From assembly GCA_964399865.1 (NCBI GenBank), contig CAYNRJ010000002.1, positions 22,151 to 86,150 on the forward strand: DNA of 64,000 nt, in the 5' to 3' direction. The translations under genes were made by a program, and so were the position numbers. The notes beneath the pieces are model-generated. The model was given only the letters and a program-made list of their open reading frames with translations. It did not search any database and was not told the origin of the DNA. Positions 1 through 64,000 of this stretch are shown here, piece by piece (within the stretch, counting starts at the first letter, position 1; each line of letters begins with the position of its first letter). The stretch comes from an uncultured Candidatus Saccharibacteria bacterium. GTDB lineage: Bacteria; Patescibacteriota; Minisyncoccia; Phycocordibacterales; UBA2100.

Positions 1-966
1 GTCGATACTACAGAGTTGAACGCGATTATTATTGATATTAAAGATTTCTCAGGAGGTATCGCGTTTCCTACTGATAACCCACTGCTCGCTAACAACGTTT
101 CCGATAAATGTGGAGCGCAGGACATGAAAGAGTTCGTCGAACTTCTTCACGAAAAAGGCATTTACGTTATCGGTCGTATCACAGTGTTCCAAGATCCAAT
201 GTACACGAAACAGCACCCTGAACTTTCCGTCCAATCGAAAGCTCGTCCGGGACAACCATGGAAAGATAATAAGGGACTCTCGTTCGTCGCGGTGAATAGT
301 GAGCCTTACTGGGATTTCATCGTTGAGCTTTCGAAAGAATCATACGCACTTGGATTTGATGAATTGAATTACGACTACATCCGTTGGCCATCAGACGGTC
401 CAATGAGTGACGTCGTCTATCCATCGCAAGATACTGCAGGCGAGCTCGAGAAATTCTTCCGCTATCTTCACGAGAAGGTGAGTCCTCTTGGGGTTGTTAC
501 CTCCGCAGATCTTTTCGGTATGACAACGACAAACACTGATGATCTCAATATCGGACAAGTGCTTGAGCGCGCTCTTCCATACTTTGATTACATTGGTCCA
601 ATGGTGTACCCATCGCATTATCCAAAAGGATTTAATGGGTACGCAGATGTAAACGCACACGCGTACGACATTATTCACTATTCTATGAGTGAGGCGGTAC
701 GACGGACCGAAGCAACAACGACACCGGTCGAGTCTTTCGCACACACACGTATCGGCACATCGACACCCGCTCTATACTCCAAGCCTTCCTATTCAAAATA
801 CAAAATGCGTCCGTGGTTGCAGAGTTTCGATTATCCAGTGACGTACACTCCAGAGATGGTTGCTGCCCAGATCAAGGCAAATGAAGACGTCGGACTCGAC
901 TCGTATATGTTCTGGGACCCTGCGAATAAATATAGAAGTTTGCGAGCTGTTCTCAAGGCAGAATAA
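1..966 (+). CDS. 5'-truncated CDS; putative TIM-barrel glycoside-hydrolase-like protein (DUF4015/GHL-type)
   Basis: The ORF-track frame is open back to base 1 (VDTTELNAIIIDIKD...) with no stop, so the gene begins upstream of the window. Motif pattern IIDIKDFSGG...DELNYDYIRWP resembles the putative glycosyl hydrolase domain family. Family assignment is from memory only. Confidence 0.4.
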   Translation, partial: VDTTELNAIIIDIKDFSGGIAFPTDNPLLANNVSDKCGAQDMKEFVELLHEKGIYVIGRITVFQDPMYTKQHPELSVQSKARPGQPWKDNKGLSFVAVNSEPYWDFIVELSKESYALGFDELNYDYIRWPSDGPMSDVVYPSQDTAGELEKFFRYLHEKVSPLGVVTSADLFGMTTTNTDDLNIGQVLERALPYFDYIGPMVYPSHYPKGFNGYADVNAHAYDIIHYSMSEAVRRTEATTTPVESFAHTRIGTSTPALYSKPSYSKYKMRPWLQSFDYPVTYTPEMVAAQIKANEDVGLDSYMFWDPANKYRSLRAVLKAE

Positions 967-1007
967 ACCCGTGGATTCTGCAGTAGCTCCTGCGTCCTAG
1001 CGCGCTT

Positions 1008-3017
1008 TTGCGCTATACTTTATGCATGAGTCATGGGTCTCACGAAGAGGAAGACGCGCCAAGTCACGGTTCTTCGAGCGGTCAAACTGCTCCAAAAGAC
1101 GATGACAGTCGCATAACATATTTTGCAGCGACACACACCCGCGGCAAGCGTGAGATGTTTGGTATTCGCTCAGTCGACCGTGGCAAGCACGTGTACGTCA
1201 TCGGAAAAACAGGCATGGGCAAATCCACGATGCTTGAAAATATGGCGATCCAGGACATCCAAAATGGGGAGGGGATAGCCTTCATTGATCCGCACGGCGC
1301 AACAGCGGAAAAACTTTTGGACTTCATTCCTCACGAGCGCATAAAAGATGTGATTTATTTTGCGCCTTTCGATACCGATTACCCTGTGGGATTCAACGTG
1401 ATGGAAGACGTCGGCTATGACAAACGTCACCTCGTGGTCTCCGGTCTCATGGGTGCTTTGAAAAGAATCTGGGTAGATGCGTGGAGCGCAAGAATGGAAT
1501 ACATTTTGCAGAATACCCTCCTCGCACTTCTCGAGTATCCAGACTCCACACTTCTAGATGTGAACCGCATGTTCACAAACAAAGCATTTCGTACCGCGGT
1601 GGTCGAGAAGATCACAGACCCTGTGGTGAAATCATTCTGGACGGAAGAGTATGCGACCTTCACCGACACCTACACTCGCGAGGCAACTCCTGCTATTCAG
1701 AACAAGATAGGTCAGTTCACCGCGAATCCTCTCATTCGTAACATCATCGGTCAGGCGAAATCCACATTCGATCTCCGAGAGATCATGGACAAGAAAAAGA
1801 TCTTCATCGTGAACCTCTCCAAAGGGCGCATGGGGGAGACGAATGCCGCACTCTTAGGATCGATGCTCGTCGTTAAGATCTACCTTGCTGCGATGTCGCG
1901 AGCGGATGAGCCTGCAGCGCGGCTTGCCAAGTTGCCTCGTTTTTATTTCTACGTCGACGAATTCCAATCGATGATGAACGAGGCGTTCGCCGACATTCTT
2001 TCGGAATCGCGTAAATATAAACTCGCGCTCACCCTCGCAAACCAGTACATCGAACAGATGGAAGAAGAAGTCCGCGATGCTGTGTTCGGCAACGTCGGGA
2101 CCCTCATTTGTTTCCGCGTAGGACCATTTGATGCCGAAGTCTTGACCACAATTTTCGAGCCTACATTTACACCGGAGGATCTCGTCGGCCTTGGTATTGG
2201 TCAGATATACCTCACACTCATGATTGATGGCGTCGGCTCGCGGCCATTCTCAGCAGAAACAGTTCCACCGATCGAACCGCCTTCCATCTCATACCGTGAT
2301 GATTGTATCCGTCATTCGCGAGAACATTACGCTCGGCCTAGAGCGGAGATGGAAGCGTTCGTCATGAAGCGACAAACAGATTTCGCATCAAATCAGCAGC
2401 GAAGCGATAAATCGAGCCGATCACCGAGTAGAAGTTTTCCTCCACGATCTGGTGGCGACAGAGATCATTCGCCGCGAAGAGACGATGATAGATCACATGT
2501 GCGCGTAGGGGATACATCGCGACCTACTTCGCATTGGGGGGCACAGGGCGCAGCTACTCCTTCATCCCATGGACCGGATAGAGGAGAAAGAGACCGTAGG
2601 GATCCGAGAGAAATAGGACCACGAGTAAATTTTATAAATCGACCACCAACTCGTCCCGAGCCTCGTCACACACAGCAGACCGTTACAACAACCGAGCACT
2701 CTTCAGATAGCAGTGCGCAGCGCTCCGCGCTCCGTGCAGCTATAGCTGCTGCAAAGCCGCCAGCACCCTCATCCGCTTCTGAAAGTGGGGGCATTAAATC
2801 GCCGGCGGACCTCCTGCGTGAACGCAAAGCTGCAAAACAGGCGGCTCATGTAGACGAGCCAGAACTGTTCAGAAATAAATCTGAGGCACATGCAGGAAAT
2901 TCACACGCGCATACCGAAAAGAGTGCGCCACATCGGCCGCCAGAAGATGCCCACTCGGGGGAAGTATCTCCAGAAGTTCTACAGAGGGTTCTTAAAGGCG
3001 AAGATGAAAAGGCTTAA
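1008..3017 (+). CDS. Type IV secretion coupling-protein-like P-loop ATPase (TraD/VirD4/TraG-like, FtsK/HerA superfamily) with a disordered C-terminal tail of about 230 aa
   Basis: Walker A GKTGMGKST. Walker-B-like hydrophobic-DEF motif YFYVDEFQS. N-terminal ITYFA...FGIRS...H.YVIGKTG pattern typical of conjugative coupling ATPases in small-genome bacteria. The C-terminal third is low-complexity, rich in R/S/D/P. The true start may be the internal Met at about 1155. Confidence 0.6.
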   Translation: MRYTLCMSHGSHEEEDAPSHGSSSGQTAPKDDDSRITYFAATHTRGKREMFGIRSVDRGKHVYVIGKTGMGKSTMLENMAIQDIQNGEGIAFIDPHGATAEKLLDFIPHERIKDVIYFAPFDTDYPVGFNVMEDVGYDKRHLVVSGLMGALKRIWVDAWSARMEYILQNTLLALLEYPDSTLLDVNRMFTNKAFRTAVVEKITDPVVKSFWTEEYATFTDTYTREATPAIQNKIGQFTANPLIRNIIGQAKSTFDLREIMDKKKIFIVNLSKGRMGETNAALLGSMLVVKIYLAAMSRADEPAARLAKLPRFYFYVDEFQSMMNEAFADILSESRKYKLALTLANQYIEQMEEEVRDAVFGNVGTLICFRVGPFDAEVLTTIFEPTFTPEDLVGLGIGQIYLTLMIDGVGSRPFSAETVPPIEPPSISYRDDCIRHSREHYARPRAEMEAFVMKRQTDFASNQQRSDKSSRSPSRSFPPRSGGDRDHSPRRDDDRSHVRVGDTSRPTSHWGAQGAATPSSHGPDRGERDRRDPREIGPRVNFINRPPTRPEPRHTQQTVTTTEHSSDSSAQRSALRAAIAAAKPPAPSSASESGGIKSPADLLRERKAAKQAAHVDEPELFRNKSEAHAGNSHAHTEKSAPHRPPEDAHSGEVSPEVLQRVLKGEDEKA

Positions 3018-4461
3018 TCGTAGAAATCTATCAATAGGAATACTGGCGCTCGGATTTTTGTTCAGTCCGAACGTAGCGATCGCTGAGGTGATTGTGAATG
3101 AGATTGCGTGGACGGGAAGTGCGGGAAATGCTAATGCAGAATGGATAGAGCTTCGAAATACAGGGAGTACAGCGGTATCACTTGAAGGATGGAGCTTGAG
3201 CGCGGAGGATGGGTCTCCCGCGATCACGCTCGTTGGCACGATCGTAGCGGGTGGATTTTTCCTTTTGGAGCGAACAAGTGATGAGAGCGTTCCCGGCGTG
3301 ACCGCGGATCAAATCTACTCAGGAGCACTCGGAAATAGCGGTGAGACTCTCACTCTCAAAAATAGTTCCGGTCAATCTGTCGATGTCGTATCCGGTGGCG
3401 AGAATTGGGAGAATGTCGGGGGTGACAATACGACGAAAGATACTGCTCAACGAACAAGTACCGGCTGGATCACGGGGTCTCCCACGCCGCGAGCTGCGAA
3501 TACAAGTTCCTCCACAACTCCGCCCCCGACAGAGGAAACATCTGATGAGGAAGACGATACAGAAACATCCTCAACCCCAGTTTCAAGTTCTGGAGGCGGG
3601 ACGCCTGCTTCTTCGTCAGCGCTCGTCTCAAAAGCGAGTGCCGGGAAAGATCGAGTAGTTGTCGTCGGTGTTGATACGCGCTTAGAAGGGTTTGCGTATG
3701 ATTCCGGGAACAGAGTCATAGATAACGCACGTTTTGTGTGGAATTTTGGCGATGGAACGAATGCAGAAGGCAAGGTAGTCACTCATCGGTGGCAGTATCC
3801 TGGGCGATACGCAGTCGTTCTTGAAGTCACACGTTTCGAATCAAAGGCTTCACACCGCGTTACGGTAACTGCAGAAACTGCTGAGCTAGCACTCCAGGTG
3901 TCTCCCGACGGAGGTGTCATTATCGAAAATCGCTCGAATCGCGATGTCGACCTCTCAGGTTGGCGTATCGTAAGTAATGAAGTTGTATTCACTTTCTCGC
4001 CTAACACAATTGTCATACGCAATGCATCGATCCAGCTTTCTTCCTTTGCTCTTCGGTTCAACGCATCTTCGCAAGCTGCGCTGTTGTATCCCGATGGCTC
4101 GATCGCTGTACAAGCTACGACTCCTGCTGTGAAGGAAGCGGAACTTGAAGAAGAAATTGTAGTAGCTTCAACTTCTGAGCCAGTCCGCGATGTTCCGGTA
4201 GTTTCCACTAAGAAAGCCTCACTGCCACCCGCGGAAAAGCCAAAAGAAATAGTAGAAGAGACCCCTGAGATCGAATCAGAACCAAAAAATATTGAAAATG
4301 CCGCAGCGGCTGCACTAGTTGTCGAAGGGGGAGGCGCTTCTCTCTTGTGGTGGCTCGGAATAGTGCTTGTCGTTATCTTAGGAGGGGTCGCGATATTCGC
4401 GGCTAGGCACTTACGGCAAAGGGAATGGAAGATTATCGAAGAGACTGAGAACGATGTATAG
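3004..4461 (+). CDS. Secreted lamin-tail-domain (LTD) protein with an internal PKD-like domain and a C-terminal transmembrane anchor
   Basis: An in-frame Met at 3004 gives a signal-peptide-like N-terminus MKRLNRRNLSIGILALGFLFSPNVAIA. EVIVNEIAWTGS...EWIELRN...GWSL matches the LTD signature. FVWNFGDGTNAEGKVVTHRWQYPGRYAVVLEVT is PKD-like. The C-terminal LLWWLGIVLVVILGGVAIFAA is a TM helix. The ORF-track start at 2890 overlaps the upstream gene and is probably too early. Confidence 0.6.
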   Translation: MKRLNRRNLSIGILALGFLFSPNVAIAEVIVNEIAWTGSAGNANAEWIELRNTGSTAVSLEGWSLSAEDGSPAITLVGTIVAGGFFLLERTSDESVPGVTADQIYSGALGNSGETLTLKNSSGQSVDVVSGGENWENVGGDNTTKDTAQRTSTGWITGSPTPRAANTSSSTTPPPTEETSDEEDDTETSSTPVSSSGGGTPASSSALVSKASAGKDRVVVVGVDTRLEGFAYDSGNRVIDNARFVWNFGDGTNAEGKVVTHRWQYPGRYAVVLEVTRFESKASHRVTVTAETAELALQVSPDGGVIIENRSNRDVDLSGWRIVSNEVVFTFSPNTIVIRNASIQLSSFALRFNASSQAALLYPDGSIAVQATTPAVKEAELEEEIVVASTSEPVRDVPVVSTKKASLPPAEKPKEIVEETPEIESEPKNIENAAAAALVVEGGGASLLWWLGIVLVVILGGVAIFAARHLRQREWKIIEETENDV

Positions 4462-4473
4462 TGTTTACATAAC

Positions 4474-5343
4474 ATGTCGAAAGGCGGCAAAAAAGTGCTT
4501 GTCACAGGGGGAGCCGGGTTTATCGGCTCTCATTTGTGTCGTCGTCTTCTAAAAGAGGGTCACACGGTAATTTCACTCGATAGCTACCTCTCCGGTTCGC
4601 GTCACAATCATGTCGAGGGCGTCGAATATCGCGAAGGGCACACCAAAGACATCGAAACCCTTGTCCCAGAAACAGATATCGATCTCATATATCACCTTGG
4701 CGAATACGCTCGTGTAGAAGTAAGCCTTACCGAACCCGAAGTGGTCTGGGATTCAAACATACGTGGCACGTTTCGCGTTCTTGAATTCTGGCGCAAGCGA
4801 AAATGCAAACTCATCTATGCGGGTTCTTCGACGAAATTTGGCGACGGCGGGTTAGGACGCGATCAAAGTCCGTACGCGTGGACCAAAGCATCGAACACAG
4901 AGCTCGTTCGCAATTACGGTGTGTGGTTTGGGCTCCAGTATGCGATCACGTATTTTTATAACGTGTATGGTCCTGGAGAGCGCGCAGATAAATACGGTAC
5001 TGTCGTCGAAATATTTAGACAAAAGTTCCTAAAAGGAGAGCCACTTTCAGTGGTTTCGCCTGGGACGCAGAAGCGCAATTTCACACACGTGGACGACATA
5101 GTCGAAGGCCTTATAGTGATCGGCGAGAAGGGCGAGGGAGACGAATTTGGTCTCGGTAATCACAAAAAGTATTCAATTCTTGAGCTCGCACAGCTTTTTG
5201 GCACGGAGATCATTATGCTCCCCGAGCGGCCAGGGAATCGCACGGAATCCTCTATTGATACGTCAAAATCGGAAATGCTTGGGTGGAAAGCAACGCGAGA
5301 ACTCACCGACTACATCGAGAGTGTGGTTCGCGAGAAAGCATGA
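4474..5343 (+). CDS. NAD-dependent epimerase/dehydratase, short extended-SDR form of about 290 aa, paralog A
   Basis: N-terminal VLVTGGAGFIGSHL Rossmann motif. YAWTK catalytic YxxxK. About 60% identical by eye to the ORF at 24804..25700. Confidence 0.75.
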   Translation: MSKGGKKVLVTGGAGFIGSHLCRRLLKEGHTVISLDSYLSGSRHNHVEGVEYREGHTKDIETLVPETDIDLIYHLGEYARVEVSLTEPEVVWDSNIRGTFRVLEFWRKRKCKLIYAGSSTKFGDGGLGRDQSPYAWTKASNTELVRNYGVWFGLQYAITYFYNVYGPGERADKYGTVVEIFRQKFLKGEPLSVVSPGTQKRNFTHVDDIVEGLIVIGEKGEGDEFGLGNHKKYSILELAQLFGTEIIMLPERPGNRTESSIDTSKSEMLGWKATRELTDYIESVVREKA

Positions 5344-6554
5344 AAAAAATACTAATCTTTTCGCTTGCGTACTATCCGAATTACTATGGTGGCGCTGAGA
5401 TTGCCATCAAAGAAATTACGGATCGCGTGTCTCCCGAAGAGGTTGAGTTCCATATGGTGACTCTCCGATTCAATCGCAGACTTCCAAAGACGGAAAAGAT
5501 CGGCAATGTTGTTGTGCACCGTATTGGGTTTGCGAAGCCGGACGCATCGATCGTTGATATAAAGCGTTTTCCGCTTCATTTCAATAAATACCTGTTTCAA
5601 TTCACCGCTGCATGGAAAGCACACCGACTCCACAAAAAATATCATTTCGATGCGACGTGGGCGATGATGGCGCACTCCTGTGGGATTCCAGCGGGGATCT
5701 TTAAATCTTTTCACCCAGAAATCCCTTACATACTGACGCTTCAGGAAGGGGATCCGATAGAGCATATCGAGAAACTCATGACTCCATTGTGGCGGCTGTT
5801 TACTCGGGCATTTACGACAGCCGATTACGTCCAAGCCATCTCCACATTCCTAGGGGACTGGGCGCGGAAGCGCGGGTTCACGGGTACACTTGAAATTATT
5901 CCGAATGCTGTCGATACGAATCACTTCTCGCAAAATCTTTCTGCTAGGACAATTGACGAAATAAAGGATACGTTAGGAAAAAATATTGGGGATGTATTTC
6001 TTATTACAACTTCTCGACTTGTGCACAAGAACGCAGTGGATGACGTTATTTCCGCACTCGCGCTTCTCCCGAGCAACGTAAAATTTATTGTGCTCGGAAC
6101 TGGACCGCTCGAATCGGATCTCAAAGAGCAGGTGAAGCGTCTGAAGCTCGAGTCTCGTGTGCAATTCGTCGGCCAAGTGAGTCACAAAGATATGCCGAAG
6201 TATTTGAAAGCGAGCGATATTTTCATCCGACCATCGCGCTCTGAAGGAATGGGAAATTCATTCGTTGAGGCGATGGTAGCGGGACTTCCCGTGATCGCGA
6301 CTCAGGAGGGCGGGTTAAAGGATTTTCTTTTTGATGAAAAAAGGAATCCCGATGAGCCTGTCACAGGGTTTGCGGTAGATAAAGATTCTCCGAAAGACAT
6401 TGCAACTCAGGTGAGAAATATCATGGAGCATCCTGAGAAAGTGCGCGCGGTGACAGCAACAGCGAAAATGATGGTAATAGAAAAATACGACTGGGACCTT
6501 ATCGCTCACGATATGCAGGAGCGCATATTCGCGCCCGCTCTCAAGCTGAATTAA
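5340..6554 (+). CDS. Glycosyltransferase family 4 (GT-B, group 1)
   Basis: The internal Met at 5340 forms an ATGA overlap with the upstream stop. C-terminal EGMGNSFVEAMVAGLPVIAT is the GT4 EX7E-type motif. Confidence 0.8.
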   Translation: MKKILIFSLAYYPNYYGGAEIAIKEITDRVSPEEVEFHMVTLRFNRRLPKTEKIGNVVVHRIGFAKPDASIVDIKRFPLHFNKYLFQFTAAWKAHRLHKKYHFDATWAMMAHSCGIPAGIFKSFHPEIPYILTLQEGDPIEHIEKLMTPLWRLFTRAFTTADYVQAISTFLGDWARKRGFTGTLEIIPNAVDTNHFSQNLSARTIDEIKDTLGKNIGDVFLITTSRLVHKNAVDDVISALALLPSNVKFIVLGTGPLESDLKEQVKRLKLESRVQFVGQVSHKDMPKYLKASDIFIRPSRSEGMGNSFVEAMVAGLPVIATQEGGLKDFLFDEKRNPDEPVTGFAVDKDSPKDIATQVRNIMEHPEKVRAVTATAKMMVIEKYDWDLIAHDMQERIFAPALKLN

Positions 6555-6559
6555 AAAAT

Positions 6560-7558
6560 ATGCGTATTCTTATTGCATCTCCATTCAGTCATGCCAACGA
6601 AGGTGTGCTTGGTTTATACGCGGATGGTCTCCGGGAAGCGCTTCAGAAGAAAGGTCACGGAGCGGAAGTAGCGTCTCTAACTCGTCTCGAGAAAAAAATA
6701 CCCTCCGGATTGCGTCACATCCTGTACGGCATTCGAATAATTCCGGGAGTCCTATCGAGCGATCTTGTCCTCGCCCTTGATTCGTGGAGTGTGGGTTTTC
6801 CTGCGCTCATTATGGCGCGCGTATTCAGAAAGCGATTCGCCATTCGACTCGGAGGAGATTTTCTTTGGGAGTCGTACGTCGCGCGGACGAAAGAGCCGAT
6901 CCTCCTATCAGAATTTTACGAAGTACCTCGCACCTACACATTTAAGGAGAAACTCATCGTGCGAGGTATACGATTTCTCGTGAGTCGCGCTGACGCGCTT
7001 CTTTTCACAACAGAATTCCAGAAAAAAATCTGGCAGAAGGCGTACGGATTTGCGGCTAATAAAGCCCACAGAATCGAGAATTATTTCCCACAGAAATCTG
7101 ACGCAAATGTGAGAGGGGGAAGGGTTTTTGTGAGCGCGGGCAGGAAGATATTTTTAAAGAATGCAGAAGCACTTGATCGAGCGTTTGCCAGGGTGCGAGC
7201 AAAGAACCCCGATATTTCATTGGATATGAGCTCGCTTTCTCATAAAAATCACTTGAAACGGCTAGACCAAGCGTATGCCGTTATTATTCCGACATTCTCA
7301 GAGGTATGCTCGAATACGGCGATAGAAGCAGTTGCACACGGTAAACCATTTATCATGACGCGAGACACAGGAACCTTCGAACGCCTAGAGGGATGTGGAA
7401 TTTTTATTGATACGCGCGACGAACACGCTCTAGAAGCAGCGATTGAAAAAATCCTTGATCAAAAGACGTACGACGAATTACTTGCTCGTATTCGAGCATT
7501 TACGTATACGCACTCGTGGGAGGACATGGCGGAAGAGATTGTCCGCGCAACGCGCTAA
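6560..7558 (+). CDS. Glycosyltransferase, GT4-like
   Basis: GT-B-like C-terminal motif PTFSEVCSNTAIEAVAHGKPFIMTRDTG. Tightly packed after the preceding GT. Confidence 0.6.
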   Translation: MRILIASPFSHANEGVLGLYADGLREALQKKGHGAEVASLTRLEKKIPSGLRHILYGIRIIPGVLSSDLVLALDSWSVGFPALIMARVFRKRFAIRLGGDFLWESYVARTKEPILLSEFYEVPRTYTFKEKLIVRGIRFLVSRADALLFTTEFQKKIWQKAYGFAANKAHRIENYFPQKSDANVRGGRVFVSAGRKIFLKNAEALDRAFARVRAKNPDISLDMSSLSHKNHLKRLDQAYAVIIPTFSEVCSNTAIEAVAHGKPFIMTRDTGTFERLEGCGIFIDTRDEHALEAAIEKILDQKTYDELLARIRAFTYTHSWEDMAEEIVRATR

Positions 7559-8376
7559 TTTCTTTTCGCCTTAATGATGAAGCCCGTAGCAAACCACCTG
7601 AGGGGTGTGTTCGCGATCCATTCTAATAGGCGCGACGAATGCGCAGTGAAGGCAGGCAAGAATTTATCGAGCGGGAAGGGAATCAGCTTCATATTGTAAT
7701 AGACTGTTCTTTCGACTGTGAATCCGCTCTCTTCGAGAAGTTTCGCTGCACGCTTTTTTGTATACTCGCGGTGAAGAAGCGGGTCGACTTTTATCTTTCT
7801 GAATGGGCGTGCGATGGCTCGAAGGAGACGATTCCATAAGCGCCACGGACTCCAGAGGTTTGGGTAGGTCACGATCAATGTGCCACCCCCTTTGATAATG
7901 CGATGCATCTCATGTAAATATCGAGGCTCTTCGCGAATGTACTCGATGAGTCCCATTGCGGTTACGACATCAAAAGTCCCGTCCGTAAATCGTAGAGAGT
8001 AGGCATCGCCAACCTCGCAGGTCACCTCCGGGTCATTGCCAGCTTCCTTTTTTGCGAGTTCGATCATACCGGGAGCTGCATCTACACAGGTGACGCGGAA
8101 TCCTTTGGCACGTAGACCTTTGATCATGATCCCCGGGCCTGATGCTAGATCGAGAATGTGTTTTCCGTTGCCGTCGGGAAGTAGTTTTAAGACCTTTTCT
8201 CGGCGGACTCGGAATGAGTAGCCATCGGGCGTATTTCGAGCATATTCCTTCTGATATGACACGCTGGTCGTATCGAAGAATGCGACTTCCGTGCGTTTCA
8301 ATGTCTCCATACTCGTTTTTTTAGTTTCTGTAGTATACCCCGAAACCCGCTCTCCGCAGCAATAAATGCATTCCAA
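7555..8376 (-). CDS. Class I SAM-dependent methyltransferase
   Basis: Motif I ILDLASGPGIM and a post-I acidic residue pattern. Start could be the internal Met (METLKRTE, about 8310), which would reduce the overlap with the downstream deacetylase gene. Confidence 0.75.
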   Translation of the reverse strand: MECIYCCGERVSGYTTETKKTSMETLKRTEVAFFDTTSVSYQKEYARNTPDGYSFRVRREKVLKLLPDGNGKHILDLASGPGIMIKGLRAKGFRVTCVDAAPGMIELAKKEAGNDPEVTCEVGDAYSLRFTDGTFDVVTAMGLIEYIREEPRYLHEMHRIIKGGGTLIVTYPNLWSPWRLWNRLLRAIARPFRKIKVDPLLHREYTKKRAAKLLEESGFTVERTVYYNMKLIPFPLDKFLPAFTAHSSRLLEWIANTPLRWFATGFIIKAKRN

Positions 8377-9296
8377 TCATTTGTATCATCCATGGTGTAT
8401 CGGCGTAGGCGAAACGCGTGAGCACTCTTAGTGTTCGATCCTTCAATTGTAGAGAGAGCACCCTCGAGTCCGATTTCCTTGAGAATATCTTCGTGCTCCG
8501 GGGTCCAATCTCCCGCCTGCCCATTTGGGTAGCAGAAGATTCTACTACCAGAGCGGCATTTCTCTTCAACGATCCTTTGCGACTCGAATATTTCTCGCCG
8601 CGCCTCATCGAGAGGCAGCTGACTTAGTATGGGATGGCTTTTTGTATGTGCGCCGAACGCTATATTCGACGAACTCATTTCCCGGATCATTTCAACGGTA
8701 AGCGGGGCGTAGCGCATATCTGCGCTCGCGCTTGTAAGTGAAGCGCCGCGAGATCGTTCGATCTCTTCAAGTGTGCGAACGCGCTCATCGTTCAATACGG
8801 ATTTGAACTTCGCACGAGTGCGCGCGTCAGCAGCTTTTTTCTCGGAGAGAGTTTTCTCCACACCTCCTCCTTTATCAAACGCGTATTCAAGACGGTCTAC
8901 CCACAGCGGTATATCCCTAAATACAAAATCAGTCGCAAGGAAAATAGTTGCCGGCACGCCATGTTTCTTCAAGATAGGGAACGCGTGGTCGTAATTATTT
9001 CGGTATCCATCGTCGAAAGTAATCGCGAGTGCGCGCGGGGGCAGTGTGCCGGCATATAATTTTGCGACGGCTTCGTCGAGGGGGAGTATGTTGTATGTCC
9101 GCGCAAGGAATGCGATCTGTTTTTCGAATGATTGTGTGTCGACGAATTTGCGGCGATAATTGAATATTCCTTCTCCGGAAGGGGCAACACCATGGTAGAG
9201 CAGGATCTTCAGACGTCTTCGGGCGAGTATCCGGATAATGCCGGCGATAGCGCTCACGCGCCACAGAGTGTACAAAATTCGCTTCACGATGGTCAT
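8298..9296 (-). CDS. Polysaccharide deacetylase (NodB homology, CE4), paralog A
   Basis: LLYHGV...ITFDDGYRNNYDHAFPILKKHGVPATIFLATDFV is the canonical NodB motif set. N-terminal TM helix. Confidence 0.75.
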   Translation of the reverse strand: MTIVKRILYTLWRVSAIAGIIRILARRRLKILLYHGVAPSGEGIFNYRRKFVDTQSFEKQIAFLARTYNILPLDEAVAKLYAGTLPPRALAITFDDGYRNNYDHAFPILKKHGVPATIFLATDFVFRDIPLWVDRLEYAFDKGGGVEKTLSEKKAADARTRAKFKSVLNDERVRTLEEIERSRGASLTSASADMRYAPLTVEMIREMSSSNIAFGAHTKSHPILSQLPLDEARREIFESQRIVEEKCRSGSRIFCYPNGQAGDWTPEHEDILKEIGLEGALSTIEGSNTKSAHAFRLRRYTMDDTNDWNAFIAAESGFRGILQKLKKRVWRH

Positions 9297-10376
9297 TCTA
9301 GTACATATTCAGTCCTCGTCGTAGGCACGGAAACCGGATTATTCTCGCGAGAAAGTAAGGCCTATGAGCGCACGCTTCGCTACGGGACATGCTTCTCTCG
9401 GCTCGATCTCATTGTGCTTTGCCGAAGAGGTGTCGCAGACGGACCATTCCAAATCTCGGAGAATACTCATGCATATCCGACTCTTTCTGAGAATCCTTTA
9501 TTTTTTGCATTTGATGCGCTCCGGATCGCACGGAAACTTGAAAAGCCAAACGTCATTACCGTACAAGATCCTTTTGAATCAGGTCTTGTGGGTTTCTTCC
9601 TTGCCCGCAAATGGCGCGTTCCACTCCATGTGCAAGTCCATACGGATTTTCTCTCGCCCGCTTTTGCTAGTCACTCTATTTTGAATCGCATCCGCGTTCG
9701 CATCGCGAGATTTGTACTAAAGCGTGCGGCGGGAGTCAGAGTTGTGGGAGAGAATGTTAAGAAGGCCCTTATTGCGGCAGGGTATGGAACGCAGGCTGAG
9801 TTTTCCGTTCTTCCTATATTCATCGATACGGAGCAGTTCCGAAATACACCTGTGAGCGAAGATCTCGCAAAAAAGTTTTCAAAGTTTCGCACGAAGATTC
9901 TTGTAGTGTCGCGACTTGAAGGTGAGAAAGATGTTTCTCTTGCGCTCACGAGTTTTGGAAAGGCTTCTCCAAAGAGCGCATGTCTCATAATCGTTGGAGA
10001 CGGACGTGAGAAAAAAATGCTGCAAAGACTTGCTCAAGCGCTCGGCGTGGAGAAGCGGGTATTTTTCGAGGGCACTCAGGATCCAAAGCAGTACTACGCA
10101 CTTGCTGACCTCGTACTCGCACCCTCAAGGTACGAAGGCTATGGAAGGACAATTATCGAAGGTCTCTCGGCGGGGAAGCCAGTACTCTCGACAGACGTAG
10201 GTATTGCGCGCGAAGCTGGCGCCATCGTGGTAGAACCAAGGCGTTTCTCTGAGGCACTTGCAGAGTGGCATAAAAATGGCCCAAAGACTGGTGAGTTAAT
10301 GAATTACCCATATCAAAGTTTCGATGCGTATGTGCGCGCGTACAGTGATGATATTGTGCGCTGTGTAAAAAACTGA
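9189..10376 (+). CDS. Glycosyltransferase family 4; start uncertain (ORF track opens at 9132)
   Basis: VLVVGTETG...EGYGRTIIEGLSAGKPVLSTDVG is a GT4 motif. Both candidate Met starts overlap the divergent deacetylase gene by more than 100 bp, and I saw no obvious ATG/GTG/TTG start inside the non-overlapping part. Confidence 0.65.
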   Translation, partial: TMVEQDLQTSSGEYPDNAGDSAHAPQSVQNSLHDGHSSTYSVLVVGTETGLFSRESKAYERTLRYGTCFSRLDLIVLCRRGVADGPFQISENTHAYPTLSENPLFFAFDALRIARKLEKPNVITVQDPFESGLVGFFLARKWRVPLHVQVHTDFLSPAFASHSILNRIRVRIARFVLKRAAGVRVVGENVKKALIAAGYGTQAEFSVLPIFIDTEQFRNTPVSEDLAKKFSKFRTKILVVSRLEGEKDVSLALTSFGKASPKSACLIIVGDGREKKMLQRLAQALGVEKRVFFEGTQDPKQYYALADLVLAPSRYEGYGRTIIEGLSAGKPVLSTDVGIAREAGAIVVEPRRFSEALAEWHKNGPKTGELMNYPYQSFDAYVRAYSDDIVRCVKN

Positions 10377-10389
10377 AAACACTTCTGAT

Positions 10390-12222
10390 ATGAGAACCTT
10401 GTCCATAGTCGTACCTGCCTTTAACGAGGAGGGGACCATACGGCAGATACTGAATCTTCTGCTTGCTCAGCAATTGCCTGGGTGGGGGAAGGAGATCATT
10501 GTCGTAAACGACGCATCTACTGATCGCACGAAGGAAATCCTAAAAGAGTTTGAAGGGAAGGTGCGCGTAATTCATCTTGAGAAAAACAGCGGCAAGGGAA
10601 GTGCGGTCATGAATGGCTCTCGAGTTGCAACGGGCGATTACATTCTCGTGCAGGACGCAGATCTCGAATACGATCCAAAAGAAATTCCAGACCTCCTTCG
10701 CGCACTGGATGAGAAAAAGGGCGACGTCATTCATGGGTCACGCAATCTTCGTACACAAAAAAGAGAGGGAAGTTACCTGCGGCGAGCAGGCGTTTGGTTC
10801 CTCACGCAGTTATTCAACACGCTCTACGGCACTCGGCTCACAGATGCATGCGTGTGCTATCGACTCTTTCCGAAGTCCGCCGCTGTGCACTTTGGGGCAG
10901 GTCGCTTCGAATCAGAACTTCTTTTTTCCGCGAAAGCTGTGCGCGCGGGATACAAAATAGCAGAAGTGCCTGTTACCTATTCTCCACGCACGGTCGCGGA
11001 AGGAAAAAAGATCCAGTACCGTGACGGACTCATTGGTATATTCGCGCTTGTAGGCGATTGGGTTCGTAATTTGCCGAAAGTCGCTCTCTTCCTCTTTGGC
11101 GCGATTGTTGTTGCGACCGCGTTCATATTTTCCATGTCCGGAGTATTTAATGACAGGATCGACACAAATCTGTATGTCTCCCAAATTGAATCATTCCGCG
11201 GGCTTTTTAGTGATACACCGCAAGTAGTCACGGGGACTGATAATCAATTTGAGACTCTTGCCGATGAGCCGTGGAAGACGTTCAAACCTCTTTACATGGT
11301 TCTCGCGGCCCTCCTCACAGTATTCGTGCATCCATACGTAGCTATTCTTTCGATCAACCTTCTTCTTTTCGTCGGGCTCACATTCCTTACCTATGCATTC
11401 TTACGAGAGCTTGGGTTCCGCACGCGCTTTGCTGGAGCGGGAGCACTCTGGGTCGTATTCAGTTATCCGATGCTTAAATATGGTCTCGCACTCGGCACGG
11501 ATATCTCCGGATGGTTTTTCTCTGTTGCAACGATTGTGCTCATGCTTCGCGCCGTTCGCACAGATGATATCCGTCTTGTCGTGCTGGCATCTTTGGTTGG
11601 CTTTTTGGGATCTCTCGGAAAGGAAACAGGCGCGATGGGGCTAATCTTTGCAGGATTTTTCCTCTTGTGGCATTTCCGAGTCTGGAAGTTTTCCAAACTT
11701 GTTAAATGGCTCGCAGCTCTCTGTATTCCAGCGTTCGCCCTCCAAGGATTTCTTCTCATCGCGCTTGCTGAATCCAATGCGCCGACATTCGTCGATTGGT
11801 ACGTTCTCAATATTCAGGGACTCTTGGAGGATTTCTGGAAGCTCGCGTATCTCGTGGGAGTCGCTGGGTCCGCATTTAATGTGCTCTTGCCTCTAGCTCT
11901 CATTGGGTTTGTGATCGCGATATTTAGACGGGATATTTTCAAGAGATCGTGGGGGAAATATTACATACCACTTTTCCTTGCTGCGCTCCCGGTTCTCCTC
12001 TGGCCCATCTTTATTTCCCGCGTTCTATTCATCCAGTTCATCTTTTTTGTGCCCCTTGCGCTCTATGCCGTGGATGCCATTTCCACGCGTTTCGGAGCTC
12101 GTTTTCCTGCTCTTCCATACATCCTTTTGGCCCTACCACCTGCGGTCAGCATCGCCCTCTTTGGCCTAAGCGGAAATGGCTCATTATTTGACGTTTTTGG
12201 AAAAATCTTGCCTTTCGTGTAA
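10390..12222 (+). CDS. GT2 polyprenyl-phosphate-sugar synthase-like domain (GtrB/DPM1-like) fused to a C-terminal polytopic membrane domain
   Basis: N-terminal LSIVVPAFNEE...VNDASTDRT...QDADLEYDP carries the GT2 DxD motifs. The last 370 aa or so are predicted multi-TM. Confidence 0.7.
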   Translation: MRTLSIVVPAFNEEGTIRQILNLLLAQQLPGWGKEIIVVNDASTDRTKEILKEFEGKVRVIHLEKNSGKGSAVMNGSRVATGDYILVQDADLEYDPKEIPDLLRALDEKKGDVIHGSRNLRTQKREGSYLRRAGVWFLTQLFNTLYGTRLTDACVCYRLFPKSAAVHFGAGRFESELLFSAKAVRAGYKIAEVPVTYSPRTVAEGKKIQYRDGLIGIFALVGDWVRNLPKVALFLFGAIVVATAFIFSMSGVFNDRIDTNLYVSQIESFRGLFSDTPQVVTGTDNQFETLADEPWKTFKPLYMVLAALLTVFVHPYVAILSINLLLFVGLTFLTYAFLRELGFRTRFAGAGALWVVFSYPMLKYGLALGTDISGWFFSVATIVLMLRAVRTDDIRLVVLASLVGFLGSLGKETGAMGLIFAGFFLLWHFRVWKFSKLVKWLAALCIPAFALQGFLLIALAESNAPTFVDWYVLNIQGLLEDFWKLAYLVGVAGSAFNVLLPLALIGFVIAIFRRDIFKRSWGKYYIPLFLAALPVLLWPIFISRVLFIQFIFFVPLALYAVDAISTRFGARFPALPYILLALPPAVSIALFGLSGNGSLFDVFGKILPFV

Positions 12223-12244
12223 TATAGCCAAACTTGAAATCCAT

Positions 12245-13126
12245 ATGAAGAAACCATTAATCGGATTTATAGGACAAGGGTGGATCGGAAAGGCATACTC
12301 CGACAATTTCGAAGATCGCGGCTACGAAGTCGTGCGTTACTCGCTCGAGAAGCCGTACGTCCAAAATAAGGACAAGATTAAAGACTGCGACATCGTCTTT
12401 ATTGCTGTCTGGACTCCGACGACGCCGAAAGGTTTTGATACATCGGTTGTTCGCAGTGTCTTGCCACTCGTAGGCAAAGGAAAGATCGCGGTCATCAAAT
12501 CAACGATCCTTCCGGGCACAACAAATATGCTCCAGGAAAAATTCCCGGACATCATCGTGCTCAACAGCCCTGAATTCCTTTCGATCTCTTCGCACGTGCA
12601 CGATGCGGCGCATCCATTCGTAAATCTCATTGGTCTTCCTGTGCAGGACGCAAAACACTATCGTGCAGCTGAGCAGGTCCTCAGAATAATTCCGCGCGCG
12701 CCATATTCTGATATTTGTAAGAGCGTTGAGGCGGAGATCTTCAAGTACACGCACAATGCGAGCGGGTACACACAGGTCATCCTTTTCAACATCATGTACG
12801 AGATCGCGGAAAACATGGGAGCAAGTTGGGACGTCATCAACCGCGCGATACAAGTAGACCCACTCATTTCAAAACGTTATTCCAATCCGGTACATAAAAG
12901 CGGACGCGGTGCAGGAGGCGGCTGCTTTATCAAGGATGTTGCTGCACTTCGCACACATGTGAAGAAAGCTTTGCCAGGTAATAAGAACGCACTCAAGGTT
13001 CTCGAAGCAATGGAGGCAAAGAACATCGAACTTCTTACGTCCACAAACAAAGACCTCGATCTTCTTGAAGGCGTATACGGAAAAAAGGTATTGAAAAATA
13101 AGAAGGCGAAGGGTCGTAAAAAGTGA
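12245..13126 (+). CDS. UDP-glucose/GDP-mannose dehydrogenase family protein, short form of about 293 aa
   Basis: GFIGQGWIGKAY NAD-binding motif. VIKSTILPGTT matches the family KSTVPxGT motif. GRGAGGGCFIKD matches the catalytic-Cys motif GFGGSCFxKD. The C-terminal UDP-binding domain appears to be absent. Confidence 0.55.
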   Translation: MKKPLIGFIGQGWIGKAYSDNFEDRGYEVVRYSLEKPYVQNKDKIKDCDIVFIAVWTPTTPKGFDTSVVRSVLPLVGKGKIAVIKSTILPGTTNMLQEKFPDIIVLNSPEFLSISSHVHDAAHPFVNLIGLPVQDAKHYRAAEQVLRIIPRAPYSDICKSVEAEIFKYTHNASGYTQVILFNIMYEIAENMGASWDVINRAIQVDPLISKRYSNPVHKSGRGAGGGCFIKDVAALRTHVKKALPGNKNALKVLEAMEAKNIELLTSTNKDLDLLEGVYGKKVLKNKKAKGRKK

Positions 13127-13138
13127 GATACTGCCCTC

Positions 13139-14164
13139 ATGCGGCTTCTCATCTGTACTCAAGCAGTAGATAGAAACGAGCCGGTCCTCGGCTTCATGCA
13201 TCGCTGGATCGAAGAGATCGCCAAAAGGAGCGAACATGTTGTCGTTATTTGTTTACGAGGAGGGGAGAGATCACTTCCAAAAAATGTAGAAGTTATCGTC
13301 CTCGGTGAGAGGATGAAATTCCTCCGCGCTCTCGAAGTGTGCTCGATTGCGCTTTCTCGGCGCGGCGAGTACGACAATGTGTTTGTGCACATGAATCAGG
13401 AATACATTCTCGCTGCAGGATGGCTGTGGAAACTCCTTGGAAAGAAAATGTATATGTGGCGCAATCACTATGCGGGGAACAAACTCACGGATATCGCGGC
13501 CGCGTTTTGTACAAAAGTATTCTGTACCTCACGATTTTCATACACAGCAAAATATAAAAAGACTACCCTCATGCCGGTTGGTGTGGATGCGGGTCGTTTC
13601 GCACCTGTTTCTGGCGTTACTCGCGTTCCTAACTCAATTCTCTTTCTCGCGCGTCTCGCTCCGTCAAAGCGTGTCCATATATTCGTCGAGGCGATGTCTC
13701 GGATCCTAAAGGGTAGTGTTTCCTTCACTGCCTCCATTTATGGTTCACCGCTTAAAGTTGACGAGGGTTATGCAATAGGATTAAAGGAGAAAGTGCAAAA
13801 GGACGGACTCTCAGGAATTGTTACTTTTGCTTCGCAGATCGCGAATCACGAGACGCCGAAGGTTTACAGCGCACACGATATTTTCGTAAATCTCTCGCCA
13901 TCGGGCATGTACGACAAGACGATATTCGAAGCGGCCGCGTGCGGCGCGCTCGTAGTCGCGTCGAGCGGAGATTTCGCAGATCATGTCGATCCGCGGCTAG
14001 TGTTTAAAGATAACGACGCTGAAGACCTCTCTAAGAAACTCGGCGCTCTCCTCGCGCTTCCAGAAAGTGATAGAGAGGGATTGCGCCGCTCTCTCTCGGT
14101 TCTCGTACAGAAGAATACTCTTCCGTCCCTTATGGATCGTCTCGTAGCAGAGATGGCAAAATAG
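13139..14164 (+). CDS. Glycosyltransferase, GT4-like
   Basis: Weak GT-B group 1 pattern; C-terminal AAACGALVVAS. Confidence 0.55.
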   Translation: MRLLICTQAVDRNEPVLGFMHRWIEEIAKRSEHVVVICLRGGERSLPKNVEVIVLGERMKFLRALEVCSIALSRRGEYDNVFVHMNQEYILAAGWLWKLLGKKMYMWRNHYAGNKLTDIAAAFCTKVFCTSRFSYTAKYKKTTLMPVGVDAGRFAPVSGVTRVPNSILFLARLAPSKRVHIFVEAMSRILKGSVSFTASIYGSPLKVDEGYAIGLKEKVQKDGLSGIVTFASQIANHETPKVYSAHDIFVNLSPSGMYDKTIFEAAACGALVVASSGDFADHVDPRLVFKDNDAEDLSKKLGALLALPESDREGLRRSLSVLVQKNTLPSLMDRLVAEMAK

Positions 14165-14165
14165 T

Positions 14166-15932
14166 ATGTGTGGAATTTTAGGCATTACAGGCAAGCAGAA
14201 TGCACTCGCGGAGGAGGCACTGAAAACATTTTCATACCGCGGTCCAGATGCGACGGCAGTTCTCTCGGATGAGCGCGCAACCCTCGGACACAATCGGCTT
14301 TCCATCATCGATCTTGATAAAAAGGCGAATCAGCCAATGTCAGGCGCGGACGACACGCTTCGCATTGTTTTTAACGGGGAAATATACAACTACAAAGAAA
14401 TTCGCAGTGAATTAGAGAAGAAGGGTCACAAATTCCATACGAAATCCGATACCGAGGTCCTAATTTATGCCTACAAGGAGTGGGGGAAGGAGATGGTCAC
14501 GCGCCTGCGCGGTATGTACGCCATTGCCATTCACGATCGTGGCGCAGATAAGCTCATTCTTTTTACGGATTACTCCAACATGAAGCCGATCTTCTACGCG
14601 ACTGTGGGAGGTTCGTTCGCGTTCTCATCGGAGCTGAAAGGTATCGTGCACATGCTTAAGAAGACACACGTGCCTGTCGAGGTGGACAAAGATTCACTGG
14701 ATCTCTATTGGGCGCTCGGGTATGTCCCGACACCTCGCACGATTTATCGCGGAATCTCACGCATGCCGCGACGAACAATTCTCACAGTGGAACTCAAAAC
14801 TGGCGAGTTTTCGGAAGTGCAGTATGGAAAGCCAAGTGTCGCTGCGCCGACAGAAGATAATCTCAAAGCTCTCATCGAAAAGAAAGTTGAACAGCATCTT
14901 ATTGCGGACGTCCCGGTCGGCCTCTTTTTCTCTGGAGGTACTGATTCGTCTGTAATCGCTGCAGTCCTCAAAAAGCTCGGCGTCCGACTCGAGGCATTTA
15001 GTTTGGAAATATCGGCGCGTCCAGAAGATCGCGAGTATTTCGAGAAGATCGCACAGCACATGGATCTTTCGATTCACAAATCATTCTTCGGTCCGAAAGA
15101 ATTCGACGAGATATACCCTACCGTTTCAAAGTTTATTGATGAACCATTCGCAGATAGTTCGCTCTTCCCGACGTATTTCATCTCCCGCGAAGCGGCGAAG
15201 AAGGTAAAAGTAGTGCTCTCAGGAGATGGCGGTGACGAGTATTTCCTGGGGTATCCACGAAGTGTCGTCTTAAGTCGCATGGCGAAAGCCCCGCTTGATG
15301 GCGAGATGACCTGGCTCGATGCGCTTTACATAAAGACTCCGCGCTTCAGGAAAAAGGTAGGACTATTCGAAAAGCTCTTTGCGATATTCCGTCAACCGAT
15401 TTCGTATTACCTTCTCACCATGTCGCCGACGAAGGATTTCCTAAATCCAGTACAGTGGAAAGCCGCAAAGCGTGTGCTCGCGAGCCGTACATCAGCACCG
15501 ATTTCGCTCGATGCCGATAATTATCTTGAGAACGATTTATTGAGGAAAGCAGATCTCGCGACGATGTACAACTCCATCGAAGGTCGTATTCCGCTCCTTG
15601 ATCCTGATGTTACGGCCGCCGCAGAAACTGCCATGCGATCACGTGTGCCGCTCAAAGAGAAAAAGCCGCTTTTAAAGAAGATCCTTGCAACGTATCTCCC
15701 GCCGGAATTGGTGTATCGAGGAAAGCGTGGTTTCGGTTTGGATATGGGAGTCTTTTTCTCAGAATCAAAAGTTTTGAAGGGGGAATTGGAAGCCGCGCTC
15801 GCGTTTCTGGCCCTTAAAGAGATACTCCCGTCAAAAGAGTTATTGCCACTTCCGGAGCTTACACTTCGACGTCCACAGCTCTGTTGGCAAATACTTATGC
15901 TCTATCACGCCATAAAGAACGCAGGAATTTAG
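14166..15932 (+). CDS. asnB: Asparagine synthase (glutamine-hydrolysing)-family amidotransferase
   Basis: N-terminal MCGI Ntn-hydrolase Cys nucleophile. SGGTDSS PP-loop. About 590 aa. AsnB paralogs such as WbpS are common in glycan loci. Confidence 0.85.
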   Translation: MCGILGITGKQNALAEEALKTFSYRGPDATAVLSDERATLGHNRLSIIDLDKKANQPMSGADDTLRIVFNGEIYNYKEIRSELEKKGHKFHTKSDTEVLIYAYKEWGKEMVTRLRGMYAIAIHDRGADKLILFTDYSNMKPIFYATVGGSFAFSSELKGIVHMLKKTHVPVEVDKDSLDLYWALGYVPTPRTIYRGISRMPRRTILTVELKTGEFSEVQYGKPSVAAPTEDNLKALIEKKVEQHLIADVPVGLFFSGGTDSSVIAAVLKKLGVRLEAFSLEISARPEDREYFEKIAQHMDLSIHKSFFGPKEFDEIYPTVSKFIDEPFADSSLFPTYFISREAAKKVKVVLSGDGGDEYFLGYPRSVVLSRMAKAPLDGEMTWLDALYIKTPRFRKKVGLFEKLFAIFRQPISYYLLTMSPTKDFLNPVQWKAAKRVLASRTSAPISLDADNYLENDLLRKADLATMYNSIEGRIPLLDPDVTAAAETAMRSRVPLKEKKPLLKKILATYLPPELVYRGKRGFGLDMGVFFSESKVLKGELEAALAFLALKEILPSKELLPLPELTLRRPQLCWQILMLYHAIKNAGI

Positions 15933-15933
15933 T

Positions 15934-17001
15934 ATGGAAAACAAAACCATTCTTTTTTTCATTAATGCACTTGCGGTGGGTGGTGCGGAGAAGGTATTCA
16001 TTAAGCAAGCCGAGGCGCTCCGGAAGTCGGGATGGAATGTGCATTTTGCACTCGTTTTCCGAGAAGGTGATCTGCGCTCCAATCTCTCTCTTCCGAAAGA
16101 AAACGTGCACGTGCTCGGTATGCGTTCAATCTTCGATATTTTTGGGTATCTTCGAGCTCGTTCTCTTATTTCCAAACTGCGCCCGAATATCGTGTATTCC
16201 ACGCTGAATGAAGCGAACGCGATCGCGCGCATACTTTCGCTGATCTCGCCTCGCTACGCACTCATCACTCGCGAAGCGAACATGGCGGACATAAAGCCGT
16301 CGATTTATAAGACTCTCGATAAACTTCTCGGGTCGCGTTCGAAGGTGATAATCGCGGTGTCCGAAGCGGTGAAGGATTCACTCGCCGCATATGCGCCATA
16401 CCTCAAGGCGCGCACGAAGGTTCTCTATAACTCCGTAAATGTCCCAAGTGAAGCGCCAAATCGAGAATGGCCGCGAGGCGGGGATGTTAAGTTGCTTTCT
16501 GTGGGAAGTCTCGATGAGAAAAAGGACCACGAAATTCTCATACGAGCGCTTGCCCATCTTCCAGAACGATTTCACCTCACGATCATTGGGAAGGGGAAGC
16601 TTTTGTCGAAGCTTGAGAATGTCGCGGACAAAGTTGGCGTGCGAGGCCGTGTTAATTTCATGGGCGGAATTTCACCAAAAGATATGCCAGCACAATACGC
16701 AGCGCATCATCTATTTGTGCTTCCATCAAAACGCGAAGGATGTCCAAACGTTGTCCTCGAAGCGTATGCCGCCGCTCTGCCCGTCGTGGCGTTTGACATT
16801 CCTGGGATGAGCGAATTTGTCACCGAAAGTGCAGGAATTCTCGTGAAGGAACGAAACCCGCAAACTCTCGCCTCTGCCATCGAGCAAATAACCGAATCAG
16901 AGGAGAAGCTTCAGCAGATGGGGCAGGCAGGTTACGAACTTGTGAAAAAGGACTATACTCTAGAGAAGAAAGTGGGAGAGCTCGAGTCAATTATTAAATA
17001 G
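15934..17001 (+). CDS. Glycosyltransferase family 4
   Basis: N-terminal VGGAEKVF. C-terminal KREGCPNVVLEAYAAALPVVAFD (EX7E). Confidence 0.8.
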   Translation: MENKTILFFINALAVGGAEKVFIKQAEALRKSGWNVHFALVFREGDLRSNLSLPKENVHVLGMRSIFDIFGYLRARSLISKLRPNIVYSTLNEANAIARILSLISPRYALITREANMADIKPSIYKTLDKLLGSRSKVIIAVSEAVKDSLAAYAPYLKARTKVLYNSVNVPSEAPNREWPRGGDVKLLSVGSLDEKKDHEILIRALAHLPERFHLTIIGKGKLLSKLENVADKVGVRGRVNFMGGISPKDMPAQYAAHHLFVLPSKREGCPNVVLEAYAAALPVVAFDIPGMSEFVTESAGILVKERNPQTLASAIEQITESEEKLQQMGQAGYELVKKDYTLEKKVGELESIIK

Positions 17002-17019
17002 AACACACCTAGTAAGGTT

Positions 17020-17877
17020 ATGGTGTCCATTTGGTCAAAAATCGTAGCAGTCTTTACCTCCCTGCTTATCACTGTTGGGATCTACACAAATCCCACAGAA
17101 ACAATTCCTGTACAGCCCGAACCGAATACAGTTGTTGAAGAAATGGACAAGACTTTACCAACGCAAACCACTGATGAAAAATTGCCGATCCAAATCGCAG
17201 GGGATTCAATTAAAGTAGATGAAGTTCAGTGGGCTTTCGTCGTAAATAATACGCCCGTAACATCCGTGCCTTCCGCAAATTCGGAATGGGCTATTCGAAT
17301 AACAATACCGTCTTTACAATCGGGAGGTCTCGTATTTAGTACAGAGGATTGGATGGAGTCCCCATCAGTATACGAGAAACAATTGTTGAATCTAAGAAAT
17401 AATTTATTAAACAGTAAGAGTGCAGATATTGCTCGTTGGAACCAGATAATTGCAAGCGGCGAGGCAGACAATGTGATCGCACAAATTCGAGTCGAAATTC
17501 TCCAAATCGATGGACCGCTCGGAGAACGCAAACAAGCGTCGTCCTCTAAGACGCTATTTGAAGGATTGCTGCGAGATAATGCTCAAATCTGGGGGATGCT
17601 TGGAAAGACAGCGACGCCAGAACAATTAAAGGTTTTAGAACCCCTATGGGAGTCCCTTATCTCTATTTCGGAGGCCAAACTATTTATTCTTGATCGTCAT
17701 GTGCAGGTCAAACAAAAATTGATCGCCGCGATAGATTCGAATGATATAGAAAATATACTTGTCGCCGAACGCGACGATAAGACCATGGAACTCATATATT
17801 CGTGGCACGTAGACGGCTACAACAAGCTGAATGATAAGGAGCTTGCTTTGAAGAAAGGTTTCGGTCTCCCGAATTGA
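17020..17877 (+). CDS. Hypothetical N-terminally anchored or secreted protein
   Basis: Single N-terminal hydrophobic segment; no motif I recognise. Visibly AT-richer than the neighbouring GT genes. Confidence 0.5.
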   Translation: MVSIWSKIVAVFTSLLITVGIYTNPTETIPVQPEPNTVVEEMDKTLPTQTTDEKLPIQIAGDSIKVDEVQWAFVVNNTPVTSVPSANSEWAIRITIPSLQSGGLVFSTEDWMESPSVYEKQLLNLRNNLLNSKSADIARWNQIIASGEADNVIAQIRVEILQIDGPLGERKQASSSKTLFEGLLRDNAQIWGMLGKTATPEQLKVLEPLWESLISISEAKLFILDRHVQVKQKLIAAIDSNDIENILVAERDDKTMELIYSWHVDGYNKLNDKELALKKGFGLPN

Positions 17878-17893
17878 GAGTAGGGTGCAGGGA

Positions 17894-17946
17894 TCATTTC
17901 TTCTCCTCGTGATATTCCTCCTCGGTGTTGATGGCCCAGAGGTTTG
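17894..17946. repeat. Direct repeat copy 1 (53 bp, 2 mismatches versus 19015..19067); an orphan duplicate of the 3' coding end of the FAD-oxidoreductase gene
   Basis: The minus strand reads (T)[16 protein letters not shown] followed by a stop, identical to the C-terminus of the 19015..20604 gene. It lies immediately downstream of, and in frame with, the stop of the 17948..18958 gene. Confidence 0.85.
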
Positions 17947-17947
17947 T

Positions 17948-18958
17948 TTATGGAGTCAGACGCCGATCAGTGAATAATCGTTTGAGTAGTCCGAAAAGTG
18001 TTGTCTCGCCACGTCCGAAAAAGAGTAGAAGAATCGCGGAGCAATAGACAACAAAGTCTTCGACTTCCCACACATGTGATTGAATGAGCATGGCAGTGAC
18101 AGACGCCATAAAGAAAAGCGAGATAAAGATTGTTGTTATTCGTGGCACGTAGCCGAGTATAAAGACGATTCCAAAAAGCATTTCAGCAAAACCAGTACTT
18201 AATACAAACAGGTTATCGGAAAACCACGGGAAGAGAGGCATCATAAAGTTCCACGGGTGTTCAGCAAGGAATTGCAAACTCCATTCGGGATACAGTAATT
18301 TCTCTGTAAAGGCGAGGGTAATGAGTGAAATCCCCGTACCAATTCGCACGATATCTAAGGCGTATATTTTAAGAAACGCGGGTATCGATTTGGTTGATGA
18401 GTGAATAATGAAAAAGTACGCGGCCAGTGAAAATAGAATCGCGTTTTCAAGCACAGCCTCAAGACCGTGAGGGAGTGTTACAAGCGCACATAGAATTAAA
18501 AGGCAGGCAGTTGCAATGCGGGGGAAGAGATTCAAAATAAGCAAAATTCCGATAACAATTTGTGCGACTTTCAGGACGACAAGAACCGGATCGTTTACTT
18601 CAATCGATGGCATTATGACAACGTTCCAGAAAAGACCAACGCTCACCAGAAAAATACCGAGCACAGCCTGTGCAACTCGATTAATGATGTTTCTGTGGGT
18701 TGCTACGAATACTTCAAGCGTACGTATTGGCCGCGAATGTGCATCTATGAATAGTGCAGCAATTATCACAATCAACCCGATTGCACACCATGCTAAGACT
18801 TCAGGGCTTTGCCATGAGTAAAAATCAATCGTCCCATGCTTGCCTTCAATAATCTCTTCGCTCTCTTCTACGAGCCACTTTGCATGCGCGAGTGCAATCG
18901 CAGGTATGCTCAAAATTGCAACTACCGAAGCAGAGAAGACTTTTATACCTATTTTCAT
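17948..18958 (-). CDS. Hypothetical polytopic integral membrane protein (at least 8 TM helices)
   Basis: Hydrophobic throughout; no recognisable catalytic motif. About 42 to 45% GC by eye versus about 52% in the flanks. Bracketed by the 53-bp direct repeats. Confidence 0.6.
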   Translation of the reverse strand: MKIGIKVFSASVVAILSIPAIALAHAKWLVEESEEIIEGKHGTIDFYSWQSPEVLAWCAIGLIVIIAALFIDAHSRPIRTLEVFVATHRNIINRVAQAVLGIFLVSVGLFWNVVIMPSIEVNDPVLVVLKVAQIVIGILLILNLFPRIATACLLILCALVTLPHGLEAVLENAILFSLAAYFFIIHSSTKSIPAFLKIYALDIVRIGTGISLITLAFTEKLLYPEWSLQFLAEHPWNFMMPLFPWFSDNLFVLSTGFAEMLFGIVFILGYVPRITTIFISLFFMASVTAMLIQSHVWEVEDFVVYCSAILLLFFGRGETTLFGLLKRLFTDRRLTP

Positions 18959-19014
18959 TCCAATATCTTAACACCACATAACCACATAAGATGGGTAAAA
19001 GCAGACAGTAACAC

Positions 19015-19067
19015 TCACTTCTTCTCCTCGTGATACTCCTCCTCGGTGTTGATGGCCCAGAGGTTTG
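19015..19067. repeat. Direct repeat copy 2; the functional 3' end of the FAD-oxidoreductase CDS
   Basis: TCACTTCTTCTCCTCGTGATACTCCTCCTCGGTGTTGATGGCCCAGAGGTTTG. Matches 17894..17946 except for two C/T differences. Confidence 0.85.
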
Positions 19068-20604
19068 ATTTGTTGGTTATGCCTGCAGCGATGTTATCGA
19101 CCGCGGTCATTGCGGCTAGCATGGAGTGGTCCTGATTGTTGTAACGGTGCATACCGTTGCGTCCCACAGGGAAAAGATTCGTAAATGTATCGAGATAGGC
19201 ACGCACCTGGGGGAACTGCTCATACGCACCGAAGTAGGCCGGGTATGCTTTCGGTTGGCGGATGACGGTGCCATCGATGATTTTAATACCTTGTCTTACG
19301 CCGATTTTCCCTAGCTCCTCTTCACCAAGTTTGATGAGATCAGCATCTTTCATATTCCAGAGCTTATCGCCCTCGTTTACGAAATACTCGAGCCCGATCC
19401 AGCCATTTTCTTGATTTGCGACAAGCTTAGGATGCCAGTTGTGGAAGAGTTGAATGCGACCCACGTGAACTCCCGGCTCGTGCACGTACATCCAGGTGTC
19501 CGTAAGAGGTGAGCCGTCTTTTTCAGTCGGTCGTTTCTCCAGCAGAAGTCCGACAGTGAGGAAATCACGGTACTGCAATTTGCTCGCTATGTTTTTAATT
19601 TCGGACGGGGCGGTCGGCATCATAGAAAGTAGATAGCGAATATCTGCGGTCGAAAATACGAAATCCGCAGGAATGCTTTCTTTCTTTCCATTCTGTTCAA
19701 TTGTCACAGAGGCGATTCGGTTACCTTCTATCTCTAGATTGGTGACTTTCGTACCCATGCGCACTTCGCCGCCCATCTCTTTCACTTTTTTAGCGGCAAC
19801 TTCCCACATCTGACCGGGGCCATACGTCGGATACAGAAATTGCTCGATGAGAGAAGTCTCGACGCCTTTACCTGCAAGAGGGCCGACGCGCGCGAGCTTT
19901 TTCACCGCATGCACAACAGCTTTCTTTATGGAGAGCCCCTTCACGCGCTGTGCGCCCCATTCCGCCGACAATTCAGTGCAGGGAACACCCCACACCTTTT
20001 CCGTATAGGATTTAAAGAATGTCTCATACAGTTCGCGACCGAAGCGGTTCAAGAAGAAGTCCTCAAGTGTTTTCTCAGGACGAATAGGAAGCAGTGCGGC
20101 GAGCGTGTACGTGATGCCGATTTTTACCACCTTGATCGGCCCAAGCTTCCACAGCGTATCGAGAGAAAGTTCTATCGGATATGCAAAAAGTTTTCCGCCG
20201 TAGATTATGCGCGTTTTTCGGGGGCGAACTGTCATGACATTCTCGCCGTCTTTTTCTGTCGCTTCTTTGAGTCCGGCGGTGAGTGCGCGCGTCGTACGCT
20301 GATATGTAATCTCGGCACCCTTTTCCGCGCGCACAGGAAGCATCTCTGCCCACCATTTCATTACACGATCTGATTTTGAAAAGAACCTGTGTCCACCGAT
20401 GTCTATGCGATTGCCTTTGTAATTAACTGTTTTTGAAATACCACCGACATATACGGGATCCATTTCGATCACGATCGGATGCACATCAGTGCGTTTTAGA
20501 AGCTCGAATGCGGCTGTGAGTCCTGCGGGACCCGCGCCTATGATGACCGCGGTTTTTTTCGCACTCATGTTAGGCGCGGAAGAGGAGCCACTTTCGTGCT
20601 CCAA
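19015..20604 (-). CDS. FAD/NAD(P)-binding oxidoreductase (amine-oxidase / UDP-galactopyranose-mutase-like superfamily)
   Basis: [16 protein letters not shown] dinucleotide-binding motif, then ...IDIGGHRFF, a family common in O-antigen loci. About 529 aa. Confidence 0.7.
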
Positions 20605-21019
20605 AATTCCATGAGAAGACGACGATGACGCTTGCGAACTTCGAGATCATGAAAAAGAAACCAAAGAGGTCTGTGAAAAGCCAGAGAATAAGTTCGTTGA
20701 GTCCAAGGCCGATAAGGCCGATGACCGCGAATATCAAGAATTCTGCCTTCCAATTTCGTACCGCACGCTGATCAAAAACCCAGTAGATACTTAAGAAGTA
20801 TATGAGAGTGAGACCTAGCGTGAACGCGATCGCGCCAGAATAGAGGTAAGGAACTTCAAATACGCTCGTGAGTACCCAAAGAACACCCGCGTCGACGATA
20901 AGAGCTACCGCAGAAGCCGCAAAATAGCGGATGAACTCATGGATGCCTTTTGAGCCGGCAACTGCGAGGGCAGTATTCGATTCCGCTTCAGGGGTCGTTA
21001 CAATGTCCGATTCGGCCAT
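20570..21019 (-). CDS. GtrA-family small membrane protein
   Basis: About 150 aa with 4 TM helices; [22 protein letters not shown] pattern. Start taken at the internal Met, 57 nt in from the ORF-track start. Sits next to a GT-C gene. Confidence 0.65.
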
Positions 21020-22404
21020 ATTCGCTTCATTATAGCCCTGACGATGAAGACTGCCGAATACGCCGCGGCGACCCACAGCATTGGCTCAATAGGTAGGCGA
21101 TAGCGTGGCTGGGACACTGGGCTTGTGATGACGGCGTTCGCGAGAATGATGAGGACGGTGAGAAGAAGAAATAGTCGCACGTATCCTTTGGCAAAGAGTG
21201 GACTTATGAACGCGAGCGCAAAAAGAATGACCCACAGAAGTCGCTCAAGTGTGATGGGCCATGAGCTAAGAATATTTCCCATGACGCCGCTCCAGTCTTT
21301 GGCGCGTACAAGTTCGCCGAGCGATGTACCACTCGGAGTGATAAGTGGAACCCGAGCTGAAGAATCGCTTGAGATCGTTGCTCCGATGACGTTGAGTCCG
21401 CTACTAATGAAGAACGGAATCGTGCGCGAAAAATGAAATCCAACGTACGACATGAATCCTTCTTTAAGAAGATGCTCTTTCGCGATTGCACCGAGTTCAT
21501 CTGCATACGAGAAACTCTTGTGTGTATCAAACGCAGAGCCGCCCATAGGTGCGAGGATTGTCTCCCGCTCCTCGTTCACCGAGGAGCCGTGTTTCCACGC
21601 GAGGAATTCTGGGACGTTGTAATAGGCAAGATTGTACGCAGAAACCGACGAGAGTGAGAAGTGTCCGGCGACGACATAATTGCGTAGCATCCACGGCACA
21701 AGAACTGCAGCGAAAAGTGCGAAGGCAACGAGAGCCTTTATGATTCGCTCTCGCACGAGAGTCCCCTGCGGCGCAAAGAAAAGAATCGCGGCAAAGACAG
21801 GAAGCGAAATGTAGAGTCCGAGTGGTCGCACGAGTGTCGCAAGTCCCAGAATTGCACCGATCGCGACTGCGAGACGGTACGAATATTCTTGTGGGAGCTT
21901 GAGTAACAAAAGCATAGCCGCCGCAAACATAAGTGTGTAGAGAACATCTCCGCCCATACCTGTGATGGTTTGAAGAACGAGTGCGGGACTCACACCAACA
22001 CAGAATGCAAGAAAGAGAGCGAGACGGTGTCGCAATTCAACCCTCCGTGCAAAAAGATAAGCAACAGCGCCGATTCCGGCTGCGAGGACAGACTGCACGA
22101 AGAAAAGAAACCAGAAAGAACCATTCGATATAAAAAGCGCGAGCGCCACGAAGAACGGATATCCAGGAGTACGAAATGTTTCTGGCTCGGCATCTTTCGA
22201 TAGTACGAACGCTCCATTTTGCAGGAATGACTCACCAAGTTTTATGTATTGCCCTGAATCTTGCGAAAGTATCCGCTCTTTAAAATCAATCCCATGGCGA
22301 TTATAAAAACTGATGGTGAGCGCAAGGAAGGCAAGATGTACTGTGACAACGACCAAAGAAAGTATTACAAGCTGGCGAACCTCTCGTTTTTGGATGTTGA
22401 ACAT
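20998..22404 (-). CDS. GT-C fold glycosyltransferase (ArnT/PMT/GT39-GT83-like)
   Basis: Polytopic protein with a first periplasmic loop ...PETFRTPGYPFFVA, matching the RxPGYP-like loop motif of ArnT/PMT proteins. Confidence 0.65.
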   Translation of the reverse strand: MFNIQKREVRQLVILSLVVVTVHLAFLALTISFYNRHGIDFKERILSQDSGQYIKLGESFLQNGAFVLSKDAEPETFRTPGYPFFVALALFISNGSFWFLFFVQSVLAAGIGAVAYLFARRVELRHRLALFLAFCVGVSPALVLQTITGMGGDVLYTLMFAAAMLLLLKLPQEYSYRLAVAIGAILGLATLVRPLGLYISLPVFAAILFFAPQGTLVRERIIKALVAFALFAAVLVPWMLRNYVVAGHFSLSSVSAYNLAYYNVPEFLAWKHGSSVNEERETILAPMGGSAFDTHKSFSYADELGAIAKEHLLKEGFMSYVGFHFSRTIPFFISSGLNVIGATISSDSSARVPLITPSGTSLGELVRAKDWSGVMGNILSSWPITLERLLWVILFALAFISPLFAKGYVRLFLLLTVLIILANAVITSPVSQPRYRLPIEPMLWVAAAYSAVFIVRAIMKRIWPNRTL

Positions 22405-22410
22405 GAGGGA

Positions 22411-23124
22411 CTAGCTTTTCTTTACGCACTTGAAAATAAGGCGCTTCATTTTCTTGTGGAGGAATGGGAGAAAGAATGCTGCGAAGAGTTCTACCTTGTG
22501 CTTCCAGCCGTAGTAGTACAAATTGTCCGACCCCTTGTAGCGAGCGATAGTAAGTCCGTGCCTCTCCAGAAGCGAACGCACTTCTTCGAATCTGAAATAA
22601 TGATCATCGATCGGCTGCATTTTCTTGTTGCGGATCTTGTCGTAGAAATCATACGAAGCCCAGTCGCGATTTGGGACTGTGACTATTGCAGTTCCACCTG
22701 GCTTTAAAACGCGGACGAGTTCTGAGACCGCTTTGTCAAAGTCGAGCATGTGCTCGAGGACCTCGGTCATAAAGACGACATCAAACATGGCGCTCTCGTA
22801 AGGAAGTGCTTCTGCATCGCCGACGCGGAGATCAGCGTCGGGGTTTGCCTTTTTCGCTTCCTCGACAAGTTTTGGGGCGATGTCGATGCCAAAAAGTTGC
22901 TGCGATGAGGTACGCGGCACTCTTTTGAGGAGTGAGCCGACACCACAACCAATGTCCAGGATCTTGCCGCTGTAAGAGCCGTGCATAGCGATACAGCGAT
23001 CATAAAAGCCCGTTTCAAGGCCCATTTTATGCACGATAGCGTCGTACCCTGCCGCAATGTCTTGTTTACTTATGTTCCGACCTTCCTCCATATGATTTTC
23101 GTCATAATAGCACCCGAGTCTCAA
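22411..23124 (-). CDS. Class I SAM-dependent methyltransferase (type 11)
   Basis: ILDIGCGVGSL motif I. Confidence 0.75.
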   Translation of the reverse strand: MRLGCYYDENHMEEGRNISKQDIAAGYDAIVHKMGLETGFYDRCIAMHGSYSGKILDIGCGVGSLLKRVPRTSSQQLFGIDIAPKLVEEAKKANPDADLRVGDAEALPYESAMFDVVFMTEVLEHMLDFDKAVSELVRVLKPGGTAIVTVPNRDWASYDFYDKIRNKKMQPIDDHYFRFEEVRSLLERHGLTIARYKGSDNLYYYGWKHKVELFAAFFLPFLHKKMKRLIFKCVKKS

Positions 23125-23157
23125 TTGGCGGGCGCGTGGTATAAATCCTGTACCACT

Positions 23158-23970
23158 ATGGATAGGGATACGAAAAACAGATTCGCGTTTGGCAAGAATT
23201 GGCAGAAATTTCTTCCAAATATCACCGACGAGCGAATAGAGAAGGCGAAGAAGTCTCTCACGAGTTTTCTCGGGATGTCTGATCTTAAGGGTAAGACTTT
23301 CATCGACATTGGAAGTGGCAGCGGGCTTTCTTCATATGCGGCATTTCAGCTTGGCGCGGACCGCATCGTGAGTTTCGACTACGATCAAAATTCTGTCGCT
23401 GCGACAAGAAAAATGTGGGAGAAGGCAGGGAAGCCGCAGAAGTGGAATGTAGAACAAGGATCAGTCCTAGATACGGAGTATTTGAAACAGCTCGGCACAT
23501 TCGACATCGTGTATTCGTGGGGAGTTCTTCATCACACGGGAGACATGTGGAGCGCAATCAGGAATTCCGCGAACATGGTAAAAACTGGTGGCCAGTACTA
23601 CATTGCGCTCTACAATAATGTGGAAGGGCGACTCGGTTCTCGTAAGTGGTTACTCATCAAGAAGATATACAATCGCGCACCGAAGATAGGGAAATTCATT
23701 ATGGACTGGATCTATATTTTTATCTTCCATATTCTTGCGAACTTGCTGCGTTTCAAGAATCCGATTACTGAGATGCGCGCGTACGGAAAATCTCGCGGTA
23801 TGCACTGGCGAGAAGATGTAAGCGATTGGCTCGGCGGATATCCGTACGAGTACGCTTCGTCCGGCGAAGTCTTCGCGTTTATGAAAAAAGAATTTCCAAC
23901 GTTCACACTCACTAATTTGAAAACGACATCGAGCATCGGGAACAATTGGTTCCTCTTCAAACGAGCATGA
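23158..23970 (+). CDS. Class I SAM-dependent methyltransferase
   Basis: FIDIGSGSGLSS motif I. Start placed at the internal Met (MDRDTK) to avoid overlapping the divergent gene; only about 33 bp separate the two divergent starts. Confidence 0.7.
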   Translation: MDRDTKNRFAFGKNWQKFLPNITDERIEKAKKSLTSFLGMSDLKGKTFIDIGSGSGLSSYAAFQLGADRIVSFDYDQNSVAATRKMWEKAGKPQKWNVEQGSVLDTEYLKQLGTFDIVYSWGVLHHTGDMWSAIRNSANMVKTGGQYYIALYNNVEGRLGSRKWLLIKKIYNRAPKIGKFIMDWIYIFIFHILANLLRFKNPITEMRAYGKSRGMHWREDVSDWLGGYPYEYASSGEVFAFMKKEFPTFTLTNLKTTSSIGNNWFLFKRA

Positions 23971-24728
23971 TATTTCTTCGTAGATTTCTTCTTATCTTTT
24001 TTTCTCTTTTTGCTCGGTTTGTCCCGGGGAAGAGACTCACGGTGCTTCTCTATCATTCGATTTCTAACGATTCGTGGCACTACGCGGTGCGTGTGGACGA
24101 ATTCCGGAAGCAGATGAGATACATTGCGGCTCACGCTGATGTTGTCCCAATTTTCACAGTACTCGAGTATGTAAAGGGAAAGAAACTCACGCGAAATGCA
24201 ATCGCCGTGACATTTGATGATGGGTACCGTGACTTCCTCACAAATGCACTTCCTATCCTTAAGGAATTCAATATTCCTGCGACGGTCTTCATGTCCCTGA
24301 CGGAAGCAGATAAGAAAGAGGTTGGGTCGGACAAAGAACTTTTGCGCGAAGAAGATGCAGCCGCGTTGAAAGATCCGCTGGTGAATTTAGCGAGTCATGC
24401 TCTCACACATCGAAAATTGACGCGACTCTCTCCTGCGGAATTGCATCATGAGCTCACGCATTCGCGCGAACTCATAACGGAGCGGTTCGGGCAGACTGTG
24501 GAACAGTTGGCGTATCCGAAAGGAATGTTTTCAAAGGATGTTGTTGAGGCCGCGCGCGGAGCTGGGTACGAAGCGGCATTTACGACCGAACCTCGCTCCG
24601 TTCGGATGGGGGAAGATCCGTACACTCTGCCACGCGTAGAGGTCCATGCGACGACGTCCCTTCCGGAATTCAAGGCACGCCTTACGCGAGCAGCAGATTG
24701 GTACAACGCGATTCGTCGATTCTTTTAA
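23967..24728 (+). CDS. Polysaccharide deacetylase (NodB/CE4), paralog B
   Basis: LLYHSI...VTFDDGYRDFLTNALPILKEFNIPATVFM. ATGA overlap with the upstream stop if the MIFLRRF start is used. Confidence 0.7.
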   Translation: MIFLRRFLLIFFSLFARFVPGKRLTVLLYHSISNDSWHYAVRVDEFRKQMRYIAAHADVVPIFTVLEYVKGKKLTRNAIAVTFDDGYRDFLTNALPILKEFNIPATVFMSLTEADKKEVGSDKELLREEDAAALKDPLVNLASHALTHRKLTRLSPAELHHELTHSRELITERFGQTVEQLAYPKGMFSKDVVEAARGAGYEAAFTTEPRSVRMGEDPYTLPRVEVHATTSLPEFKARLTRAADWYNAIRRFF

Positions 24729-24803
24729 TTGCCAATGGTCTTCTAAATGATAGAGTTTGACGTGTTAAATCGCGGGTAGATTGCACGCTTTTGTAACCAA
24801 CAC

Positions 24804-25700
24804 ATGGCCAACACAGAGACCAAGAAAACAGTCATTGTGACCGGCGGGGCCGGCTTTGTTGGTACGGAATTAATAGGTCTACTTCTTCCAAAGTACCGAG
24901 TTGTCTCGCTAGATAACTATTTCCTCGGCAAGGAATCTAATCATGTGCCAGGTGCTGAGTATATAAAAGGACACACGAAAGATATTGCACAGCTCCTCGG
25001 TGACGAGAAGCCGGTCATTATCTTCCATCTCGGAGAATACTCTCGTGTCGAGCAGAGTTTTAATGATATCGAGCTCGTGTGGAAATCGAATGTTGAGGGC
25101 ACGTTCAGTGTTTTTGAATTTTGGAGGAAACTAAATGCAGCGGGGCACACATGCAAACTCGTGTACGCGGGATCTTCGACGAAGTTTGCCGATGGTGGGC
25201 TTGGGCGCGATCAGAGTCCGTACGCGTGGATGAAAGCAACCAACACAGAATTGGTCATCAACTACAGCGCGTGGTTCAAATTGCCGTATGCGATCACGTA
25301 CTTCTACAATGCGTATGGTCCGCATGAACTCTCTGAAGGTCAGTACGCATCGGTTGTCGGAAGATTCAAAGAGCTTTTTTGGAAAGGGGAGCCAATCACA
25401 GTCACGATGCCGGGGACACAGCGCCGTAATTTCACGCACGTAAATGATCTCGCACGCGGACTTATGATGGTCGGAGAAAAAGGGGAAGGTGACGGCTACG
25501 GACTCGGCGCACCTGATTCATACACCATCCTCGAGATTGCACAGATGTTTGGTGGCGAGATAAAAATGCTTCCAGAGAGAAAGGGGAATCGTATGGAATC
25601 ACAACTCGATACCTCTCGAGCGCAGAAAGAATTTGGATGGAAGGCAGAACATACGATCAAAGAGTATATTGAGTCTCTGAAGAAGCAGAAGAAAAAGTAA
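24804..25700 (+). CDS. NAD-dependent epimerase/dehydratase, short form, paralog B
   Basis: VIVTGGAGFVGTEL; YAWMK. Clear paralog of 4474..5343. Confidence 0.75.
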   Translation: MANTETKKTVIVTGGAGFVGTELIGLLLPKYRVVSLDNYFLGKESNHVPGAEYIKGHTKDIAQLLGDEKPVIIFHLGEYSRVEQSFNDIELVWKSNVEGTFSVFEFWRKLNAAGHTCKLVYAGSSTKFADGGLGRDQSPYAWMKATNTELVINYSAWFKLPYAITYFYNAYGPHELSEGQYASVVGRFKELFWKGEPITVTMPGTQRRNFTHVNDLARGLMMVGEKGEGDGYGLGAPDSYTILEIAQMFGGEIKMLPERKGNRMESQLDTSRAQKEFGWKAEHTIKEYIESLKKQKKK

Positions 25701-25701
25701 T

Positions 25702-26517
25702 ATGAATAAAATTCCGTGCACAGTCGGGATCCTTACGCTGAATTCTTCGAAAACGCTTCGTCGCTGTCTTGACTCCGTAAAAGATTTTGACGAAATCATT
25801 ATTTGCGACGGAAATAGCACAGACAATACACTCGACATCGCACGCGAATACGGCTGCAAAATAGTGAAGCAGTACGATTCTGACGAGCCAAACCTTCGCT
25901 GTGAGACAGACAAAGCGAACGTGCGTAACCGAAATATGGAAACAGCGCGGAATGATTGGTACGTGTACCTCGATTCTGATGACGCGCTCTCGAAAGGAGT
26001 AGTCGAAGAGATCCGCGCTATTGCGACGAATCCGGATCCCCCATTTCTCGTGTACAAAATGCCGATGCATACATTCATCGCAGGGCGCGAAATCAAATAT
26101 TCTTCAAGCTACCCAAGCTATCAGAATCGTTTCTTCAATAGAAAGACAGGTGCGATATTCGTGAAGCCGGTGCATGAACGCATTAAATTCGATCCCGAAA
26201 AATATGCGGTAGGAACTCTGCAGAACCCATACGAGATCCACGTTTCCGCAGAACGTGCGAACAGCGCCCGCGCCTACTACTCGTCGTACGTGGATTTTGA
26301 GATGACGAAATGGGAACCACGCGCATCTTTCTTTGCGTATCTGAAGTGGGTCTATCGGTGGCCAATACGCGGTCTTGGACGCACAGTCATTTACGCTACG
26401 AGAAATTATCTCTTTCACGGATTTAAGCACTCACTCCCAGTCAAAACGGAACTTTTTAAAGCGTGGTACTACATTTCCATGATCGGACAGACATTCCGGA
26501 AACAGCTCGGCATGTAG
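25702..26517 (+). CDS. Glycosyltransferase family 2
   Basis: VGILTLNSS...ICDGNSTDNT...LDSDD DxD motifs. Confidence 0.75.
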   Translation: MNKIPCTVGILTLNSSKTLRRCLDSVKDFDEIIICDGNSTDNTLDIAREYGCKIVKQYDSDEPNLRCETDKANVRNRNMETARNDWYVYLDSDDALSKGVVEEIRAIATNPDPPFLVYKMPMHTFIAGREIKYSSSYPSYQNRFFNRKTGAIFVKPVHERIKFDPEKYAVGTLQNPYEIHVSAERANSARAYYSSYVDFEMTKWEPRASFFAYLKWVYRWPIRGLGRTVIYATRNYLFHGFKHSLPVKTELFKAWYYISMIGQTFRKQLGM

Positions 26518-26523
26518 ACCTGC

Positions 26524-27951
26524 ATGCTTTTTAATTCCTTCGACTTCGCGATTTTTTTTGGGGTCTTCGTCGTCCTCTATTTCGCGCTTCGATCCCGGGT
26601 GCGATATCAAAATCTACTCCTCCTTGCGGGCAGTCTTTTCTTCTACTCCTGGTGGGACTATCGCTTCCTTGCCCTCATTCTCATCATAAGCGTCGGCGTG
26701 TACCTTGCGGGGAAAAAGATCGCAGAGCTGCCGGATGGTCCGAGAAGAAAATGGTGGCTCATAGGATCGATCGTTTTCAGTCTTTCATTTCTAGCGTTCT
26801 TTAAGTATTTCGATTTCTTTATTCAAAGCACTGCAGAAGTCCTTCAATTTTTCGGACTTTCCGCAAACCTCCACGTGCTCGGCATACTCCTCCCCATCGG
26901 TATTTCGTTTTACGTGTTTGAAGCGGTGAGCTACGTGGTCGATATATATAGACGCAATAGCCTCCCTGCGAAACGCTATACGGATTTCCTGCTCTTCCTC
27001 TCATTCTTCCCGCACCTTGTCGCGGGTCCGATCATGCGCGCGAAACAGCTCTTGCCGCAGATAGAAGCGCAGAGAGTGGTGACGGTCGCACTTTTTCACG
27101 AAGGGACCTACCTATTTTTGTGGGGACTTTTCAAGAAAGTGTTCGTAGCTGATAACCTAGGAAAGTTCATCGTCGACCCTGCGTTCGCATCGGGGGACCT
27201 GACAGGATTTGGGTACATGATCGCGCTCTACGCGTTCGGATTCCAAATATATGCGGACTTTTCGGGATACACCGACATGGCGCGCGGCATTGCGAGATGG
27301 CTCGGATTTGATCTGCCGCTCAACTTTGACGCGCCGTACTTCTCACGAAACCCCAGCGACTTCTGGAGAAGATGGCACATTACGCTTTCAAATTGGTACC
27401 GCGATTACGTGTATATACCGCTCGGCGGAAATCGCGGCGGTGTATGGAAGACGTGTATCAATCTCATTCTCACGATGCTTCTTGCCGGACTCTGGCACGG
27501 AGCGAGTTGGACGTATGTGGTATGGGGCGGCTACCAAGGACTTCTTCTTGCAGGACATCGGCTCTGGATCGCGCTTAATGAACGTGCGTCTTCGATTAAA
27601 CGGGTGACCGCGATATTTGGCACTGCCGGGGCAGTAATTCTAATGCTGCAGGCGACGATGATCGGCTGGCTTCCATTCCGCGCGCAAAGTTTCGAACAGG
27701 TGCGTGATATCGCAAGTGCAATCCTGTTTAATTTCGCTCCGACTGCGACACCACTCAAGCCATTTTTGATGCTCGTATTCTTTTCGGCGATCCTTCTCAT
27801 CGCGGAATTCTTCCAATACCGATTGAAGTCACCATTCATACTATGGGGAGCACCACTCTTAATCCGCGTGATTGCGTATCTTCTTGTCATCTACTCGATT
27901 TTTGTCTTTGGCGTCCTTGCCGGCACGCAATTCATTTATTTCCAATTTTGA
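26524..27951 (+). CDS. MBOAT-family membrane O-acyltransferase (AlgI/DltB/PatA-like)
   Basis: Polytopic protein with DFSGYTDMARGIARWLGFDLPLNFDAPY...FWRRWHITLSNWYRDYVYIPLGGNR; the conserved His lies in WHITLS. Confidence 0.85.
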   Translation: MLFNSFDFAIFFGVFVVLYFALRSRVRYQNLLLLAGSLFFYSWWDYRFLALILIISVGVYLAGKKIAELPDGPRRKWWLIGSIVFSLSFLAFFKYFDFFIQSTAEVLQFFGLSANLHVLGILLPIGISFYVFEAVSYVVDIYRRNSLPAKRYTDFLLFLSFFPHLVAGPIMRAKQLLPQIEAQRVVTVALFHEGTYLFLWGLFKKVFVADNLGKFIVDPAFASGDLTGFGYMIALYAFGFQIYADFSGYTDMARGIARWLGFDLPLNFDAPYFSRNPSDFWRRWHITLSNWYRDYVYIPLGGNRGGVWKTCINLILTMLLAGLWHGASWTYVVWGGYQGLLLAGHRLWIALNERASSIKRVTAIFGTAGAVILMLQATMIGWLPFRAQSFEQVRDIASAILFNFAPTATPLKPFLMLVFFSAILLIAEFFQYRLKSPFILWGAPLLIRVIAYLLVIYSIFVFGVLAGTQFIYFQF

Positions 27952-27955
27952 TCCT

Positions 27956-28882
27956 ATGATTTCGAAAGCAGCAACTGGCACCATTCTCCTCATCATTCTC
28001 ATCGAGTTTGGGATTGGTTTTTTTGTACCGCGTTCCGAATTCCTTTATCAATTGAGTAGACCGCTCGATGATGATGAGTTCAGATTTGCACACCGCCTCA
28101 TTTCAGAACCAGGCGCTGTCTTTATTGTCGGATCAAGTCAGGCACGTGAGGATTATGATACCGAGGCGCTCTCAGAGAAACTGGGTGTTTCAGTTAAGAA
28201 TCTCGGGCTTTCTGGCGCCAGCTTCCTTGATTGGTACATGCTCTCAGGCGATTTGATAGAAGAAGAACCCTCCACCATCATCTTTACTACCTACATCGGT
28301 GACATAAACGGATCAATGATCTTCAATCCGCTTCGCTTTGATATTGGAAAGGGGATCGAAGTTGCACGAGGAGACATCTTTGCGATGAGAGAGGGAATGT
28401 TCCGCGGCCTCGTCGCGGAGATCCTCCCAAGCTTTCGGTATCGAGATATTTTTTCTCACGCAATGTATCGCTCTCTCGGAGGTAATACTGAATACGTTGA
28501 GTACGGCGCAATTCAAAATCCCCCGGAATATTTCAAAAACGAACTACAAAATGCCAAGGTGCGGCACACGCTATCCTCGGATGCGGCGCGCCAAAGAGAG
28601 ATGTTCTTGAAATTCGCGAGAGACATACACGAAAAGGGAATTACGCTGATCATAGTGCGCGGCCCTCTGTATCCGGGTTTTGAAAGATTTGTAGACCCTG
28701 CGCTCGAGGATTACTATACAGATACGCTCATGCAGGCATCAGAAGAATTCGGAGCGGTCTATGTGAAGGAAGAAGAGCTGCCGCGTTTCAGTCCGTCTGA
28801 CTTTGCAGACTTCACACACTTGAATAGCGTGGGACGAGCTAAGATGACCGAAAGAATAGCACAACTGATCCCACTACAGTGA
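27956..28882 (+). CDS. SGNH/GDSL-fold partner protein of the MBOAT (AlgJ/AlgX/DltD-like)
   Basis: N-terminal TM anchor. VGSSQ (GDS-like block I). C-terminal DFTHLN (DxxH block V). Starts 5 bp after the MBOAT stop. Confidence 0.6.
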   Translation: MISKAATGTILLIILIEFGIGFFVPRSEFLYQLSRPLDDDEFRFAHRLISEPGAVFIVGSSQAREDYDTEALSEKLGVSVKNLGLSGASFLDWYMLSGDLIEEEPSTIIFTTYIGDINGSMIFNPLRFDIGKGIEVARGDIFAMREGMFRGLVAEILPSFRYRDIFSHAMYRSLGGNTEYVEYGAIQNPPEYFKNELQNAKVRHTLSSDAARQREMFLKFARDIHEKGITLIIVRGPLYPGFERFVDPALEDYYTDTLMQASEEFGAVYVKEEELPRFSPSDFADFTHLNSVGRAKMTERIAQLIPLQ

Positions 28883-28883
28883 T

Positions 28884-29396
28884 ATGCAACTACCAACACT
28901 TTCAGAATTAAAGATGTCGATAAGCTCGTTCATCGAACGAGAGAAGATTTCTTGGCGCACACTTTTCTCTCCGCTAGAGATGCTCGCGATCATGAATCGT
29001 TATCGATTCATCCATTTTCTCGTGATTGGTGGGACTGGGGTCGTCATTAACCTTGGCGTCACCTGGTTTCTCACTACGTTTTTCTTTGGGCTTGAGGACT
29101 ACTTCACCGCGTACATCTGTGGACTCATAGCGAATCTCTTATTTAATTTTGTGTTGTATTCGAAAGTGGTATTCGGTACATCGCGTGATCACACTCGTCG
29201 CCTCATCGTGTTCATGATCTACTCGATTTGTATGGCCTCCTTCCAGGCGTGGCTCGTGAGTGTTCTTGTGCCACTAATTGGTCTGAAATTCTATCTTATA
29301 GTCATCGCAGGGGTTATCGGCTTCTTCTCAATCGTTAATTTCTTTATATTCAAGCTCTCACTCTTCAAGGAGCGCCTCCTTGGTTCGGAAGGTTAA
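28884..29396 (+). CDS. GtrA-family small membrane protein
   Basis: RFIHFLVIGGTGVVINLGVTWFL... and 4 TM helices. Start could be an internal Met (about 28980 to 28992). Confidence 0.65.
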   Translation: MQLPTLSELKMSISSFIEREKISWRTLFSPLEMLAIMNRYRFIHFLVIGGTGVVINLGVTWFLTTFFFGLEDYFTAYICGLIANLLFNFVLYSKVVFGTSRDHTRRLIVFMIYSICMASFQAWLVSVLVPLIGLKFYLIVIAGVIGFFSIVNFFIFKLSLFKERLLGSEG

Positions 29397-29416
29397 AGAG
29401 TAGTACACTTCTCTTC

Positions 29417-30793
29417 ATGAGCACAAAGCGGCTCCTTATCATTTTCGTCGCACTCGCGATCTTCCTTCGCCTTGGATCCCTTGGTTTTGCTCTCTCGCAC
29501 GTAGGGGTTGATTACCTCATATACGGGGATGCCAACGAGTACCTGATGTTTGCAAAGAACATGTCGGAGGGACATGGCTTTGCGTCGCTGCAGGATGGGG
29601 AATATGTACCACAGGTATTCCGCGCACCCGGACTTCCTTTCATCCTCACGCCATTTATGGGACTTGAGGATGGTCTCGTCATCTATCTCGTACTTCTTTC
29701 GGTTATTGCTGGTGTCCTCGTGCCGCTTCTCGTATACGGTATTGGTAGAAGAATATTCAACGAGAGGGTGGCACTAATTGCGGCGGCGATCGCGGTCATT
29801 GAGCCAAATTTTGTGTTCTACAGTTTCCTGCCGATATCAGAAATGCCGTTCATGCTATTCATGCTTGGAGGTTTCTATTTGGCACTCAGGTCATTCGAAA
29901 TTAAGAAAGCTCACATCGCGCTCCTTACGACATTAGTTGGCGGACTTCTCCTTGGGTACTCACTTCTCATTCGTCCGCAGTTACTGCAGGTATTCGGCGT
30001 ACTGTGTGTTGCGCTTCTCGGGTATTTCCTCGTACGAAAAGAATGGAAGACGTCTCTCCGCGTAGGTGTACTAATTGTAGGAATCGCGCTCGTCATTTCG
30101 CCATGGATGCTGCGCAATCATTCGCTCACGGGGACGTTCGCACTCTCTGGGCTCGGCTGGCGCAATGTGTACACGAATTATCTCGGTAGCGTTCGTGCAC
30201 TCGAAAACAAATCATCATTCGATGATGAGAAGGTAGCGCTTATACAATCCGCGCGCGAGGCGGGGATTGATGTGGGAAATCCTGCGAATGCCGATATTTT
30301 GCGCGATATGACGATTCCAGAGTTGTGGGAGAAAAAGGGGACGGTTTTGAAGCTTGAGACTTTTCTCCTCGCATCTTTCGTCATGCATGACGGGTACTAC
30401 TACACATTCAGACGCTTTGGTTTTATTCCTGACGACAACAAAGGAGCGGGACATTCAGTATCATTCGCGCTTCTCTCGCAAGGCGTCGACGGTATCCCTG
30501 TTGTATTTGCAGAATTGAAGCGGCAATTCTTTATTCCGATCGCGGGCAGACTATTCACGATAGGTACTGCGATACTCGCACTCGTTGGAGCGTGGCTTAT
30601 GCGAAGGAATCCATGGACGTATTTCCTCCTTTTAGCGATCGGAATCACCGCGCTCGCGTCGACCGCCATTGGCTTTGGTGTCGAAGCGCGAATGCGATTC
30701 CCGGTTGCTCCGTTTATTTTCTTGCTTGCCGGAGTAACGATTGCGCGCCTATACTCATGGTATGAGACTAGATATTTGCATCCCCGCGTATAA
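29417..30793 (+). CDS. GT-C fold glycosyltransferase (ArnT/PMT-like), second copy
   Basis: Polytopic protein; the first loop carries ...PQVFRAPGLPFILT. Confidence 0.65.
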   Translation: MSTKRLLIIFVALAIFLRLGSLGFALSHVGVDYLIYGDANEYLMFAKNMSEGHGFASLQDGEYVPQVFRAPGLPFILTPFMGLEDGLVIYLVLLSVIAGVLVPLLVYGIGRRIFNERVALIAAAIAVIEPNFVFYSFLPISEMPFMLFMLGGFYLALRSFEIKKAHIALLTTLVGGLLLGYSLLIRPQLLQVFGVLCVALLGYFLVRKEWKTSLRVGVLIVGIALVISPWMLRNHSLTGTFALSGLGWRNVYTNYLGSVRALENKSSFDDEKVALIQSAREAGIDVGNPANADILRDMTIPELWEKKGTVLKLETFLLASFVMHDGYYYTFRRFGFIPDDNKGAGHSVSFALLSQGVDGIPVVFAELKRQFFIPIAGRLFTIGTAILALVGAWLMRRNPWTYFLLLAIGITALASTAIGFGVEARMRFPVAPFIFLLAGVTIARLYSWYETRYLHPRV

Positions 30794-31463
30794 CGAGGAG
30801 GATGTGATCGAAGATGCCGCAAGAAGTGTGGTGGCCTCTCTTCGCGCAATCCGGGGCGCTGACATGCGCATCGTCGTCGTTGATAACGGTTCGACTGATA
30901 AAACCGCTGAACGTGCGGCCTCAGTTTCTGGCGTCTCTGTCATGACAATTGCAGAGCGCGGCAAAGGGGCTGCAATTATCGCCGCTGCAAAGGAATCACG
31001 TGCGGACTACTTCGGATTCATTGATGCGGATCTCTCGGCAAGTCCGGATGATATTGGGAAGCTTCTTAAGGTGATAGAAGAGAGTGAAGCCGACATCGCG
31101 GTTGGCTCGCGACTTCTGAATAAGAAGATCGTACAGCGTGAATGGCTCCGAACTCTGTCGTCACATGTGTTCAATGTTCTCCGCCGATTTCTTCTCGGTA
31201 TCACGGTCAAAGATTCTCAATGCGGCCTGAAGGTAATGAATGGCCGTGGAAGAGAGGCGCTCGCAGAGTGTAAGGAGAGGGGATGGTTTTTTGATATGGA
31301 GTTTCTCATGCGCGCACAAAAGAATGGGTTAACAATACGTGAAGTTCCCATACAGTGGGACGAGCATCACTTTCCGGCGCGTCAAAGTAAACTTCGCTTT
31401 ATTCGCGATGCTTTTGGCGGAGTTCGTGCAATGATACGTATTCGAAGGTCAGTAAATTCATAG
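30762..31463 (+). CDS. GT2 polyprenyl-phosphate-sugar synthase (GtrB/DPM1-like)
   Basis: MRLDICIPAYNEE...VVVDNGSTDKT...IDADLSASP. The internal Met at 30762 overlaps the upstream gene by about 30 bp. Confidence 0.75.
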   Translation: MRLDICIPAYNEEDVIEDAARSVVASLRAIRGADMRIVVVDNGSTDKTAERAASVSGVSVMTIAERGKGAAIIAAAKESRADYFGFIDADLSASPDDIGKLLKVIEESEADIAVGSRLLNKKIVQREWLRTLSSHVFNVLRRFLLGITVKDSQCGLKVMNGRGREALAECKERGWFFDMEFLMRAQKNGLTIREVPIQWDEHHFPARQSKLRFIRDAFGGVRAMIRIRRSVNS

Positions 31464-31467
31464 ACTC

Positions 31468-32589
31468 ATGAAAATTACCTACGTCGCGTATGCCCGTATG
31501 CCAACCGAGAAAGCGCATGGCGTTCAAATCGCGAGTATGTGCTCGGCGCTCGCGAAAGCGGGAAATGAAGTGACGCTTCTCGTTCCGAAATGGTCCAATC
31601 ATTTGAAAGAATCGGTTTTTGAGTACTACGGGATACCAAAAAATTTTACGATCCAATATGTCGATGCCCCTCAGATCGCTGGCGCCGCAGGGTATGTCTT
31701 GAGGGAAATATTCTTTGCATGGAATGTCAGGGGACATGTGACCAAGGAGAATAGTGACGTCGTACTTACGAGAAGTCCGTGGAGCACATGGACTCTCGGA
31801 AAGAAACACAAAGTGGTGTACGAGGTGCACGATATTCCTGAGAGAGTGCGCTTTCTGTGGGAGTTTTTGATACGAAGCGCGCGGGGTTACATTTCCACGA
31901 ATCGCTTTAAAGCGGATGAATTGCAAAAGGCGCTGAAAATCACACAAGAAAAGATTCTCGTTGCTCCAAATGGATACGATGCGGAGCTCTTTGCGGGGAC
32001 CGCGGACAAAGAGCAGCTTCGACGCGAACTCAATTTGCCAATTGGAAAACTGATCGCTCTCTACACGGGAAACGTCTACGGTTGGAAAGGTGTCGAGATT
32101 CTTGCCGGCGCAGCCAAATCGCTGCCGGAGATCACGTTCGTGTTTGTGGGAGGAACTGATCTAGATGTGGTGCGTTTCCGCGAGGCGCATCAGGATACAG
32201 AAAATATTACGCTCGTCCCGCACCAGCATCACAACACTATCCCGCGCTACCTTAAAGCCGCAGACGTGCTCGTCCTTCCAAACTCCGCTTCATCAATGGA
32301 ATCACGTTTCTACACCTCACCAATAAAGCTATTTGAGTACCTCGCATCAGGTACTCCTGTCGTTGCTTCGGACCTGCCTTCGATACGCGAGATAGTAAGT
32401 GAGAAAGAAGTGCAATTTGTCTCGCCCGATGATATCGCTGCGCTTGCTGCAGCCATAAATAACGTATGTAGTAACAGAGATGCGGCCAAGGCACGTGCAG
32501 AAGTGGCTCGAGAGCTCTCCCTCCGCTACAGTTGGGAGACACGTGCACGTACGATTGTTGAATTTGTGGATAGAGTAGTGAAGCTTTGA
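31468..32589 (+). CDS. Glycosyltransferase family 4
   Basis: GT-B group 1 pattern; ...YTSPIKLFEYLASGTPVVASD. Confidence 0.75.
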   Translation: MKITYVAYARMPTEKAHGVQIASMCSALAKAGNEVTLLVPKWSNHLKESVFEYYGIPKNFTIQYVDAPQIAGAAGYVLREIFFAWNVRGHVTKENSDVVLTRSPWSTWTLGKKHKVVYEVHDIPERVRFLWEFLIRSARGYISTNRFKADELQKALKITQEKILVAPNGYDAELFAGTADKEQLRRELNLPIGKLIALYTGNVYGWKGVEILAGAAKSLPEITFVFVGGTDLDVVRFREAHQDTENITLVPHQHHNTIPRYLKAADVLVLPNSASSMESRFYTSPIKLFEYLASGTPVVASDLPSIREIVSEKEVQFVSPDDIAALAAAINNVCSNRDAAKARAEVARELSLRYSWETRARTIVEFVDRVVKL

Positions 32590-32623
32590 AATAAGGCCAA
32601 AATACGCTAAACTTTGCGGCGCA

Positions 32624-33679
32624 ATGAACGGGGCGTACTTAAAGGGGAAAACAGTGCTCGTGACCGGTGGAACGGGGACTTTTGGCTACGCATTCGTAAA
32701 GAGACTCCTAGAAACACAGGTTAAAAAGGTCATTATTTTCAGCCGCGATGAATTCAAGCAGCTTCATCTCCGCCGGGCTTTTAATGACAATGATCGTCTC
32801 CGCTTTTTCCTAGGGGACGTGCGAGATAAAGAGCGACTCACGCGCGCATTCAGCGACGTCGACATAGTAGTGCACGCAGCAGCCTTGAAACAGGTGCCTG
32901 CGCTTGAATACAATCCGACCGAAGCGATCAAGACGAATGTGCTCGGTACCCAAAATGTGATCGAAGCAGCCCTCGACGCGGGTGTAGAGAGAGTCCTCGT
33001 CATTTCATCCGACAAAGCAGTGCATCCAGTAAATTTGTATGGAGCAACGAAGCTCTGCGCAGAAAAGATAACAGTTCCTGCAAATATCTATCGCCGCAGT
33101 GGAGAGACGAAGCCACGCTTCTCTGTCATGCGATACGGCAACATTCTCGGCAGCCGAGGTTCGTTCCTTGAGCTCATAGAAAAACAGCGCGAAACTGGCG
33201 TGATCCCTCTTACCGACGAGCGCATGACGCGCTTTTGGCTTCGCATCGAGCAAGTAATGGAATACGTACTTGAAGCGCTCGATACCATGCACGGCGGCGA
33301 GATTTTCGTACCGAAAATGGAGAGTTTGAAAGTCGTTGATGTTGCAAAGTACCTTGCGCCTGAATGCGAGATTAAAGTCGTCGGGATCCGTCCTGGTGAG
33401 AAACTCCACGAGATGCTTGTGACGGAGCATGAGGCAAAACGCACGTACGACATAGGCAACATGTACGCGATTCTTCCTGAGCAGATACAGTTTGATAATG
33501 AGCAGACACTCAAGGGAAAATTGGTTCCTCCAAATTTCACGTACGTCAGTGATGAAAATCTTTTCCTCCGAACGATCAAAGATGCTCCTCGAATCGTCTC
33601 GGGCATCTCAGCCACACCTCTCAAAGCCGCTCCGCGCCAGAGCGCAAAGAAAGGCCGAAGGGTAGGTGCAAGGCGATAA
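32624..33679 (+). CDS. pseB: UDP-N-acetylglucosamine 4,6-dehydratase (inverting), PseB/FlaA1/CapD family
   Basis: KTVLVTGGTGTFG N-terminus, YGATK catalytic motif, about 350 aa. Adjacent to a DegT aminotransferase gene. Confidence 0.8.
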   Translation: MNGAYLKGKTVLVTGGTGTFGYAFVKRLLETQVKKVIIFSRDEFKQLHLRRAFNDNDRLRFFLGDVRDKERLTRAFSDVDIVVHAAALKQVPALEYNPTEAIKTNVLGTQNVIEAALDAGVERVLVISSDKAVHPVNLYGATKLCAEKITVPANIYRRSGETKPRFSVMRYGNILGSRGSFLELIEKQRETGVIPLTDERMTRFWLRIEQVMEYVLEALDTMHGGEIFVPKMESLKVVDVAKYLAPECEIKVVGIRPGEKLHEMLVTEHEAKRTYDIGNMYAILPEQIQFDNEQTLKGKLVPPNFTYVSDENLFLRTIKDAPRIVSGISATPLKAAPRQSAKKGRRVGARR

Positions 33680-34808
33680 GCTTGTGATCCCGTATTCAAG
33701 ACAAAACATCACTCCCGCTGACATCAAGGCGGTCGTTAAGGTTTTAAAATCGGACTTTATAACACAGGGTCCGAGTATCCTCGCTTTTGAGAAAGCGCTT
33801 GCTCGTACCGCGGGAGTACAACATGCAGTCGCATACTCTTCTGGAACCGCAGCACTGCACGGTGCATATTTCGCGGCGGGAATCGGAGAGGGTGACGAAG
33901 TGATTGTGCCTGCGCTTACGTTCGCTGCAACAGCGAACGCAGTCCTTTACGTTGGCGCCAAACCAGTATTTGCTGACATTGATCCTGAGACAGGCAATAT
34001 TGACCCGAAGGATGTGGAAAAGAAAATCACCGAGCGCACGAAAGCGATTGTTGCTGTCGACTATGCAGGTCGTCCTGCGGATATTGAAGAAATCGCGGAG
34101 ATCGCGCGAAAACACAAACTACTTTTCATTGAAGACGCGGCGCACTCTCTTGGTGCGACGTACAAAGGAAAGTCGGTCGGCGCACAGGCGGACATGACGA
34201 TGTTTAGTTTCCATCCCGTTAAATCCATAACGACAGGCGAGGGCGGCGCGATTGTGACAAATAGCGAGACGTTTTTCAAAAAGCTTGTGGCATTTAGGAC
34301 ACATGGCATTGTGAAAGACAAAACGCTTTTCAAAAAGAATGATGCGCCAGCTTGGCATCAGGAAATGCAGATGCTTGGGTTTAATTACCGACTCACCGAT
34401 ATGCAGGCAGCCCTTGGACTCTCTCAAATGAAGAATCTAAAAAAGAATGTAGCGAAGCGACGCTCGCTTGCGAAGCGCTACCACGCGCTTCTTAAAGATA
34501 CTCTCGGCGTCACACGTCCGCTTCCTGAGAGCGCGTATGAGACTTCCGCATGGCACTTGTATCCGATACGAGTTCCCGCGAACTCGCGCAACGAAATATT
34601 TGACGCACTTCGGAAAGCGCAGATTGGCGTCCAAGTACATTACCCGGTGGTGTATCTCCATCCGTACTATCAGTCCCTCGGGTACACAAAGGGACTATGT
34701 CCAAACGCGGAAGCATTTTCTGATAGCGAATTATCGATACCACTCTTTCCAGGCCTTACACCCTCAGAGCAGAACAAAATTGTCCGCGAACTGCGCAAGG
34801 TCGTGTAA
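33666..34808 (+). CDS. pseC: DegT/DnrJ/EryC1-family PLP aminotransferase (PseC-like)
   Basis: IPYSRQ N-terminus. ...SFHPVKSITTGEGG places the PLP-lysine context in SFHPVK. Confidence 0.8.
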   Translation: MQGDKLVIPYSRQNITPADIKAVVKVLKSDFITQGPSILAFEKALARTAGVQHAVAYSSGTAALHGAYFAAGIGEGDEVIVPALTFAATANAVLYVGAKPVFADIDPETGNIDPKDVEKKITERTKAIVAVDYAGRPADIEEIAEIARKHKLLFIEDAAHSLGATYKGKSVGAQADMTMFSFHPVKSITTGEGGAIVTNSETFFKKLVAFRTHGIVKDKTLFKKNDAPAWHQEMQMLGFNYRLTDMQAALGLSQMKNLKKNVAKRRSLAKRYHALLKDTLGVTRPLPESAYETSAWHLYPIRVPANSRNEIFDALRKAQIGVQVHYPVVYLHPYYQSLGYTKGLCPNAEAFSDSELSIPLFPGLTPSEQNKIVRELRKVV

Positions 34809-34826
34809 GGGTGTATCATCCGTCTC

Positions 34827-35585
34827 ATGATTGCCGCCATTATTCAGGCGCGAATGGGTTCGACTCGCCTCCCTGGGAAGATCATGCTTCCCCTCGCAGG
34901 AAGATCGGTTTTGTCTCATGTCGTTGAACGCGTGAAGCGTGTGAAGGGGATTGATACGATTATCGTGGCGACGACGACTCTGCCGGAAGATGATGCGCTA
35001 GAAGCATTTTGCCACGCGGAGGGCTACGCATGTTTTAGAGGTTCCGCAGATGACGTACTCTCTCGCTACTATGAAGCCGCAAGAACAGTTGGAGCGACGG
35101 GCATTATTCGTATTACGAGTGATTGTCCACTTATTGATCCAGATACTATTGAACGCTGTATCAAACAGTACCAGAGCGGCGAGTATGATTACGTGAGCTC
35201 CTTTGTTCCGGATGAGCGGACGTTTCCTCGCGGGTTAGATACCGAGATATTTTCATTTGCTGCGCTCGAACGTGCAAATTCTTCTGCGAAAGAAAAATAT
35301 GAGCGCGAGCACGTGACGCCATACATATGGGAAAATAAGAAAGGGGAATTCAACATAGGTCCGATGTTGAGGGCAATGCCGCCGTATGATCGCGCCGATG
35401 TGCGGCTGACACTCGATTATCCAGAGGACTATGAATTATTGAAGCAGCTGTATGATCGTTTTTATGTTAAAGAAAAACTGGTAAGCGTTCCCGAAGTTCT
35501 CAAGTATCTAAGTGAGCATCCCGAAATTCCTGCTATAAATGCATTTCGAGAGGCTGAATATCCTAAACAAGGAATAAGAGTATGA
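34827..35585 (+). CDS. Acylneuraminate/pseudaminate cytidylyltransferase (NeuA/PseF/SpsF family)
   Basis: MIAAIIQARMGSTRLPGK N-terminal CTP-transferase motif. Confidence 0.7.
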   Translation: MIAAIIQARMGSTRLPGKIMLPLAGRSVLSHVVERVKRVKGIDTIIVATTTLPEDDALEAFCHAEGYACFRGSADDVLSRYYEAARTVGATGIIRITSDCPLIDPDTIERCIKQYQSGEYDYVSSFVPDERTFPRGLDTEIFSFAALERANSSAKEKYEREHVTPYIWENKKGEFNIGPMLRAMPPYDRADVRLTLDYPEDYELLKQLYDRFYVKEKLVSVPEVLKYLSEHPEIPAINAFREAEYPKQGIRV

Positions 35586-36193
35586 GTATCGCTATCGTCG
35601 ATTATGGAATGGGAAATACGGGCTCTGTTAAGAGCGCACTCAAGCTTCTTGGCGCTGAAGGGGTGATCACCGCAAAGCCAGAAGATTTTAAGCGTGCTTC
35701 ACACATTATTCTTCCGGGAGTCGGGGCGTTTCCTGATGGCATGAAGCGTGTAAAGGCATGCGAGGGATTCGAGGCTCTTGAGAAAGAAGTTCTCGAAAAT
35801 AAAAAACCTTTCTTAGGCATCTGTCTTGGCATGCAACTACTTGGCGAGTACGGAGAAGAAGCGGGCGGCGCGAAAGGGCTTGGATGGATACCGGGGAACG
35901 TGCGGCGCTTAAAAGTCGATGAGGCAAAGTTTAGACTTCCACACATAGGGTGGAATGAAGTCTCGTTCACGGGAGAGTGCCCGCTCTTTACGGGAGTAGT
36001 TCAAAAAGATTTTTATTTTGTCCATTCATATGTACTTGAGCCGACGGACGCGAGCACAATAAAAGGTACCTGTACATACGGTGAGACATTCCCTGTGGTC
36101 GTCCAGAAGGAAAATATATTCGGCACGCAATTCCATCCAGAGAAAAGTCAGAAGAGTGGGATTACTGTTCTTAAGAATTTCATCTCCCTCTAA
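35582..36193 (+). CDS. Glutamine amidotransferase, HisH paralog (WbuY/PseA-type, acetamidino-forming system)
   Basis: IAIVDYGMGN...GICLGMQLL (catalytic Cys)...FGTQFHPEKS. It is a glycan-locus paralog, not the histidine-operon gene. Confidence 0.85.
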   Translation: MSIAIVDYGMGNTGSVKSALKLLGAEGVITAKPEDFKRASHIILPGVGAFPDGMKRVKACEGFEALEKEVLENKKPFLGICLGMQLLGEYGEEAGGAKGLGWIPGNVRRLKVDEAKFRLPHIGWNEVSFTGECPLFTGVVQKDFYFVHSYVLEPTDASTIKGTCTYGETFPVVVQKENIFGTQFHPEKSQKSGITVLKNFISL

Positions 36194-36195
36194 AC

Positions 36196-36945
36196 ATGCT
36201 TAAAATACGCGTTATACCTGCTCTCACTGTGAAGGATGCAAAGCTCGTGAAGAGCGTGCAGTTCCAAAACCACCGCAACATCGGCAACTACGTCGCCGCA
36301 GTACGCGTCTTTAATGCGCGCGATGTCGATGAGCTTATTTTTCTAGATCTCGACGCGCACGAAAAAGGAATCGAAACGTGGCTGCTCGAGGAAGTTACCA
36401 AGGAATGCTTTATGCCCGTCACAATAGGAGGCGGCGTGAAGACGATTGATGAAGTGCAGACACTGCTTTCACTCGGAGCGGATAAAGTGTCGGTAAATAG
36501 TGAAGCCATACGTCGGCCTGCGTTTATCACGGAAATTGCAGAGCGGTACGGAAGTCAGTGCGCTGTTGTATCTATTGATGTGAAAAAGATAGAAAAAGGA
36601 TGGGAGGTTTTTTATGATGGCGGGACTCACGCAGCAGGACTCGACGTAATAGAGTGGGCGAAAGAGGTAGAGAAACACGGCGCAGGAGAGATACTTCTCC
36701 ACTCGATTGATAGAGACGGCGTAATGGAGGGATATGATCTCGATCTCATTCGAAATGTCGCAGGTGCGGTTCGGATACCCGTTGTCGCGCTCGGTGGGGC
36801 CGGAAAAGTGTCGGATTGTGTTGAGGCGGTACGTGCCGGCGCGTCAGCGATAGCTGCCGCGAGTATTTTTCAATACACGGAGACCACGCCCCAGATAATA
36901 AAACAAGCACTCTCAGAGGCTGGCTTTCCGGCTCGAGTTCGGTAA
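36196..36945 (+). CDS. Cyclase subunit, HisF paralog (WbuZ-type)
   Basis: RVIPALTVKD...HisF-like (beta/alpha)8 motifs. Immediately downstream of the HisH paralog. Confidence 0.85.
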   Translation: MLKIRVIPALTVKDAKLVKSVQFQNHRNIGNYVAAVRVFNARDVDELIFLDLDAHEKGIETWLLEEVTKECFMPVTIGGGVKTIDEVQTLLSLGADKVSVNSEAIRRPAFITEIAERYGSQCAVVSIDVKKIEKGWEVFYDGGTHAAGLDVIEWAKEVEKHGAGEILLHSIDRDGVMEGYDLDLIRNVAGAVRIPVVALGGAGKVSDCVEAVRAGASAIAAASIFQYTETTPQIIKQALSEAGFPARVR

Positions 36946-36955
36946 GATTGGCGGA

Positions 36956-37609
36956 ATGAGTTCGGCAAAAAAGGACACAAAGCAGATATCGGAGTGGGCG
37001 GGAGACATGGGCAAGCTCTACACCGATCGTAATCCGCAGTCGGTAGAAGAATTCGACCGTGTGTACCTAAAGGACTACAACGCGACGCGCACCTCGATGA
37101 ATGAGGAGTTCCTCAGTGATCTTCCAAAGAACCTCAAGATGCTCGAGGTTGGCTCAAACGTTGGACTGCAACTCGAATTTCTTCGCCGCATGGGTTTTAC
37201 GGGAGCGGAGGGAATTGAAATTAATGAATATGCGGTCGCACAGGCAAAGAAGATAAATCCCGAGGTCCGTGTTACTCACGGCTCAGGCTTCGACATTCCT
37301 TTCAAAGATGGGGAGTTCGATCTTGTGTTTACTTCTGGCGTCCTCATCCATATTTCGCCAAACGATATCAAGGACATTATTTCCGAGATGTACCGAGTAT
37401 CAAACCGCTACATCTGGGGCTTTGAATACTACGCACCAAAGTACACAGAGGTAACATATCGCGGGAGCAAAGACCTTCTGTGGAAGACTGACTTCTGCGC
37501 ATTGTTCCAGGAAACATTCCCAGATCTCGTTGTTGTAAAAGAGAAAAAGTATCCGATGACTGATGGCGTGAATGCGAGCCAGATGTATCTACTTGAGAAG
37601 CGCTCATAA
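36956..37609 (+). CDS. Small SAM-dependent methyltransferase (pseudaminic-acid-biosynthesis-associated methylase-like)
   Basis: LEVGSNVGLQL motif I; about 217 aa. Sits among the Pse genes. Confidence 0.55.
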   Translation: MSSAKKDTKQISEWAGDMGKLYTDRNPQSVEEFDRVYLKDYNATRTSMNEEFLSDLPKNLKMLEVGSNVGLQLEFLRRMGFTGAEGIEINEYAVAQAKKINPEVRVTHGSGFDIPFKDGEFDLVFTSGVLIHISPNDIKDIISEMYRVSNRYIWGFEYYAPKYTEVTYRGSKDLLWKTDFCALFQETFPDLVVVKEKKYPMTDGVNASQMYLLEKRS

Positions 37610-37612
37610 ACC

Positions 37613-38758
37613 ATGTTCCGCTATTGCACTCGCTGTGTGATGCCAAATACAAAGCCGGACCTCTCGTTCGACGAGTCCGGAGTGTGTGATGCATGTTCAT
37701 CTGCGGCAGTGAAGAAAGAAATAGACTGGAAAGCGCGTGAAGCAGAATTTCGTGAGCTTGTAGCGAAATTCAAGAATAAAAGTTGTTCAAACTATGACTG
37801 TGTGATCCCGGTTTCCGGCGGAAAAGATAGTCACTACCAGGCGTACATGGCGCGTCAGTACGGCCTAAATCCACTTCTGGTCAATTTTGAAGCGACGCTC
37901 CGTAATGATTTAGGCAGGAAGAATTTTGAGAACATTCGTCAGTTTGGCGACATGATCGAATTCAAAAAGAATCCTGAGGTGTACAAAAAGATGTGCCTCG
38001 AAGCGTTTCGCCGCGTCGGGGATCACGAATGGCCAAATCATATTGGCATATTCACATTTCCCATCCGTGCGGCGGTGCATTTCGGTATTCCGCTTGTTAT
38101 TTGGGGCGAGAATTCGCAGCTTGAATACGGGGGTCCAAAAGCGGCGCGCATGAAGAATGTTCTCGATAGAAGATGGCTCGAGGAATTCGGCGGTCTTCTA
38201 GGACTTCGCGTCGACGATATGGTCGGCGTCGAAGGTATCACGAATGAAGACCTTGTTTCGTACCGATATCCGACCGACGATGAATTAAAGAAGGCAGGAA
38301 TATTCGGCGCATTCCTCGGCTATTACTTTAAGTGGGACGCGATACCGCAGACGGAATTGATGAAGCAGCACGGCTTTTCAATAAAGGAAGATGGTCCAGT
38401 TGAGGGAACATACACGAACTACGAAAATCTCGACGATGCGATCGTCGCTATCCATGACTACCTCAAGTTTGTGAAATTTGCCTTCGGTCGCGCAACCGAT
38501 CACGCGTGCATCGATGTTCGAAATGGCCGACTCACTCGCGATGAGGCAGTCGCGCTCGTAACAAAACACGACGGCAAATGGCCGAAAATTGCAGTCAAAG
38601 CATTTATTGAATTCTTCAATATATCGCTCGACGAATTCAATAGGGTAGTCGATTCGTTTACGAACAAAGCACTATTTGAAGTGAACCCTGACGGTTCATT
38701 TAAGCGCGATTCAGATGGCAGTCTCATAAAGAAATATAGAGACTACTCTGTCTCGTAA
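37613..38758 (+). CDS. N-acetyl sugar amidotransferase (WbuX/WbpG family, PP-loop ATP pyrophosphatase)
   Basis: Cys-rich N-terminus CTRCVMPNTKPD...CDAC. SGGKDS PP-loop. Co-located with the HisH/HisF paralogs. Confidence 0.75.
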   Translation: MFRYCTRCVMPNTKPDLSFDESGVCDACSSAAVKKEIDWKAREAEFRELVAKFKNKSCSNYDCVIPVSGGKDSHYQAYMARQYGLNPLLVNFEATLRNDLGRKNFENIRQFGDMIEFKKNPEVYKKMCLEAFRRVGDHEWPNHIGIFTFPIRAAVHFGIPLVIWGENSQLEYGGPKAARMKNVLDRRWLEEFGGLLGLRVDDMVGVEGITNEDLVSYRYPTDDELKKAGIFGAFLGYYFKWDAIPQTELMKQHGFSIKEDGPVEGTYTNYENLDDAIVAIHDYLKFVKFAFGRATDHACIDVRNGRLTRDEAVALVTKHDGKWPKIAVKAFIEFFNISLDEFNRVVDSFTNKALFEVNPDGSFKRDSDGSLIKKYRDYSVS

Positions 38759-38759
38759 T

Positions 38760-39443
38760 ATGCGCGCTTCATTCATCATTCGTGCCTACAATTCTGCAGA
38801 AGTACTGCCTCGCGCAATTGAAAGTGCTCTTGCTCAAGATTTTCCGAAAAATGACTACGAAATCGTGGTCGTTGATGATGGGTCGATCGACACAACATTC
38901 GCTGTCGCGAGTAAGTTCGCCGAGGATACGCGTGTACGCATTGTGAGACAAGAGAATAAGGGAATTATTGAGGCGGGTATGGCCGGGATCCGTGCAGCAG
39001 AAGGCGAGATATTTATATTTCTTGATGCGGATGATGAATCAATGCCAAGCGCGCTGTCGAATTTTGTCGCGGCACTTTCTAATCCGGAAGTCGACTATGC
39101 GTACGGTCACTATTTTGAGGAATACGAAGGGAATCGAAAGCTAGTCGAACCAACTGATCCTTTTAAAGCTCCAGCAGGTGCCTTCGCGTGGAGGAAGAAA
39201 CTCGTGGTGGAAGAAGGTGGTTTTTTTGGTGTCTCTATGTTCCCCGAATATGAAATGCTGCTAAAAACTTCAGACACGTGGAAAGGAAAACTCATAGCCG
39301 AGCCGGTGTTTATCTACCATAGGAGCAAGGGGAGTCTCACGGGAGACCCTGCCCGAGTTGATAGTGAAATCGATAAGCTCAGAAAACGGTATCCTGACAA
39401 GGCGGAGATGATTGGACAAATACGAAATTATATGCTCTCGTAG
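38760..39443 (+). CDS. Glycosyltransferase family 2
   Basis: FIIRAYNSA...VVDDGSIDTT...LDADD. Confidence 0.7.
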   Translation: MRASFIIRAYNSAEVLPRAIESALAQDFPKNDYEIVVVDDGSIDTTFAVASKFAEDTRVRIVRQENKGIIEAGMAGIRAAEGEIFIFLDADDESMPSALSNFVAALSNPEVDYAYGHYFEEYEGNRKLVEPTDPFKAPAGAFAWRKKLVVEEGGFFGVSMFPEYEMLLKTSDTWKGKLIAEPVFIYHRSKGSLTGDPARVDSEIDKLRKRYPDKAEMIGQIRNYMLS

Positions 39444-39450
39444 AGAGTAT

Positions 39451-40128
39451 ATGGGCTCTAAAGTCATCGCTGTAGCTGCCATTAGACCTTGGAATATCAA
39501 GGAATTTAAGGCCTGGAAGGCCCCAAAAGGCTATAAGAAGGTCCTTATCCAGAATCCGAAGGAGCTGACCCTTACAAGGCTCAAAAAGCTCAATCCCCGC
39601 TACGTTTTCTTCCCTCATTGGTCGTGGATCATCCCAAAAGAGGTACATGAAAACTTCGAATGCGTACTATTTCACATGACCGACCTTCCGTTCGGCCGCG
39701 GCGGGAGCCCAATGCAAAATCTGATCGCGCGCGGAATATACAAAACAAAAGTGTCTGCGATTCGCGTTGCGGAGGGACTCGATACGGGTGATGTGTACCT
39801 TAAACATCCGTTCAATATAAAAGAAGGAAGTGCGGAAGAGCTCTTCGGAAAACTTTCCAAGATCATTTTCAAAATGATGAGCGATATCCTCCGGCTTGAA
39901 CCAAAACCAATTCCACAAAAAGGGAAACCGGTTATTTTCAAACGCCGAAATTCAGCAGAAAGTGAGATTCCCGCAGATGTACATGGAAGAAAACTCTACG
40001 ATTTTATTCGCATGCTTGATGCGCCGGAATATCCGGCCGCGTTCATCAAAAATGGCTCTGGGCGGATCATCCTTCGTCGCGCTAGAATGAGAGGGAAGAC
40101 AGTGACCGCAGATGCTGAATTCGAATAA
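39451..40128 (+). CDS. Formyltransferase-fold protein (Fmt/PurN-like N-terminal domain)
   Basis: FHMTDLPFGRGGSPMQNLIARG matches the H-x-SLLP-x-xRG formyltransferase motif. Confidence 0.6.
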   Translation: MGSKVIAVAAIRPWNIKEFKAWKAPKGYKKVLIQNPKELTLTRLKKLNPRYVFFPHWSWIIPKEVHENFECVLFHMTDLPFGRGGSPMQNLIARGIYKTKVSAIRVAEGLDTGDVYLKHPFNIKEGSAEELFGKLSKIIFKMMSDILRLEPKPIPQKGKPVIFKRRNSAESEIPADVHGRKLYDFIRMLDAPEYPAAFIKNGSGRIILRRARMRGKTVTADAEFE

Positions 40129-40138
40129 ATTTCTAACT

Positions 40139-40828
40139 ATGAAGAACAAAACATCCGTACTTGTAATTGCCGCTCATCCTGACGATGAGGTTTTAGGTTG
40201 TGGTGGCGCTATCGCGCGGCATATCGAAGAGGGAGATTCCGTAACCGTCGTCATTCTTGGTGAAGGAATCGCATCTCGCGCAGGTACGCCCGAGTCAACA
40301 GTGAAAAAGCTCCAGGAGGCGCTCTATAAAGATGCGCACAAAGCAAATACTATTCTTGGGGTAAAGGATCTTATTTTGAAAGGGCTTCCCGACAATCAGT
40401 TCGACAGCGTCCCGCTTCTTTCCGTCGTTCACGAGATAGAGTCCGTGATCCATGAGGTGAATCCGACCGTGATCTATACGCATCATGGAAGTGATACGAA
40501 TGTAGATCACCGTGTTGTCTCTGAAGCTGTTGCTGCGGCTGTGAGACCAATGCCGGATAATGCCATAGAAGAAGTGCGCGCGTTCGAAGTTCCCTCCTCA
40601 AGCGAGTGGAATTTTACGAGACCGCTTTTTAGACCGCAGGTATTCGTAGCTCTTACTGAAAAGCAGTTGAAAAAGAAAATTACAGCAATGAATGCATACA
40701 AGTCGGAAGTTCGCGCATTCCCACACCCACGCTCGCCGGAATATCTAGAATCTCTTGCTCGAGTACGCGGTGGACAATCGGGTACAAATGCAGCGGAAGC
40801 GTTCGAGCTTGTATATAGAAGGATATGA
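40139..40828 (+). CDS. PIG-L/LmbE-family N-deacetylase
   Basis: VLVIAAHPDDEVLGCGG metal-binding motif. Confidence 0.75.
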   Translation: MKNKTSVLVIAAHPDDEVLGCGGAIARHIEEGDSVTVVILGEGIASRAGTPESTVKKLQEALYKDAHKANTILGVKDLILKGLPDNQFDSVPLLSVVHEIESVIHEVNPTVIYTHHGSDTNVDHRVVSEAVAAAVRPMPDNAIEEVRAFEVPSSSEWNFTRPLFRPQVFVALTEKQLKKKITAMNAYKSEVRAFPHPRSPEYLESLARVRGGQSGTNAAEAFELVYRRI

Positions 40829-41463
40829 AGATCACGATACTAGTCGATACTCCGCAGAGTTGGATAGTCCCATACGCGCAAACACTCGAATCAAACCTTC
40901 ATTCGCTGGGGCACGATGCCTCATTGGTGCACGCAGCAAATAAAATAGAGTCAGGCGACATCGCCTTTTTCCTCTCGTGCGAGCGAATTATCCCTGTTTC
41001 CATTTTGAGAAAGAACAAACACAATCTTGTTGTACACGAAAGCGCTCTTCCTAAGGGAAAAGGATGGTCGCCGATGACGTGGCAAGTCCTCGAAGGTAAG
41101 AGGAAGATCCCGGTCACACTCTTTGAGGCAGCAGAGTCCGTTGATAGCGGAGTTATTTACGCACAAAACTCAATAGCGCTTACGGGTAGCGAATTGGTTG
41201 ACGAGCTTCGCGAGAAGCAGGGGAAAGCGACAATTGCCCTCGCCCTTTCGTTTGTTCGCAAGTATCCAGTAATTCGCGGCAAGAAACAAAGCGGGAGGGC
41301 TACGTTTTATCCTCGAAGAAAACCGAAGGACAGTGAGCTTGATCCAAATAAAACAATCGCGGAGCAGTTCGATCTTCTTCGTGTCGTCGATAACGAACGA
41401 TATCCGGCATTTTTCAAATATCGCGGGCACGAGTATGTGCTGAAGATTTCCAAAAGAAAGTAA
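40825..41463 (+). CDS. Formyltransferase-fold protein, second copy
   Basis: VVHESALPKGKGWSPMTW matches the formyltransferase core motif. Confidence 0.55.
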   Translation: MKITILVDTPQSWIVPYAQTLESNLHSLGHDASLVHAANKIESGDIAFFLSCERIIPVSILRKNKHNLVVHESALPKGKGWSPMTWQVLEGKRKIPVTLFEAAESVDSGVIYAQNSIALTGSELVDELREKQGKATIALALSFVRKYPVIRGKKQSGRATFYPRRKPKDSELDPNKTIAEQFDLLRVVDNERYPAFFKYRGHEYVLKISKRK

Positions 41464-41464
41464 T

Positions 41465-42544
41465 ATGAAAACTCCTGCAATCACCATAGGGAAAAGAAAG
41501 GTGGGGCCCGGGCACCCATGTTTTGTGATCGCGGAAGTTTCTGCAAATCACCATCAGAAATACGAGGAAGCTGAGGCAATTATTCGCGCGGCAAAAGAAG
41601 CGGGAGCAGATGCGGTAAAGCTCCAAACATATACGCCTGATACGATGACGATTGATTCAGATAAAAAATGGTTCTTCTTGGGGGGAAAAGACACACCGGA
41701 ATCTTGGAAGAAAACCAATCTCTACAAACTCTACGGCACCGCATACACACCCTGGGAATGGCAGCCGAAATTGAAGAAGTTTGCAGAAAGCCTTGGTCTT
41801 ATATTCTTCTCGACACCCTTTGATGCGACGGCGGTGGATTTTCTAGATAAGATGAAAGTACCTTGTTACAAGATCGCCTCCTACGAAGCGACGGATATTC
41901 CGCTCCTCAAGAAAATCGCTTCAACAAAAAAGCCCGTCATCATGTCAATAGGCTTTGCTGAGCTCTCTGAGGTCAAGGACTCTATGAAAGCGCTTCGCGG
42001 TGCAGGAGCAAAAGAAATCGCAGTCCTCCACTGCGTGACCGCATACTCCGGAGATCCAAAACCCGAGTTTATGAATTTAAATACTATCCAAGATATCGCT
42101 AAGCGTTTCAATGTAGTAAGCGGATTTTCAGATAACAATGCGGGTATCGAGGCGCCTATCGCGGCGGTGTATGCGGGCGCATCAATAGTGGAGAAGCATG
42201 TGACGCTTGATAGAAAGCTTGGCGGACCTGATGCGCGATTTTCTATAGAACCACAGGAACTAGCGGAGATGGTGCGTGGAATTAGGCGTGCTGAAAGCGC
42301 ACTTGGGAAAGTCCAATACGGTCCTGTAAACGAAGACGAGAAGAATTATAAAAATCTGCGCAGATCTCTTTTTGCCGTCGCAGATATACAGAAGGGCGAG
42401 AAATTTACGGCAAAGAACACACGAGTTATCCGCCCGGCATACGGTCTTCCGCCCAAAGAGTACGATAGAGTTATCGGGAAGCGCGCTGCTCGTAGTATAG
42501 AGCGAGGGGAGCCGCTTACCAAGAAAGACATTACACGCTCATGA
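41465..42544 (+). CDS. pseI: Nonulosonic acid synthase (NeuB/PseI/LegI family; PEP-condensing TIM barrel plus C-terminal SAF domain)
   Basis: ...CFVIAEVSANH...KLQTY.. N-terminus, and C-terminal ...GEKFT..N.RVIRP SAF-domain motif. The pseI symbol rests only on adjacency to pseB and pseC. Confidence 0.75.
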   Translation: MKTPAITIGKRKVGPGHPCFVIAEVSANHHQKYEEAEAIIRAAKEAGADAVKLQTYTPDTMTIDSDKKWFFLGGKDTPESWKKTNLYKLYGTAYTPWEWQPKLKKFAESLGLIFFSTPFDATAVDFLDKMKVPCYKIASYEATDIPLLKKIASTKKPVIMSIGFAELSEVKDSMKALRGAGAKEIAVLHCVTAYSGDPKPEFMNLNTIQDIAKRFNVVSGFSDNNAGIEAPIAAVYAGASIVEKHVTLDRKLGGPDARFSIEPQELAEMVRGIRRAESALGKVQYGPVNEDEKNYKNLRRSLFAVADIQKGEKFTAKNTRVIRPAYGLPPKEYDRVIGKRAARSIERGEPLTKKDITRS

Positions 42545-44328
42545 CATTTTCCACTCTCAAACGATTCTTTAAAGCATTCCGGCGATACCGGCTTCATATC
42601 GCTATTTTGATAGTCCTCGGTTTCCTTGGCGGGATTCTCGAGGGCGTTGGCATCAGCGCCATCATTCCATTATTTGCGCTCCTTGCAGGTGAAGGTACAG
42701 GTGAATTAAACGCAATCTCCAAGATTATCGTGGGTGCTTTCGATTATTTTCCGTTCCCTTATTCCGCGGAGTCACTTCTCATCATGGTCGTCGTCTTTTT
42801 CGCGCTACGCGCGGTCGTCATGGTCACGTTTAATTACCTACGCGCACGAGTAGGCGCGAGCTTTATGGTGCGTACCATGAACGAAGTTTTGGAAAAAGTA
42901 TTGCGGGCTGAGTGGGGGTATCTCTTGAAGCAACGGCTTGGCTATGCGGAAACGATATTCCTTCGCGATATTCGTCAGGCGTCCGCGTTGCTTGAATCAG
43001 TAAGTCAGGCAGTTCTGGTGTTCACGAACCTCATCATTTATGTCGTTCTTGCCTTCTATATATCGGCTCCAATTACCCTTATTACAACAGTAGCGGGGGC
43101 CGTACTGCTTCTCTTCCTGCAGCCGGTTCGAACGATGACTCGTAAAATTGCTGATGTTGCCTCTACGGCAGAAAAGGGGATGGCTCATTTCATCAGTGAG
43201 CACGTCCTTGGTGTAAAAACAGTCAAAGCAACAGGGACTGAATATGCGGTGTTTAAAAAGGGAACAGGCTTCTTCGATACGCTTAAACGAGTTCTTATCA
43301 GAAGTTCGTTCGTACAATCTGCTGGTAGTGCGGTCGTGCAGCCGCTCGCTCTCATCTTTATCGCCTCCGTCTTTCTCTATTTCCACAATGTAAACGCGGC
43401 AAACCTCGGCGCGTTCCTAGTCCTGGTCTACCTGATCCAAAAAATATTCGTGTACGTCGAAGCAGGGCAGAGCACGCTCCACGCTGTGTACGAAAAATTG
43501 CCGTATGCGACCGCGCTCCTTTCGTTCCGAGACGATTTGGTTGCGCATCAAGAGAAATCATCTGGCACGGAACCATTCTCGTTCTCCTCTGATTTATCGT
43601 TCAAGAATGTTGGATTTGCATACGAAAGTGGCGCGGCAGTCCTGACAAATGTTGATTTCACTGTGCGAAAGGGCGAAATGGTTGGACTCATTGGGCCCTC
43701 GGGTGCAGGGAAAACGTCTGTTGCGGATCTTATTCTTCGTTTCTTTACAGCTACGAATGGCAGTGTCGAGCTCGATGGCGTTCCCGTCGGACAGTTCAAT
43801 CTGAGTGAATGGCGACACAAGGTGGGTTACGTATCTCAAGATCAATTCCTCCTATCGGATACGGTGAAAAATAATATTCGATTCTATGATGACTCTGTGT
43901 CTGATGAGGCGATCGAGCGAGCGCTAAAAATGGCACACTGCAAAGAATTCATAGATAAACTTCCAGAAGGCATCGATACTCTGGTAGGTGAGCGCGGAGT
44001 GCGCCTCTCAGCTGGTCAGCGTCAGCGCATCATGCTCGCGCGCGTTCTAGCGAGAGAGCCGGCGATGCTCATTCTCGATGAAGCAACGAGCGCACTCGAC
44101 AATGAATCCGAGAAGCATGTGCAGCAGGCGATCGATGACCTTCGAGGAAAGGTCACGATGTTCATAATTGCACATCGATTATCGACCGTGACGCACGTCG
44201 ACAACATTCTTGTCCTCAAGGACGGAAAAATTGCTGAGAGTGGATCTCCAGAGAAACTACTCGCTGATACAAATTCGTACTTCTACAAAATGCATCACAT
44301 AAAAGGTGGCGCGGATCTTCTTACCTAA
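42541..44328 (+). CDS. ABC transporter, fused permease and ATPase (MsbA/exporter type)
   Basis: Six N-terminal TM helices. Walker A GPSGAGKTS, signature LSAGQRQR, Walker B ILDEATSALD, H-loop IAHRLST. Confidence 0.85.
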   Translation: MTFSTLKRFFKAFRRYRLHIAILIVLGFLGGILEGVGISAIIPLFALLAGEGTGELNAISKIIVGAFDYFPFPYSAESLLIMVVVFFALRAVVMVTFNYLRARVGASFMVRTMNEVLEKVLRAEWGYLLKQRLGYAETIFLRDIRQASALLESVSQAVLVFTNLIIYVVLAFYISAPITLITTVAGAVLLLFLQPVRTMTRKIADVASTAEKGMAHFISEHVLGVKTVKATGTEYAVFKKGTGFFDTLKRVLIRSSFVQSAGSAVVQPLALIFIASVFLYFHNVNAANLGAFLVLVYLIQKIFVYVEAGQSTLHAVYEKLPYATALLSFRDDLVAHQEKSSGTEPFSFSSDLSFKNVGFAYESGAAVLTNVDFTVRKGEMVGLIGPSGAGKTSVADLILRFFTATNGSVELDGVPVGQFNLSEWRHKVGYVSQDQFLLSDTVKNNIRFYDDSVSDEAIERALKMAHCKEFIDKLPEGIDTLVGERGVRLSAGQRQRIMLARVLAREPAMLILDEATSALDNESEKHVQQAIDDLRGKVTMFIIAHRLSTVTHVDNILVLKDGKIAESGSPEKLLADTNSYFYKMHHIKGGADLLT

Positions 44329-44330
44329 CT

Positions 44331-45608
44331 ATGGACGTTGCGAATATAACACTGGGCAATCTCGAGCTTACGAGGATCTTCTTTGCTCTCGTGCTTCTCC
44401 TTGCGGCAGCGCACGGTGTCGGGTATTTCTTCAAGCGTCTCCTCAAGGCACCGAAAGTTATTGGAGAGATCCTCGGGGGGCTTCTTCTTGGTCCCACGGT
44501 TCTCGGATTCTTTTTCCCTGAAGCGTACACATGGACATTCAATGCATTCCCAGGAGAGGGTCAGATCATCTCCCTTATCTATTGGATAGGGCTTGTTCTT
44601 CTCATGTTTATTTCTGGTTTTGAGATCCAGAAATCTGTCAGCGGTGACGATAAGCGAATAATCACGACACTTTTACTTGGCGCCACGACGGTGCCATTTC
44701 TTATTGGATGGTTTGCGCCGAACTTCTTTGATTTCACTCCGTATCTAGGAACAAAAGGGAATATGCTCGCGTTCACTATCGTTCTTGCGATAGCAATCGC
44801 GGTGACGTCGATTCCCGTCATTTCAAAGATATTCATCGACCTTGGTGCGATAGGGACGCGTTTTGCAAAGATAGTCATCGCGACAGCGACTGTGGAGGAT
44901 GTGATTTTGTGGGTAGCGCTTGCGGTAGCAACGGGGCTTGTAGGAGGCGCGGTATTTTCTGTCTCAAGTATTATCGTAAATGTAGGCATTATCCTGGCGT
45001 TTTTTGCAGCAGCGCTGCTCCTTTTCCCAAAGGTGTTCGCATTTCTAAACAAATCTCGTTACAACCTCGTCATAAAATCCTCGGCGACTGGGTACGTACT
45101 CCTCGTGTGTTTTCTTTTTGCCGCGATCGCGAGCTTCCTCAATGTGAATATTATTTTCGGGGCGTTTCTCGCCGGAATCGTGGTTGGTATGGCGAGCGAT
45201 GAACAGGTGAGTAAGGTGAAAGTGCACATACGGGAAATGGGGATGGGATTTTTCGTACCGATATATTTTGCGATCGTAGGACTCAAACTCGACCTCATCA
45301 ATCACCTCGACATCATGTTCTTCCTCGGCTTTCTCGTCTTCGCAGTCATCGTGAAAATGCTCGGAACTATGATCGCCGCGAAATTGGCACGACTTGATAC
45401 TTTCTCAAGCTTTAACTTTGCTGTTGCGATGAACACTCGCGGTGGACCGGGGATTGTGCTAGCGACGGTCGCCTTTGATCTCGGAATCATCAACGAAGGA
45501 TTTTTCTCTGTACTTGTTCTTACAGCGGTTGTGACCTCTCTCGCGGCGGGATACTGGTTTAGGTATGTGCTCGGAAAGGGATGGGGTCTCTTAAAGGGCG
45601 CTGCCTAG
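44331..45608 (+). CDS. Cation:proton antiporter (CPA2 / Na+-H+ exchanger family)
   Basis: Polytopic protein; ...VIGEILGGLLLGPTVLGF... matches the Na_H_Exchanger N-terminal signature. Confidence 0.8.
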   Translation: MDVANITLGNLELTRIFFALVLLLAAAHGVGYFFKRLLKAPKVIGEILGGLLLGPTVLGFFFPEAYTWTFNAFPGEGQIISLIYWIGLVLLMFISGFEIQKSVSGDDKRIITTLLLGATTVPFLIGWFAPNFFDFTPYLGTKGNMLAFTIVLAIAIAVTSIPVISKIFIDLGAIGTRFAKIVIATATVEDVILWVALAVATGLVGGAVFSVSSIIVNVGIILAFFAAALLLFPKVFAFLNKSRYNLVIKSSATGYVLLVCFLFAAIASFLNVNIIFGAFLAGIVVGMASDEQVSKVKVHIREMGMGFFVPIYFAIVGLKLDLINHLDIMFFLGFLVFAVIVKMLGTMIAAKLARLDTFSSFNFAVAMNTRGGPGIVLATVAFDLGIINEGFFSVLVLTAVVTSLAAGYWFRYVLGKGWGLLKGAA

Positions 45609-45615
45609 GTTTTTC

Positions 45616-46131
45616 TTAAAGGCTGAGAAATTCTGTAAGTTTCTCAATGCCTTGCTCGATACTGACTTCGTTTGTCTTTATTGTTATCTCGGGATTAATC
45701 GGTTTTTCGTATGGATTTTTATCACTCATGCCGATGAGGTCGTCTTTCTCACCCGCTTTCGCTTTTGCATAGAGTCCTTTTGTATCGCGTGCGATACAGA
45801 CTTCGAGGGGGCAATCGATAAAGACTTCAATGTAGCCTTCCCCGATTATTTGTCTTGATCGTGCTCTATCTTCCAAGAAAGGTGAGATGACGGAAACAAG
45901 TACGAAATCATTCGAGGCAGCTTTTTCTTTCGCATATTCTGCAATGAGTCGGTTGTTCTCGCGAATATCGTCGCGAGAGAATCCGTGTTTGTGTCCGTGC
46001 ATCTTTCGCACTTCGTCGCCATCGAGCAAGTAGGCTGACTTTTCGATTTTCTTCAAGGTAGTGTGGAGAGCGTTTGCAAGCGTTGATTTGCCTGAGCCGC
46101 TTAAACCTGTGAACCACAACACTTTTCCCAT
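45616..46131 (-). CDS. cysC: Adenylyl-sulfate (APS) kinase
   Basis: VLWFTGLSGSGKSTLA P-loop; about 171 aa. Immediately downstream of the sulfurylase fusion gene. Confidence 0.85.
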   Translation of the reverse strand: MGKVLWFTGLSGSGKSTLANALHTTLKKIEKSAYLLDGDEVRKMHGHKHGFSRDDIRENNRLIAEYAKEKAASNDFVLVSVISPFLEDRARSRQIIGEGYIEVFIDCPLEVCIARDTKGLYAKAKAGEKDDLIGMSDKNPYEKPINPEITIKTNEVSIEQGIEKLTEFLSL

Positions 46132-46134
46132 GGA

Positions 46135-48393
46135 TTATTCTACAAACACTTTCTTCCCTTTTTTAATCAAGTCGAGAATTAGCTCTGAAATCTCAGGTCG
46201 CATGAACCACTCCGGAAGCTTTTTGCCCGAAAGGAGAGTCTTTCTCGCTTCAGTTCCGCTGATGTGTAGCTTTTCACCCTCGTTGTGTTTGGAGGTGTCG
46301 TCAGCTTCATGCACGTGCCTACGCTCCTTCTCTGAATAAAAAACGTGATTGAACTTTACCGGTACAATTCCAAGATCTGGGAATTTCTCGAAGATATCGT
46401 GAGATGCGGTCGGGGCGTAGAAATTACCTACGCCAGTGTGATCGCGGCCGATAATAAAATGACTGCATCCAAAATTCTGCCGACAGATCGCAGTAAACAA
46501 TGCCTCGCGCGGACCAGCGTAGCGAGAGAACGTCGCGTATGTACCAAATACGGCACTGTGTTTACGATAAAACTGCTTCATCATAAGCGCGTATGATGCG
46601 ACAATCGTCTCCGCTTCAAAGTCACCTTTTTTCTTCTTTCCAACAATAGGATGAATAAAAAGTCCATCAGCAAAGGATCGGCGTAGGGCCTCGAGTTGGA
46701 TAAACTCGTGTCCCCTGTGTATTGCGTTTCGTGTATGGAAGGCAACTATCTTTGCCCAGCCGCGATCAACGAAGAGTCGGCGAGATTGTCTTGGGGTAAG
46801 TTCGTAGCGTTTTGTTGGAGAATCAAAACGTTTGAGAAGAGTTATTTTTCCAGCAAGAAAGAGTGGCTTCATTGTTAGCGCTTCGGCGACACCGGGGTGA
46901 GCTGGGTCTTTCGTACCGTACATTTTCTGAACGAATTTTTCCCTGTCGTACGTATATTTTTCTTTGAGATGAAGTATGCCGACCGTCTCTCCTTTTTTAT
47001 TCGTAAGAGCCACGTCCTGCTTTAGTTTCATTTTCTTTGCTTCCTCCTCACTGGCATCCAAAACAATCGGCATAGGCCAAATGACGCCGTTTGCGAGCCG
47101 CATGCGAGAAAGCACAGATTCAAGGTCTTTTTTACCAAGGAATCCTTCAAGTGGACTGAACGTGCCGATCGCGATCTGTTCGATATCCATGTGCTGTTCG
47201 TCGGTAATCTGAAGAGTATGCAATCCCTTCTTTGGAGTGTAGGAAGAATCCGCTACCCTATCGACGAGAACGCCGCCATTTGGCTCTACCAACGCTGATT
47301 CACTACTTCCGGAGAGCAGGTAGTCGCCTGTATCAAGCTGTTTTACATACGGAAGACCAACTGGGCGAACTTTCGCAGGGACGAATCTTTCCGCCTGGTC
47401 AATCAGTTTATTGATCGTTGTAATAACTTCGATCGGGTATTTGCCTATAGCGGTTTCCGCTGCGAGCGTGAGTCCATATGCACCATCAAGAATTGTTTGG
47501 ATAACATCGTGTACTTCCGCTCGAGTCGGATTCTTCTTTTGTACCATTGATTCGAGCAGGTTCGTCGCAACGAAGACACCTTTTTTCTTTTTACGCGCTC
47601 TGTCCATGACGATCTTTTGTGTGAAAGGTATGCGCTCGATCGGGACCTCACGGCTCAAGTCTCCGCGGTCTATGAGGAGGAAATCAGACTTATCGATGAT
47701 CTTATCTAGAGATTCGAGTGCTTCGACGCATTCGATCTTGGAAATTATTTTCATGCGATTCTTCGACACCTTACGGACGAGGTCGACTGTTTCCGGGGAA
47801 CGAACAAACGACACAGCGATATGCTCGACCCCTTCCTTAAGAGCGATCTGTATCGCTTCAAGGTCTTTCGGCGAAAGGGCAGGGAGGTCGTATTTCTTCT
47901 TTGAAGCAGAATCGATGACGACACCCTTATTCATTCCCATCTGACCGCCTGTGATCGCTGACGCGACTACATAACCGTTTGTCTTGAGTGGCGAAATATC
48001 CAGCACCCGAAACACCAGCGAGTCGAAATCTACATAGATAAGGTCGCCTTCCTCCAATTGCGTAACGATATTCCCCGGTCGAAGCGACATGCGAGTTTTA
48101 TCTCCCACTATCTCTTCTTTATAAATATTGACGATATCGCCCTCTTCAATCGAGACTTCTCGATTTGCTATTGCGCCATTACGAACCTGAGAGCCTTCAG
48201 TGTCGAGAATGAATGGAACGCCGACCTCGCGTGCCATTTTCATAAAACGTCGCTGGTCTTCTATGCTCGAGTGCGACATATTTACACGCACGAAATCGAC
48301 TCCGCGGTCTTTAAGCATTCGCAGGCTCTCCTCTGTGTTAGTGGAGGGTCCGAGCGTGACGACTATCTTTGTTTTTGTAGAATGTTTCCCCAT
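46135..48393 (-). CDS. sat: Fusion protein: N-terminal pyruvate kinase catalytic domains (about 370 aa, no C-terminal regulatory domain) joined to a full-length C-terminal sulfate adenylyltransferase (ATP sulfurylase)
   Basis: PK motifs KTKIVVTLGP, VNMSHS, KIISKIEC (catalytic Lys context), IDRGDLSREVP, ATNLLESM, AAETAIGKYP. The Sat part has the N-terminal PUA-like domain (...GTFSPLEGFLGKKD...VIWPMPIVLD) and the QTRN/HRAH-type motif FHTRNAIHRGHEF, plus GRDHTGVG. Confidence 0.8.
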   Translation of the reverse strand: MGKHSTKTKIVVTLGPSTNTEESLRMLKDRGVDFVRVNMSHSSIEDQRRFMKMAREVGVPFILDTEGSQVRNGAIANREVSIEEGDIVNIYKEEIVGDKTRMSLRPGNIVTQLEEGDLIYVDFDSLVFRVLDISPLKTNGYVVASAITGGQMGMNKGVVIDSASKKKYDLPALSPKDLEAIQIALKEGVEHIAVSFVRSPETVDLVRKVSKNRMKIISKIECVEALESLDKIIDKSDFLLIDRGDLSREVPIERIPFTQKIVMDRARKKKKGVFVATNLLESMVQKKNPTRAEVHDVIQTILDGAYGLTLAAETAIGKYPIEVITTINKLIDQAERFVPAKVRPVGLPYVKQLDTGDYLLSGSSESALVEPNGGVLVDRVADSSYTPKKGLHTLQITDEQHMDIEQIAIGTFSPLEGFLGKKDLESVLSRMRLANGVIWPMPIVLDASEEEAKKMKLKQDVALTNKKGETVGILHLKEKYTYDREKFVQKMYGTKDPAHPGVAEALTMKPLFLAGKITLLKRFDSPTKRYELTPRQSRRLFVDRGWAKIVAFHTRNAIHRGHEFIQLEALRRSFADGLFIHPIVGKKKKGDFEAETIVASYALMMKQFYRKHSAVFGTYATFSRYAGPREALFTAICRQNFGCSHFIIGRDHTGVGNFYAPTASHDIFEKFPDLGIVPVKFNHVFYSEKERRHVHEADDTSKHNEGEKLHISGTEARKTLLSGKKLPEWFMRPEISELILDLIKKGKKVFVE

Positions 48394-48487
48394 AAGCCCC
48401 TCCGTGTTTTCGTGGCCTCTTTATCGAGGTCAGCTTCTCTTGCTTGCTAGCGAAATATACTACTAATTACGCCATAAATCTACGTTC

Positions 48488-49927
48488 GTGTCGCCTCGGC
48501 TTCCTGCGATGGTCTCGTGTGATAGTCTGTACAACTGTATGGATTTCTCCCGTACGGATACTCAAAAATCGAAGAAAGTCGCCCTCTTTGCTCATAATTG
48601 GCACTGGCTCGTAATGAATGAGCGGGTAATGGATGAACTTCGCGAACACAATGTCGATTTCTCTCTTTTTATCTTGCGACATCCGGACAATGCTTACTTT
48701 GACCGCCTCAAGGCGGCGCAGCAAAAATATCCGGCCCTCTCAGGATTTAAGAAGGGTAGTTTTGAAACAGCACTGGTTCGATTTTTCGCACACATTCCAT
48801 TCATAGGAGAGCTCGCGAGTGCGTATCTGGTCTACAGGCACGCGCGCCGCTTTCTTAGACTAAGCGAGGCACGTGCTCTTATCATCACTGATGACCGCGC
48901 ACTATTTTATCCGCTCGCCGCACTACGTGCAGCGGCGTCTCTAAAAATTCCAACAGTCCTTTTCCCCGCAGAAACTCTCATGCTCGTTTCGGGGCTCGAA
49001 CAGGATAAAGCGGCGAGTATGTCAGGGGAAACATTCCTTAGAAAATTCACACGCGACATAGTCAAAAAGCATTATCCGAAGAGCGTACGAGTCGTTAATG
49101 GGCGCGAGGCACATTTTTATTCCCCACGTCGTGTGTTGCCCTTTCTTTTTTGGCCATCATTTCTTCCAACAAACCCCTGGGTGCGAGGATCTAACGAGGC
49201 CCTCTCACTCGTTGCGGTGAATTCAAAGGCGCAGTTCGAAGAGAACGCAATATACGGAATTCTCCCGGAAAGGATGAGCGTTACTGGATTTCCTCCACAC
49301 GATAGTTTTGTCGCCAGCACTAAGGCCGATAAAAATAAAATTCGCACCGCATTCGCGGAGGAGTTTAATGCACCAAACGAGTCGAAGGTATTTCTAGTTG
49401 CTGGGACGCATTTCAGAAGCGTATATGATGCGAGCGAGCTTCCTGCGGTTGAGAGAGAGGTGAAAGAAGTATTCCAGAAACTTTGTGAAAAGATCCCGGA
49501 AGAATATCTTATGGTGGTGAAGCTCCACCCCAATACAGAGGCAAAGCAGTGGATTGATTATTTTGGAAAACAGAAACGAAGAATTGTGTTTGTGCACCGC
49601 GAGTGGGATGCGTATCGACTATTGGCGATTGCGGACTCGGTCTTTATGTTCGCGTCATCTATTGTGATGGCAGGGCTCGCGACGAATGTGCCGATCTGGG
49701 CTTATAAATTACGACTCCCGAGTTTTGAGGCCTTTTTCAAACCGTACCGCTCGATCACTCTTCTAAATGACGTTGCCTCTCTGGATCGCGAGCTCGCAAA
49801 GTTCACCGGAGTGCTTTCGTCAGATATGCGCGAGAAAAGAGAGAAAGACAGAGCAGAGCTCGGCATGTTTGATGGAAAGAGCGCTGCACGTTTTTACGCT
49901 ACGTTGGAAAAAATTCTTACAGCATGA
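48488..49927 (+). CDS. Hypothetical GT-B-like protein; possibly capsule-polysaccharide (KpsC/KpsS) or TagF-type transferase family
   Basis: C-terminal half has hydrophobic-KLHP and ...AGTHF blocks reminiscent of the Capsule_synth and Glyphos_transf families. Weakly similar to the next ORF. The start may be a later internal Met. Confidence 0.35.
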   Translation: MSPRLPAMVSCDSLYNCMDFSRTDTQKSKKVALFAHNWHWLVMNERVMDELREHNVDFSLFILRHPDNAYFDRLKAAQQKYPALSGFKKGSFETALVRFFAHIPFIGELASAYLVYRHARRFLRLSEARALIITDDRALFYPLAALRAAASLKIPTVLFPAETLMLVSGLEQDKAASMSGETFLRKFTRDIVKKHYPKSVRVVNGREAHFYSPRRVLPFLFWPSFLPTNPWVRGSNEALSLVAVNSKAQFEENAIYGILPERMSVTGFPPHDSFVASTKADKNKIRTAFAEEFNAPNESKVFLVAGTHFRSVYDASELPAVEREVKEVFQKLCEKIPEEYLMVVKLHPNTEAKQWIDYFGKQKRRIVFVHREWDAYRLLAIADSVFMFASSIVMAGLATNVPIWAYKLRLPSFEAFFKPYRSITLLNDVASLDRELAKFTGVLSSDMREKREKDRAELGMFDGKSAARFYATLEKILTA

Positions 49928-51294
49928 CCATATTCATTGCTATTTACGATAGTTTGCTTGCGAATAGTATTCTTCGTACGGATGTTGTGCCCACGCTTCT
50001 TGAGAGAAATAAGGATTTACGAGTAGTCGTACTTGCGGATAAAAGTCGCGTCGAAGAATATAAAAAAATATTTAATACGGACCGGGTCGTGGTTGAAGGA
50101 GTCGACGTGAATCCAATGTCGAATTTTGAAAGACGATGGGCGTCTTTCATTTGGCACACTGTTTCAAGCGCGACTCTTACAATTCAATTATACGGAGGCC
50201 CGCTTTCACCGAGGAGGAATTTTTTGAACCGCACTGCAACATACGCGCTTCGATTTATTTTTGGGAATGTCGTTGGGAGAGCGCTTCTACGAACGATCGA
50301 TTTTCATCTGTTTCGCACCGAGCCGTATGCAACATTGTTCGAGACGTATAAACCAACCGCAGTTTTTGCAGCAAACGTCTATGCGCCATTAGATACAGAA
50401 GTGATCCGTGAAGCTAAGCGACGTGCTATTCCTACTATCGGTATGGTGAAGAGTTGGGACAATGTGACCTCGCGCGGTCTTATACGAGCGCTCCCTGATG
50501 AATGCATTTCGCAATCCTATCTTGTGAGAGAGCAATTACATGCATTCGCCGATCTGCCACTTGAAAAAACTACTGTCTCTGGCGTTCCGCAGTATGATAT
50601 TTACTTTAGGCCTGACGATGAAGAGAGGGTTTCATTCTGGAAACGTTTCGGTATCGATGGGACACGCAAAGTTATTCTATTCCTAGAGCCAGGTCTCAAA
50701 TTATCGCCGCATGGTTATGAGGTATGGCAGATGCTCGACACCTATATTGAGAATAAAGGCACGGAAGAGCCGGTAGAAGCATTCATAAGTGTTCATCCTG
50801 CGTATCCGTATAACACGGAGGCTGCGGAAAAATTGAAACACGCAAAGATCGTTCGTTTTGGATACCAATTGAAAGGAGGCGCGCATAAAACATGGGAATT
50901 CTCCAAAGATGCGTACGCTGACCTTATGCGAGTCGTGCGCTACTGTGACTTAGTTATCACGACTGCTTCCACCATGAACATCGAGAGTTCCATATTTGAT
51001 AAGCCGGTCATTAATATTGCATTTGATGGAACAAAGAAACTTCCATATAACGAATCCGTTCGACAATACTACGATTATTCGCACCTTCTTCCGATCGTTC
51101 AATCCGGCGGAGTGAAGGTTGCCTACTCGAAGGAGGAATTGTTTGAGAACATTGACCTTTTACTCAAGCATCCAGAGTGGGGAAGAGAGGGTAGAAGAAA
51201 AATAGTCGAAGAACAATGCGTCTATATCGACGGGAGGTCTGCCGAAAGAATTGCGACCGCTATCCTTGCTTTTATGAGCCGCAGAGCGCAATAA
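49924..51294 (+). CDS. Hypothetical GT-B-like protein, paralogous in architecture to the preceding ORF
   Basis: ISVHPAYP block. ATGA-type overlap with the upstream gene. Located directly upstream of a CMP-sugar synthetase gene. Confidence 0.35.
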   Translation: MTIFIAIYDSLLANSILRTDVVPTLLERNKDLRVVVLADKSRVEEYKKIFNTDRVVVEGVDVNPMSNFERRWASFIWHTVSSATLTIQLYGGPLSPRRNFLNRTATYALRFIFGNVVGRALLRTIDFHLFRTEPYATLFETYKPTAVFAANVYAPLDTEVIREAKRRAIPTIGMVKSWDNVTSRGLIRALPDECISQSYLVREQLHAFADLPLEKTTVSGVPQYDIYFRPDDEERVSFWKRFGIDGTRKVILFLEPGLKLSPHGYEVWQMLDTYIENKGTEEPVEAFISVHPAYPYNTEAAEKLKHAKIVRFGYQLKGGAHKTWEFSKDAYADLMRVVRYCDLVITTASTMNIESSIFDKPVINIAFDGTKKLPYNESVRQYYDYSHLLPIVQSGGVKVAYSKEELFENIDLLLKHPEWGREGRRKIVEEQCVYIDGRSAERIATAILAFMSRRAQ

Positions 51295-51301
51295 TTGATC
51301 T

Positions 51302-52006
51302 ATGCTTGGTATTATTCCTGCGCGCGGAGGCTCAAAACGCCTCCCGGGAAAGAACATTAAAGATTTCTTTGGGAAACCACTTATCGCGTGGACCATTGAG
51401 GCGGCAAAATCTAGCGGCGTATTTGATCGACTTATCGTCCTCACCGATGATCAGGAAATCTCTGATATCGCAAAAAAGTATGGCGCAGAAGTTCCTTTCA
51501 TGGAGCCATCAGAGTTTGCGGGGGACACTGCATATGTAGGCGATGCAATCCGTTATGCATTGCAGCAACTCGAGAGTGAAGGGTATACCTCGCCGGATTT
51601 TATTTTGCTCGAACCGAGTTCAGTCGGGAGAGAGATAAAACACATTCAAGAAGTCGCGAAGCTTCTTGAGGATAGAAGGGATTTTGATTCAATCATCGGC
51701 ATTTCCGAAGTACCTGCGCATCATAGTCACCTCAAACAATTGAACATCGGAGAGAATGGAATAGTTGGACGAGTCGGAGACGGGGCGCCTCTTAAGAATC
51801 TTACGCACCGAAATCAGGATATCGCAAAATCGTATTACATTAATTCCGCAATCTATGGGTTTCGTCGGAAGAATCTTTTCGAGGGCGACAAGAAACTGTG
51901 GGGAGAGAGTACGTATGGTTACGTTATGGATGACTCAAAGCTCGCAGACATCGACACGGCGGCTGATTGGGCTTTGGCAGAATTTAAATTAAAGAACACA
52001 CTATGA
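51302..52006 (+). CDS. neuA: Acylneuraminate cytidylyltransferase (CMP-nonulosonic acid synthetase; NeuA/LegF family)
   Basis: MLGIIPARGGSKRLPGKN N-terminal motif; about 234 aa. Confidence 0.8.
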   Translation: MLGIIPARGGSKRLPGKNIKDFFGKPLIAWTIEAAKSSGVFDRLIVLTDDQEISDIAKKYGAEVPFMEPSEFAGDTAYVGDAIRYALQQLESEGYTSPDFILLEPSSVGREIKHIQEVAKLLEDRRDFDSIIGISEVPAHHSHLKQLNIGENGIVGRVGDGAPLKNLTHRNQDIAKSYYINSAIYGFRRKNLFEGDKKLWGESTYGYVMDDSKLADIDTAADWALAEFKLKNTL

Positions 52007-53103
52007 AAAATCTCCAATTCGGGAAGCTCACTATCGGAGGCACGAGAGTTGTGGTGATCGCGGAAATTGCAGACTCACACAACGGTTCGATGGAGACGGC
52101 TAAGAAACTAGTCGATGCGGCAAAGGCGTCCGGTGCTGATGTAGCGAAATTTCAATTACATTTGGTCGGGAAAAATGAAGTGAATGGAGTAAATGAAATG
52201 ATTCCCGGCTCAATTCAGATGTGGGACGGGCCACTCTATGATATTTTGCAGCGCAATTTGTTTACTGTAGAGATGCACAAAGAGATCAAAGCGTACTGCG
52301 AAAGTGTAGGTATCGAATATCTTTGCACCCCATTTTGTACCGCAGCAGTTGATGTGCTTAATGACATCGGCGTAAATGCGTTCAAAACCGGCTCGGGTGA
52401 ACTTGATAATCTTCCGCAGCATCGTCGACTGGCACAGGTTTCCAAAAAGACGGGGAAACCGGTTATCGTTTCAACGGGCATGAGCATTCTCGAAGAAGTC
52501 GCGGATACAGTGAAGGTCTACAAAGAGGAGGGTGCGATAGAGAATCTTGTTCTTACGAATTGCACCTCGGAATATCCACCGAACGATTACAGTCACGCAA
52601 ATCTTGGGCTCATACAGAAAATGCAAAAAGAATTTGGCGTGTGGGTCGGGCAGAGTGATCACACGATGGACAATTACACAGCGTTCGCTGCTGTCGCACT
52701 CGGTGCGAAGGTGATCGAGAAGCACTTCACACTCGATAGAAAGCAAAAAGGACCGGACCATTTCATCGCACTTGAGCCACAGATGTTTAAAGAGCTCGTG
52801 GATGGAATTCGAAAGATCGAAGTAGCACTGGGAGAAGAAAAAAACATTTCAAAGGAGGAGCAAGTGGTACGTGATTGGGCGTTCCATTCGGTCACGAGTT
52901 TTAAAGACATACAGAAGGGCGAGAAGCTCACGACGGAAAATCTTATTGAGCGCCGCCCGAGAACGATGATGCGAGACGGGAAGAAGGTAGAAGGCATCCC
53001 TTCGAAGTATCTCGATCCAATGTATTCCAAGAAACTATTGGGACGCACGGCTGCTAGAGATATACCAAAGGACACCATGCTCGTGTGGGAGGACGCCGCC
53101 TAG
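52003..53103 (+). CDS. neuB: Nonulosonic acid synthase (NeuB/LegI family), second copy
   Basis: VVIAEIADSHNGS...; C-terminal SAF domain (GEKLTTENL..RRP). Confidence 0.8.
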   Translation: MKNLQFGKLTIGGTRVVVIAEIADSHNGSMETAKKLVDAAKASGADVAKFQLHLVGKNEVNGVNEMIPGSIQMWDGPLYDILQRNLFTVEMHKEIKAYCESVGIEYLCTPFCTAAVDVLNDIGVNAFKTGSGELDNLPQHRRLAQVSKKTGKPVIVSTGMSILEEVADTVKVYKEEGAIENLVLTNCTSEYPPNDYSHANLGLIQKMQKEFGVWVGQSDHTMDNYTAFAAVALGAKVIEKHFTLDRKQKGPDHFIALEPQMFKELVDGIRKIEVALGEEKNISKEEQVVRDWAFHSVTSFKDIQKGEKLTTENLIERRPRTMMRDGKKVEGIPSKYLDPMYSKKLLGRTAARDIPKDTMLVWEDAA

Positions 53104-53160
53104 CGAGTGAGGATCGCTACTATTGAAGGAAGCTGATTTTTGTTGTATTGTGCGTTTACT

Positions 53161-54330
53161 ATGGTGAGACGGGAAATTTCTAAAAAGAAGAAGAAAATAG
53201 CGATAATCGCTGGTTCTCGAGGTGAGTGGGGCTACTACCAGCCGATCATTCGGGAGATAGAAAAGCACCCTCTACTCGACTACGGCATCGTCGTCTCCAA
53301 CATGCACCTACTCGATCGCTTTGGCTCTTCTATAGATGAAATCCGAAAGGAGGGTTTTAAGGTGGACGCTATCATCCACAATACGCTCGATGGATACAGT
53401 CATCTCACAATGGCAAAATCGCTTGCCATTTTTATGCTCCAACTTCCTGAGATATTAAAACAGATGGAGGCCGATTTTGTGCTCGTGGGAGGCGATCGAG
53501 GAGAGCAGCTGATGGCAGCAATCACTGCGGCGCACATGTACATTCCAATTGGGCACGTACAGGCCGGAGAAGTTTCCGGAAACATTGACGGAGTATCTCG
53601 TCACGCGATCACGAAATTCGCTCATCTCCATTTCGCCGCGAACGCTGATGCAGCAAAGCGTATTCTAAAAATGGGAGAAGAATCATTCCGCGTACATACA
53701 ACAGGTGCCCCACAGCTCGATGATTTGACGAGCGGTATTGTGACACCTAGAAAAACGCTTTTCAAAAAGCTTGGGCTAGTGGAAGACAAGCGTCCGCTTA
53801 TGCTTGTGGTCCAACATCCTGTTACAGAAGAATTTGAAAAAGCGGGTGTGCATATGCATGAGACGCTCGAAGCGGTAAAGAAATTTGATGCGCAGGTCGT
53901 CATCATTATGAATAATTCGGACGCGGGCAGCACAGCTGTGTCACGTGTCATTAATAGTGAACGAACTCCAGCAATGAAAGTGTTTCCGAACGTTCCGCGT
54001 GAAGACTTTGCAGGTCTTATGGCCGCAGCGGATGTCCTCGTCGGCAATTCTTCCTCCGGCATTCTTGAGGCCCCTACATTCAAGCTCGCAGCAGTGAATA
54101 TTGGAAGTCGGGAGAAAGGAAGGCTGCAGGGTAAAAATGTCATAAACGCGCCACACAAATCTTCTGAAATTCAGAAAGCGATTAAAAAGGCACTCTCAAA
54201 AAAATTCCAATCATCGCTTCGTACCTGCGTGAATCCATACGGCGATGGAAAATCAGCAAAACGTATCGTCGACATTATCGCGAACACACCGCGCACTGAA
54301 AAGCTTGTGGTAAAGAACATTACTTACTAA
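53161..54330 (+). CDS. neuC: UDP-N-acetylglucosamine 2-epimerase (hydrolysing), NeuC/LegG family
   Basis: KKIAIIAGSRGEWGYYQPI, ...HVQAGEVSG.., and GNSSSGILEAP are non-hydrolysing/hydrolysing 2-epimerase family motifs. Confidence 0.75.
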   Translation: MVRREISKKKKKIAIIAGSRGEWGYYQPIIREIEKHPLLDYGIVVSNMHLLDRFGSSIDEIRKEGFKVDAIIHNTLDGYSHLTMAKSLAIFMLQLPEILKQMEADFVLVGGDRGEQLMAAITAAHMYIPIGHVQAGEVSGNIDGVSRHAITKFAHLHFAANADAAKRILKMGEESFRVHTTGAPQLDDLTSGIVTPRKTLFKKLGLVEDKRPLMLVVQHPVTEEFEKAGVHMHETLEAVKKFDAQVVIIMNNSDAGSTAVSRVINSERTPAMKVFPNVPREDFAGLMAAADVLVGNSSSGILEAPTFKLAAVNIGSREKGRLQGKNVINAPHKSSEIQKAIKKALSKKFQSSLRTCVNPYGDGKSAKRIVDIIANTPRTEKLVVKNITY

Positions 54331-54340
54331 ACTTCTTATT

Positions 54341-54685
54341 ATGAATGCGACTCACTACAACGACTATCTTCTCCAAAAAGATGCGACTATTGAAGACGCT
54401 CTCTCTGCCATCACCGAAAATAAGCGTGGGGCCGTCCTTATCGTTGAATCAGATGACACGCTCGTCGGGGTTGTCGCGGACGGTGATATTCGTCGTGCAC
54501 TAGTTAAAGGAGCGACGACCCTCACGCCAATTGAAAAGATTGTAAATTTGAATGTGGTCTCCGTTAAAAAAGGTCGTGATCAGAAAGAGAAAGGTGAGGA
54601 GATATTCGCGTCTCACGTAGGTATTAATCTCATTCCAGTACTTGAGGCAGGAAATCGCGTGTGTGACGTGCTTGTGAGAGGGTAA
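54341..54685 (+). CDS. CBS-domain pair protein
   Basis: About 114 aa with two CBS-like repeats (GVVADGDIRRA...). Confidence 0.55.
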   Translation: MNATHYNDYLLQKDATIEDALSAITENKRGAVLIVESDDTLVGVVADGDIRRALVKGATTLTPIEKIVNLNVVSVKKGRDQKEKGEEIFASHVGINLIPVLEAGNRVCDVLVRG

Positions 54686-54702
54686 CCTGGGGCGGGCTTC
54701 CT

Positions 54703-56118
54703 ATGAAAAACGACAAGAAGCCACACGTCATCTATCTAATCATCGACGCCGGCGGATTTGGTCATACTAGTCTCGCGGGATATTTTCGCGACACGACACC
54801 TTTCTTAAAGGAATTTTCGAAGGAGTGCGTGCAATATCCACTCGCCTTTGCACAAGGCCCTATTTCAGGTCTCTCTATTGGCAGCTTCACTACTTCTTCG
54901 TACGCGTTTGATCATAAGGATTGTCCGATTGAAGTAAGGCCGTCACGTCCTTCAATAGCCTCTGTTTTACAAAAGAATGGCTATTACACATCGGTCATGA
55001 CCTCTAATCCATACTATGCGAGAAAGCTTGGACATGATCAGGGTGTCGACCACTATAAAATGTTTTTCGAAGAGTCTGATGAGATACGACGGATCGCCGA
55101 AAAGGGACTTCTTATACGCGCTCTCAAGACACTCAATAAAATATCTTTGTATCGCGGGGTCAAAGAATGGATCAAGAAAAATCTTCGATCTCTGTACAAC
55201 GCGGGCAGGATGAGAAAACAAATGATGGCGACGAGGCAGAGCCCGTTCGGCGACGCCGCGCAAGCAAACAAAGAGATCCTCAAACTCCTTAACGACCGCC
55301 CACAAGATAAACCCCTCTTTCTCCTCACTCAGTACATGGATCTTCACGCCCCGCATCTCCCCCCGGACGAGTTTCTAAGAAAATTTGGAGGAACGATATC
55401 AAAACAAGAGCAGTACATTTATTGGCAGAGGAGAAGTATGCGCCCACTCCCTGAATTCTCTCAGAAAGAAGTTGAAGATCTCACACTTCTATATGATGCC
55501 TGCCTTGCGCACATAGATTCACGCATACGAGATGTTGTGAACGAATTAAAGCGAGAGGGGATGTATGATGATTCGCTCATAATTATTTCCGCAGATCATG
55601 GAGAAGCATTTTTTGAGCACGGTGATCTCGGCCATCATGGCCTTCTGTACGAAGAAAATATTCGCGTACCGCTCCTCATCAAATATCCTCACGGAATCGA
55701 GGCAGGAACATCCCGAGACAGCGTCGTGTCTCTTATAGATGTCGCGCCTACTATTCTCGGTGCGGCTGGCGTAAAGCGTCCTGGAACATTTGTAGGAAAA
55801 GATTTGCAGTCCGGATCCGCGTCAGCTTCGAATCAGGTCTCAGATGATCATGCTGTTTCTTTTGTTGCATTCCGTTTTTCTCCAGAGAACTTCACACGAC
55901 TCAACTTTGAGAATTACGCATTATCTGTCCGCACCAAAAACTGGAAGCTCATCGTACAGAGCGGAAAGCCAGACGAGCTCTATAATCTCGAGGAGGATCC
56001 GAAGGAAAAAAGTAACCTGCTAGAAACCAAAGCGCAGAACAAAGGTGCCGCGGAGGCATACCAATCGCTTCGCGAGATGATGCAACCGTATCTAGATAGG
56101 GTGAGTGATAGGTCGTAA
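54703..56118 (+). CDS. Sulfatase-like hydrolase/transferase (alkaline-phosphatase superfamily)
   Basis: N-terminal VIYLIIDAGG; C-terminal IIISADHGEAFFEHGDLGHHG metal-site motif. No Cys/Ser-x-Pro-x-Arg formylglycine motif was seen. Confidence 0.65.
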   Translation: MKNDKKPHVIYLIIDAGGFGHTSLAGYFRDTTPFLKEFSKECVQYPLAFAQGPISGLSIGSFTTSSYAFDHKDCPIEVRPSRPSIASVLQKNGYYTSVMTSNPYYARKLGHDQGVDHYKMFFEESDEIRRIAEKGLLIRALKTLNKISLYRGVKEWIKKNLRSLYNAGRMRKQMMATRQSPFGDAAQANKEILKLLNDRPQDKPLFLLTQYMDLHAPHLPPDEFLRKFGGTISKQEQYIYWQRRSMRPLPEFSQKEVEDLTLLYDACLAHIDSRIRDVVNELKREGMYDDSLIIISADHGEAFFEHGDLGHHGLLYEENIRVPLLIKYPHGIEAGTSRDSVVSLIDVAPTILGAAGVKRPGTFVGKDLQSGSASASNQVSDDHAVSFVAFRFSPENFTRLNFENYALSVRTKNWKLIVQSGKPDELYNLEEDPKEKSNLLETKAQNKGAAEAYQSLREMMQPYLDRVSDRS

Positions 56119-56167
56119 GACGGAAATTGGGACTGGCCGAAATCATGTCACGAGGTACAATCTTGCC

Positions 56168-58420
56168 ATGACAATAGAGAAAGCCCTGCGGTGGGTGGTA
56201 CTAGGAGGCATATTCCTCCTTCCTTTTATTGTGTTTCTGGTTGTTGAGTCACTTTTCTTTCCGTTTATCACGGGGAAGAACTTTGCGTTTCGAATCATTG
56301 TAGAGGTAATAACTGGCGCATGGCTTGCTCTCGCTCTCGTTAACCCTATATATAGACCCCGCCGCTCGTGGCTCCTTGGCGCTTTTGCCCTGTTCGTAAT
56401 AATCATCGCCGCCGCGGATGCCTTTGGCGTTAATCCCTTCAAGAGTTTCTGGAGTAATTTCGAGCGCATGGATGGATGGATCACACTCGCCCATCTCTTT
56501 TTGTACTTTGTAGTAACCTCGGCGATGCTAGGAACGGAAAGACTGTGGCGTACATTCTGGCAGGTGTCCCTTGGAGTGTCTGCGGTCGTCGGTCTTCACG
56601 CAATACTTCAATTCTTCGGAGTAGTCAGCTTGAATGCAGGTTTTTCTTCTGCGACGCGACTTGATGCGACATTCGGCAATCCGATATACCTCGCGTCCTA
56701 CATGCTCTTCAATGTTTTTATGGGCGCGCTTCTTTTCGCGCAAGCATTCAAGGAGAACGCAAACCGTGTTCGCCCATACATGCTTCTCTATGGCGCGGCT
56801 ATTGTTTTCGACAGCCTCATTTTATTTATGACAGGGACACGAGGTACGATGCTCGGACTTATTGGTGGCACAATTCTTGCCGCACTACTTCTTATTCTCT
56901 TCGGGCGAAACGCAGGAAAGATGCGAAAGATAGCGGCGGGAGTGATTGTGATTATCATGGTCCTTGCGAGCGCAGTGTTTCTCGTGCGAGATCAAGCATG
57001 GGTAGATAAGACACCAATTCTCGGGCGACTCGCGAGCATTTCGCTTTCCGCTGGAACAGTACAAGCACGCTTCATGAATTGGGGAATGGCATGGGAAGGA
57101 TTTAAAGAGCGCCCAATCCTGGGATGGGGTCAGGAGAATTACGCGATTGTCTTTAGTAAGTACTACAACCCGCAAATGTATGCGCAGGAGCAGTGGTTCG
57201 ATCGTGTGCACAACGTGATATTTGACTGGCTCATTGCAGGCGGAATCCTAGGTCTCCTAGGGTACTTGTCGATCCTCGTATTTACACTCCTTATGATCTG
57301 GAAACGAAAGGCTGTGCAAGCAGTGAACGCTCTTCAGGGACAAGAGGGAATAAGTGGTTCGTTCACGGTTGCCGAGAAGAGTATTCTTACAGGACTTCTC
57401 GCAGCGTACTTCTTCCACAACCTTTTCGTGTTCGACAACATCATGAGCTACATGCTCTTTGCCACCGTGCTCGCATATATTGCATTTAGAGATGGCATAT
57501 ACACGAATGCCACGAGAGTCTTTTCCACTCTTTCACTATCACCCCGAGTACTCCCAATTATTGCGATTCTAGCTATAGGGGTCGTGTGGGGAGCCGTGTG
57601 GGCCCTGAACGCTCGTCCGGTCGCAGCAAATAGAGCAGTACTTCAGGGACTACAGCCACAGTCGGGCGGCCTTTCAGTGAATCTTGAGTATTTCGATAAG
57701 GCTCTTGCGTATCACACGATCGGCACTCAAGAAATGCGCGAGCAGCTCATGCAGGCAACAGTACAGCTTGCTGGGATCCAGGAGGTACCGCTCGATATGA
57801 AAGAGCGTTTCTTAGACAGGGCAGGGAAAGAGTTAGCGCTTCAATCTGAGGAATCACCACTCGACCCACGTTTCCCACTTTTCCACGGCCTCCTTCTCAA
57901 TGCATATGGTGCGTACGATTCAGCTGCACCAATACTAAGGCGCGCCCACGAACTCTCGCCAACAAAGCAAACCATCCTCTTTGAACTTGCCGCGAATGCA
58001 TTTGCACGTGGTGACAATGCATCTATGCTCGCGTACTTTAAGCAAGCATTCGATCTCGCTCCCGAATTTGTCGATGCCCGTCTCATGTATGCAGCAGCAG
58101 CAATACGAACAGGTGACGATGCGCTCGCTGATTCACTTCTCGCACCAATTCTCTCGAGCGGTAGAGTTGCAGATGCGCGCATCGCAGCAGCGTATGTCGC
58201 TCGAGGGCGATACGACAAGATAGTAAATGTATGGGAGGCTCACCTGCAATCGAATCCCGGTGATGTGCAGGCGTATTTCACTCTCGCTGCAGCGTATTAC
58301 ACAGCGGGAGATAAAGAGGCTGCGATTCGCGTGCTCCAAAGAGTCGCAGTCGTTGATCCGCAAAGTAAAACTCAAGCTGAACAATTGATACGAGATATTC
58401 GTAACGGCACTGTGCAATAA
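56168..58420 (+). CDS. O-antigen ligase / Wzy_C-family polytopic protein with a C-terminal TPR-repeat domain
   Basis: At least 10 TM helices in the N-terminal 430 aa or so. The C-terminal 300 aa or so has alternating A/L/Y-rich TPR-like helices. Start placed at an internal Met (MTIEKAL). Confidence 0.65.
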   Translation: MTIEKALRWVVLGGIFLLPFIVFLVVESLFFPFITGKNFAFRIIVEVITGAWLALALVNPIYRPRRSWLLGAFALFVIIIAAADAFGVNPFKSFWSNFERMDGWITLAHLFLYFVVTSAMLGTERLWRTFWQVSLGVSAVVGLHAILQFFGVVSLNAGFSSATRLDATFGNPIYLASYMLFNVFMGALLFAQAFKENANRVRPYMLLYGAAIVFDSLILFMTGTRGTMLGLIGGTILAALLLILFGRNAGKMRKIAAGVIVIIMVLASAVFLVRDQAWVDKTPILGRLASISLSAGTVQARFMNWGMAWEGFKERPILGWGQENYAIVFSKYYNPQMYAQEQWFDRVHNVIFDWLIAGGILGLLGYLSILVFTLLMIWKRKAVQAVNALQGQEGISGSFTVAEKSILTGLLAAYFFHNLFVFDNIMSYMLFATVLAYIAFRDGIYTNATRVFSTLSLSPRVLPIIAILAIGVVWGAVWALNARPVAANRAVLQGLQPQSGGLSVNLEYFDKALAYHTIGTQEMREQLMQATVQLAGIQEVPLDMKERFLDRAGKELALQSEESPLDPRFPLFHGLLLNAYGAYDSAAPILRRAHELSPTKQTILFELAANAFARGDNASMLAYFKQAFDLAPEFVDARLMYAAAAIRTGDDALADSLLAPILSSGRVADARIAAAYVARGRYDKIVNVWEAHLQSNPGDVQAYFTLAAAYYTAGDKEAAIRVLQRVAVVDPQSKTQAEQLIRDIRNGTVQ

Positions 58421-58686
58421 AGTGTCATCGGAAAAGATGACACCTTCCGACTCCTCAACTCGGAAATATAAATACGTGCTTTTATATTTCGCTCGCCTTA
58501 CGTTGTCGGTAATTATTTCGCCAGCATAGAAATTTATTTTTTTATTTTTGTGAGTGAAAAGTTATCCACACATATCGTGTGAAAGTACGCACTATGTGCG
58601 CATGAGTGCAATAATGAAATAGAAAACGCATCTTCGCGTACGCGCGTAAAAATGCGGGTCGAAATTACTGGCGACGTAAGGCGAGC

Positions 58687-58712
58687 GAAATGAAAAAATG
58701 TTTTTTCATTTC
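58687..58712. promoter_or_regulatory. Perfect 12-bp inverted repeat with 2-nt spacer (GAAATGAAAAAA-TG-TTTTTTCATTTC) in the secA-upstream non-coding region
   Basis: Read directly from the sequence. Candidate operator or RNA hairpin. Confidence 0.3.
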
Positions 58713-58767
58713 CGAGCCGAGGAGTCAGAAAGCTCCGTCTTACCACTCGAAATATTTACAACATACT

Positions 58768-58848
58768 ATGGCAAAGAAAAGAAAAGCGAAGAAGGCAAAG
58801 AAGACAACAAAGAAGAGAAAAGTTGCGAAGCGCAAAAAACGAGCTTAG
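58768..58848 (+). CDS. Tiny Lys/Arg-rich ORF of 26 aa (MAKKRKAKKAKKTTKKRKVAKRKKRA); either a small basic nucleic-acid/ribosome-binding peptide or the body of a purine-rich small RNA
   Basis: ATG to TAG ends 8 nt before a strong intrinsic terminator. Frame derived from the ORF track. No clear Shine-Dalgarno sequence. Confidence 0.3.
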   Translation: MAKKRKAKKAKKTTKKRKVAKRKKRA

Positions 58849-58855
58849 TCTCTCG

Positions 58856-58891
58856 AAAAAACCGTCGGCCCAGTGCCGACGGTTTTGTTTT
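58856..58891 (+). terminator. Rho-independent terminator (8-bp GC-rich stem CCGTCGGC/GCCGACGG extendable through a 4-bp AAAA/TTTT tail to a 12-bp palindrome, 5-nt loop, TTTTGTTTT tail)
   Basis: AAAACCGTCGGC-CCAGT-GCCGACGGTTTTGTTTT. An A-run upstream and a T-run downstream, so it could act bidirectionally. Confidence 0.55.
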
Positions 58892-58925
58892 ACTGGAGCA
58901 CGTTTGGTGATAGGATGCCATAACA

Positions 58926-61415
58926 ATGGGATTTTTTAAGAGGCTTCTAGGGGACGAGAACTCGGCCGCATTAAAGCGCGCTATGGCTGTCGTCGCGCCC
59001 ACTAATTCCTTTGAGGCTACTATACAAGCTCTTAGCGATGAGGCTCTCAAGGCTAAAACAGAGGAATTTAAGGCTCGTCTTACAGCTGGGGAGTCTCTCG
59101 AGGATATCGCTGCGGAGGCGTTCGCTGTTGTACGCGAGGCCTCACGTCGCACTTTAGGTCAGCGTCATTTTGATGTACAGCTTATCGGCGGAAAGATACT
59201 CCATAACGGCGATATAGCCGAAATGAGAACAGGCGAGGGGAAAACGCTTGTCGCGACCCTTCCCGCATATTTGAATGCACTTTCGGGAAAAGGAGTTCAC
59301 GTCGTTACAGTGAACGATTATCTCTCACGACGTGACGCGGTGTGGATGGGTCAGATCTACTTTGCTCTCGGCATGTCGGTTGGTGTGATCAATCATGAAG
59401 CCTCGTATCTCTACGATCCTGCTCATGCAAAGGATGACAAAGATCGTGATGAGCTAGGCGCATTCAAAGTCATGCATGACTTTCTTCGTCCTGTCACACG
59501 AAGAGAGAGCTATGCAGCAGATATAACGTATGGGACTAATAACGAGTTCGGTTTCGACTATCTTCGTGACAATCTCGAATATGAGCCAGGAGTTTTGCGA
59601 CAACGCGGATATCATTTTGCCATTGTCGACGAAATAGACTCTATCCTTATAGATGAGGCACGTACTCCTCTTATTATTTCCGCTCCTGTTTCCGACGCGG
59701 AAGACCTCTACGGGCGCTTCACCTCGATCGCAAGCACATTAGAGAAGGACACTGACTACGAAGTAGATGAGAAACGAAAGGCGATCTCTCTTACAGACGC
59801 TGGAATAGAAAAAGCACAAAAGGCACTTGGTATTGAGAATATCTATACCGATGCAGGTATTAAGTATGTACATCACCTTGAAACGGCAGTCCGCGCGAAG
59901 GCTCTTTTCATGCGGGATAAAGAGTATGTTATTCGGGACGGACAAGTCGTCATCGTCGATGAATTTACAGGCCGCCTTCAGCCAGGAAGACGTTGGAGCG
60001 ATGGTCTTCATCAGGCGATCGAATCAAAGGAGGGCGTGTCTGTTCAGAAGGAATCTCGCACATTCGCTTCGATAACTTTCCAAAACTATTTCCGCCTCTA
60101 CGAAAAATTGGCGGGCATGACGGGTACTGCGCTCACGAGCTCTGAAGAGTTCTTTAAGGTGTATGGACTTAATACCGTCGCAGTTCCTACTAACAAACAA
60201 AATCAGCGTAAAGATCTTGAGGATCTTATCTTCCAGACAGAGGAAGGAAAAATGCGCGCGATCGCTAAAAGCGTAAAGAAAATACATGAGACAGGTCAGC
60301 CGGTCCTTGTCGGTACAGTGTCAGTAGAAAAGAATGAGATCCTCTCGCTTCACTTCAAGCAAGAGGGCATCCCACACGAAGTATTGAACGCAAAGAATCA
60401 CGAACGTGAGGGTGAGATCATCGCACAGGCGGGAAGAAAGGGTGCGGTAACGATCGCAACGAACATGGCGGGCCGCGGTGTCGACATCAAACTTGGCGGA
60501 AATCCAGGTAGTGACGAAGAATACGACAGCGTAAAGAACATTGGAGGGCTATTCGTCCTAGGAACCGAACGTCATGAGGCACGTCGTATAGATAATCAGC
60601 TCCGTGGCCGATCAGGTCGTCAGGGAGATCCTGGCGCGACACAGTTTTTCGTTTCGCTCGAGGACGCGCTTATGAGGGTTTTTGCATCCGACATGATCAA
60701 GCGCGTCATGGGGACCTTCAAGATCCCAGTCGATGAACCGATCTACAATAAGATGATCACGCGTTCGCTCGAGAAAGCGCAGACTAAGATCGAAGAGTTC
60801 AACTTTGATGCGCGTAAGCATACGCTGGCGTATGACGATGTCTTGAACATCCAACGCAAAGCTATTTATGGACGACGTCGCGCACTCCTTACAGGTGGTA
60901 AAGCAGCAATTGATGAAGAATTGGCTCGCATCGCAGAATCGAACGAAGGACTTGTCTCTAGCATCGAAAAGAAGAGAGTGGAGCTCGGGGAAGCGTTTGA
61001 GGATACGGTTCGCAAATTTCTTCTTAGGAGCCTGGATTTTCTATGGGTGGAACATCTTGAACAGATGGAATACCTGCGCTCATCGGTCAATTTACGTGCC
61101 TACGGCCAGCGCGACCCTCTCATAGAGTATAAGAAGGAGGGCCTCAAGCTCTTCCATACACTTGAACTATCGTACGCAGGGCAGGTCGCAGAGGCCCTAC
61201 CAAACCTCGGCGCCTCTCAAAATTCCGGCTCACGCGTAGAAGTGCGAGCGGTGGAGCGCGCAGCACGCAATATAACGATGACGTCAAAGCCAGGAGAATC
61301 AAAGACATACGGCCGCAATGACAAAGTCATTATCACGGATGGCAAAGAGCAGAAAGAAATGAAATACAAGAAAGCCGAGGAATTCTTGGGGAAGGGTTGG
61401 AAGATAGTAGGATAA
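58926..61415 (+). CDS. secA: Preprotein translocase ATPase SecA
   Basis: 829 aa; DEAD-like motor motifs (...MRTGEGKTLVATLPAYLNAL..., ...TGRLQPGRRWSDGLHQAIE...). Confidence 0.95.
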   Translation: MGFFKRLLGDENSAALKRAMAVVAPTNSFEATIQALSDEALKAKTEEFKARLTAGESLEDIAAEAFAVVREASRRTLGQRHFDVQLIGGKILHNGDIAEMRTGEGKTLVATLPAYLNALSGKGVHVVTVNDYLSRRDAVWMGQIYFALGMSVGVINHEASYLYDPAHAKDDKDRDELGAFKVMHDFLRPVTRRESYAADITYGTNNEFGFDYLRDNLEYEPGVLRQRGYHFAIVDEIDSILIDEARTPLIISAPVSDAEDLYGRFTSIASTLEKDTDYEVDEKRKAISLTDAGIEKAQKALGIENIYTDAGIKYVHHLETAVRAKALFMRDKEYVIRDGQVVIVDEFTGRLQPGRRWSDGLHQAIESKEGVSVQKESRTFASITFQNYFRLYEKLAGMTGTALTSSEEFFKVYGLNTVAVPTNKQNQRKDLEDLIFQTEEGKMRAIAKSVKKIHETGQPVLVGTVSVEKNEILSLHFKQEGIPHEVLNAKNHEREGEIIAQAGRKGAVTIATNMAGRGVDIKLGGNPGSDEEYDSVKNIGGLFVLGTERHEARRIDNQLRGRSGRQGDPGATQFFVSLEDALMRVFASDMIKRVMGTFKIPVDEPIYNKMITRSLEKAQTKIEEFNFDARKHTLAYDDVLNIQRKAIYGRRRALLTGGKAAIDEELARIAESNEGLVSSIEKKRVELGEAFEDTVRKFLLRSLDFLWVEHLEQMEYLRSSVNLRAYGQRDPLIEYKKEGLKLFHTLELSYAGQVAEALPNLGASQNSGSRVEVRAVERAARNITMTSKPGESKTYGRNDKVIITDGKEQKEMKYKKAEEFLGKGWKIVG

Positions 61416-61467
61416 ACCCTCTTCTGTGGGCGTGCCGGGGACTTTTTTTAATGATACAGTGGGGCGC

Positions 61468-62922
61468 ATGAAAGCTGTGTACGTGCCCACAATAGGACTC
61501 GAGATCCATGCGGAACTTCGCACGAATACGAAGATGTTTTGCAATTCAAAAAATGATGCAGACGAGACGCGCCCGAACGTAAATATCTGCCCGGTGTGTT
61601 TGGCTCATCCAGGTACGCTGCCTGTTATAAATAGGGAAGCTGTAAAACACGTTCTGAAGGTGGGGCTAGCTCTCGGAGGAAAGCTCGCCGACTATACTGA
61701 ATTTGATCGCAAGAACTACTTCTACCCAGACCTCCCTAAGGGATACCAGCTCTCCCAGTATGAATACCCCCTCATCTCAGGCGGGGGGCTCGCTGGGGTA
61801 ATCCTTACCCGCATCCATCTAGAGGAGGATACAGCTAGCTCAGTCCATGATGAAAAGTCAGGGGCAACCCTTATCGACTACAACCGTGCCGGGGTCCCTC
61901 TTATGGAACTCGTGACGGAACCGGTCATAGGAAGTGCGGAAGAAGCTGGTCGTTTTGCTCGCGAACTTCAATTACTTCTTCGATATCTCGGTGCAAGTAA
62001 TGCGAACATGGAAAAAGGGGAGATGCGAGTTGAAGCGAATATAAGTATTTCCACAAAAGAAGATAAAGAAAAAAAGAAATTTGGAACAAAAGTGGAAGTA
62101 AAAAATCTGAATTCTTTTCGTGCGATGGAGCGCGCAATTCAGTATGAAATAAAAAGACAGACAGAGATTCTAGAAAGCGGCGAGAGCGTTATGCAACAGA
62201 CTCTCGGTTGGGATGAGGGGAAGCAAGCAACATTTCCGCAGCGAATAAAAGAAGGTTCTGCAGATTATCGTTATTTTCCCGATCCGGACCTACCTTCTCT
62301 AAAGCTCAGCGAGCTAACGGATCTTTCCCCGGAAGCTCTCAAAGAGGGTATGCCTGAATTGCCAGAGGCACGTCGTGCGCGCTACCTGTCGCTCGGTCTT
62401 AAGTCTGATGACGCCGACATGTTTGTCCGGGAAGTGGCAGTCGGGGGCTTCATGGACTCCCTTCTCCAGCTGTACAAAGGTAACACTGAGGGCGCTAAGT
62501 CTTCTGCAAATTACCTTGCGAACGATTTAATGAAAATTACCCGAGATACGAGAAAACCAGATGCAGAAATTATTGCCGAGATCCCTGTATCAGTGGAGAA
62601 TTTCAAGCAAATCATCGATATGGTCCTTGAATCGAAGATCTCTTCAAGAATTGCGAAAGACATGCTCCTTGTGTACGCAAACGGCGAGTCTGCATCTCCT
62701 ATTGAGTATGCAAAGAAGAACAATCTCATAACAGCTGAGAACGGTGCTGATACGGAGGTTCTTATCACCAAGATTGTATCTGAGAATCCTTCCGTGGTGA
62801 CCGACTACAAGAATGGAAAGACTGCTTCTCTCGAGTATCTCGTCGGCCAGTGTATGAAGGCCCTCCGAGGAGCAGCTAATCCCGTTGCTCTAAGAGAGGA
62901 GATAAAGAAGCGTATCGGCTGA
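61468..62922 (+). CDS. gatB: Asp-tRNA(Asn)/Glu-tRNA(Gln) amidotransferase subunit B
   Basis: MKAVYVPTIGLEIHAELRTNTKMFC...; about 485 aa. The ORF track opens at a GTG 42 nt upstream. Confidence 0.95.
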   Translation: MKAVYVPTIGLEIHAELRTNTKMFCNSKNDADETRPNVNICPVCLAHPGTLPVINREAVKHVLKVGLALGGKLADYTEFDRKNYFYPDLPKGYQLSQYEYPLISGGGLAGVILTRIHLEEDTASSVHDEKSGATLIDYNRAGVPLMELVTEPVIGSAEEAGRFARELQLLLRYLGASNANMEKGEMRVEANISISTKEDKEKKKFGTKVEVKNLNSFRAMERAIQYEIKRQTEILESGESVMQQTLGWDEGKQATFPQRIKEGSADYRYFPDPDLPSLKLSELTDLSPEALKEGMPELPEARRARYLSLGLKSDDADMFVREVAVGGFMDSLLQLYKGNTEGAKSSANYLANDLMKITRDTRKPDAEIIAEIPVSVENFKQIIDMVLESKISSRIAKDMLLVYANGESASPIEYAKKNNLITAENGADTEVLITKIVSENPSVVTDYKNGKTASLEYLVGQCMKALRGAANPVALREEIKKRIG

Positions 62923-62973
62923 TTTGCACGCCGAGATGGCCTATTTCCTTCGTTTCTCGGACCCCTGTGGAAT

Positions 62974-63006
62974 TTGCATATCTATCTCGCCAATCCGATA
63001 TATAAT
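62974..63006 (+). promoter_or_regulatory. Sigma70-like promoter candidate (TTGCAT ... TATAAT) ending 6 nt before the ATG at 63013; possibly a leaderless transcript
   Basis: TTGCAT at about 62974, TATATAAT at about 62999 to 63006. Spacer is 19 to 21 nt depending on which -10 hexamer is used. Confidence 0.3.
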
Positions 63007-63012
63007 ACCGAG

Positions 63013-64000
63013 ATGACATCAGCGATGATCATCGATGGTAAGTCTTATCTCTCCTCTAAGGAAGCTGCTGTTCAAACTGGATACACTCAGGATTATATAG
63101 GTCAGCTCGCTCGAGCTGGTTCCATTGATGCGAAAAGAATAGGGGGCCTCTGGTACATCTTCCTGGACTCGCTAACTAGCTATAAGAAGCAGGCGGATAG
63201 CTATGTTCCAACTCCTCCGACGCGTGTATCACCTCAGGATGTTGATTCGTTCGTGTCTTTTGATGGTAAAGACTATATATCTGCGGCTCGGGCTGCCGAG
63301 ATAACAGGGTATGCCCAGGATTATGTCGGTCAATTGGCGCGCGAAGGTACAGTTTTGGCGAGACAGGTCGGTAGTCGTTGGTACGTATCAAGAGAAGACC
63401 TTGTAAAACACAAAGAGGAGAAAGATTCTCTCCTAGGAGCTGTGCAGGCAGCTGCCGTAGGCCTTAGTCGACCAAATAAACCGATAAAAGTAGTCGAAGA
63501 AGTCCCTGTAGAGGCCACTACGTCACATTTTAATTACTCTGATGACAAGAATGACCTAATGCCATCAATGAATCTAAACTCGAAGCAAGTGGAGGAGGGT
63601 TCGGAGGTAAGGAAGGGTGATGTATCTCAGGCCCCCCTAGAATCTGAATCAGGGGCCGCTCACAGTGAGGTAATAAAATCTATTCCAATACGTGTTGTCG
63701 AGGAGCAAGTGTACGAGAAAAAGGAGAAATCATTAAATACCTACGATACTACAAGAAGCTACGTGCCAAAAAGTGTCGAAAAAGCCCCAACTACCCGAAA
63801 GAGAAGCTACTCCATGGCCGTTTCAGCTGTCGTAATCGTTCTTGTAGTCGTTTCTGCTGGCTACCTAGCGTTAAAACCAGGCTCCGGACCAATCGCTGGC
63901 GCGAATACCGAATCTGTTGCAAACGAAGGATTGCTCGCGAGCGCTCCAAAGGGGGCGCAGGGATTCCTGGGATTTATTGAGAACATTCTAGCTCCCGAAA
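63013..64000 (+). CDS. 3'-truncated CDS: protein with two tandem HTH_17/excisionase-like DNA-binding repeats followed by a transmembrane segment
   Basis: Two similar 45-aa units: IDGKSYLSSKEAAVQTGYTQDYIGQLARAGSIDAKRIGGLWYI and FDGKDYISAARAAEITGYAQDYVGQLAREGTVLARQVGSRWYV. Then a TM helix (AVSAVVIVLVVVSAGYLAL). No stop before the window end, which is why it is absent from the ORF track. Confidence 0.55.
   Translation, partial: MTSAMIIDGKSYLSSKEAAVQTGYTQDYIGQLARAGSIDAKRIGGLWYIFLDSLTSYKKQADSYVPTPPTRVSPQDVDSFVSFDGKDYISAARAAEITGYAQDYVGQLAREGTVLARQVGSRWYVSREDLVKHKEEKDSLLGAVQAAAVGLSRPNKPIKVVEEVPVEATTSHFNYSDDKNDLMPSMNLNSKQVEEGSEVRKGDVSQAPLESESGAAHSEVIKSIPIRVVEEQVYEKKEKSLNTYDTTRSYVPKSVEKAPTTRKRSYSMAVSAVVIVLVVVSAGYLALKPGSGPIAGANTESVANEGLLASAPKGAQGFLGFIENILAPE

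What the first reader, a model, noticed from the sequence alone, without database searches (positions are those of the whole stretch)
17894..19067. 53-bp direct repeat of a gene's 3' end brackets an AT-rich 1.1-kb insert carrying one membrane-protein gene
The last 17 codons plus stop of the FAD-oxidoreductase gene ([16 protein letters not shown]) occur twice with 2 mismatches. One copy is the real gene end (19015..19067). The orphan copy (17894..17946) lies directly after the stop of a visibly AT-richer polytopic membrane-protein gene, and is in frame with that stop. This is the signature expected from insertion of foreign DNA into the 3' end of a protein-coding gene with reconstitution of that end, leaving attL/attR-like sites. 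It could also be cassette capture or a decayed integrative element that has lost its integrase. The adjacent hypothetical gene 17020..17877 is also AT-rich, so the island may be larger and older.
Basis: seen in the sequence. Interest (0 to 1): 0.65.

Follow-up and report, generated by a model that had tools for sequence, protein, structure and literature searches.

The report
Gene-gain scar duplicating a gene's end
A small Patescibacteria genome gained one foreign-looking membrane-protein gene right behind a sugar-pathway flavoenzyme gene. The event left a spare 56-base copy of that gene's end, a tidy but ordinary recombination scar with no sign of a mobile element.

Summary
The repeat is real. 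Positions 17894-17949 (orphan, A) and 19015-19070 (true 3' end of the FAD-oxidoreductase gene, A') match at 53 of 56 bases, 1121 bp apart. There are only two copies in 64 kb, and independent assemblies confirm the junctions.

The 1065 bp between them carry an intact DoxX-like membrane-protein gene. With the neighbouring near-orphan gene 17020-17877 they form the only stretch of the window below 44% GC.

Relatives show empty sites. In the closest one (FADox 91% aa identity) the gene ends 16 nt from a convergent, unrelated 136-aa ORF. In two others it abuts the convergent glycosyltransferase directly. So the insertion reading is supported.

The attL/attR or integrative-element reading is not supported:
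- No recombinase among the window's 50 largest ORFs, no tRNA and no terminal inverted repeats.
- No viral match to the tail or the cargo.
- None of 83 other FADox loci has a second tail.
- None of 84 other DoxX-like loci has a comparable short repeat of a neighbour's gene end.

The best explanation is a one-off 3'-end displacement: incoming DNA carrying the gene end plus the DoxX-like gene recombined in and pushed the old end downstream.

One oddity is unexplained. The last 67 nt of FADox are 66/67 identical to the closest relative, although the genes are about 82% identical overall.

Interest is low to moderate.

The parts
19015..19070 (-). A': the functional 3' end (last 16 sense codons plus TGA, and about 5 nt upstream) of the FAD oxidoreductase gene; repeat copy 2
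   Evidence: It is contiguous with the rest of the gene. It is 53/54 identical to the tail of the closest relative L090.
19015..20568 (-). FAD-dependent oxidoreductase gene (517 aa from the ATG; an upstream TTG at 20604 gives 529 aa). It is the third gene of the PMT2-GtrA-FADox operon.
   Evidence: NCBIfam NF005546 (PRK07208.1-2), 732.7 bits against a cut-off of 418, matched to profile position 526 of 527. Pfam NAD_binding_8 and Amino_oxidase. The C-terminal motif W..N.E..YHE is conserved across phyla.
18959..19014 (-). 56-nt AT-rich spacer (GC 0.375) between the FADox stop and the start of the DoxX-like gene
   Evidence: There is no sigma-70-like promoter match, so co-transcription with the operon is inferred.
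17948..18958 (-). Inserted cargo: an intact 336-aa polytopic membrane protein of a DoxX-like family that is widespread in Patescibacteria
   Evidence: 181 homologs were found; the best non-self hits are 57-59% identical. The alignment is full length, including the C-terminus. All 28 aligned members hit PF07681 DoxX weakly. The AF2 model is all-helical with pLDDT 83.5. GC is 0.435.
17894..17949 (-). A: the orphan (displaced) copy of the FADox 3' end; repeat copy 1. It has no start codon and is preceded by an in-frame TAA.
   Evidence: It is 55/57 identical to the L090 tail. Logan contigs L081 and L085 link it physically to the DoxX-like gene on one side and to gene 17020-17877 on the other.
17878..17893 (.). 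16-nt gap between the orphan's stop codon and the stop of convergent gene 17020-17877. This is probably the original downstream context of FADox.
   Evidence: The spacing (16 nt) is the same in L090 between the FADox stop and its convergent ORF, but the sequence is different.
17020..17877 (+). Hypothetical 285-aa gene with an N-terminal hydrophobic segment. It is AT-rich and forms the second part of the variable slot.
   Evidence: GC 0.432, the lowest in the window. No family hit in Pfam, PHROGs, PADLOC or NCBIfam. Only itself was found among 5.8 billion proteins, and 6 remote homologs among 1.84 billion representatives. It is not homologous to the 136-aa ORF at the same position in L090.
17002..19014 (.). 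Low-GC variable slot between the two convergent operons (GT1 stop to FADox stop), interrupted by the native-like orphan A
   Evidence: GC is 0.431 and 0.433 for the two parts against 0.50 in the flanks. Nucleotide similarity to L090 is undetectable from about 16947 to 19014, apart from the orphan A; the GT1 C-terminus is still conserved at protein level up to its stop at 17001.
20570..22404 (-). Upstream operon genes: GtrA-family protein (20570-21076) and PMT_2 / GT-C-type glycosyltransferase (20998-22404)
   Evidence: Pfam. The order PMT2-GtrA-FADox is conserved in relatives.
15934..17001 (+). Convergent GT1-family glycosyltransferase, the other conserved flank of the slot
   Evidence: Pfam. 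It is syntenic in L090, and a GT1 gene directly abuts FADox in L171 and L172.

Best explanation
This is the scar of a single gene-gain event at the junction of two convergent cell-surface-glycan operons in a Patescibacteria (Paceibacteria/Kaiserbacteria-like) genome.

The ancestral state was PMT2-GtrA-FADox facing the GT1 operon, with FADox ending at what is now the orphan copy A (17894-17949).

Incoming DNA carried a near-identical FADox 3' end followed immediately by a 56-nt spacer and a DoxX-like membrane-protein gene. It recombined with the chromosome through that homology. There are two possible routes:
- a homologous anchor in FADox plus an illegitimate join just upstream of the recipient's last 16 codons, or
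- a single crossover of a circularised 1.1-kb fragment.

The result is a 3'-end displacement. FADox now finishes with the incoming copy A'. The DoxX-like gene has become the fourth gene of the operon, probably co-transcribed. The recipient's own gene end has been pushed 1121 bp downstream as a non-functional fragment.

Shown: the repeat, the insertion relative to empty sites in relatives, the atypical composition, intact genes, and the absence of mobile-element hallmarks.

Inferred: the recombination route, the donor being a related lineage that already carried the DoxX-like gene behind FADox, and co-transcription.

The two 56-nt repeats could also allow a clean deletion that restores the single-tail state.
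For: 1. Empty sites. L090 (FADox 91% aa, about 80% nt) has FADox, then 16 nt, then a convergent 136-aa ORF, GT1 and AsnB, with one tail and no DoxX-like gene. In L171 and L172 the FADox stop lies 0-4 nt from the convergent GT1. Fifteen more relatives lack the DoxX-like gene within 10 kb.

2. Composition. The slot is the only stretch of the window below 0.44 GC, while both tail copies have native-like sequence. DoxX-like genes elsewhere sit only 1.0 +/- 2.3 GC points below their flanks, against about 5 points here.

3. Boundary. A and A' stop matching exactly at the stop codon. That is the same nucleotide (+0/+1) at which similarity between this genome and L090 stops. This fits a donor whose slot content began right after the stop codon, rather than a random new breakpoint.

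4. One-off event. Only the window has a second tail among 84 FADox loci. Among 85 DoxX-like loci only the window has a short repeat of a neighbour's gene end flanking the gene; L142 has a 715-nt 84% repeat and L158 a weak 36-nt one.

5. No mobile-element hallmarks: no recombinase family match among the 50 largest ORFs of the window, no tRNA, no terminal inverted repeats, no phage or defence family hits, no viral hits.

6. The cargo is intact to its natural C-terminus.

7. Precedents. Rhs C-terminal displacement by recombination with circular intermediates (PMC2935791). Homology-facilitated illegitimate recombination proposed for orphan arrays (PMC5361080). Single-crossover integrations that duplicate the homologous segment dominated an E. 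coli assay (PMC3240628).
Against: - No donor-type arrangement (FADox, stop, spacer, DoxX-like gene without an orphan) was found among the other 83 FADox loci tested or the 84 fetched DoxX-like loci. The only adjacency, L114, has the opposite gene order.
- A' has native-like composition while the cargo is AT-rich. The donor must therefore itself have acquired the gene earlier, which is an extra step.
- Classical homology-facilitated illegitimate recombination usually deletes recipient DNA rather than duplicating it.
- 56 bp is short for RecA-dependent recombination.
- The microhomology at the join between the DoxX-like gene's end and A is weak and ambiguous.
- The recombination route cannot be told apart from a replication template switch on sequence alone.
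Confidence: 0.58

Rival explanations
1. The structure is a remnant or satellite of a site-specific integrative element. The 56-bp repeats would be attL and attR, the element would carry its own copy of the FADox end (as e14 does for icd), and the integrase would be lost or encoded elsewhere in the genome.
For: - Direct repeats bracket the insert, one copy completes the target gene, and identity ends at the stop codon.
- Relatives show empty sites.
- The cargo is AT-rich.
- The last 67 nt of FADox are 66/67 identical to L090 although the gene is about 82% identical. Element-borne copies overwriting host ends could produce this.
- Precedent: e14 flanked by icd and the icdC fragment (PMC13626634).
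Against: - None of the window's 50 largest ORFs matches a recombinase family.
- The unit is only 1121 bp and holds one ordinary membrane-protein gene.
- There are no PHROG or PADLOC hits.
- No viral contig carries the tail or the cargo.
- No other FADox locus among 83 has an orphan tail. No other DoxX-like locus among 84 has a comparable repeat of a neighbour's gene end.
Confidence: 0.12
2. Foreign DNA was inserted directly with a long target duplication and no donor homology. This could be fill-in of a staggered break, or a replication template switch (microhomology-mediated) that copied the 56 nt twice around a captured 1065-bp fragment.
For: - Both repeat copies are native-like and exactly the DNA between them is AT-rich. 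A single step explains this without needing a related donor that already had the gene.
- No donor-type arrangement was found.
Against: - One boundary of the duplication falls exactly on the stop codon, which would be a coincidence under this model, roughly 1 chance in 17 or less.
- Known bacterial target-site duplications are far shorter (general knowledge). There are no terminal inverted repeats and no ORF matching a transposase family.
- The two copies differ at 2-3 positions, so they are either not recent or not copied from one template.
Confidence: 0.17
3. This is a purely local event without horizontal origin: a tandem duplication of FADox followed by decay, or a second FADox copy downstream of the DoxX-like gene (the gene order seen in L114) deleted down to its last 56 nt.
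For: - L114 shows that a DoxX-like gene can sit directly upstream of a PRK07208-type FADox.
- The orphan is in frame with the preceding stop codon, though that alone has a 1 in 3 chance.
Against: - Relatives have empty sites.
- The cargo's composition is atypical.
- This reading needs several extra steps.
- No other FADox-derived sequence remains between the copies.
Confidence: 0.05
4. Assembly artefact: a chimeric join or a collapsed or expanded repeat.
For: - The repeat length (about 53-56 nt, with a 31-nt exact core) is in the range of assembler k-mers.
- Logan contigs break at the 31-mer.
Against: - Contigs from independent runs, 100% identical, span DoxX-like gene to A to gene 17020-17877 (L081, L085) and A' to spacer to DoxX-like gene (L081, L082).
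- The two copies carry distinguishing SNPs, each linked to its own flanks.
Confidence: 0.02

Closest known systems
Prophage e14 (and phage 21) integration into the 3' end of E. coli icd, leaving the icdC C-terminal pseudogene
   Same: An insert sits inside the 3' end of a protein-coding gene. The insert supplies a replacement end that keeps the gene intact. The original end remains as an orphan fragment on the far side. Recombination between the two copies can remove the insert (PMC13626634).
   Different: e14 is a 15-kb prophage with its own site-specific recombination system and SOS-induced excision. Here the insert is 1.1 kb with one membrane-protein gene, no recombinase family match among the window's 50 largest ORFs, and no recurrence in other genomes.
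C-terminal (3'-end) displacement at rhs, CDI and T6SS effector loci
   Same: Incoming DNA with homology to the constant part of a gene brings a new 3' end plus a downstream gene. It pushes the old 3' end downstream as a dissociated, start-less fragment. The proposed routes are recombination with circular intermediates, or a homologous anchor plus an illegitimate join (PMC2935791, PMC5361080).
   Different: In those systems the displaced tips are variable toxin domains with immunity genes, and arrays build up under selection. Here the displaced end is the same conserved sequence, there is a single event, and the gained gene is a DoxX-like membrane protein in a glycan operon.
Campbell-type single-crossover integration or homology-facilitated illegitimate recombination in transformation and conjugation experiments
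   Same: A short homologous segment ends up duplicated on both sides of the inserted DNA. In the E. coli assay most events were such duplications, of 109-950 bp (PMC3240628).
   Different: Those are laboratory constructs with selectable markers. Here the homology is only about 56 bp, and neither the donor nor the uptake route is known.
Integron gene cassettes
   Same: A small (about 1 kb), single-gene unit with no consensus promoter match, inserted in the orientation of an upstream promoter.
   Different: There is no IntI, attI or attC-like imperfect inverted repeat. Integron insertion does not duplicate 56 bp of a neighbouring gene.

Membership tests
Site-specific integrative element at a gene 3' end (e14/icd type) | Direct repeats (att core) bracket the insert, and one copy completes the target gene | tested here: met
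   56-nt repeat, 53/56 identical, at 17894-17949 and 19015-19070. The latter is the gene's real end.
Site-specific integrative element at a gene 3' end (e14/icd type) | An integrase or recombinase is encoded in or next to the element | tested here: not met
   The insert holds one DoxX-like gene. None of the window's 50 largest ORFs (120 aa or more, non-overlapping set) has a recombinase, integrase or transposase Pfam hit. A recombinase encoded outside the 64 kb is not excluded.
Site-specific integrative element at a gene 3' end (e14/icd type) | Unoccupied target site in related genomes | tested here: met
   L090, L171 and L172.
Site-specific integrative element at a gene 3' end (e14/icd type) | The same element or att sequence recurs in other genomes or in viral contigs | tested here: not met
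   None of 83 other FADox loci has a second tail. Among 84 other DoxX-like loci none has a comparable repeat of a neighbour's gene end; L142 has a 715-nt 84% repeat and L158 a weak 36-nt one. There are no viral hits for the tail or the cargo.
Site-specific integrative element at a gene 3' end (e14/icd type) | Excision to a circular form and a restored empty site within the population | not testable with these tools
   This needs read-level data from the source runs (e.g. SRR14271366, SRR14271372, SRR14271373, SRR13076587).
Transposon / insertion sequence | Terminal inverted repeats and a transposase, with a short target-site duplication | tested here: not met
   There are no inverted repeats at the insert ends and no ORF matching a transposase family. 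A 56-nt duplication is far longer than typical target duplications (general knowledge).
Integron cassette | An IntI integrase with attI, and an attC imperfect palindrome at the cassette end | tested here: not met
   There is no IntI-like protein among the window's 50 largest ORFs. No inverted repeat lies near the 3' end of the DoxX-like gene.
3'-end displacement by recombination with incoming DNA (rhs-tip type) | The gene keeps its 5' body, receives a replacement 3' end plus an extra downstream gene, and the old 3' end lies downstream without a start codon | tested here: met
   The order is FADox body, A', spacer, DoxX-like gene, A. A is preceded by an in-frame TAA and has no start codon.
3'-end displacement by recombination with incoming DNA (rhs-tip type) | The incoming segment is of foreign origin | tested here: met
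   The insert has GC 0.433 against 0.50 in the flanks and is the lowest-GC kilobase of the window. Family-intrinsic bias explains only about 1 point. The gene is absent from relatives at this locus.
3'-end displacement by recombination with incoming DNA (rhs-tip type) | A donor-type arrangement exists in other genomes (the gene followed directly by the cargo) | tested here: not met
   It was not seen in 83 other FADox loci or 84 other DoxX-like loci. L114 has the reverse order. Sampling of close relatives is thin, with only one at 91% aa identity.
3'-end displacement by recombination with incoming DNA (rhs-tip type) | Microhomology at the illegitimate junction | tested here: inconclusive
   At the junction the orphan copy reads TAAA-CAAACC and the real copy CAAATCAAACC. 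Identity decays over about 5 nt and one indel is possible.
DoxX family (Pfam PF07681), for the cargo protein | Score above the Pfam gathering threshold | tested here: inconclusive
   The window protein scores 14.3 bits against a cut-off of 23.6 (E 0.068). All 28 aligned family members hit DoxX, with a best E of 1.1e-6, and 15 hit DoxD. Some sources name homologs YphA (DoxX/SURF4). There is no PDB fold match.
NCBIfam NF005546 (PRK07208.1-2) FAD/NAD(P)-dependent oxidoreductase, for the target gene | Full-length match above the curated cut-off | tested here: met
   732.7 bits against 418, covering profile positions 3-526 of 527.

The most novel reading that the evidence does not exclude
The conserved last 55-67 nt of this FAD-oxidoreductase gene may be a dedicated attachment site through which integrase-less, single-gene cassettes are loaded into the glycan locus of Patescibacteria by a recombinase encoded elsewhere. 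Element-borne copies of the tail would repeatedly overwrite the host's gene end. That would explain why the tail is 66/67 identical between two lineages whose genes are otherwise about 82% identical.
Probability: 0.06. Interest if true: 0.6.

Novelty: new member of a known kind. Interest (0 to 1): 0.25.

Why it matters
Patescibacteria have small genomes with few recognisable mobile elements, so physical traces of how they gain genes are uncommon. This locus is a clean, dated example with three parts:
- an occupied site,
- empty sites in relatives,
- the recombination scar between them.

It shows a single gene being added to the end of a surface-glycan operon at a convergent-operon junction that also varies in relatives. 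It is useful as an illustration and as a marker for strain typing, and for testing reversible gain and loss through the 56-nt repeats. It does not reveal a new kind of system. The nucleotide-level conservation of the gene's last 67 nt between lineages is the only feature that could point to something more specific.

Tried and rejected
- **Assembly chimera.** Rejected: Logan contigs from independent runs span the junctions at 100% identity.
- **DoxX-like gene as a general mobile cassette.** 84 homologous loci were fetched from metagenomes and Logan. None has a comparable short repeat of a neighbour's gene end. L142 has a 715-nt 84% repeat flanking the gene and L158 a weak 36-nt one; neither was followed up. 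The common end point of three contigs, 43 nt after a homolog (L087-L089), turned out to be a palindromic terminator hairpin, not a repeat.
- **FADox tail as a recurrent insertion site.** 83 other loci were scanned at nucleotide and peptide level, with no second tail.
- **Phage or defence association.** There were no PHROG, PADLOC or viral-contig hits.
- **RNA structure or a terminator for the convergent operon, as the reason the tail is so conserved.** Folds on both strands are no better than shuffles (z from +0.13 to +1.47), with no consistent hairpin. No consensus terminator was found at A on the + strand.
- **Gene 17020-17877 and the 136-aa ORF of L090 as diverged homologs.** BLASTP gives E of 1.7 or worse.
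- **Function of the cargo from structure.** The AF2 model is confident (pLDDT 83.5), but Foldseek against the PDB gives nothing below E = 0.36.
- **Exact look-up of the FADox protein.** It failed for both start choices. Its 90% cluster holds it as member P0241.
Full report
**Observation.** The window carries a two-copy direct repeat, 17894-17949 (A) and 19015-19070 (A'), 56 nt long and 53/56 identical, with a start-to-start spacing of 1121.
- No other comparable repeat of this kind exists in the 64 kb.
- A 49-nt core pattern matches twice against 0.00 expected.
- A' is the true end of a 517-aa FAD-dependent oxidoreductase (529 aa from an upstream TTG) on the minus strand, ending ...[16 protein letters not shown].
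- A lies directly after the TAA stop of a 336-aa polytopic membrane-protein gene (17948-18958, minus strand) and is in frame with it.
- Both mismatches in the coding part are synonymous third-position transitions.

**Not an artefact.** Logan assemblies of other sequencing runs give contigs that are 100% identical to the window.
- L081 covers 19027 to 17574, running from A' through the spacer, the membrane-protein gene and A into the convergent gene.
- L082 covers 19066 to 17917.
- L085, from another run series, covers 16158 to 18419.
- L083 and L084 end inside the 31-nt exact core, as expected for k=31 graphs.
- The SNPs that distinguish A from A' are each linked to their own flanks.

**Gene content.** On the minus strand the order is as follows.
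- A PMT_2 / GT-C-type glycosyltransferase (20998-22404).
- A GtrA-family protein (20570-21076).
- FADox: NCBIfam NF005546, 732.7 bits against a cut-off of 418, matched to the last profile positions.
- A 56-nt spacer.
- The membrane-protein gene.
- The orphan A.
- 16 nt, and then the stop of a convergent 285-aa hypothetical gene (17020-17877).
- That gene is preceded by GT1 (15934-17001) and an asparagine-synthase-like gene.

The membrane protein has no family hit of its own above threshold. It is nonetheless a full-length member of a family common in Patescibacteria: 181 hits, with the best non-self hits 57-59% identical, some named YphA (DoxX/SURF4). All 28 aligned members hit Pfam DoxX weakly and 15 hit DoxD. 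An AF2 model is confident (pLDDT 83.5) and all-helical, but has no solved structural relative.

The 285-aa gene is nearly an orphan. Only itself was found among 5.8 billion proteins, and six remote homologs among 1.84 billion representatives.

**Composition.** The two genes are the lowest-GC genes of 50 in the window: 0.432 and 0.435 against a mean of 0.481 (sd 0.019), with GC3 of 0.427 each. All 1-kb windows below 0.44 GC lie in 16801-19100. By segment:
- about 16947-17893: 0.431
- A: 0.464
- 17950-19014: 0.433
- A': 0.500
- rest of FADox: 0.503
- GT1 body: 0.504

In 25 other loci, DoxX-like genes are only 1.0 +/- 2.3 GC points below their flanks. The roughly 5-point deficit here is therefore mostly not a family property.

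**Comparative evidence.** The closest relative found is L090 (NCBI contig JAKFZD010014438.1; FADox 91% aa, about 80% nt identity).
- It has PMT2, GtrA and FADox. After 16 nt comes a convergent 136-aa ORF that is unrelated to the 285-aa gene, then GT1 and the AsnB-like gene.
- It has one tail and no DoxX-like gene.
- In L171 and L172 (77% aa) the FADox stop lies 0-4 nt from the stop of a convergent GT1.
- Fifteen further Patescibacteria loci have no DoxX-like gene within 10 kb.

The junction between the convergent operons is therefore a variable slot: empty, or holding a 136-aa ORF, or holding the 285-aa gene plus the DoxX-like gene. The DoxX-like gene is a gain in this lineage.

**Is it a mobile element?**
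- None of the window's 50 largest ORFs matches an integrase, transposase or other recombinase family. The window is almost entirely a glycan-biosynthesis super-cluster.
- There is no tRNA gene.
- There are no terminal inverted repeats.
- There are no PHROG or PADLOC hits.
- No viral contig carries the tail sequence or a DoxX-like relative.
- Among 85 DoxX-like loci, only the window has a short repeat of a neighbour's gene end flanking the gene. L142 has a 715-nt 84% repeat and L158 a weak 36-nt one, neither examined further.
- Among 84 FADox loci, only the window has a second tail.

The event is a one-off.

**Mechanism.** A and A' stop matching exactly at the stop codon. That is also the nucleotide at which similarity between this genome and L090 stops. 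This fits incoming DNA from a related lineage in which the slot content (spacer plus DoxX-like gene) began right after the FADox stop.
- The homologous FADox end anchored the recombination.
- The other end joined illegitimately about 56 nt upstream of the recipient's stop codon. Equivalently, a circularised 1.1-kb piece integrated by a single crossover.
- Either way the recipient's own end (A) is displaced downstream.
- The same logic has been proposed for rhs C-terminal displacement through circular intermediates (PMC2935791) and for orphan arrays at T6SS loci through homology-facilitated illegitimate recombination (PMC5361080).
- In an E. coli assay, most recovered events were single crossovers that duplicated the homologous segment (PMC3240628).

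Weaknesses of this account:
- No donor-type locus was found.
- The only adjacency of a DoxX-like gene and a FADox gene (L114) has the opposite order.
- A' is native-like while the cargo is AT-rich, so an earlier acquisition in the donor is needed.

A direct insertion with a long fill-in duplication, or a replication template switch, would explain the composition in one step. It makes the stop-codon boundary a coincidence. A site-specific element (the e14 icd/icdC type, PMC13626634) remains possible only as a decayed or trans-mobilised form.

No sigma-70-like promoter match lies in the spacer, so the new gene is probably read from the operon promoter. This is an inference.

**Unexplained.** The last 67 nt of FADox are 66/67 identical between the window and L090.
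- They are the most conserved 67-mer in 5.8 kb of alignable sequence, where the 99th percentile is 61/67.
- Synonymous third-position identity is 20/21 in the tail against 0.53 in the rest of the gene.
- Comparable pairs show no such excess: L002-L003 have 0.67 and L011-L012 have 0.50.
- More distant relatives vary freely at these sites.
- No RNA structure signal exists on either strand.
- With L090 as outgroup, one change falls in A' (GAA to GAG) and one in A (AAG to AAA).

A recent recombination tract ending at the slot boundary is the simplest reading, but it is untested.

**Verdict.** The insertion and gene-end reconstitution reading is supported. The att-site or integrative-element reading is not. 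This is a new instance of a known kind of scar (3'-end displacement), of modest interest.

Noticed in passing
window 19015-19081 versus L090 3301-3367: The last 67 nt of the FAD oxidoreductase gene are 66/67 identical to the closest relative, although the genes are about 82% identical. Synonymous third positions are 20/21 identical in the tail against 0.53 in the rest of the gene. Other pairs of similar divergence do not show this, and there is no RNA structure signal.
   Followed up: partly
L114 7938-10637; L087 3187-6990: DoxX-like genes sit next to flavoenzymes in other genomes. In L114 one lies directly upstream of a PRK07208-type FADox. In L087 two DoxX-like genes flank an FAD_binding_4 / FAD-oxidase_C gene. 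This may indicate a functional partnership between this membrane-protein family and flavin oxidoreductases.
   Followed up: partly
window 17020-17877: The 285-aa AT-rich gene with an N-terminal hydrophobic segment is nearly an orphan. Only itself was found among 5.8 billion proteins, and six remote homologs (best 34% identity) among 1.84 billion representatives. It has no family hit in any library.
   Followed up: yes
window about 5283-58420: Almost the whole window is one very large cell-surface glycan region. It contains many GT1, GT2 and GT-C glycosyltransferases, two NeuB genes, epimerases and aminotransferases, an MBOAT protein, PIG-L, an ABC exporter and a Wzy_C/TPR protein. That is unusually much for a small-genome Patescibacterium.
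   Followed up: no
window 45616-48393 and 54703-56118: A 752-aa protein fuses a pyruvate-kinase barrel, a PUA_2 domain and ATP-sulfurylase. It lies next to an APS kinase, and a sulfatase gene is nearby. This suggests sulfate activation for a sulfated glycan, and the domain fusion is unusual.
   Followed up: no
window 1008-3017: A 669-aa protein has a TrwB/VirD4-type coupling-protein domain (E 2.7e-09) at the edge of the glycan region.
   Followed up: no
window 4803-4973 and 25151-25321: A 171-nt direct repeat, 78% identical, with copies 20 kb apart. It is probably paralogous coding sequence.
   Followed up: no
L087, L088, L089 (last 30 nt of each): Three independent contigs end at the same point, 43 nt after a DoxX-like gene, in a perfect palindromic terminator hairpin (AAAAACGCCGAGCTAAAGCTCGGCGTTTTT). 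This is an assembly break point, not a biological repeat.
   Followed up: yes
L142 927-1641 and 3603-4317: A 715-nt direct repeat, 84% identical, flanks a distant DoxX-like gene in one metagenome contig. It is probably a duplicated neighbouring gene.
   Followed up: no
window 22411-23124 (-) and 22981-23970 (+): Two methyltransferase ORFs on opposite strands overlap by about 140 nt as listed. The + strand gene probably starts at a later start codon.
   Followed up: no

Follow-up and report, generated by a model that had tools for sequence, protein, structure and literature searches.

How might a bacterium assemble activated pseudaminic acid, a sialic-acid-like sugar of bacterial surfaces, from a gene cluster in which no obvious PseG or PseH can be recognised? 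The question is raised by the window analysed here, a 64-kb stretch of DNA whose host is, on protein similarity, a Kaiserbacteria-like Patescibacterium of the CPR, a possibility that the original prediction had raised, with a SecA 74–79% identical to Ca. Kaiserbacteria / Parcubacteria proteins. Its positions 32624-42544 carry, on the + strand, 12 intact and tightly coupled ORFs, whose intergenic distances of -17 to +18 nt indicate a single, tightly packed operon and no chance grouping. All the genes named in the original prediction were confirmed at their coordinates and on this strand, but a 227-aa GT2 gene inside the module had been missed. The operon and the exporter gene that follows it are listed below, with profile scores given as NCBIfam bits and judged against curated equivalog cut-offs.

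32624..33679, + strand: PseB, UDP-GlcNAc 4,6-dehydratase/5-epimerase (inverting); TIGR03589, 425 bits (cut-off 407.75)
33666..34808, + strand: PseC, UDP-4-amino-4,6-dideoxy-beta-L-AltNAc aminotransferase; TIGR03588, 481.5 bits (cut-off 423.5)
34827..35585, + strand: SpsF-like CTP_transf_3 cytidylyltransferase; Pfam PF02348, E=7e-34
35582..36193, + strand: HisH-type glutaminase (WbuY-like); TIGR01855, 239 bits
36196..36945, + strand: WbuZ/HisF2-type ammonia-channel subunit; TIGR03572, 299.8 bits (cut-off 299.7)
36956..37609, + strand: pseudaminic acid biosynthesis-associated methyltransferase (Pse_Me-ase); TIGR03587, 188.5 bits (cut-off 112)
37613..38758, + strand: WbuX/PseA-family N-acetyl sugar amidotransferase (PP-loop); TIGR03573, 367.5 bits (cut-off 203)
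38760..39443, + strand: small soluble GT-A (GT2) protein, 227 aa; PF00535, E=1e-32
39451..40128, + strand: Fmt-like 1 (1ZGH family); PF21553 and weak PF00551
40112..40828, + strand: PIG-L/LmbE-family de-N-acetylase; PF02585, E=1.6e-28, AHPDDE motif
40825..41463, + strand: Fmt-like 2, candidate N-formyl (N-acyl) transferase; PF00551, E=9e-11
41465..42544, + strand: PseI, pseudaminic acid synthase; TIGR03586, 424.5 bits (cut-off 340.25)
42541..44328, + strand: MsbA/PglK-like ABC exporter; PF00664 and PF00005, with the HepA, MsbA and PglK models below their cut-offs

Judged from sequence, the operon is fairly probably functional and serves to make an N-tailored, CMP-activated pseudaminic acid, with a canonical PseB/PseC/PseI core but with two of the six canonical enzymes replaced. 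The same order of 14 genes is found in Ca. Kaiserbacteria CG10_big_fil_rev_8_21_14_0_10_59_10 (locus L012), at amino-acid identities of 45–80% (54–80% for each of the module genes), and conservation of the entire order argues for selection on the full set. A complete nonulosonic acid pathway in a CPR organism had been put forward as notable; this genome is not alone in that respect, as such a pathway is carried by many MAGs of Patescibacteria.

The three core enzymes exceed their equivalog cut-offs and the Leg and Neu models do not, which upholds the assignment of the module to the pseudaminic, and not the legionaminic or dTDP-sugar, type. The LegB model reaches only 63.5 bits on PseB, the LegC model 251 bits on PseC (cut-off 420; the ArnB model likewise stays under its cut-off) and the NeuB model 298.8 bits on PseI (cut-off 399.65). 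PseB aligns with Helicobacter pylori PseB (2GN4) at 323 bits and retains the SxDK and YxxxK (YGATK) motifs, and PseC retains the SFHxxK lysine motif (SFHPVK). In PseI, whose top PDB match is Campylobacter jejuni PseI (8H2C, 253 bits), one detail counts in part against the original prediction: Asn224 aligns with the metal ligand His215 of Neisseria meningitidis NeuB, while the second His (245) is retained. The resulting ‘GFSDNN’ variant also occurs in Kaiserbacteria and Peribacteria orthologues, and Asn224 therefore looks like a conserved variant and not a sign of decay.

Set against the CMP-Pse pathway of C. jejuni and H. pylori (PseB, PseC, PseH, PseG, PseI, PseF), PseB, PseC and PseI are orthologous by HMM cut-offs, the Asn at the first metal-binding His position of PseI notwithstanding, and the logic is shared, a UDP-GlcNAc-derived 2,4-diamino-2,4,6-trideoxy-L-altrose being condensed with PEP and then CMP-activated. 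The operon lacks, however, the GNAT PseH, the GT-B PseG and the PseF-type cytidylyltransferase, and in their places carries an Fmt-fold protein, a small GT-A protein and an SpsF-like CTP_transf_3 protein. The last of these had been taken for a NeuA-family enzyme; a cytidylyltransferase is indeed present, but of SpsF/KdsB-like type, and the PseF model (TIGR03584) does not match it at E<=1e-5. It is the presumed CMP-Pse synthetase and PseF analogue, and among 39 complete Pse loci, 21 have an orthologue of it as their sole cytidylyltransferase.

The reported lack of PseG and PseH holds for the full 64-kb window, in which iterated profile searches and hmmsearch with --max returned neither enzyme and nothing better than E=0.02; that match, to the PseG profile, is NeuC, the sole window protein with any similarity. 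On the grounds of synteny and gene fusion, the overlooked small GT2 protein is the strongest candidate for the role of UDP-sugar hydrolase, as a non-orthologous replacement of PseG. Its AF2 model (pLDDT 95) has a GT-A fold, with 6P61 and SpsA as best PDB matches, and the family, with invariant D40 and D89xDD, is narrow, comprising some 26 clusters that belong to Patescibacteria wherever named. In 11 loci the orthologue adjoins PseI and either Fmt-like 2 or a PseH-like GNAT, and PseG is recognisable in none of the 11, against 44 of the 78 other loci with Fmt-like 1 (Fisher p=5e-4). Furthermore, the GT2 is fused to a GNAT in two orthologues, with GNAT portions that match the PseH-family HMM (E=1e-23 and 1e-30), and one of these loci reads PseB, PseC, CTP, HisH, HisF, MeT, WbuX, [GT2-GNAT], PseI, the fusion occupying the slot that holds a PseG-PseH fusion in canonical loci. 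GT-A proteins are normally transferases and, to our knowledge, no GT-A UDP-sugar hydrolase has been described in the Pse pathway.

For the N-acyl step, Fmt-like 2 probably replaces PseH, as gene neighbourhoods suggest. Its orthologues (252–265 bits) lie between the small GT2 gene and PseI in PseH-less Kaiserbacteria loci (L087-L090), where they are the sole acyltransferase candidate, and its presence is associated with the absence of PseH (p=0.017). It nevertheless accompanies PseH in five loci, so that a replacement role is not universal, and in L082 it forms a fusion with a GNAT. The protein is distantly 1ZGH-like, with marginal similarity to PseJ (6CI2, E=0.002). In both Fmt-like families the canonical catalytic Asn is absent, Leu or Val aligning with Asn108 of Fmt and Asn102 of ArnA, and formyl transfer is therefore not assured. 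In L087-L090, each of the six canonical roles has a single counterpart among the genes for PseB, PseC, the cytidylyltransferase, GT2, Fmt-like 2 and PseI.

It is unlikely, if by no means far-fetched, that the pathway is instead an ordinary one, with PseG and PseH encoded elsewhere in the genome, the GT2 protein working as an ordinary glycosyltransferase in the glycan island around the operon, and tailoring as the sole function of the Fmt-like and PIG-L proteins. The contig is at least 264 kb long, of which the window covers 64 kb, the island is rich in other GT2 and GT4 genes, PseG is present in at least one Patescibacteria locus (L053), and a remote GT-B candidate (hhalign probability 81%) lies near a GT2-bearing locus (L089). 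Canonical loci, however, almost always keep both PseG and PseH inside the cluster, and an ordinary glycosyltransferase would not readily account for a narrow family that always sits beside an acyltransferase and PseI, never occurs with PseG and includes two fusions to a PseH-like GNAT, nor for the one-to-one fit seen in L087-L090.

The replacement of PseG by the small GT2 protein, as preferred here, differs from the original proposal that PIG-L supplies the hydrolase. PIG-L was considered for this role and rejected: the pair that it forms with Fmt-like 1 is found with a genuine PseG in 27 and with PseH in 29 of 39 complete loci, and is hence a tailoring unit and no PseG substitute. In Clostridia the pair is added to complete canonical sets, as in L031 (PseB, PseC, CTP, PseH, PseI, Fmt1, PIGL, PseG). 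By this distribution, Fmt-like 1 and PIG-L are a widespread accessory tailoring pair, adjacent in 73 of 80 loci spanning bacteria and archaea; in the operon, the PIG-L gene shares 17 nt with Fmt-like 1 and 4 nt with Fmt-like 2. Of the original interpretation, the Pse-type module, the amidotransferase trio, the methylase and an Fmt-like acyl step are thus supported, the last for Fmt-like 2, and the hydrolase role of PIG-L is not.

Fmt-like 1 in fact starts with the ATG at 39451; the public annotation has it truncated, as an ORF of 150 aa. The protein clearly belongs to the same family as PDB 1ZGH from Clostridium thermocellum (237 bits, ~60% identity, full length), which covers at least 574 species and has invariant His75 and Asp111. 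A search for functional work on 1ZGH, a structural genomics entry, found none, and its deposited name, ‘methionyl-tRNA formyltransferase’, is almost certainly wrong for the family, because members are ~225 aa long, lie beside PIG-L in Pse clusters and do not have the Asn found in true Fmt. A formyltransferase fold is also found in PseJ of Anoxybacillus kamchatkensis, a Pse N7-formyltransferase (PDB 6CI2-6CI5; cited in PMC11040635) that is proposed to act on a 4-amino UDP-sugar, leading to 7-N-formyl Pse, the role here tentatively given to Fmt-like 2. Unlike PseJ, both Fmt-like proteins fall in a 1ZGH-like clade with its own C-terminal domain (PF21553) and without the canonical Asn. More similar to PseJ in appearance is a third family, ‘Fmt3’, which has a canonical N-x-H and is encoded in other loci.

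The WbuX and HisH/HisF trio and the small methylase are as first described. HisH shows the GICLGMQ cysteine motif and an HPEKS motif, the WbuZ/HisF2 protein scores under the cut-off of the HisF model, and WbuX has an SGGKDS PP-loop and an N-terminal CxxC...CxxC motif. PP-loop amidotransferases are grouped likewise with HisH/HisF in O-antigen and archaeal systems, namely WbuX/WbuY/WbuZ of Escherichia coli O145, LfnA of Pseudomonas aeruginosa O12 and AglXYZ of Methanococcus, and the product of C. jejuni PseA is Pse5Ac7Am. In contrast to these systems, the trio here lies within a Pse operon that encodes a deacetylase and no acetyltransferase, with the methylase between HisF and WbuX. High-scoring methylase orthologues are found without WbuX in Planctomycetota loci L037 and L045, ordered PseB, PseC, MeT, Fmt1, PIG-L, Fmt2, PseI. 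In Ca. Kuenenia stuttgartiensis, deacetylase and formyltransferase genes lie between those for an aminotransferase and a NeuB-family synthase, in a cluster called Leg-related by its authors, and CMP-nonulosonic acids were observed there with a free amine, a formyl group and a further +14 Da, for a methyl group (bioRxiv 10.64898/2026.04.20.719630). The Kuenenia cluster is a precedent for a deacetylase and a formyltransferase yielding CMP-nonulosonic acids with free amine and formyl, the likeness being one of gene content and order; the window adds the amidotransferase trio and GT2.

A route can be proposed on this basis. PseB and PseC would, by homology, convert UDP-GlcNAc to UDP-4-amino-4,6-dideoxy-beta-L-AltNAc, on which Fmt-like 2, standing in for the GNAT PseH, may acylate the 4-amine (later N7 of Pse), likeliest with formyl from N10-formyl-THF. 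PIG-L could then strip the inherited 2-N-acetyl group (future N5) and Fmt-like 1 re-acylate the 2-amine or work with the deacetylase, steps with a chemical precedent in Kuenenia. Going by synteny and fusion, the small GT-A protein would free UDP with water as acceptor, in place of the GT-B PseG, after which PseI is expected from homology to condense the free sugar with PEP and the SpsF-like enzyme would make the CMP-sugar. Lastly, family membership predicts that WbuX and HisH/HisF form an amidine from a remaining N-acyl group and that the methylase adds a methyl. Formylation of both amines would leave WbuX without an acetyl group to amidinate, so that no single molecule can pass through every step listed; several products, or another order of steps, are suggested by this.

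Genes for a NeuA-like, a NeuB-like and a NeuC protein form a trio 9 kb downstream of the operon, and its NeuC-type hydrolysing 2-epimerase (53140-54330), the one protein resembling the PseG profile, could be thought to release the nucleotide in a pathway to legionaminic acid or another 5,7-diamino nonulosonic acid stereoisomer. This is quite improbable, given the Pse equivalog scores and the failing Leg and Neu models; the trio, moreover, includes a NeuB-family synthase and a cytidylyltransferase of its own and appears to be a separate module, and the corresponding genes in L087 form a complete Leg-type set on the opposite strand. That the operon is decaying or non-functional, with PseG and PseH deleted, as the Asn224 of PseI and the missing Asn of both Fmt-like proteins might imply, is very improbable in view of its 12 intact, coupled ORFs, of substitutions shared family-wide across distant lineages and of the syntenic L012 operon.

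For a functional Pse operon, the product would probably be used by the surrounding glycan island in a surface glycoconjugate. The island holds, besides its glycosyltransferases, Glyphos_transf-like transferases, Wzy_C/TPR and PMT_2 proteins, as well as the ABC exporter, a probable glycolipid flippase by its family resemblance, whose gene is translationally coupled to PseI and syntenic in L012 and other small-GT2 loci.

Twelve co-directional ORFs occupy positions 32624-42544 of the window, with intergenic gaps of -17 to +18 nt. Their identities, assigned with NCBIfam models at curated cut-offs and with Pfam, are as follows:

32624-33679, forward strand: PseB, the inverting UDP-GlcNAc 4,6-dehydratase/5-epimerase (TIGR03589, 425 bits; cut-off 407.75)
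33666-34808, forward strand: PseC aminotransferase (TIGR03588, 481.5; cut-off 423.5)
34827-35585, forward strand: CTP_transf_3 cytidylyltransferase, matching KdsB/SpsF-like models only and not PseF
35582-36193, forward strand: HisH (TIGR01855, 239 bits)
36196-36945, forward strand: WbuZ/HisF2 (TIGR03572, 299.8; cut-off 299.7)
36956-37609, forward strand: Pse-associated methylase (TIGR03587, 188.5; cut-off 112)
37613-38758, forward strand: WbuX PP-loop amidotransferase (TIGR03573, 367.5; cut-off 203)
38760-39443, forward strand: small GT2 protein, 227 aa (PF00535, E=1e-32)
39451-40128, forward strand: Fmt-like 1, a formyltransferase-fold protein of the 1ZGH family
40112-40828, forward strand: PIG-L (PF02585, 100 bits)
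40825-41463, forward strand: Fmt-like 2, a second formyltransferase-fold protein (PF00551)
41465-42544, forward strand: PseI synthase (TIGR03586, 424.5; cut-off 340.25)

The original prediction of a pseudaminic acid (Pse) module is borne out by PseB, PseC and PseI, which all score above their equivalog cut-offs, whereas a reading of these genes as legionaminic acid (Leg) or generic dTDP-sugar enzymes is rejected because the LegB (63.5; cut-off 475), LegC (251; cut-off 420) and NeuB (299; cut-off 400) models all fail. Alignment to H. pylori PseB (2GN4) reveals intact SxDK and YGATK (YxxxK) motifs in PseB, PseC keeps the PLP lysine motif SFHxxK, and the PDB structure nearest to PseI is that of C. 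jejuni PseI (8H2C). Pairwise PDB matches of PseC place ArnB marginally above H. pylori PseC, a ranking that is not discriminating, and the curated equivalog cut-offs were therefore relied on. The operon cytidylyltransferase lacks a match to the PseF model TIGR03584; among the genome loci compared with the window (numbered L001 and upward), 21 of the 39 complete ones (those with PseB, PseC and PseI) have a cytidylyltransferase of this SpsF-like type and no other, and a PseF-like gene lies further downstream, at 51302-52006, scoring 160 bits against the TIGR03584 cut-off of 205.7. A trio of aldo-keto reductase, SpsF-like cytidylyltransferase and glutamate-1-semialdehyde-aminomutase-like aminotransferase recurs with many Pse clusters (L015, L017, L018, L026, L033-L035, L043, L083, L087-L090 and others), the window having the cytidylyltransferase alone. 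The predicted amidotransferase trio is also present, with WbuX, which bears an SGGKDS motif, accompanied by HisH and the HisF paralog. As read from the translation only, the latter has Thr at the position of the catalytic Asp11 of T. maritima HisF and retains the Asp130 equivalent, a pattern that fits an ammonia-channel rather than a cyclase role.

The expectation that the NeuB-family synthase keeps its catalytic residues held for the second metal ligand and not for the first. His245 of PseI aligns with N. meningitidis NeuB His236, and Asn224 aligns with His215, both NeuB residues being reported to bind the metal in the NeuB structure. His occupies the first of these positions in 69 of 75 aligned PseI-like proteins. 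The 'GFSDNN' variant of the window is shared by L012 (a Kaiserbacteria MAG locus), L085 (Peribacteria), L086 and L089, which places the Asn variant in five CPR loci, and Asn is found at the same position within different motifs in the Patescibacteria sequences L051 and L003. This conservation argues against decay, and Asn224 may confer an altered metal dependence on PseI.

The sequence is of metagenomic origin, occurring in Logan assemblies and in an NCBI contig of 263,858 bp. Scans of the window for rRNA, tRNA and Rfam families returned none. Its SecA (58926-61415) shares 74-79% identity with proteins listed at NCBI under Candidatus Kaiserbacteria, Parcubacteria or Paceibacterota, and L012 (contig PFBM01000014) matches its gene order in the succession GT4, PseB, PseC, CTP, HisH, WbuZ, MeT, WbuX, GT2, Fmt1, PIG-L, Fmt2, PseI and ABC exporter, after which come genes of the Glyphos_transf-like, NeuA-like and NeuC-like types, with amino acid identities of 32-80%. 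These proteins place the host within the Patescibacteria/CPR as a Kaiserbacteria-like bacterium; a CPR-type host had been considered in the original prediction.

Searches with Fmt-like 1 yielded 7456 relatives at E<=1e-5. Matches were found in 599 stretches, 574 of which were confirmed, with one genome per species, and in 80 genome loci carrying a relative the ORFs were called and the neighbours classified. The largest unassigned neighbour family in these 80 loci proved to be PseG, frequently fused to a PseH-type GNAT, and profiles for both proteins were built from the domains in the loci (a PseG representative scores 249 bits with TIGR03590; cut-off 153). The predicted absence of PseG and PseH holds across the 64-kb window, where the best match to the PseG profile is NeuC, at E=0.02, and neither a GNAT nor a PseH-profile match is seen, the same being true of PseH in L012. 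Most of the larger ORFs of the window were also annotated with Pfam and NCBIfam, again without yielding a GNAT or a PseG-type protein. A hidden PseG was sought among unannotated ORFs of 315-360 aa in PseG-less Patescibacteria loci, and these are mostly epimerases, GFO/IDH oxidoreductases, ATP-grasp and radical-SAM proteins; an L089 ORF (2847-3794) in a neighbouring sub-cluster is a weak remote GT-B candidate (hhalign probability 81%). Confined to PseG-less Pse loci (L020, L032, L038, L056, L060, L062) is 'c6', a 250-aa family with no NCBIfam match that looks like a xylose-isomerase-type TIM barrel, and L088 encodes a NeuB-SAF protein fused to an AP_endonuc_2 TIM-barrel domain (11404-13305); proteins of the 'c6'/AP_endonuc_2 type may be another alternative synthase partner.

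The original prediction tentatively assigned the missing hydrolase and N-acyl steps to PIG-L and the Fmt-like proteins. For PIG-L and Fmt-like 1, this assignment is ruled out by their co-occurrence with the enzymes that they were supposed to replace. Of the 80 loci, 73 have PIG-L adjoining Fmt-like 1 and 68 contain PseI, and among the 39 complete loci PIG-L is found in 37, PseG in 27, PseH in 29, and PseG and PseH together in 22. Clostridia loci such as L031 (PseB, PseC, CTP, PseH, PseI, Fmt1, PIG-L, PseG) combine the full canonical set with the pair, and in the Planctomycetota loci L037 and L045 the order is PseB, PseC, MeT, Fmt1, PIG-L, Fmt2, PseI. The completeness of canonical sets alongside the pair identifies it as an accessory tailoring unit, and not as a substitute for PseG and PseH. 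PIG-L enzymes de-N-acetylate 2-acetamido sugars, and the AHPDDE metal motif is present in the PIG-L translation. In the simplest reading, PIG-L would remove the acetyl at N5, the only one inherited from UDP-GlcNAc, with or without subsequent re-acylation, and the pair probably edits N5. In Ca. Kuenenia, CMP-nonulosonic acids carrying a single free amine together with one formyl group and an additional +14 Da have been linked to a cluster in which a deacetylase and a formyltransferase lie between the aminotransferase and NeuB (bioRxiv 10.64898/2026.04.20.719630).

Fmt-like 1 is ~60% identical to PDB 1ZGH, a structural genomics entry for a C. thermocellum 'Met-tRNA formyltransferase', a name that is in all likelihood incorrect. 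The 1ZGH family keeps His75 and Asp111, but the catalytic Asn of Fmt and ArnA is replaced in it by Leu or Val; of the Asn-His-Asp triad of sugar N-formyltransferases (ArnA-N, WlaRD, VioF, PseJ), both Fmt-like proteins conserve the His and the Asp and lack the Asn. In the public annotation of this region (39412-40128; L001 11767-12516), Fmt-like 1 is truncated to a 150-aa ORF and an 89-aa ORF is placed on the opposite strand; homologues and the Pfam Formyl_trans_N match place the true start at the ATG at 39451, giving 225 aa.

A stronger candidate for the PseG step is the 227-aa GT2 protein at 38760-39443, which the original gene list had omitted. Its orthologues form a discrete group of ~26 clusters at >=163 bits, the next match falling to 89 bits, and those members that are named belong to Kaiserbacteria or Peribacteria. 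Two members, P0127 and P0141, are GT2-GNAT fusions whose GNAT halves match the PseH-family HMM at E=3e-23 and 1e-30. The P0141 locus (PseB, PseC, CTP, HisH, HisF, MeT, a 403-aa protein without Pfam match that is presumed to be WbuX, the fusion, PseI) reproduces the window order with the fusion in place of GT2, Fmt1, PIG-L and Fmt2. Similar juxtapositions are seen in L086 (GT2, GNAT, PseI), L087-L090 (GT2, Fmt-like 2, PseI), L072 (PseI, GT2) and L085, in which GT2 and Fmt-like 2 are separated from an intact PseI by a NeuB fragment, DUF218 and a GNAT. Synthases were scored for L083, L086 and L087 and exceed the PseI cut-off, as do PseB and PseC of L087 theirs. A recognisable PseG is found in none of the 11 GT2-bearing loci, versus 44 of 78 other loci (Fisher p=5e-4), and in L087-L090 each of the six canonical roles can be matched to exactly one of the genes for PseB, PseC, CTP, GT2, Fmt-like 2 and PseI. 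AF2 models GT2 with confidence (pLDDT 95) as a compact GT-A fold with 6P61 and SpsA as nearest Foldseek matches, and D40 and the D89xDD of the GT-A DxD motif are invariant; the Foldseek matches denote a generic GT-A fold, equally compatible with a hydrolase and a transferase. GT2 enzymes and PseG, a hydrolase of GT-B fold, both act with inversion, so that hydrolysis by a GT-A enzyme with water as acceptor would be chemically reasonable. Synteny, fusion and co-occurrence hence make GT2 more likely than PIG-L to be the non-canonical UDP-sugar hydrolase.

The idea of an Fmt-like protein at the N-acyl step fares better, and the candidate is Fmt-like 2, as Fmt-like 1 co-occurs with PseH. Orthologues of Fmt-like 2 (252-265 bits) are the sole acyltransferase candidates in L088-L090, and the same holds for L087. 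Among complete loci, PseH is missing from 6 of the 11 that encode Fmt-like 2 and from 4 of the 28 that do not (p=0.017). Five loci have both Fmt-like 2 and PseH, and L082 encodes a fusion of Fmt-like 2 to a GNAT, indicating that replacement is lineage-specific. Fmt-like 2 has Val at the catalytic Asn position and a conserved Asn four residues upstream of the His, and bears marginal similarity (E=0.002) to PseJ, the Pse N7-formyltransferase (PDB 6CI2; PMC11040635). From synteny, fusion and co-occurrence, the same grounds on which functions beyond homology are assigned throughout the operon, we infer that Fmt-like 2 is a candidate PseH analogue.

These observations lead to a tentative proposal, to which we give slightly less than an even chance: in Patescibacteria, a small, water-using GT-A protein (GT2) has taken the place of PseG and a 1ZGH-type Fmt-fold acyltransferase that of PseH, while the widespread 1ZGH/PIG-L pair constitutes an N5 acyl-editing unit that deacetylates the sugar, leaving the amine free or re-formylated. 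If true, the former would amount to a form of the pseudaminic acid pathway not recognised before, 'GT2-Fmt-PseI', and the latter would explain how, in hundreds of species, N5 comes to carry substituents other than acetyl and nonulosonic acids with a free amine arise. The initial observation is confirmed and its interpretation is right in part: the module is of Pse type, has genes for tailoring of the amidino, methyl and formyl kinds, and belongs to a CPR host. The part that requires revision is the non-canonical hydrolase, more likely GT2 than PIG-L. The predicted product is a CMP-Pse with some combination of N-formyl, free amine or re-acylated N5, amidino and methyl groups. With no acetyltransferase in the operon, the N5 acetyl is the sole acetyl group and would be the predicted target of both PIG-L and WbuX, a conflict that implies either several products, action of WbuX on another acyl group, or a different order of steps.

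As sugars of the cell surface, pseudaminic acids influence recognition, motility and interactions with phages or hosts. The enzymes of Pse N-modification are largely unknown (PMC11040635), and the operon and its relatives provide three leads that can be tested: a GT-A-fold candidate for UDP release in PseG-less genomes, an Fmt-fold replacement of PseH, and a very widespread deacetylase/Fmt-like pair, one member of which (1ZGH) has a crystal structure. In the open-access literature, no paper linking pseudaminic or nonulosonic acids to Patescibacteria was found, and searches on Pse with LmbE/PIG-L or Saccharibacteria/CPR, and on 1ZGH by itself, returned nothing relevant other than the SugarBase preprint and the PseF/PseJ paper. 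Ultra-small, host-dependent CPR bacteria here devote to sialic-acid-like sugars a large island in which two modules for nonulosonic acids are accompanied by genes of sulfate activation and numerous glycosyltransferases, which bears on host attachment or hiding.

This glycan island spans the whole window and comprises many GT2 and GT4 genes, epimerases, methyltransferases, a polysaccharide deacetylase, an AsnB-like protein, two PMT_2 proteins, MBOAT, GtrA, and an MsbA/PglK-like ABC exporter coupled to PseI. The second nonulosonic acid module (48488-54330, forward strand) encodes two Glyphos_transf-like proteins, one with a weak match to the BFO_1060 glycosyltransferase domain, the NeuA-like protein at 51302-52006, a NeuB-family synthase (52003-53103) that falls below both the NeuB and PseI cut-offs, and a NeuC hydrolysing 2-epimerase (53140-54330; TIGR03568, 383; cut-off 236); LegB, LegC and LegH were not seen near it. 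The island also contains an APS kinase and a fused pyruvate-kinase-like/PUA/ATP-sulfurylase protein (45616-48393, reverse strand), together with a sulfatase-family protein (54703-56118, forward strand), suggesting sulfated glycans. Directly upstream of SecA, a Wzy_C (O-antigen ligase/PglL-like) protein with C-terminal TPR repeats (56105-58420, forward strand) may be the transferase that places the glycan on protein or lipid; it is also found behind the Pse cluster in L085, L086 and L089, followed in L085 and L089 by SecA or a long uncharacterised ORF. Lastly, the left edge of the window, beyond the glycan genes, encodes a TrwB/T4SS coupling-protein-like ATPase and a protein with lamin-tail and PKD domains (1008-4461, forward strand).

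Follow-up and report, generated by a model that had tools for sequence, protein, structure and literature searches.

A widespread pyruvate kinase-ATP sulfurylase fusion with a putative role in PAPS synthesis for glycan sulfation

Introduction

The known drivers of uphill sulfate activation are fusion or coupling of ATP sulfurylase (Sat) to an APS kinase, a pyrophosphatase or a GTPase. In the bifunctional bacterial and fungal ATP sulfurylase-APS kinases, such as that of Aquifex aeolicus (2gks), and in metazoan PAPS synthase, the sulfate-activation enzymes lie on one chain, and the sulfurylase step, unfavourable in itself, is drawn forward by the reaction that follows it. Diatoms, haptophytes and oomycetes have an APS kinase-ATP sulfurylase-pyrophosphatase fusion, in which a fused by-product remover pulls the pathway through hydrolysis of PPi (PMC4220642). 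The CysD/CysN(-CysC) system, mentioned in PMC3734648, couples a second energy-rich phosphate compound to sulfate activation, through an unrelated heterodimeric sulfurylase and GTP hydrolysis on a G-protein domain. Pyruvate kinase (PK) is not among the ATP sulfurylase fusion partners covered by the reviews (PMC3734648, PMC4220642). It does appear in synthetic PAPS cascades, where biochemists add PK and PEP because PAPS synthesis needs ADP removal; PAPS synthesis in vitro by PAPSS1 nearly failed without this ATP-regeneration module (PMC9885120).

Here, a natural counterpart of that combination (ATP sulfurylase, APS kinase and PK with PEP) is described. The synthetic cascades mix separate commercial enzymes in vitro, whereas the natural version resides on one polypeptide or in one operon. 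It was found in a 64,000-nucleotide stretch of DNA from an uncultured Candidatus Saccharibacteria bacterium, hereafter the window.

Results

The fusion gene and its downstream APS kinase

The gene, its domains and the surrounding features are listed in Table 1. In Pfam, the PK barrel (PF00224) extends over residues 7-323 with 234 bits, covering profile positions 3-327 of 328, and is followed by the two ATP sulfurylase domains; no match to the C-terminal allosteric domain (PK_C, PF02887) was found in the 752-aa protein. The Sat part lies above the curated NCBIfam cut-offs (PRK04149, 426 against 387; TIGR00339, 346 against 323). The PK part falls just under that of TIGR01064 (291.7 against 306.4), since its match is limited to model positions 2-338 of 476. 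Motifs read in the translation include TKTKIVVTLGP, VNMSHS, SKIE, IDRGDL, AETAIGKYP, FHTRNAIHRGH and GRDH. Directly downstream, the junction TAA-tcc-ATG leaves 3 nt between the fusion gene and cysC, which is probably translationally coupled to it. The cysC product carries the P-loop GLSGSGKST and matches its curated model over the full length. Sat and APS kinase are thus on separate ORFs in the window, which does not encode a bifunctional single-chain PAPS synthase.

Table 1. Position and strand of the fusion gene, its domains and neighbouring features in the window.
Feature	Position	Strand	Evidence and remarks
PK-Sat fusion gene	46135..48393	(-)	752 aa, stop codon included; single uninterrupted ORF, ATG start
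PK module, A-domain TIM barrel + B-domain cap, aa 7-338	47380..48375	(-)	PF00224, 5wrp alignment, Foldseek
Inter-module linker, aa 339-369	47287..47379	(-)	Gap between Pfam envelopes; short predicted helix, NYLL-type motif
PUA-like N-domain of ATP sulfurylase, aa 370-522	46828..47286	(-)	PF14306 PUA_2, 160 bits
ATP sulfurylase catalytic domain, aa 529-740	46174..46809	(-)	PF01747, 249 bits; HTRN..HRGH, RYAGPRE, GRDH
cysC, APS kinase, 171 aa	45616..46131	(-)	PF01583, 161 bits; TIGR00455, 178.7 > 138.7
Shine-Dalgarno GGAGG, 5 nt 5' of fusion ATG	48399..48403	(-)	Read from sequence
Divergent intergenic region, 94 nt, between fusion gene and TagF-like Glyphos_transf gene	48394..48487	.	ORF map
Na_H_Exchanger (PF00999) membrane protein	44331..45608	(+)	Convergent with cysC, 7 nt between stop codons; Pfam
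PF00884 sulfatase-family protein	54703..56118	(+)	Pfam Sulfatase + SGSH_C

These results bear out most of a preliminary description of the locus, which had proposed a PK core joined to a complete ATP sulfurylase in a single ORF, the loss of the PK allosteric domain, a cysC gene directly behind and a setting inside a glycan locus. All of these hold; the domain boundaries are as tabulated, and the glycan locus measures about 54 kb. The motifs it named are all present except that its MDRGDL reads IDRGDL. The divergent intergenic region presumably holds the promoters of both genes; in a consensus scan of this region promoter-like sites were no commoner than in shuffled sequences and none was convincing, and a terminator scan gave nothing exceeding the shuffled background.

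Could the fusion be an artefact, produced by chimeric assembly or by a frameshift in sequencing that merged two genes? The window is metagenome-derived, but nothing was found in favour of this reading and its probability is practically nil. An identical 752-aa protein is present on four independently assembled contigs (three sequencing runs and an NCBI contig), so the fusion is no assembly chimera. The same length and architecture recur in hundreds of homologs, 76 of the 80 top species-level loci have the single ORF, some of them on complete replicons from cultured strains, and the inter-module linker has conserved residues. Both a chimera and a frameshift or stop separating two genes are thereby effectively ruled out.

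The PK module: conserved catalytic residues in a modified surrounding

The PK module aligns to the A and B domains of solved PKs (best match 5wrp, E 1.5e-55), and Foldseek matches it to the E. coli, M. tuberculosis and PKM2 enzymes, with 24-34% identity to solved PKs. Twelve positions (R36, N38, S40, D64, T65, R71, K156, K219, E221, D245, T277 and E313) provide the catalytic Lys, the Mg2+ ligands Glu and Asp, the K+ ligands Asn, Ser, Asp and Thr, the phosphate-binding Arg and the Thr proton donor. All twelve are kept and are invariant in 120 homologs; the catalytic Lys, Glu and Asp expected from the preliminary description are therefore in place (K219, E221, D245). The assignment used an E. 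coli PykF reference sequence, and a separate HMMER alignment to 5wrp gives the same motifs. Together with the Sat motif residues, these positions are invariant across 104-120 homologs sharing 54-69% identity, and 11-12 of the 12 are still kept in homologs with as little as about 36% identity. Also retained is the mobile cap formed by the B-domain, including its N-K-G motif. From these features we infer a catalytically competent pyruvate kinase that lacks the regulatory domain.

The module thus shares the A+B fold and all catalytic and ligand residues with the canonical PKs (PykF/PykA, PKM). The differences are the missing C-terminal allosteric domain, the attachment to Sat and/or APS kinase, and about ten second-shell positions beside the catalytic residues that are fixed to non-canonical residues throughout the Sat/APSK-associated clade. 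The derived signature comprises S42, E66, S68, Q69, C222, D242, S247, N278, A311, A312 and I316, and canonical PKs show just 0-3 of the 10 derived states. In terms of motifs, SHG becomes SHS, DTKGPEIR becomes DTEGSQVR, KIEN becomes KIEC, ARGDLG becomes DRGDLS, ATQML becomes ATNLL and MLSGE becomes LAAE, the last replacing the Ser of the LSGE motif (S311A). By its net effect the signature renders the pocket more acidic (K to E, A to D, K to I). At the K+-dependence determinant, Q stands in place of E or K (PMC8835810), and the T113/E114/Q117 pattern fits the signature of neither K+-dependent nor K+-independent PKs. Judged by this signature, the module is a member of a distinct PK clade, and the fixed flanking substitutions mean that its substrate or cation use may differ from that of a standard PK. 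This non-standard core, with about ten normally conserved positions changed, had been missed in the preliminary description.

The ATP sulfurylase half, the linker and the overall model

The Sat half resembles ATP sulfurylase 8a8d, with 39% identity and a target-normalised TM-score of 0.94 in Foldseek, and is of the same homo-oligomeric type as 8a8d, 1v47 and 2gks (33-40% identity). Its active-site motifs are all present (H559-R-G-H562, R624-Y-A-G-P-R-E630 and G649-R-D-H652), and H553, T554, R555, N556, H559, H562, R624, G627, P628, E630, G649, R650, D651 and H652 are invariant in 104 homologs. In the linker, Y358 and L359 are nearly invariant in homologs. The AlphaFold2 model of the fusion has a pLDDT of 92.6 and a pTM of 0.90, and in it the linker contains a helix (348-355) and has a lower pLDDT (69-86). 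The confident model and the conserved linker motif suggest a fixed arrangement of the two modules.

A common architecture with generic annotation

The PK-Sat combination occurs in 120 of the 120 best database hits and lies in one ORF at 76 of the best 80 species-representative loci, with carriers spanning more than 20 phyla. Four cultured genera are among them: Mesorhizobium, Ensifer, Sinorhizobium and Salsipaludibacter (the rhizobial replicons came from PLSDB, with ORFs called anew). The rarity implied by the preliminary description does not hold and a unique domain combination was rejected, the architecture being present in at least 76 species-level genomes from many phyla, cultured rhizobia included; a common architecture is an outcome that the preliminary description had itself named as counting against its proposal. 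By this distribution the family is large, old and phylogenetically broad, and the window protein is one ordinary member. The architecture is common, but its annotation is only generic ("sulfate adenylyltransferase" or "pyruvate kinase"). The remark that no description of the combination was known agrees with the literature searched, largely outside the subscription journals, and with the curated models, in which no account of a PK-Sat fusion was found; the family is apparently unstudied so far.

Variants of the architecture link the PK clade to APS kinase. At 14 of the 76 loci a triple PK-Sat-APS kinase fusion is found, in the same Sat-then-APSK order as in the bifunctional ATP sulfurylase-APS kinases, and two divergent representatives (P0123 and P0207) are PK-APSK fusions without Sat. 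These separate gene fusions tie the PK clade to the ADP-producing step. Relative to the bifunctional enzymes, the PK-Sat chain has an extra N-terminal PK module, and in the window APS kinase has a gene of its own. The search for other partners of signature-bearing PKs revealed no unrelated enzyme; what turned up besides one CBS fusion (P0145) were Sat-like tails that were degenerate or cut off by the contig end. A stand-alone short PK (P0135), considered as a possible split form, has no Sat downstream, but its contig of just 1.7 kb is too short to be informative.

Neighbouring genes

Among 134 flanking proteins, the commonest immediate neighbours of the fusions are APS_kinase (18), Sulfotransfer_3 (18) and Sulfotransfer_1 (17). 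With a family profile, sulfotransferases were found at 43 of 76 fusion loci, 37 of these within 1.5 kb; APS kinase lies within 8 kb at only 36 of 80. CysQ-like PAP phosphatase (e.g., L008), flippases, glycosyltransferases and nonulosonic-acid genes are also neighbours, and enzymes dependent on CTP or CDP abound at the loci. Neither APS/PAPS reductase nor sulfite reductase was found among the recurrent neighbours. Given this predominance of APS kinase and PAPS-dependent sulfotransferases next to the fusions, the pathway is read as PAPS supply for sulfation. At the level of the family, PAPS would then feed sulfotransferases that decorate cell-surface glycans. The PAPS-dependent glycan sulfation put forward in the preliminary description is accordingly supported indirectly, by the family and not by the window itself: Pfam searches of almost every ORF of 150 aa or more, motif scans, tblastn with the Gal-3-O-sulfotransferase of the syntenic locus L005 and a profile made from 49 proteins neighbouring related fusions detected no sulfotransferase in its 64 kb. 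The synteny with L005, together with the best homolog, is also the basis for assigning the window to the Patescibacteria.

Two further genes of the window recur beside the fusion elsewhere. The Na_H_Exchanger protein shares 47% identity with its counterpart next to the fusion in L007. In Mesorhizobium amorphae a member of its family comes directly after the PK-Sat and APS kinase genes, and the family also adjoins the fusion in L041 and L065. It is a candidate for a transporter associated with the fusion unit. The sulfatase-family protein is a recurrent companion of the fusion, with homologs directly upstream of it in L006, L007 and L012; the C/S-x-P-x-R formylglycine motif is absent from it in a motif scan.

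Discussion

What might a pyruvate kinase contribute to sulfate activation? The reading judged somewhat more likely than not is that PK-Sat and CysC form a PAPS synthesis unit in which PK recycles ADP to ATP by means of PEP, the PAPS going to glycan sulfation. The fusion gene would encode the first enzyme of this two-gene unit. By homology, its Sat half converts ATP and sulfate to APS, and CysC converts APS to PAPS with release of ADP; the PK module may then use PEP and this ADP to make ATP on the spot. The net reaction would be sulfate + ATP + PEP -> PAPS + PPi + pyruvate. Among the benefits could be that ATP would be resupplied to both steps and that a strongly exergonic PK step would be added to a pathway with a very unfavourable first step. 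The textbook value for the PK step is about -31 kJ/mol.

This logic resembles that of the PAPS-synthase-type fusions. It also resembles that of the diatom-type triple fusion, although there PPi is removed by hydrolysis, the proposed target here is ADP recycled with PEP, and the domain order and organisms differ. Compared with CysD/CysN(-CysC), PEP phosphotransfer would take the place of GTP hydrolysis. Regeneration of ATP by PK, already suggested in the preliminary description, is the best-supported mechanism for the module, given the PK-APSK fusions, the invariant residues and the need for ADP removal in vitro. Against ADP recycling speak the fixed substitutions flanking the catalytic residues and the fact that PK has no substrate or product in common with Sat, its most frequent fusion partner; the two are linked only via APS kinase, which is near the fusion at fewer than half of the loci. 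Moreover, channelling of a freely diffusing nucleotide does not follow from proximity alone.

Alternatively, the module may be catalytic with a changed specificity, using another acceptor, cation or donor instead of acting as a plain ADP-to-ATP recycler. The clade-wide second-shell substitutions, largely absent from canonical PKs, the T113/E114/Q117 pattern outside both K+ signatures, the more acidic pocket and the abundance of CTP-/CDP-dependent enzymes at the loci all point this way, and candidate acceptors would be another NDP, required for making CMP-, CDP- or UDP-sugars, or a nucleotide of the pathway (AMP, PAP). However, the first-shell residues for PEP, Mg2+, K+ and the nucleotide phosphates are all unaltered, and the fusion partners are limited to Sat and APS kinase, which have ADP as a common by-product. 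Canonical PKs accept several NDPs, so that use of another NDP would need no remodelling. A changed specificity is thus possible but rather unlikely. The bolder proposal, that the clade is a neofunctionalised phosphotransferase with a new PEP-dependent reaction in sulfonucleotide metabolism and no simple ATP recycler, is more doubtful still; such an enzyme would, for example, target a pathway nucleotide other than ADP or use a different activating cation.

It is improbable that the module is mainly non-catalytic, serving for scaffolding or oligomerisation, or regulating Sat by sensing PEP or a nucleotide. There is a precedent in fungal ATP sulfurylase, which uses a degenerate APS-kinase-like domain as an allosteric module (PMC4220642), and the lost regulatory C-domain, the S311A change and the PK-CBS variant would fit such a role. 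Yet the strict conservation of catalytic and ligand residues in a very deep family is unexpected for a pure scaffold, and the B-domain cap is retained. A very small probability attaches to a unit that serves cysteine synthesis through assimilatory sulfate reduction, or dissimilatory sulfur metabolism, in place of sulfation. In many bacteria Sat and CysC do also initiate the PAPS-dependent assimilation of sulfate, but the reductases of that route are missing from the recurrent neighbours. Those neighbours are the sulfotransferase, CysQ-like phosphatase, flippase, glycosyltransferase and nonulosonic-acid genes named above, and the gene in the window lies within a glycan locus.

If ATP regeneration is indeed the role of the module, natural coupling to PK would be a fourth solution to the energetics of sulfate activation, tying PAPS synthesis directly to glycolytic PEP. 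If the PK is instead neofunctionalised, it would represent a third enzymatic step in prokaryotic sulfate activation, previously unrecognised and common to many phyla. The presence of the fusion in cultured, genetically tractable rhizobia makes the hypothesis directly testable, and a PK-Sat(-APSK) enzyme that occurs naturally as a single chain is attractive as a catalyst for making PAPS. Because the family bears generic names, metabolic reconstructions may wrongly score glycolytic PK as present or overlook a dedicated PAPS module. For energy-poor, fermentative Patescibacteria and DPANN cells, coupling of PAPS synthesis to PEP would, if true, explain how sulfated surface glycans are affordable.

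The PK-Sat gene and its operon

The preliminary description placed a pyruvate kinase (PK) core and a complete ATP sulfurylase (Sat) in one 752-aa ORF, with cysC (APS kinase, APSK) directly after it. Pfam, NCBIfam and the ORF map confirm this fusion, while the interpretation was borne out in part. The motifs reported for the fusion are present, except that "MDRGDL" had been misread and is actually IDRGDL, and Pfam likewise finds no PK C-domain in the 752 residues. The sulfurylase part and CysC score above curated NCBIfam cut-offs; matching only the first 338 of 476 positions, the PK part scores 291.7 and so falls just short of the TIGR01064 cut-off of 306.4. A GGAGG Shine-Dalgarno sequence lies ahead of the fusion ATG, and the fusion is joined to cysC by TAA-tcc-ATG, as would fit a two-gene operon with translational coupling. 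The pair is the sole minus-strand unit within a long plus-strand gene array.

Could the fusion be an artefact? The identical 752-aa protein occurs on four independently assembled contigs (three sequencing runs and an NCBI record), and its single-ORF architecture is found again in hundreds of homologs. The linker between the modules has conserved residues and the AlphaFold2 model is confident throughout (pLDDT 92.6, pTM 0.90). Together these rule an artefact out, its probability being practically nil.

Features of the window discussed in the text
Feature	Position	Strand	Remark
TrwB/VirD4-like type IV coupling protein, then Lamin-tail + PKD-domain surface protein	1008-4461	+	
MBOAT acyltransferase, then overlapping 336-aa ORF	26524-28882	+	336-aa ORF without Pfam match
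First nonulosonic-acid gene set	32624-42544		
381-aa ORF	37613-38758	+	No Pfam match; N-terminal Cys pairs, SGGKDS PP-loop; adjoins HisH/HisF-like pair
Na_H_Exchanger (PF00999) membrane protein	44331-45608	+	Directly beside PK-Sat/CysC
cysC, APS kinase, 171 aa	45616..46131	-	Downstream ORF; Pfam
PK-Sat fusion, 752 aa	46135..48393	-	Single uninterrupted ORF
PK barrel (A-domain + B-domain cap)	aa 7-323 of fusion		Pfam, positions 3-327 of 328-position profile
PUA_2 domain	aa 370-522 of fusion		Pfam
ATP-sulfurylase (Sat) domain	aa 529-740 of fusion		Pfam
Second nonulosonic-acid gene set	51302-54330		
Stand-alone CBS protein, 114 aa	54341-54685	+	Between NeuC-like epimerase and sulfatase-like gene
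PF00884 "sulfatase" family protein	54703-56118	+	SGSH_C match

Distribution of the architecture

PK, PUA_2 and ATP-sulfurylase domains were found together in all of the 120 best matches (55-69% identity) from a collection of 5.8 billion proteins, 11 of which additionally carry a C-terminal APS kinase. In an exhaustive search of 1.84 billion cluster representatives with the PK module alone, PK-Sat proteins made up about 82 of the top 150, down to about 36% identity. Among GTDB species representatives, PK and Sat share one ORF at 76 of the best 80 loci. The architecture is therefore not unusual in sequence space, contrary to the rarity first implied, and the window's fusion is an ordinary member of a large family with nothing unique to its genome. 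Carriers include Patescibacteria and Woese-, Pace- and Nanoarchaeota, together with Chloroflexota, Acidobacteriota, Gemmatimonadota, Nitrospinota, Planctomycetota, Verrucomicrobiota, Omnitrophota, Elusimicrobia, Latescibacterota, Bdellovibrionota and Alpha- and Gammaproteobacteria. Cultured carriers are Mesorhizobium amorphae (two strains) and Salsipaludibacter albus, and full-length PK-Sat lies on large secondary replicons of cultured Sinorhizobium chiapasense and Ensifer adhaerens.

In the sources these homologs go by "sulfate adenylyltransferase" or "pyruvate kinase" and nothing more specific. NCBIfam lacks a model spanning their full length, and Foldseek returned no solved structure spanning both halves (best query-normalised TM-score 0.48). 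Reviews list APS kinase, pyrophosphatase, APS reductase and GTPase as fusion partners of ATP sulfurylase, PK being absent (PMC3734648, PMC4220642). No published description of PK-Sat was found in a literature of incomplete coverage, which is absence of evidence only.

A distinct PK subfamily

In 120 fused homologs aligned with E. coli PykF (motifs cross-checked against a HMMER alignment to M. tuberculosis PK), the first-shell residues R36, N38, S40, D64, T65, R71, N155-K156 of the B-domain, K219, E221, D245, T277 and E313 are invariant. Directly flanking them, about ten positions with almost no variation among canonical PKs are fixed otherwise in the fusion clade: SHG becomes SHS/T, DTKGPEIR DTE(S/A)QxR, KIEN KIE(C/S/T), ARGDLG DRGDLS, ATQML ATNLL and LSGE..K LAAE..I. 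Among the best 150 representatives, the derived signature marks the fusions (PK-Sat, PK-Sat-APSK, PK-APSK) as well as many stand-alone PKs of 324-376 aa that lack a C-domain; most of these bearers show 8-10 of the ten states (minimum four, in a divergent sub-variant), compared with 0-3 states in PKs of canonical length and motifs. Residue 117 of rabbit PK decides K+ dependence, glutamate conferring it and lysine independence (PMC8835810); the fusion has Q at this position and E at 114, a combination that on alignment matches neither published pattern.

An invariant first shell combined with a fixed signature argues that the module belongs to a PK subfamily of its own, strongly constrained and almost certainly catalytic, whose second shell has been remodelled. 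The PK half has the fold and catalytic residues of pyruvate kinase but lacks its C-domain, equivalog score and canonical motifs; we therefore prefer to describe it as a module of the PK family, in a separate subfamily, and not as "a pyruvate kinase".

Several representative proteins depart from this pattern. In P0145 (478 aa) a signature-bearing PK is fused to a CBS domain in place of Sat. P0187, P0212, P0167 and P0246 continue after the signature PK into a tail of about 170-310 aa with GWxRV and GC(S/T)H motifs that aligns weakly with part of the Sat catalytic domain, possibly a degenerate Sat remnant. P0179, P0196, P0200 and P0226 form an intermediate group with some derived states (D242, C222), canonical G247 and H at 278; the PK module of P0226 is C-terminal in a 786-aa protein.

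Genomic neighbourhoods across the family

In species-representative genomes, the 134 ORFs that immediately flank fusions belong most often to the Pfam families APS_kinase (18), Sulfotransfer_3 (18) and Sulfotransfer_1 (17), the latter two being PAPS-dependent families. Next in frequency come SAM methyltransferases, DegT aminotransferases and Inositol_P phosphatases of the CysQ-like kind. APS kinase is fused in frame at 14 further loci. A profile built from fusion neighbours, with zero overlap with APS-kinase matches, detects sulfotransferases at 43 of 76 loci (37 within 1.5 kb). Families recurring within 8 kb are those expected around polysaccharide and nonulosonic-acid synthesis (epimerases, Wzx flippase, CMP-sugar synthetase, GT4, NeuB, DegT, Bac_transf-like). 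At the syntenic Parcubacteria locus L005 a Gal-3-O-sulfotransferase adjoins the fusion, and at L008 a CysQ-like phosphatase lies directly downstream of a triple fusion. In rhizobia the array runs Wzy_C, P-loop protein, unknown ORF, PK-Sat and APS kinase, plus Na_H_Exchanger in M. amorphae.

Neither APS/PAPS reductase nor sulfite reductase recurs among fusion neighbours at the species-representative loci, which makes an assimilatory role very improbable. Together with the APS kinase and sulfotransferase neighbours, this absence points clearly, at family level, to PAPS supply for surface-glycan sulfation and not to sulfur assimilation. L008 also has a ComB-like 2-phosphosulfolactate phosphatase (PF04029) nearby; with the CysQ-like gene (the pair at 2057-2740 and 10795-11592) it hints at additional sulfonate chemistry in that genome.

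The glycan locus of the window

The fusion lies inside a glycan locus of about 54 kb (window ~4.4-58.4 kb) that holds many glycosyltransferases, three PMT_2 proteins, deacetylases, methyltransferases, an MBOAT, two NeuB, two cytidylyltransferases, PseB-like and DegT enzymes, an ABC exporter and Wzy_C. It also includes two TagF-like glycerophosphotransferase genes divergent from the fusion, and SecA and GatB genes lie beyond the locus. The fusion's best homolog (69%) and the gene order both match L005, which makes a Patescibacteria genome the probable source of the window. At L005 the Gal-3-O-sulfotransferase and a 240-aa unknown gene (6339-7908) lie between the TagF-like genes and the fusion; this pair is absent from the corresponding window site, 94 nt of intergenic DNA (48394-48487). 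No sulfotransferase was recognisable across the 64-kb window by tblastn with the L005 enzyme or by the family-derived profile. For this organism, the proposed PAPS-dependent glycan sulfation would therefore be extrapolated from relatives.

The Na_H_Exchanger gene also adjoins PK-Sat/CysC at L007 (13796-15064; 47% identity), in M. amorphae and in two other MAGs (entries L083, 10814-12256, L057, L041 and L065). We know of no role for this cation/proton antiporter family in sulfate activation; the protein might supply sulfate or K+. PF00884 proteins occur immediately upstream of the fusion in archaeal loci (L006 6748-8004, L007 6701-7924, L012 6757-8001). The window's PF00884 protein may not be a true sulfatase, since the C/S-x-P-x-R formylglycine motif is absent from it.

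The first nonulosonic-acid set comprises PseB-like, DegT, CTP_transf_3, a HisH/HisF-like amidotransferase pair, methyltransferase, formyltransferase, PIG-L deacetylase and NeuB+SAF, and the separate second set CTP_transf_3, NeuB and Epimerase_2, which suggests two different sialic-acid-like sugars in one locus. The 381-aa ORF looks like an N-acetyl-sugar amidotransferase for acetamidino formation, and the MBOAT pair recalls DltB/DltD-type or polysaccharide O-acylation pairs. The TrwB/VirD4-like and Lamin-tail/PKD genes lie at the window's left edge, upstream of the locus.

What does the PK module do?

By homology, the Sat half makes APS and CysC makes PAPS, releasing ADP; the PK module would rephosphorylate this ADP using PEP. 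This putative recycling is the best explanation and, in our judgement, somewhat probable. It fits the strict conservation of the catalytic residues in PK. The enzymes fused to the PK clade are Sat and APS kinase alone, and in two divergent representatives, P0123 (533 aa) and P0207 (505 aa; locus L010, 2248-3765), PK is joined directly to APS kinase with no Sat domain, which suggests that the module works together with the step that yields ADP. P0207 lies among polysaccharide genes (Wzx flippase, CDP-OH_P_transf, GT2, epimerase); its 8-kb contig carries no Sat. The PK reaction is strongly exergonic (textbook value about -31 kJ/mol) and the first step of sulfate activation very unfavourable; PK would add pull to the PAPS pathway, perhaps to the special benefit of fermentative cells. 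In an in vitro system, PAPS formation all but failed when no PK/PEP module was there to remove ADP and regenerate ATP (PMC9885120).

Against ADP recycling, PK has no metabolite in common with Sat itself, APS kinase lies within 8 kb in only 36 of 80 loci, and proximity does not guarantee channelling. Alternatively, the changes in the second shell could reflect the use of another acceptor or cation; such altered specificity is unlikely, though worth weighing, and a mainly regulatory or scaffold role for the module is more doubtful still.

ADP recycling would set PK-Sat beside the Sat-APSK, APSK-Sat and APSK-Sat-PPase fusions and CysDN GTPase coupling, all of which use an accessory reaction to push sulfate activation forward or relieve its inhibition. 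By family membership, the Sat half is a genuine homo-oligomeric ATP sulfurylase and CysC a genuine APS kinase. Because cysC is a separate gene, the window fusion does not strictly count as a bifunctional PAPS synthase. Taken together, the family seems to be a so far undescribed variation on the PAPS-synthase design, with a hypothesis that is clear and open to test, carriers in culture and an active-site signature that calls for explanation.
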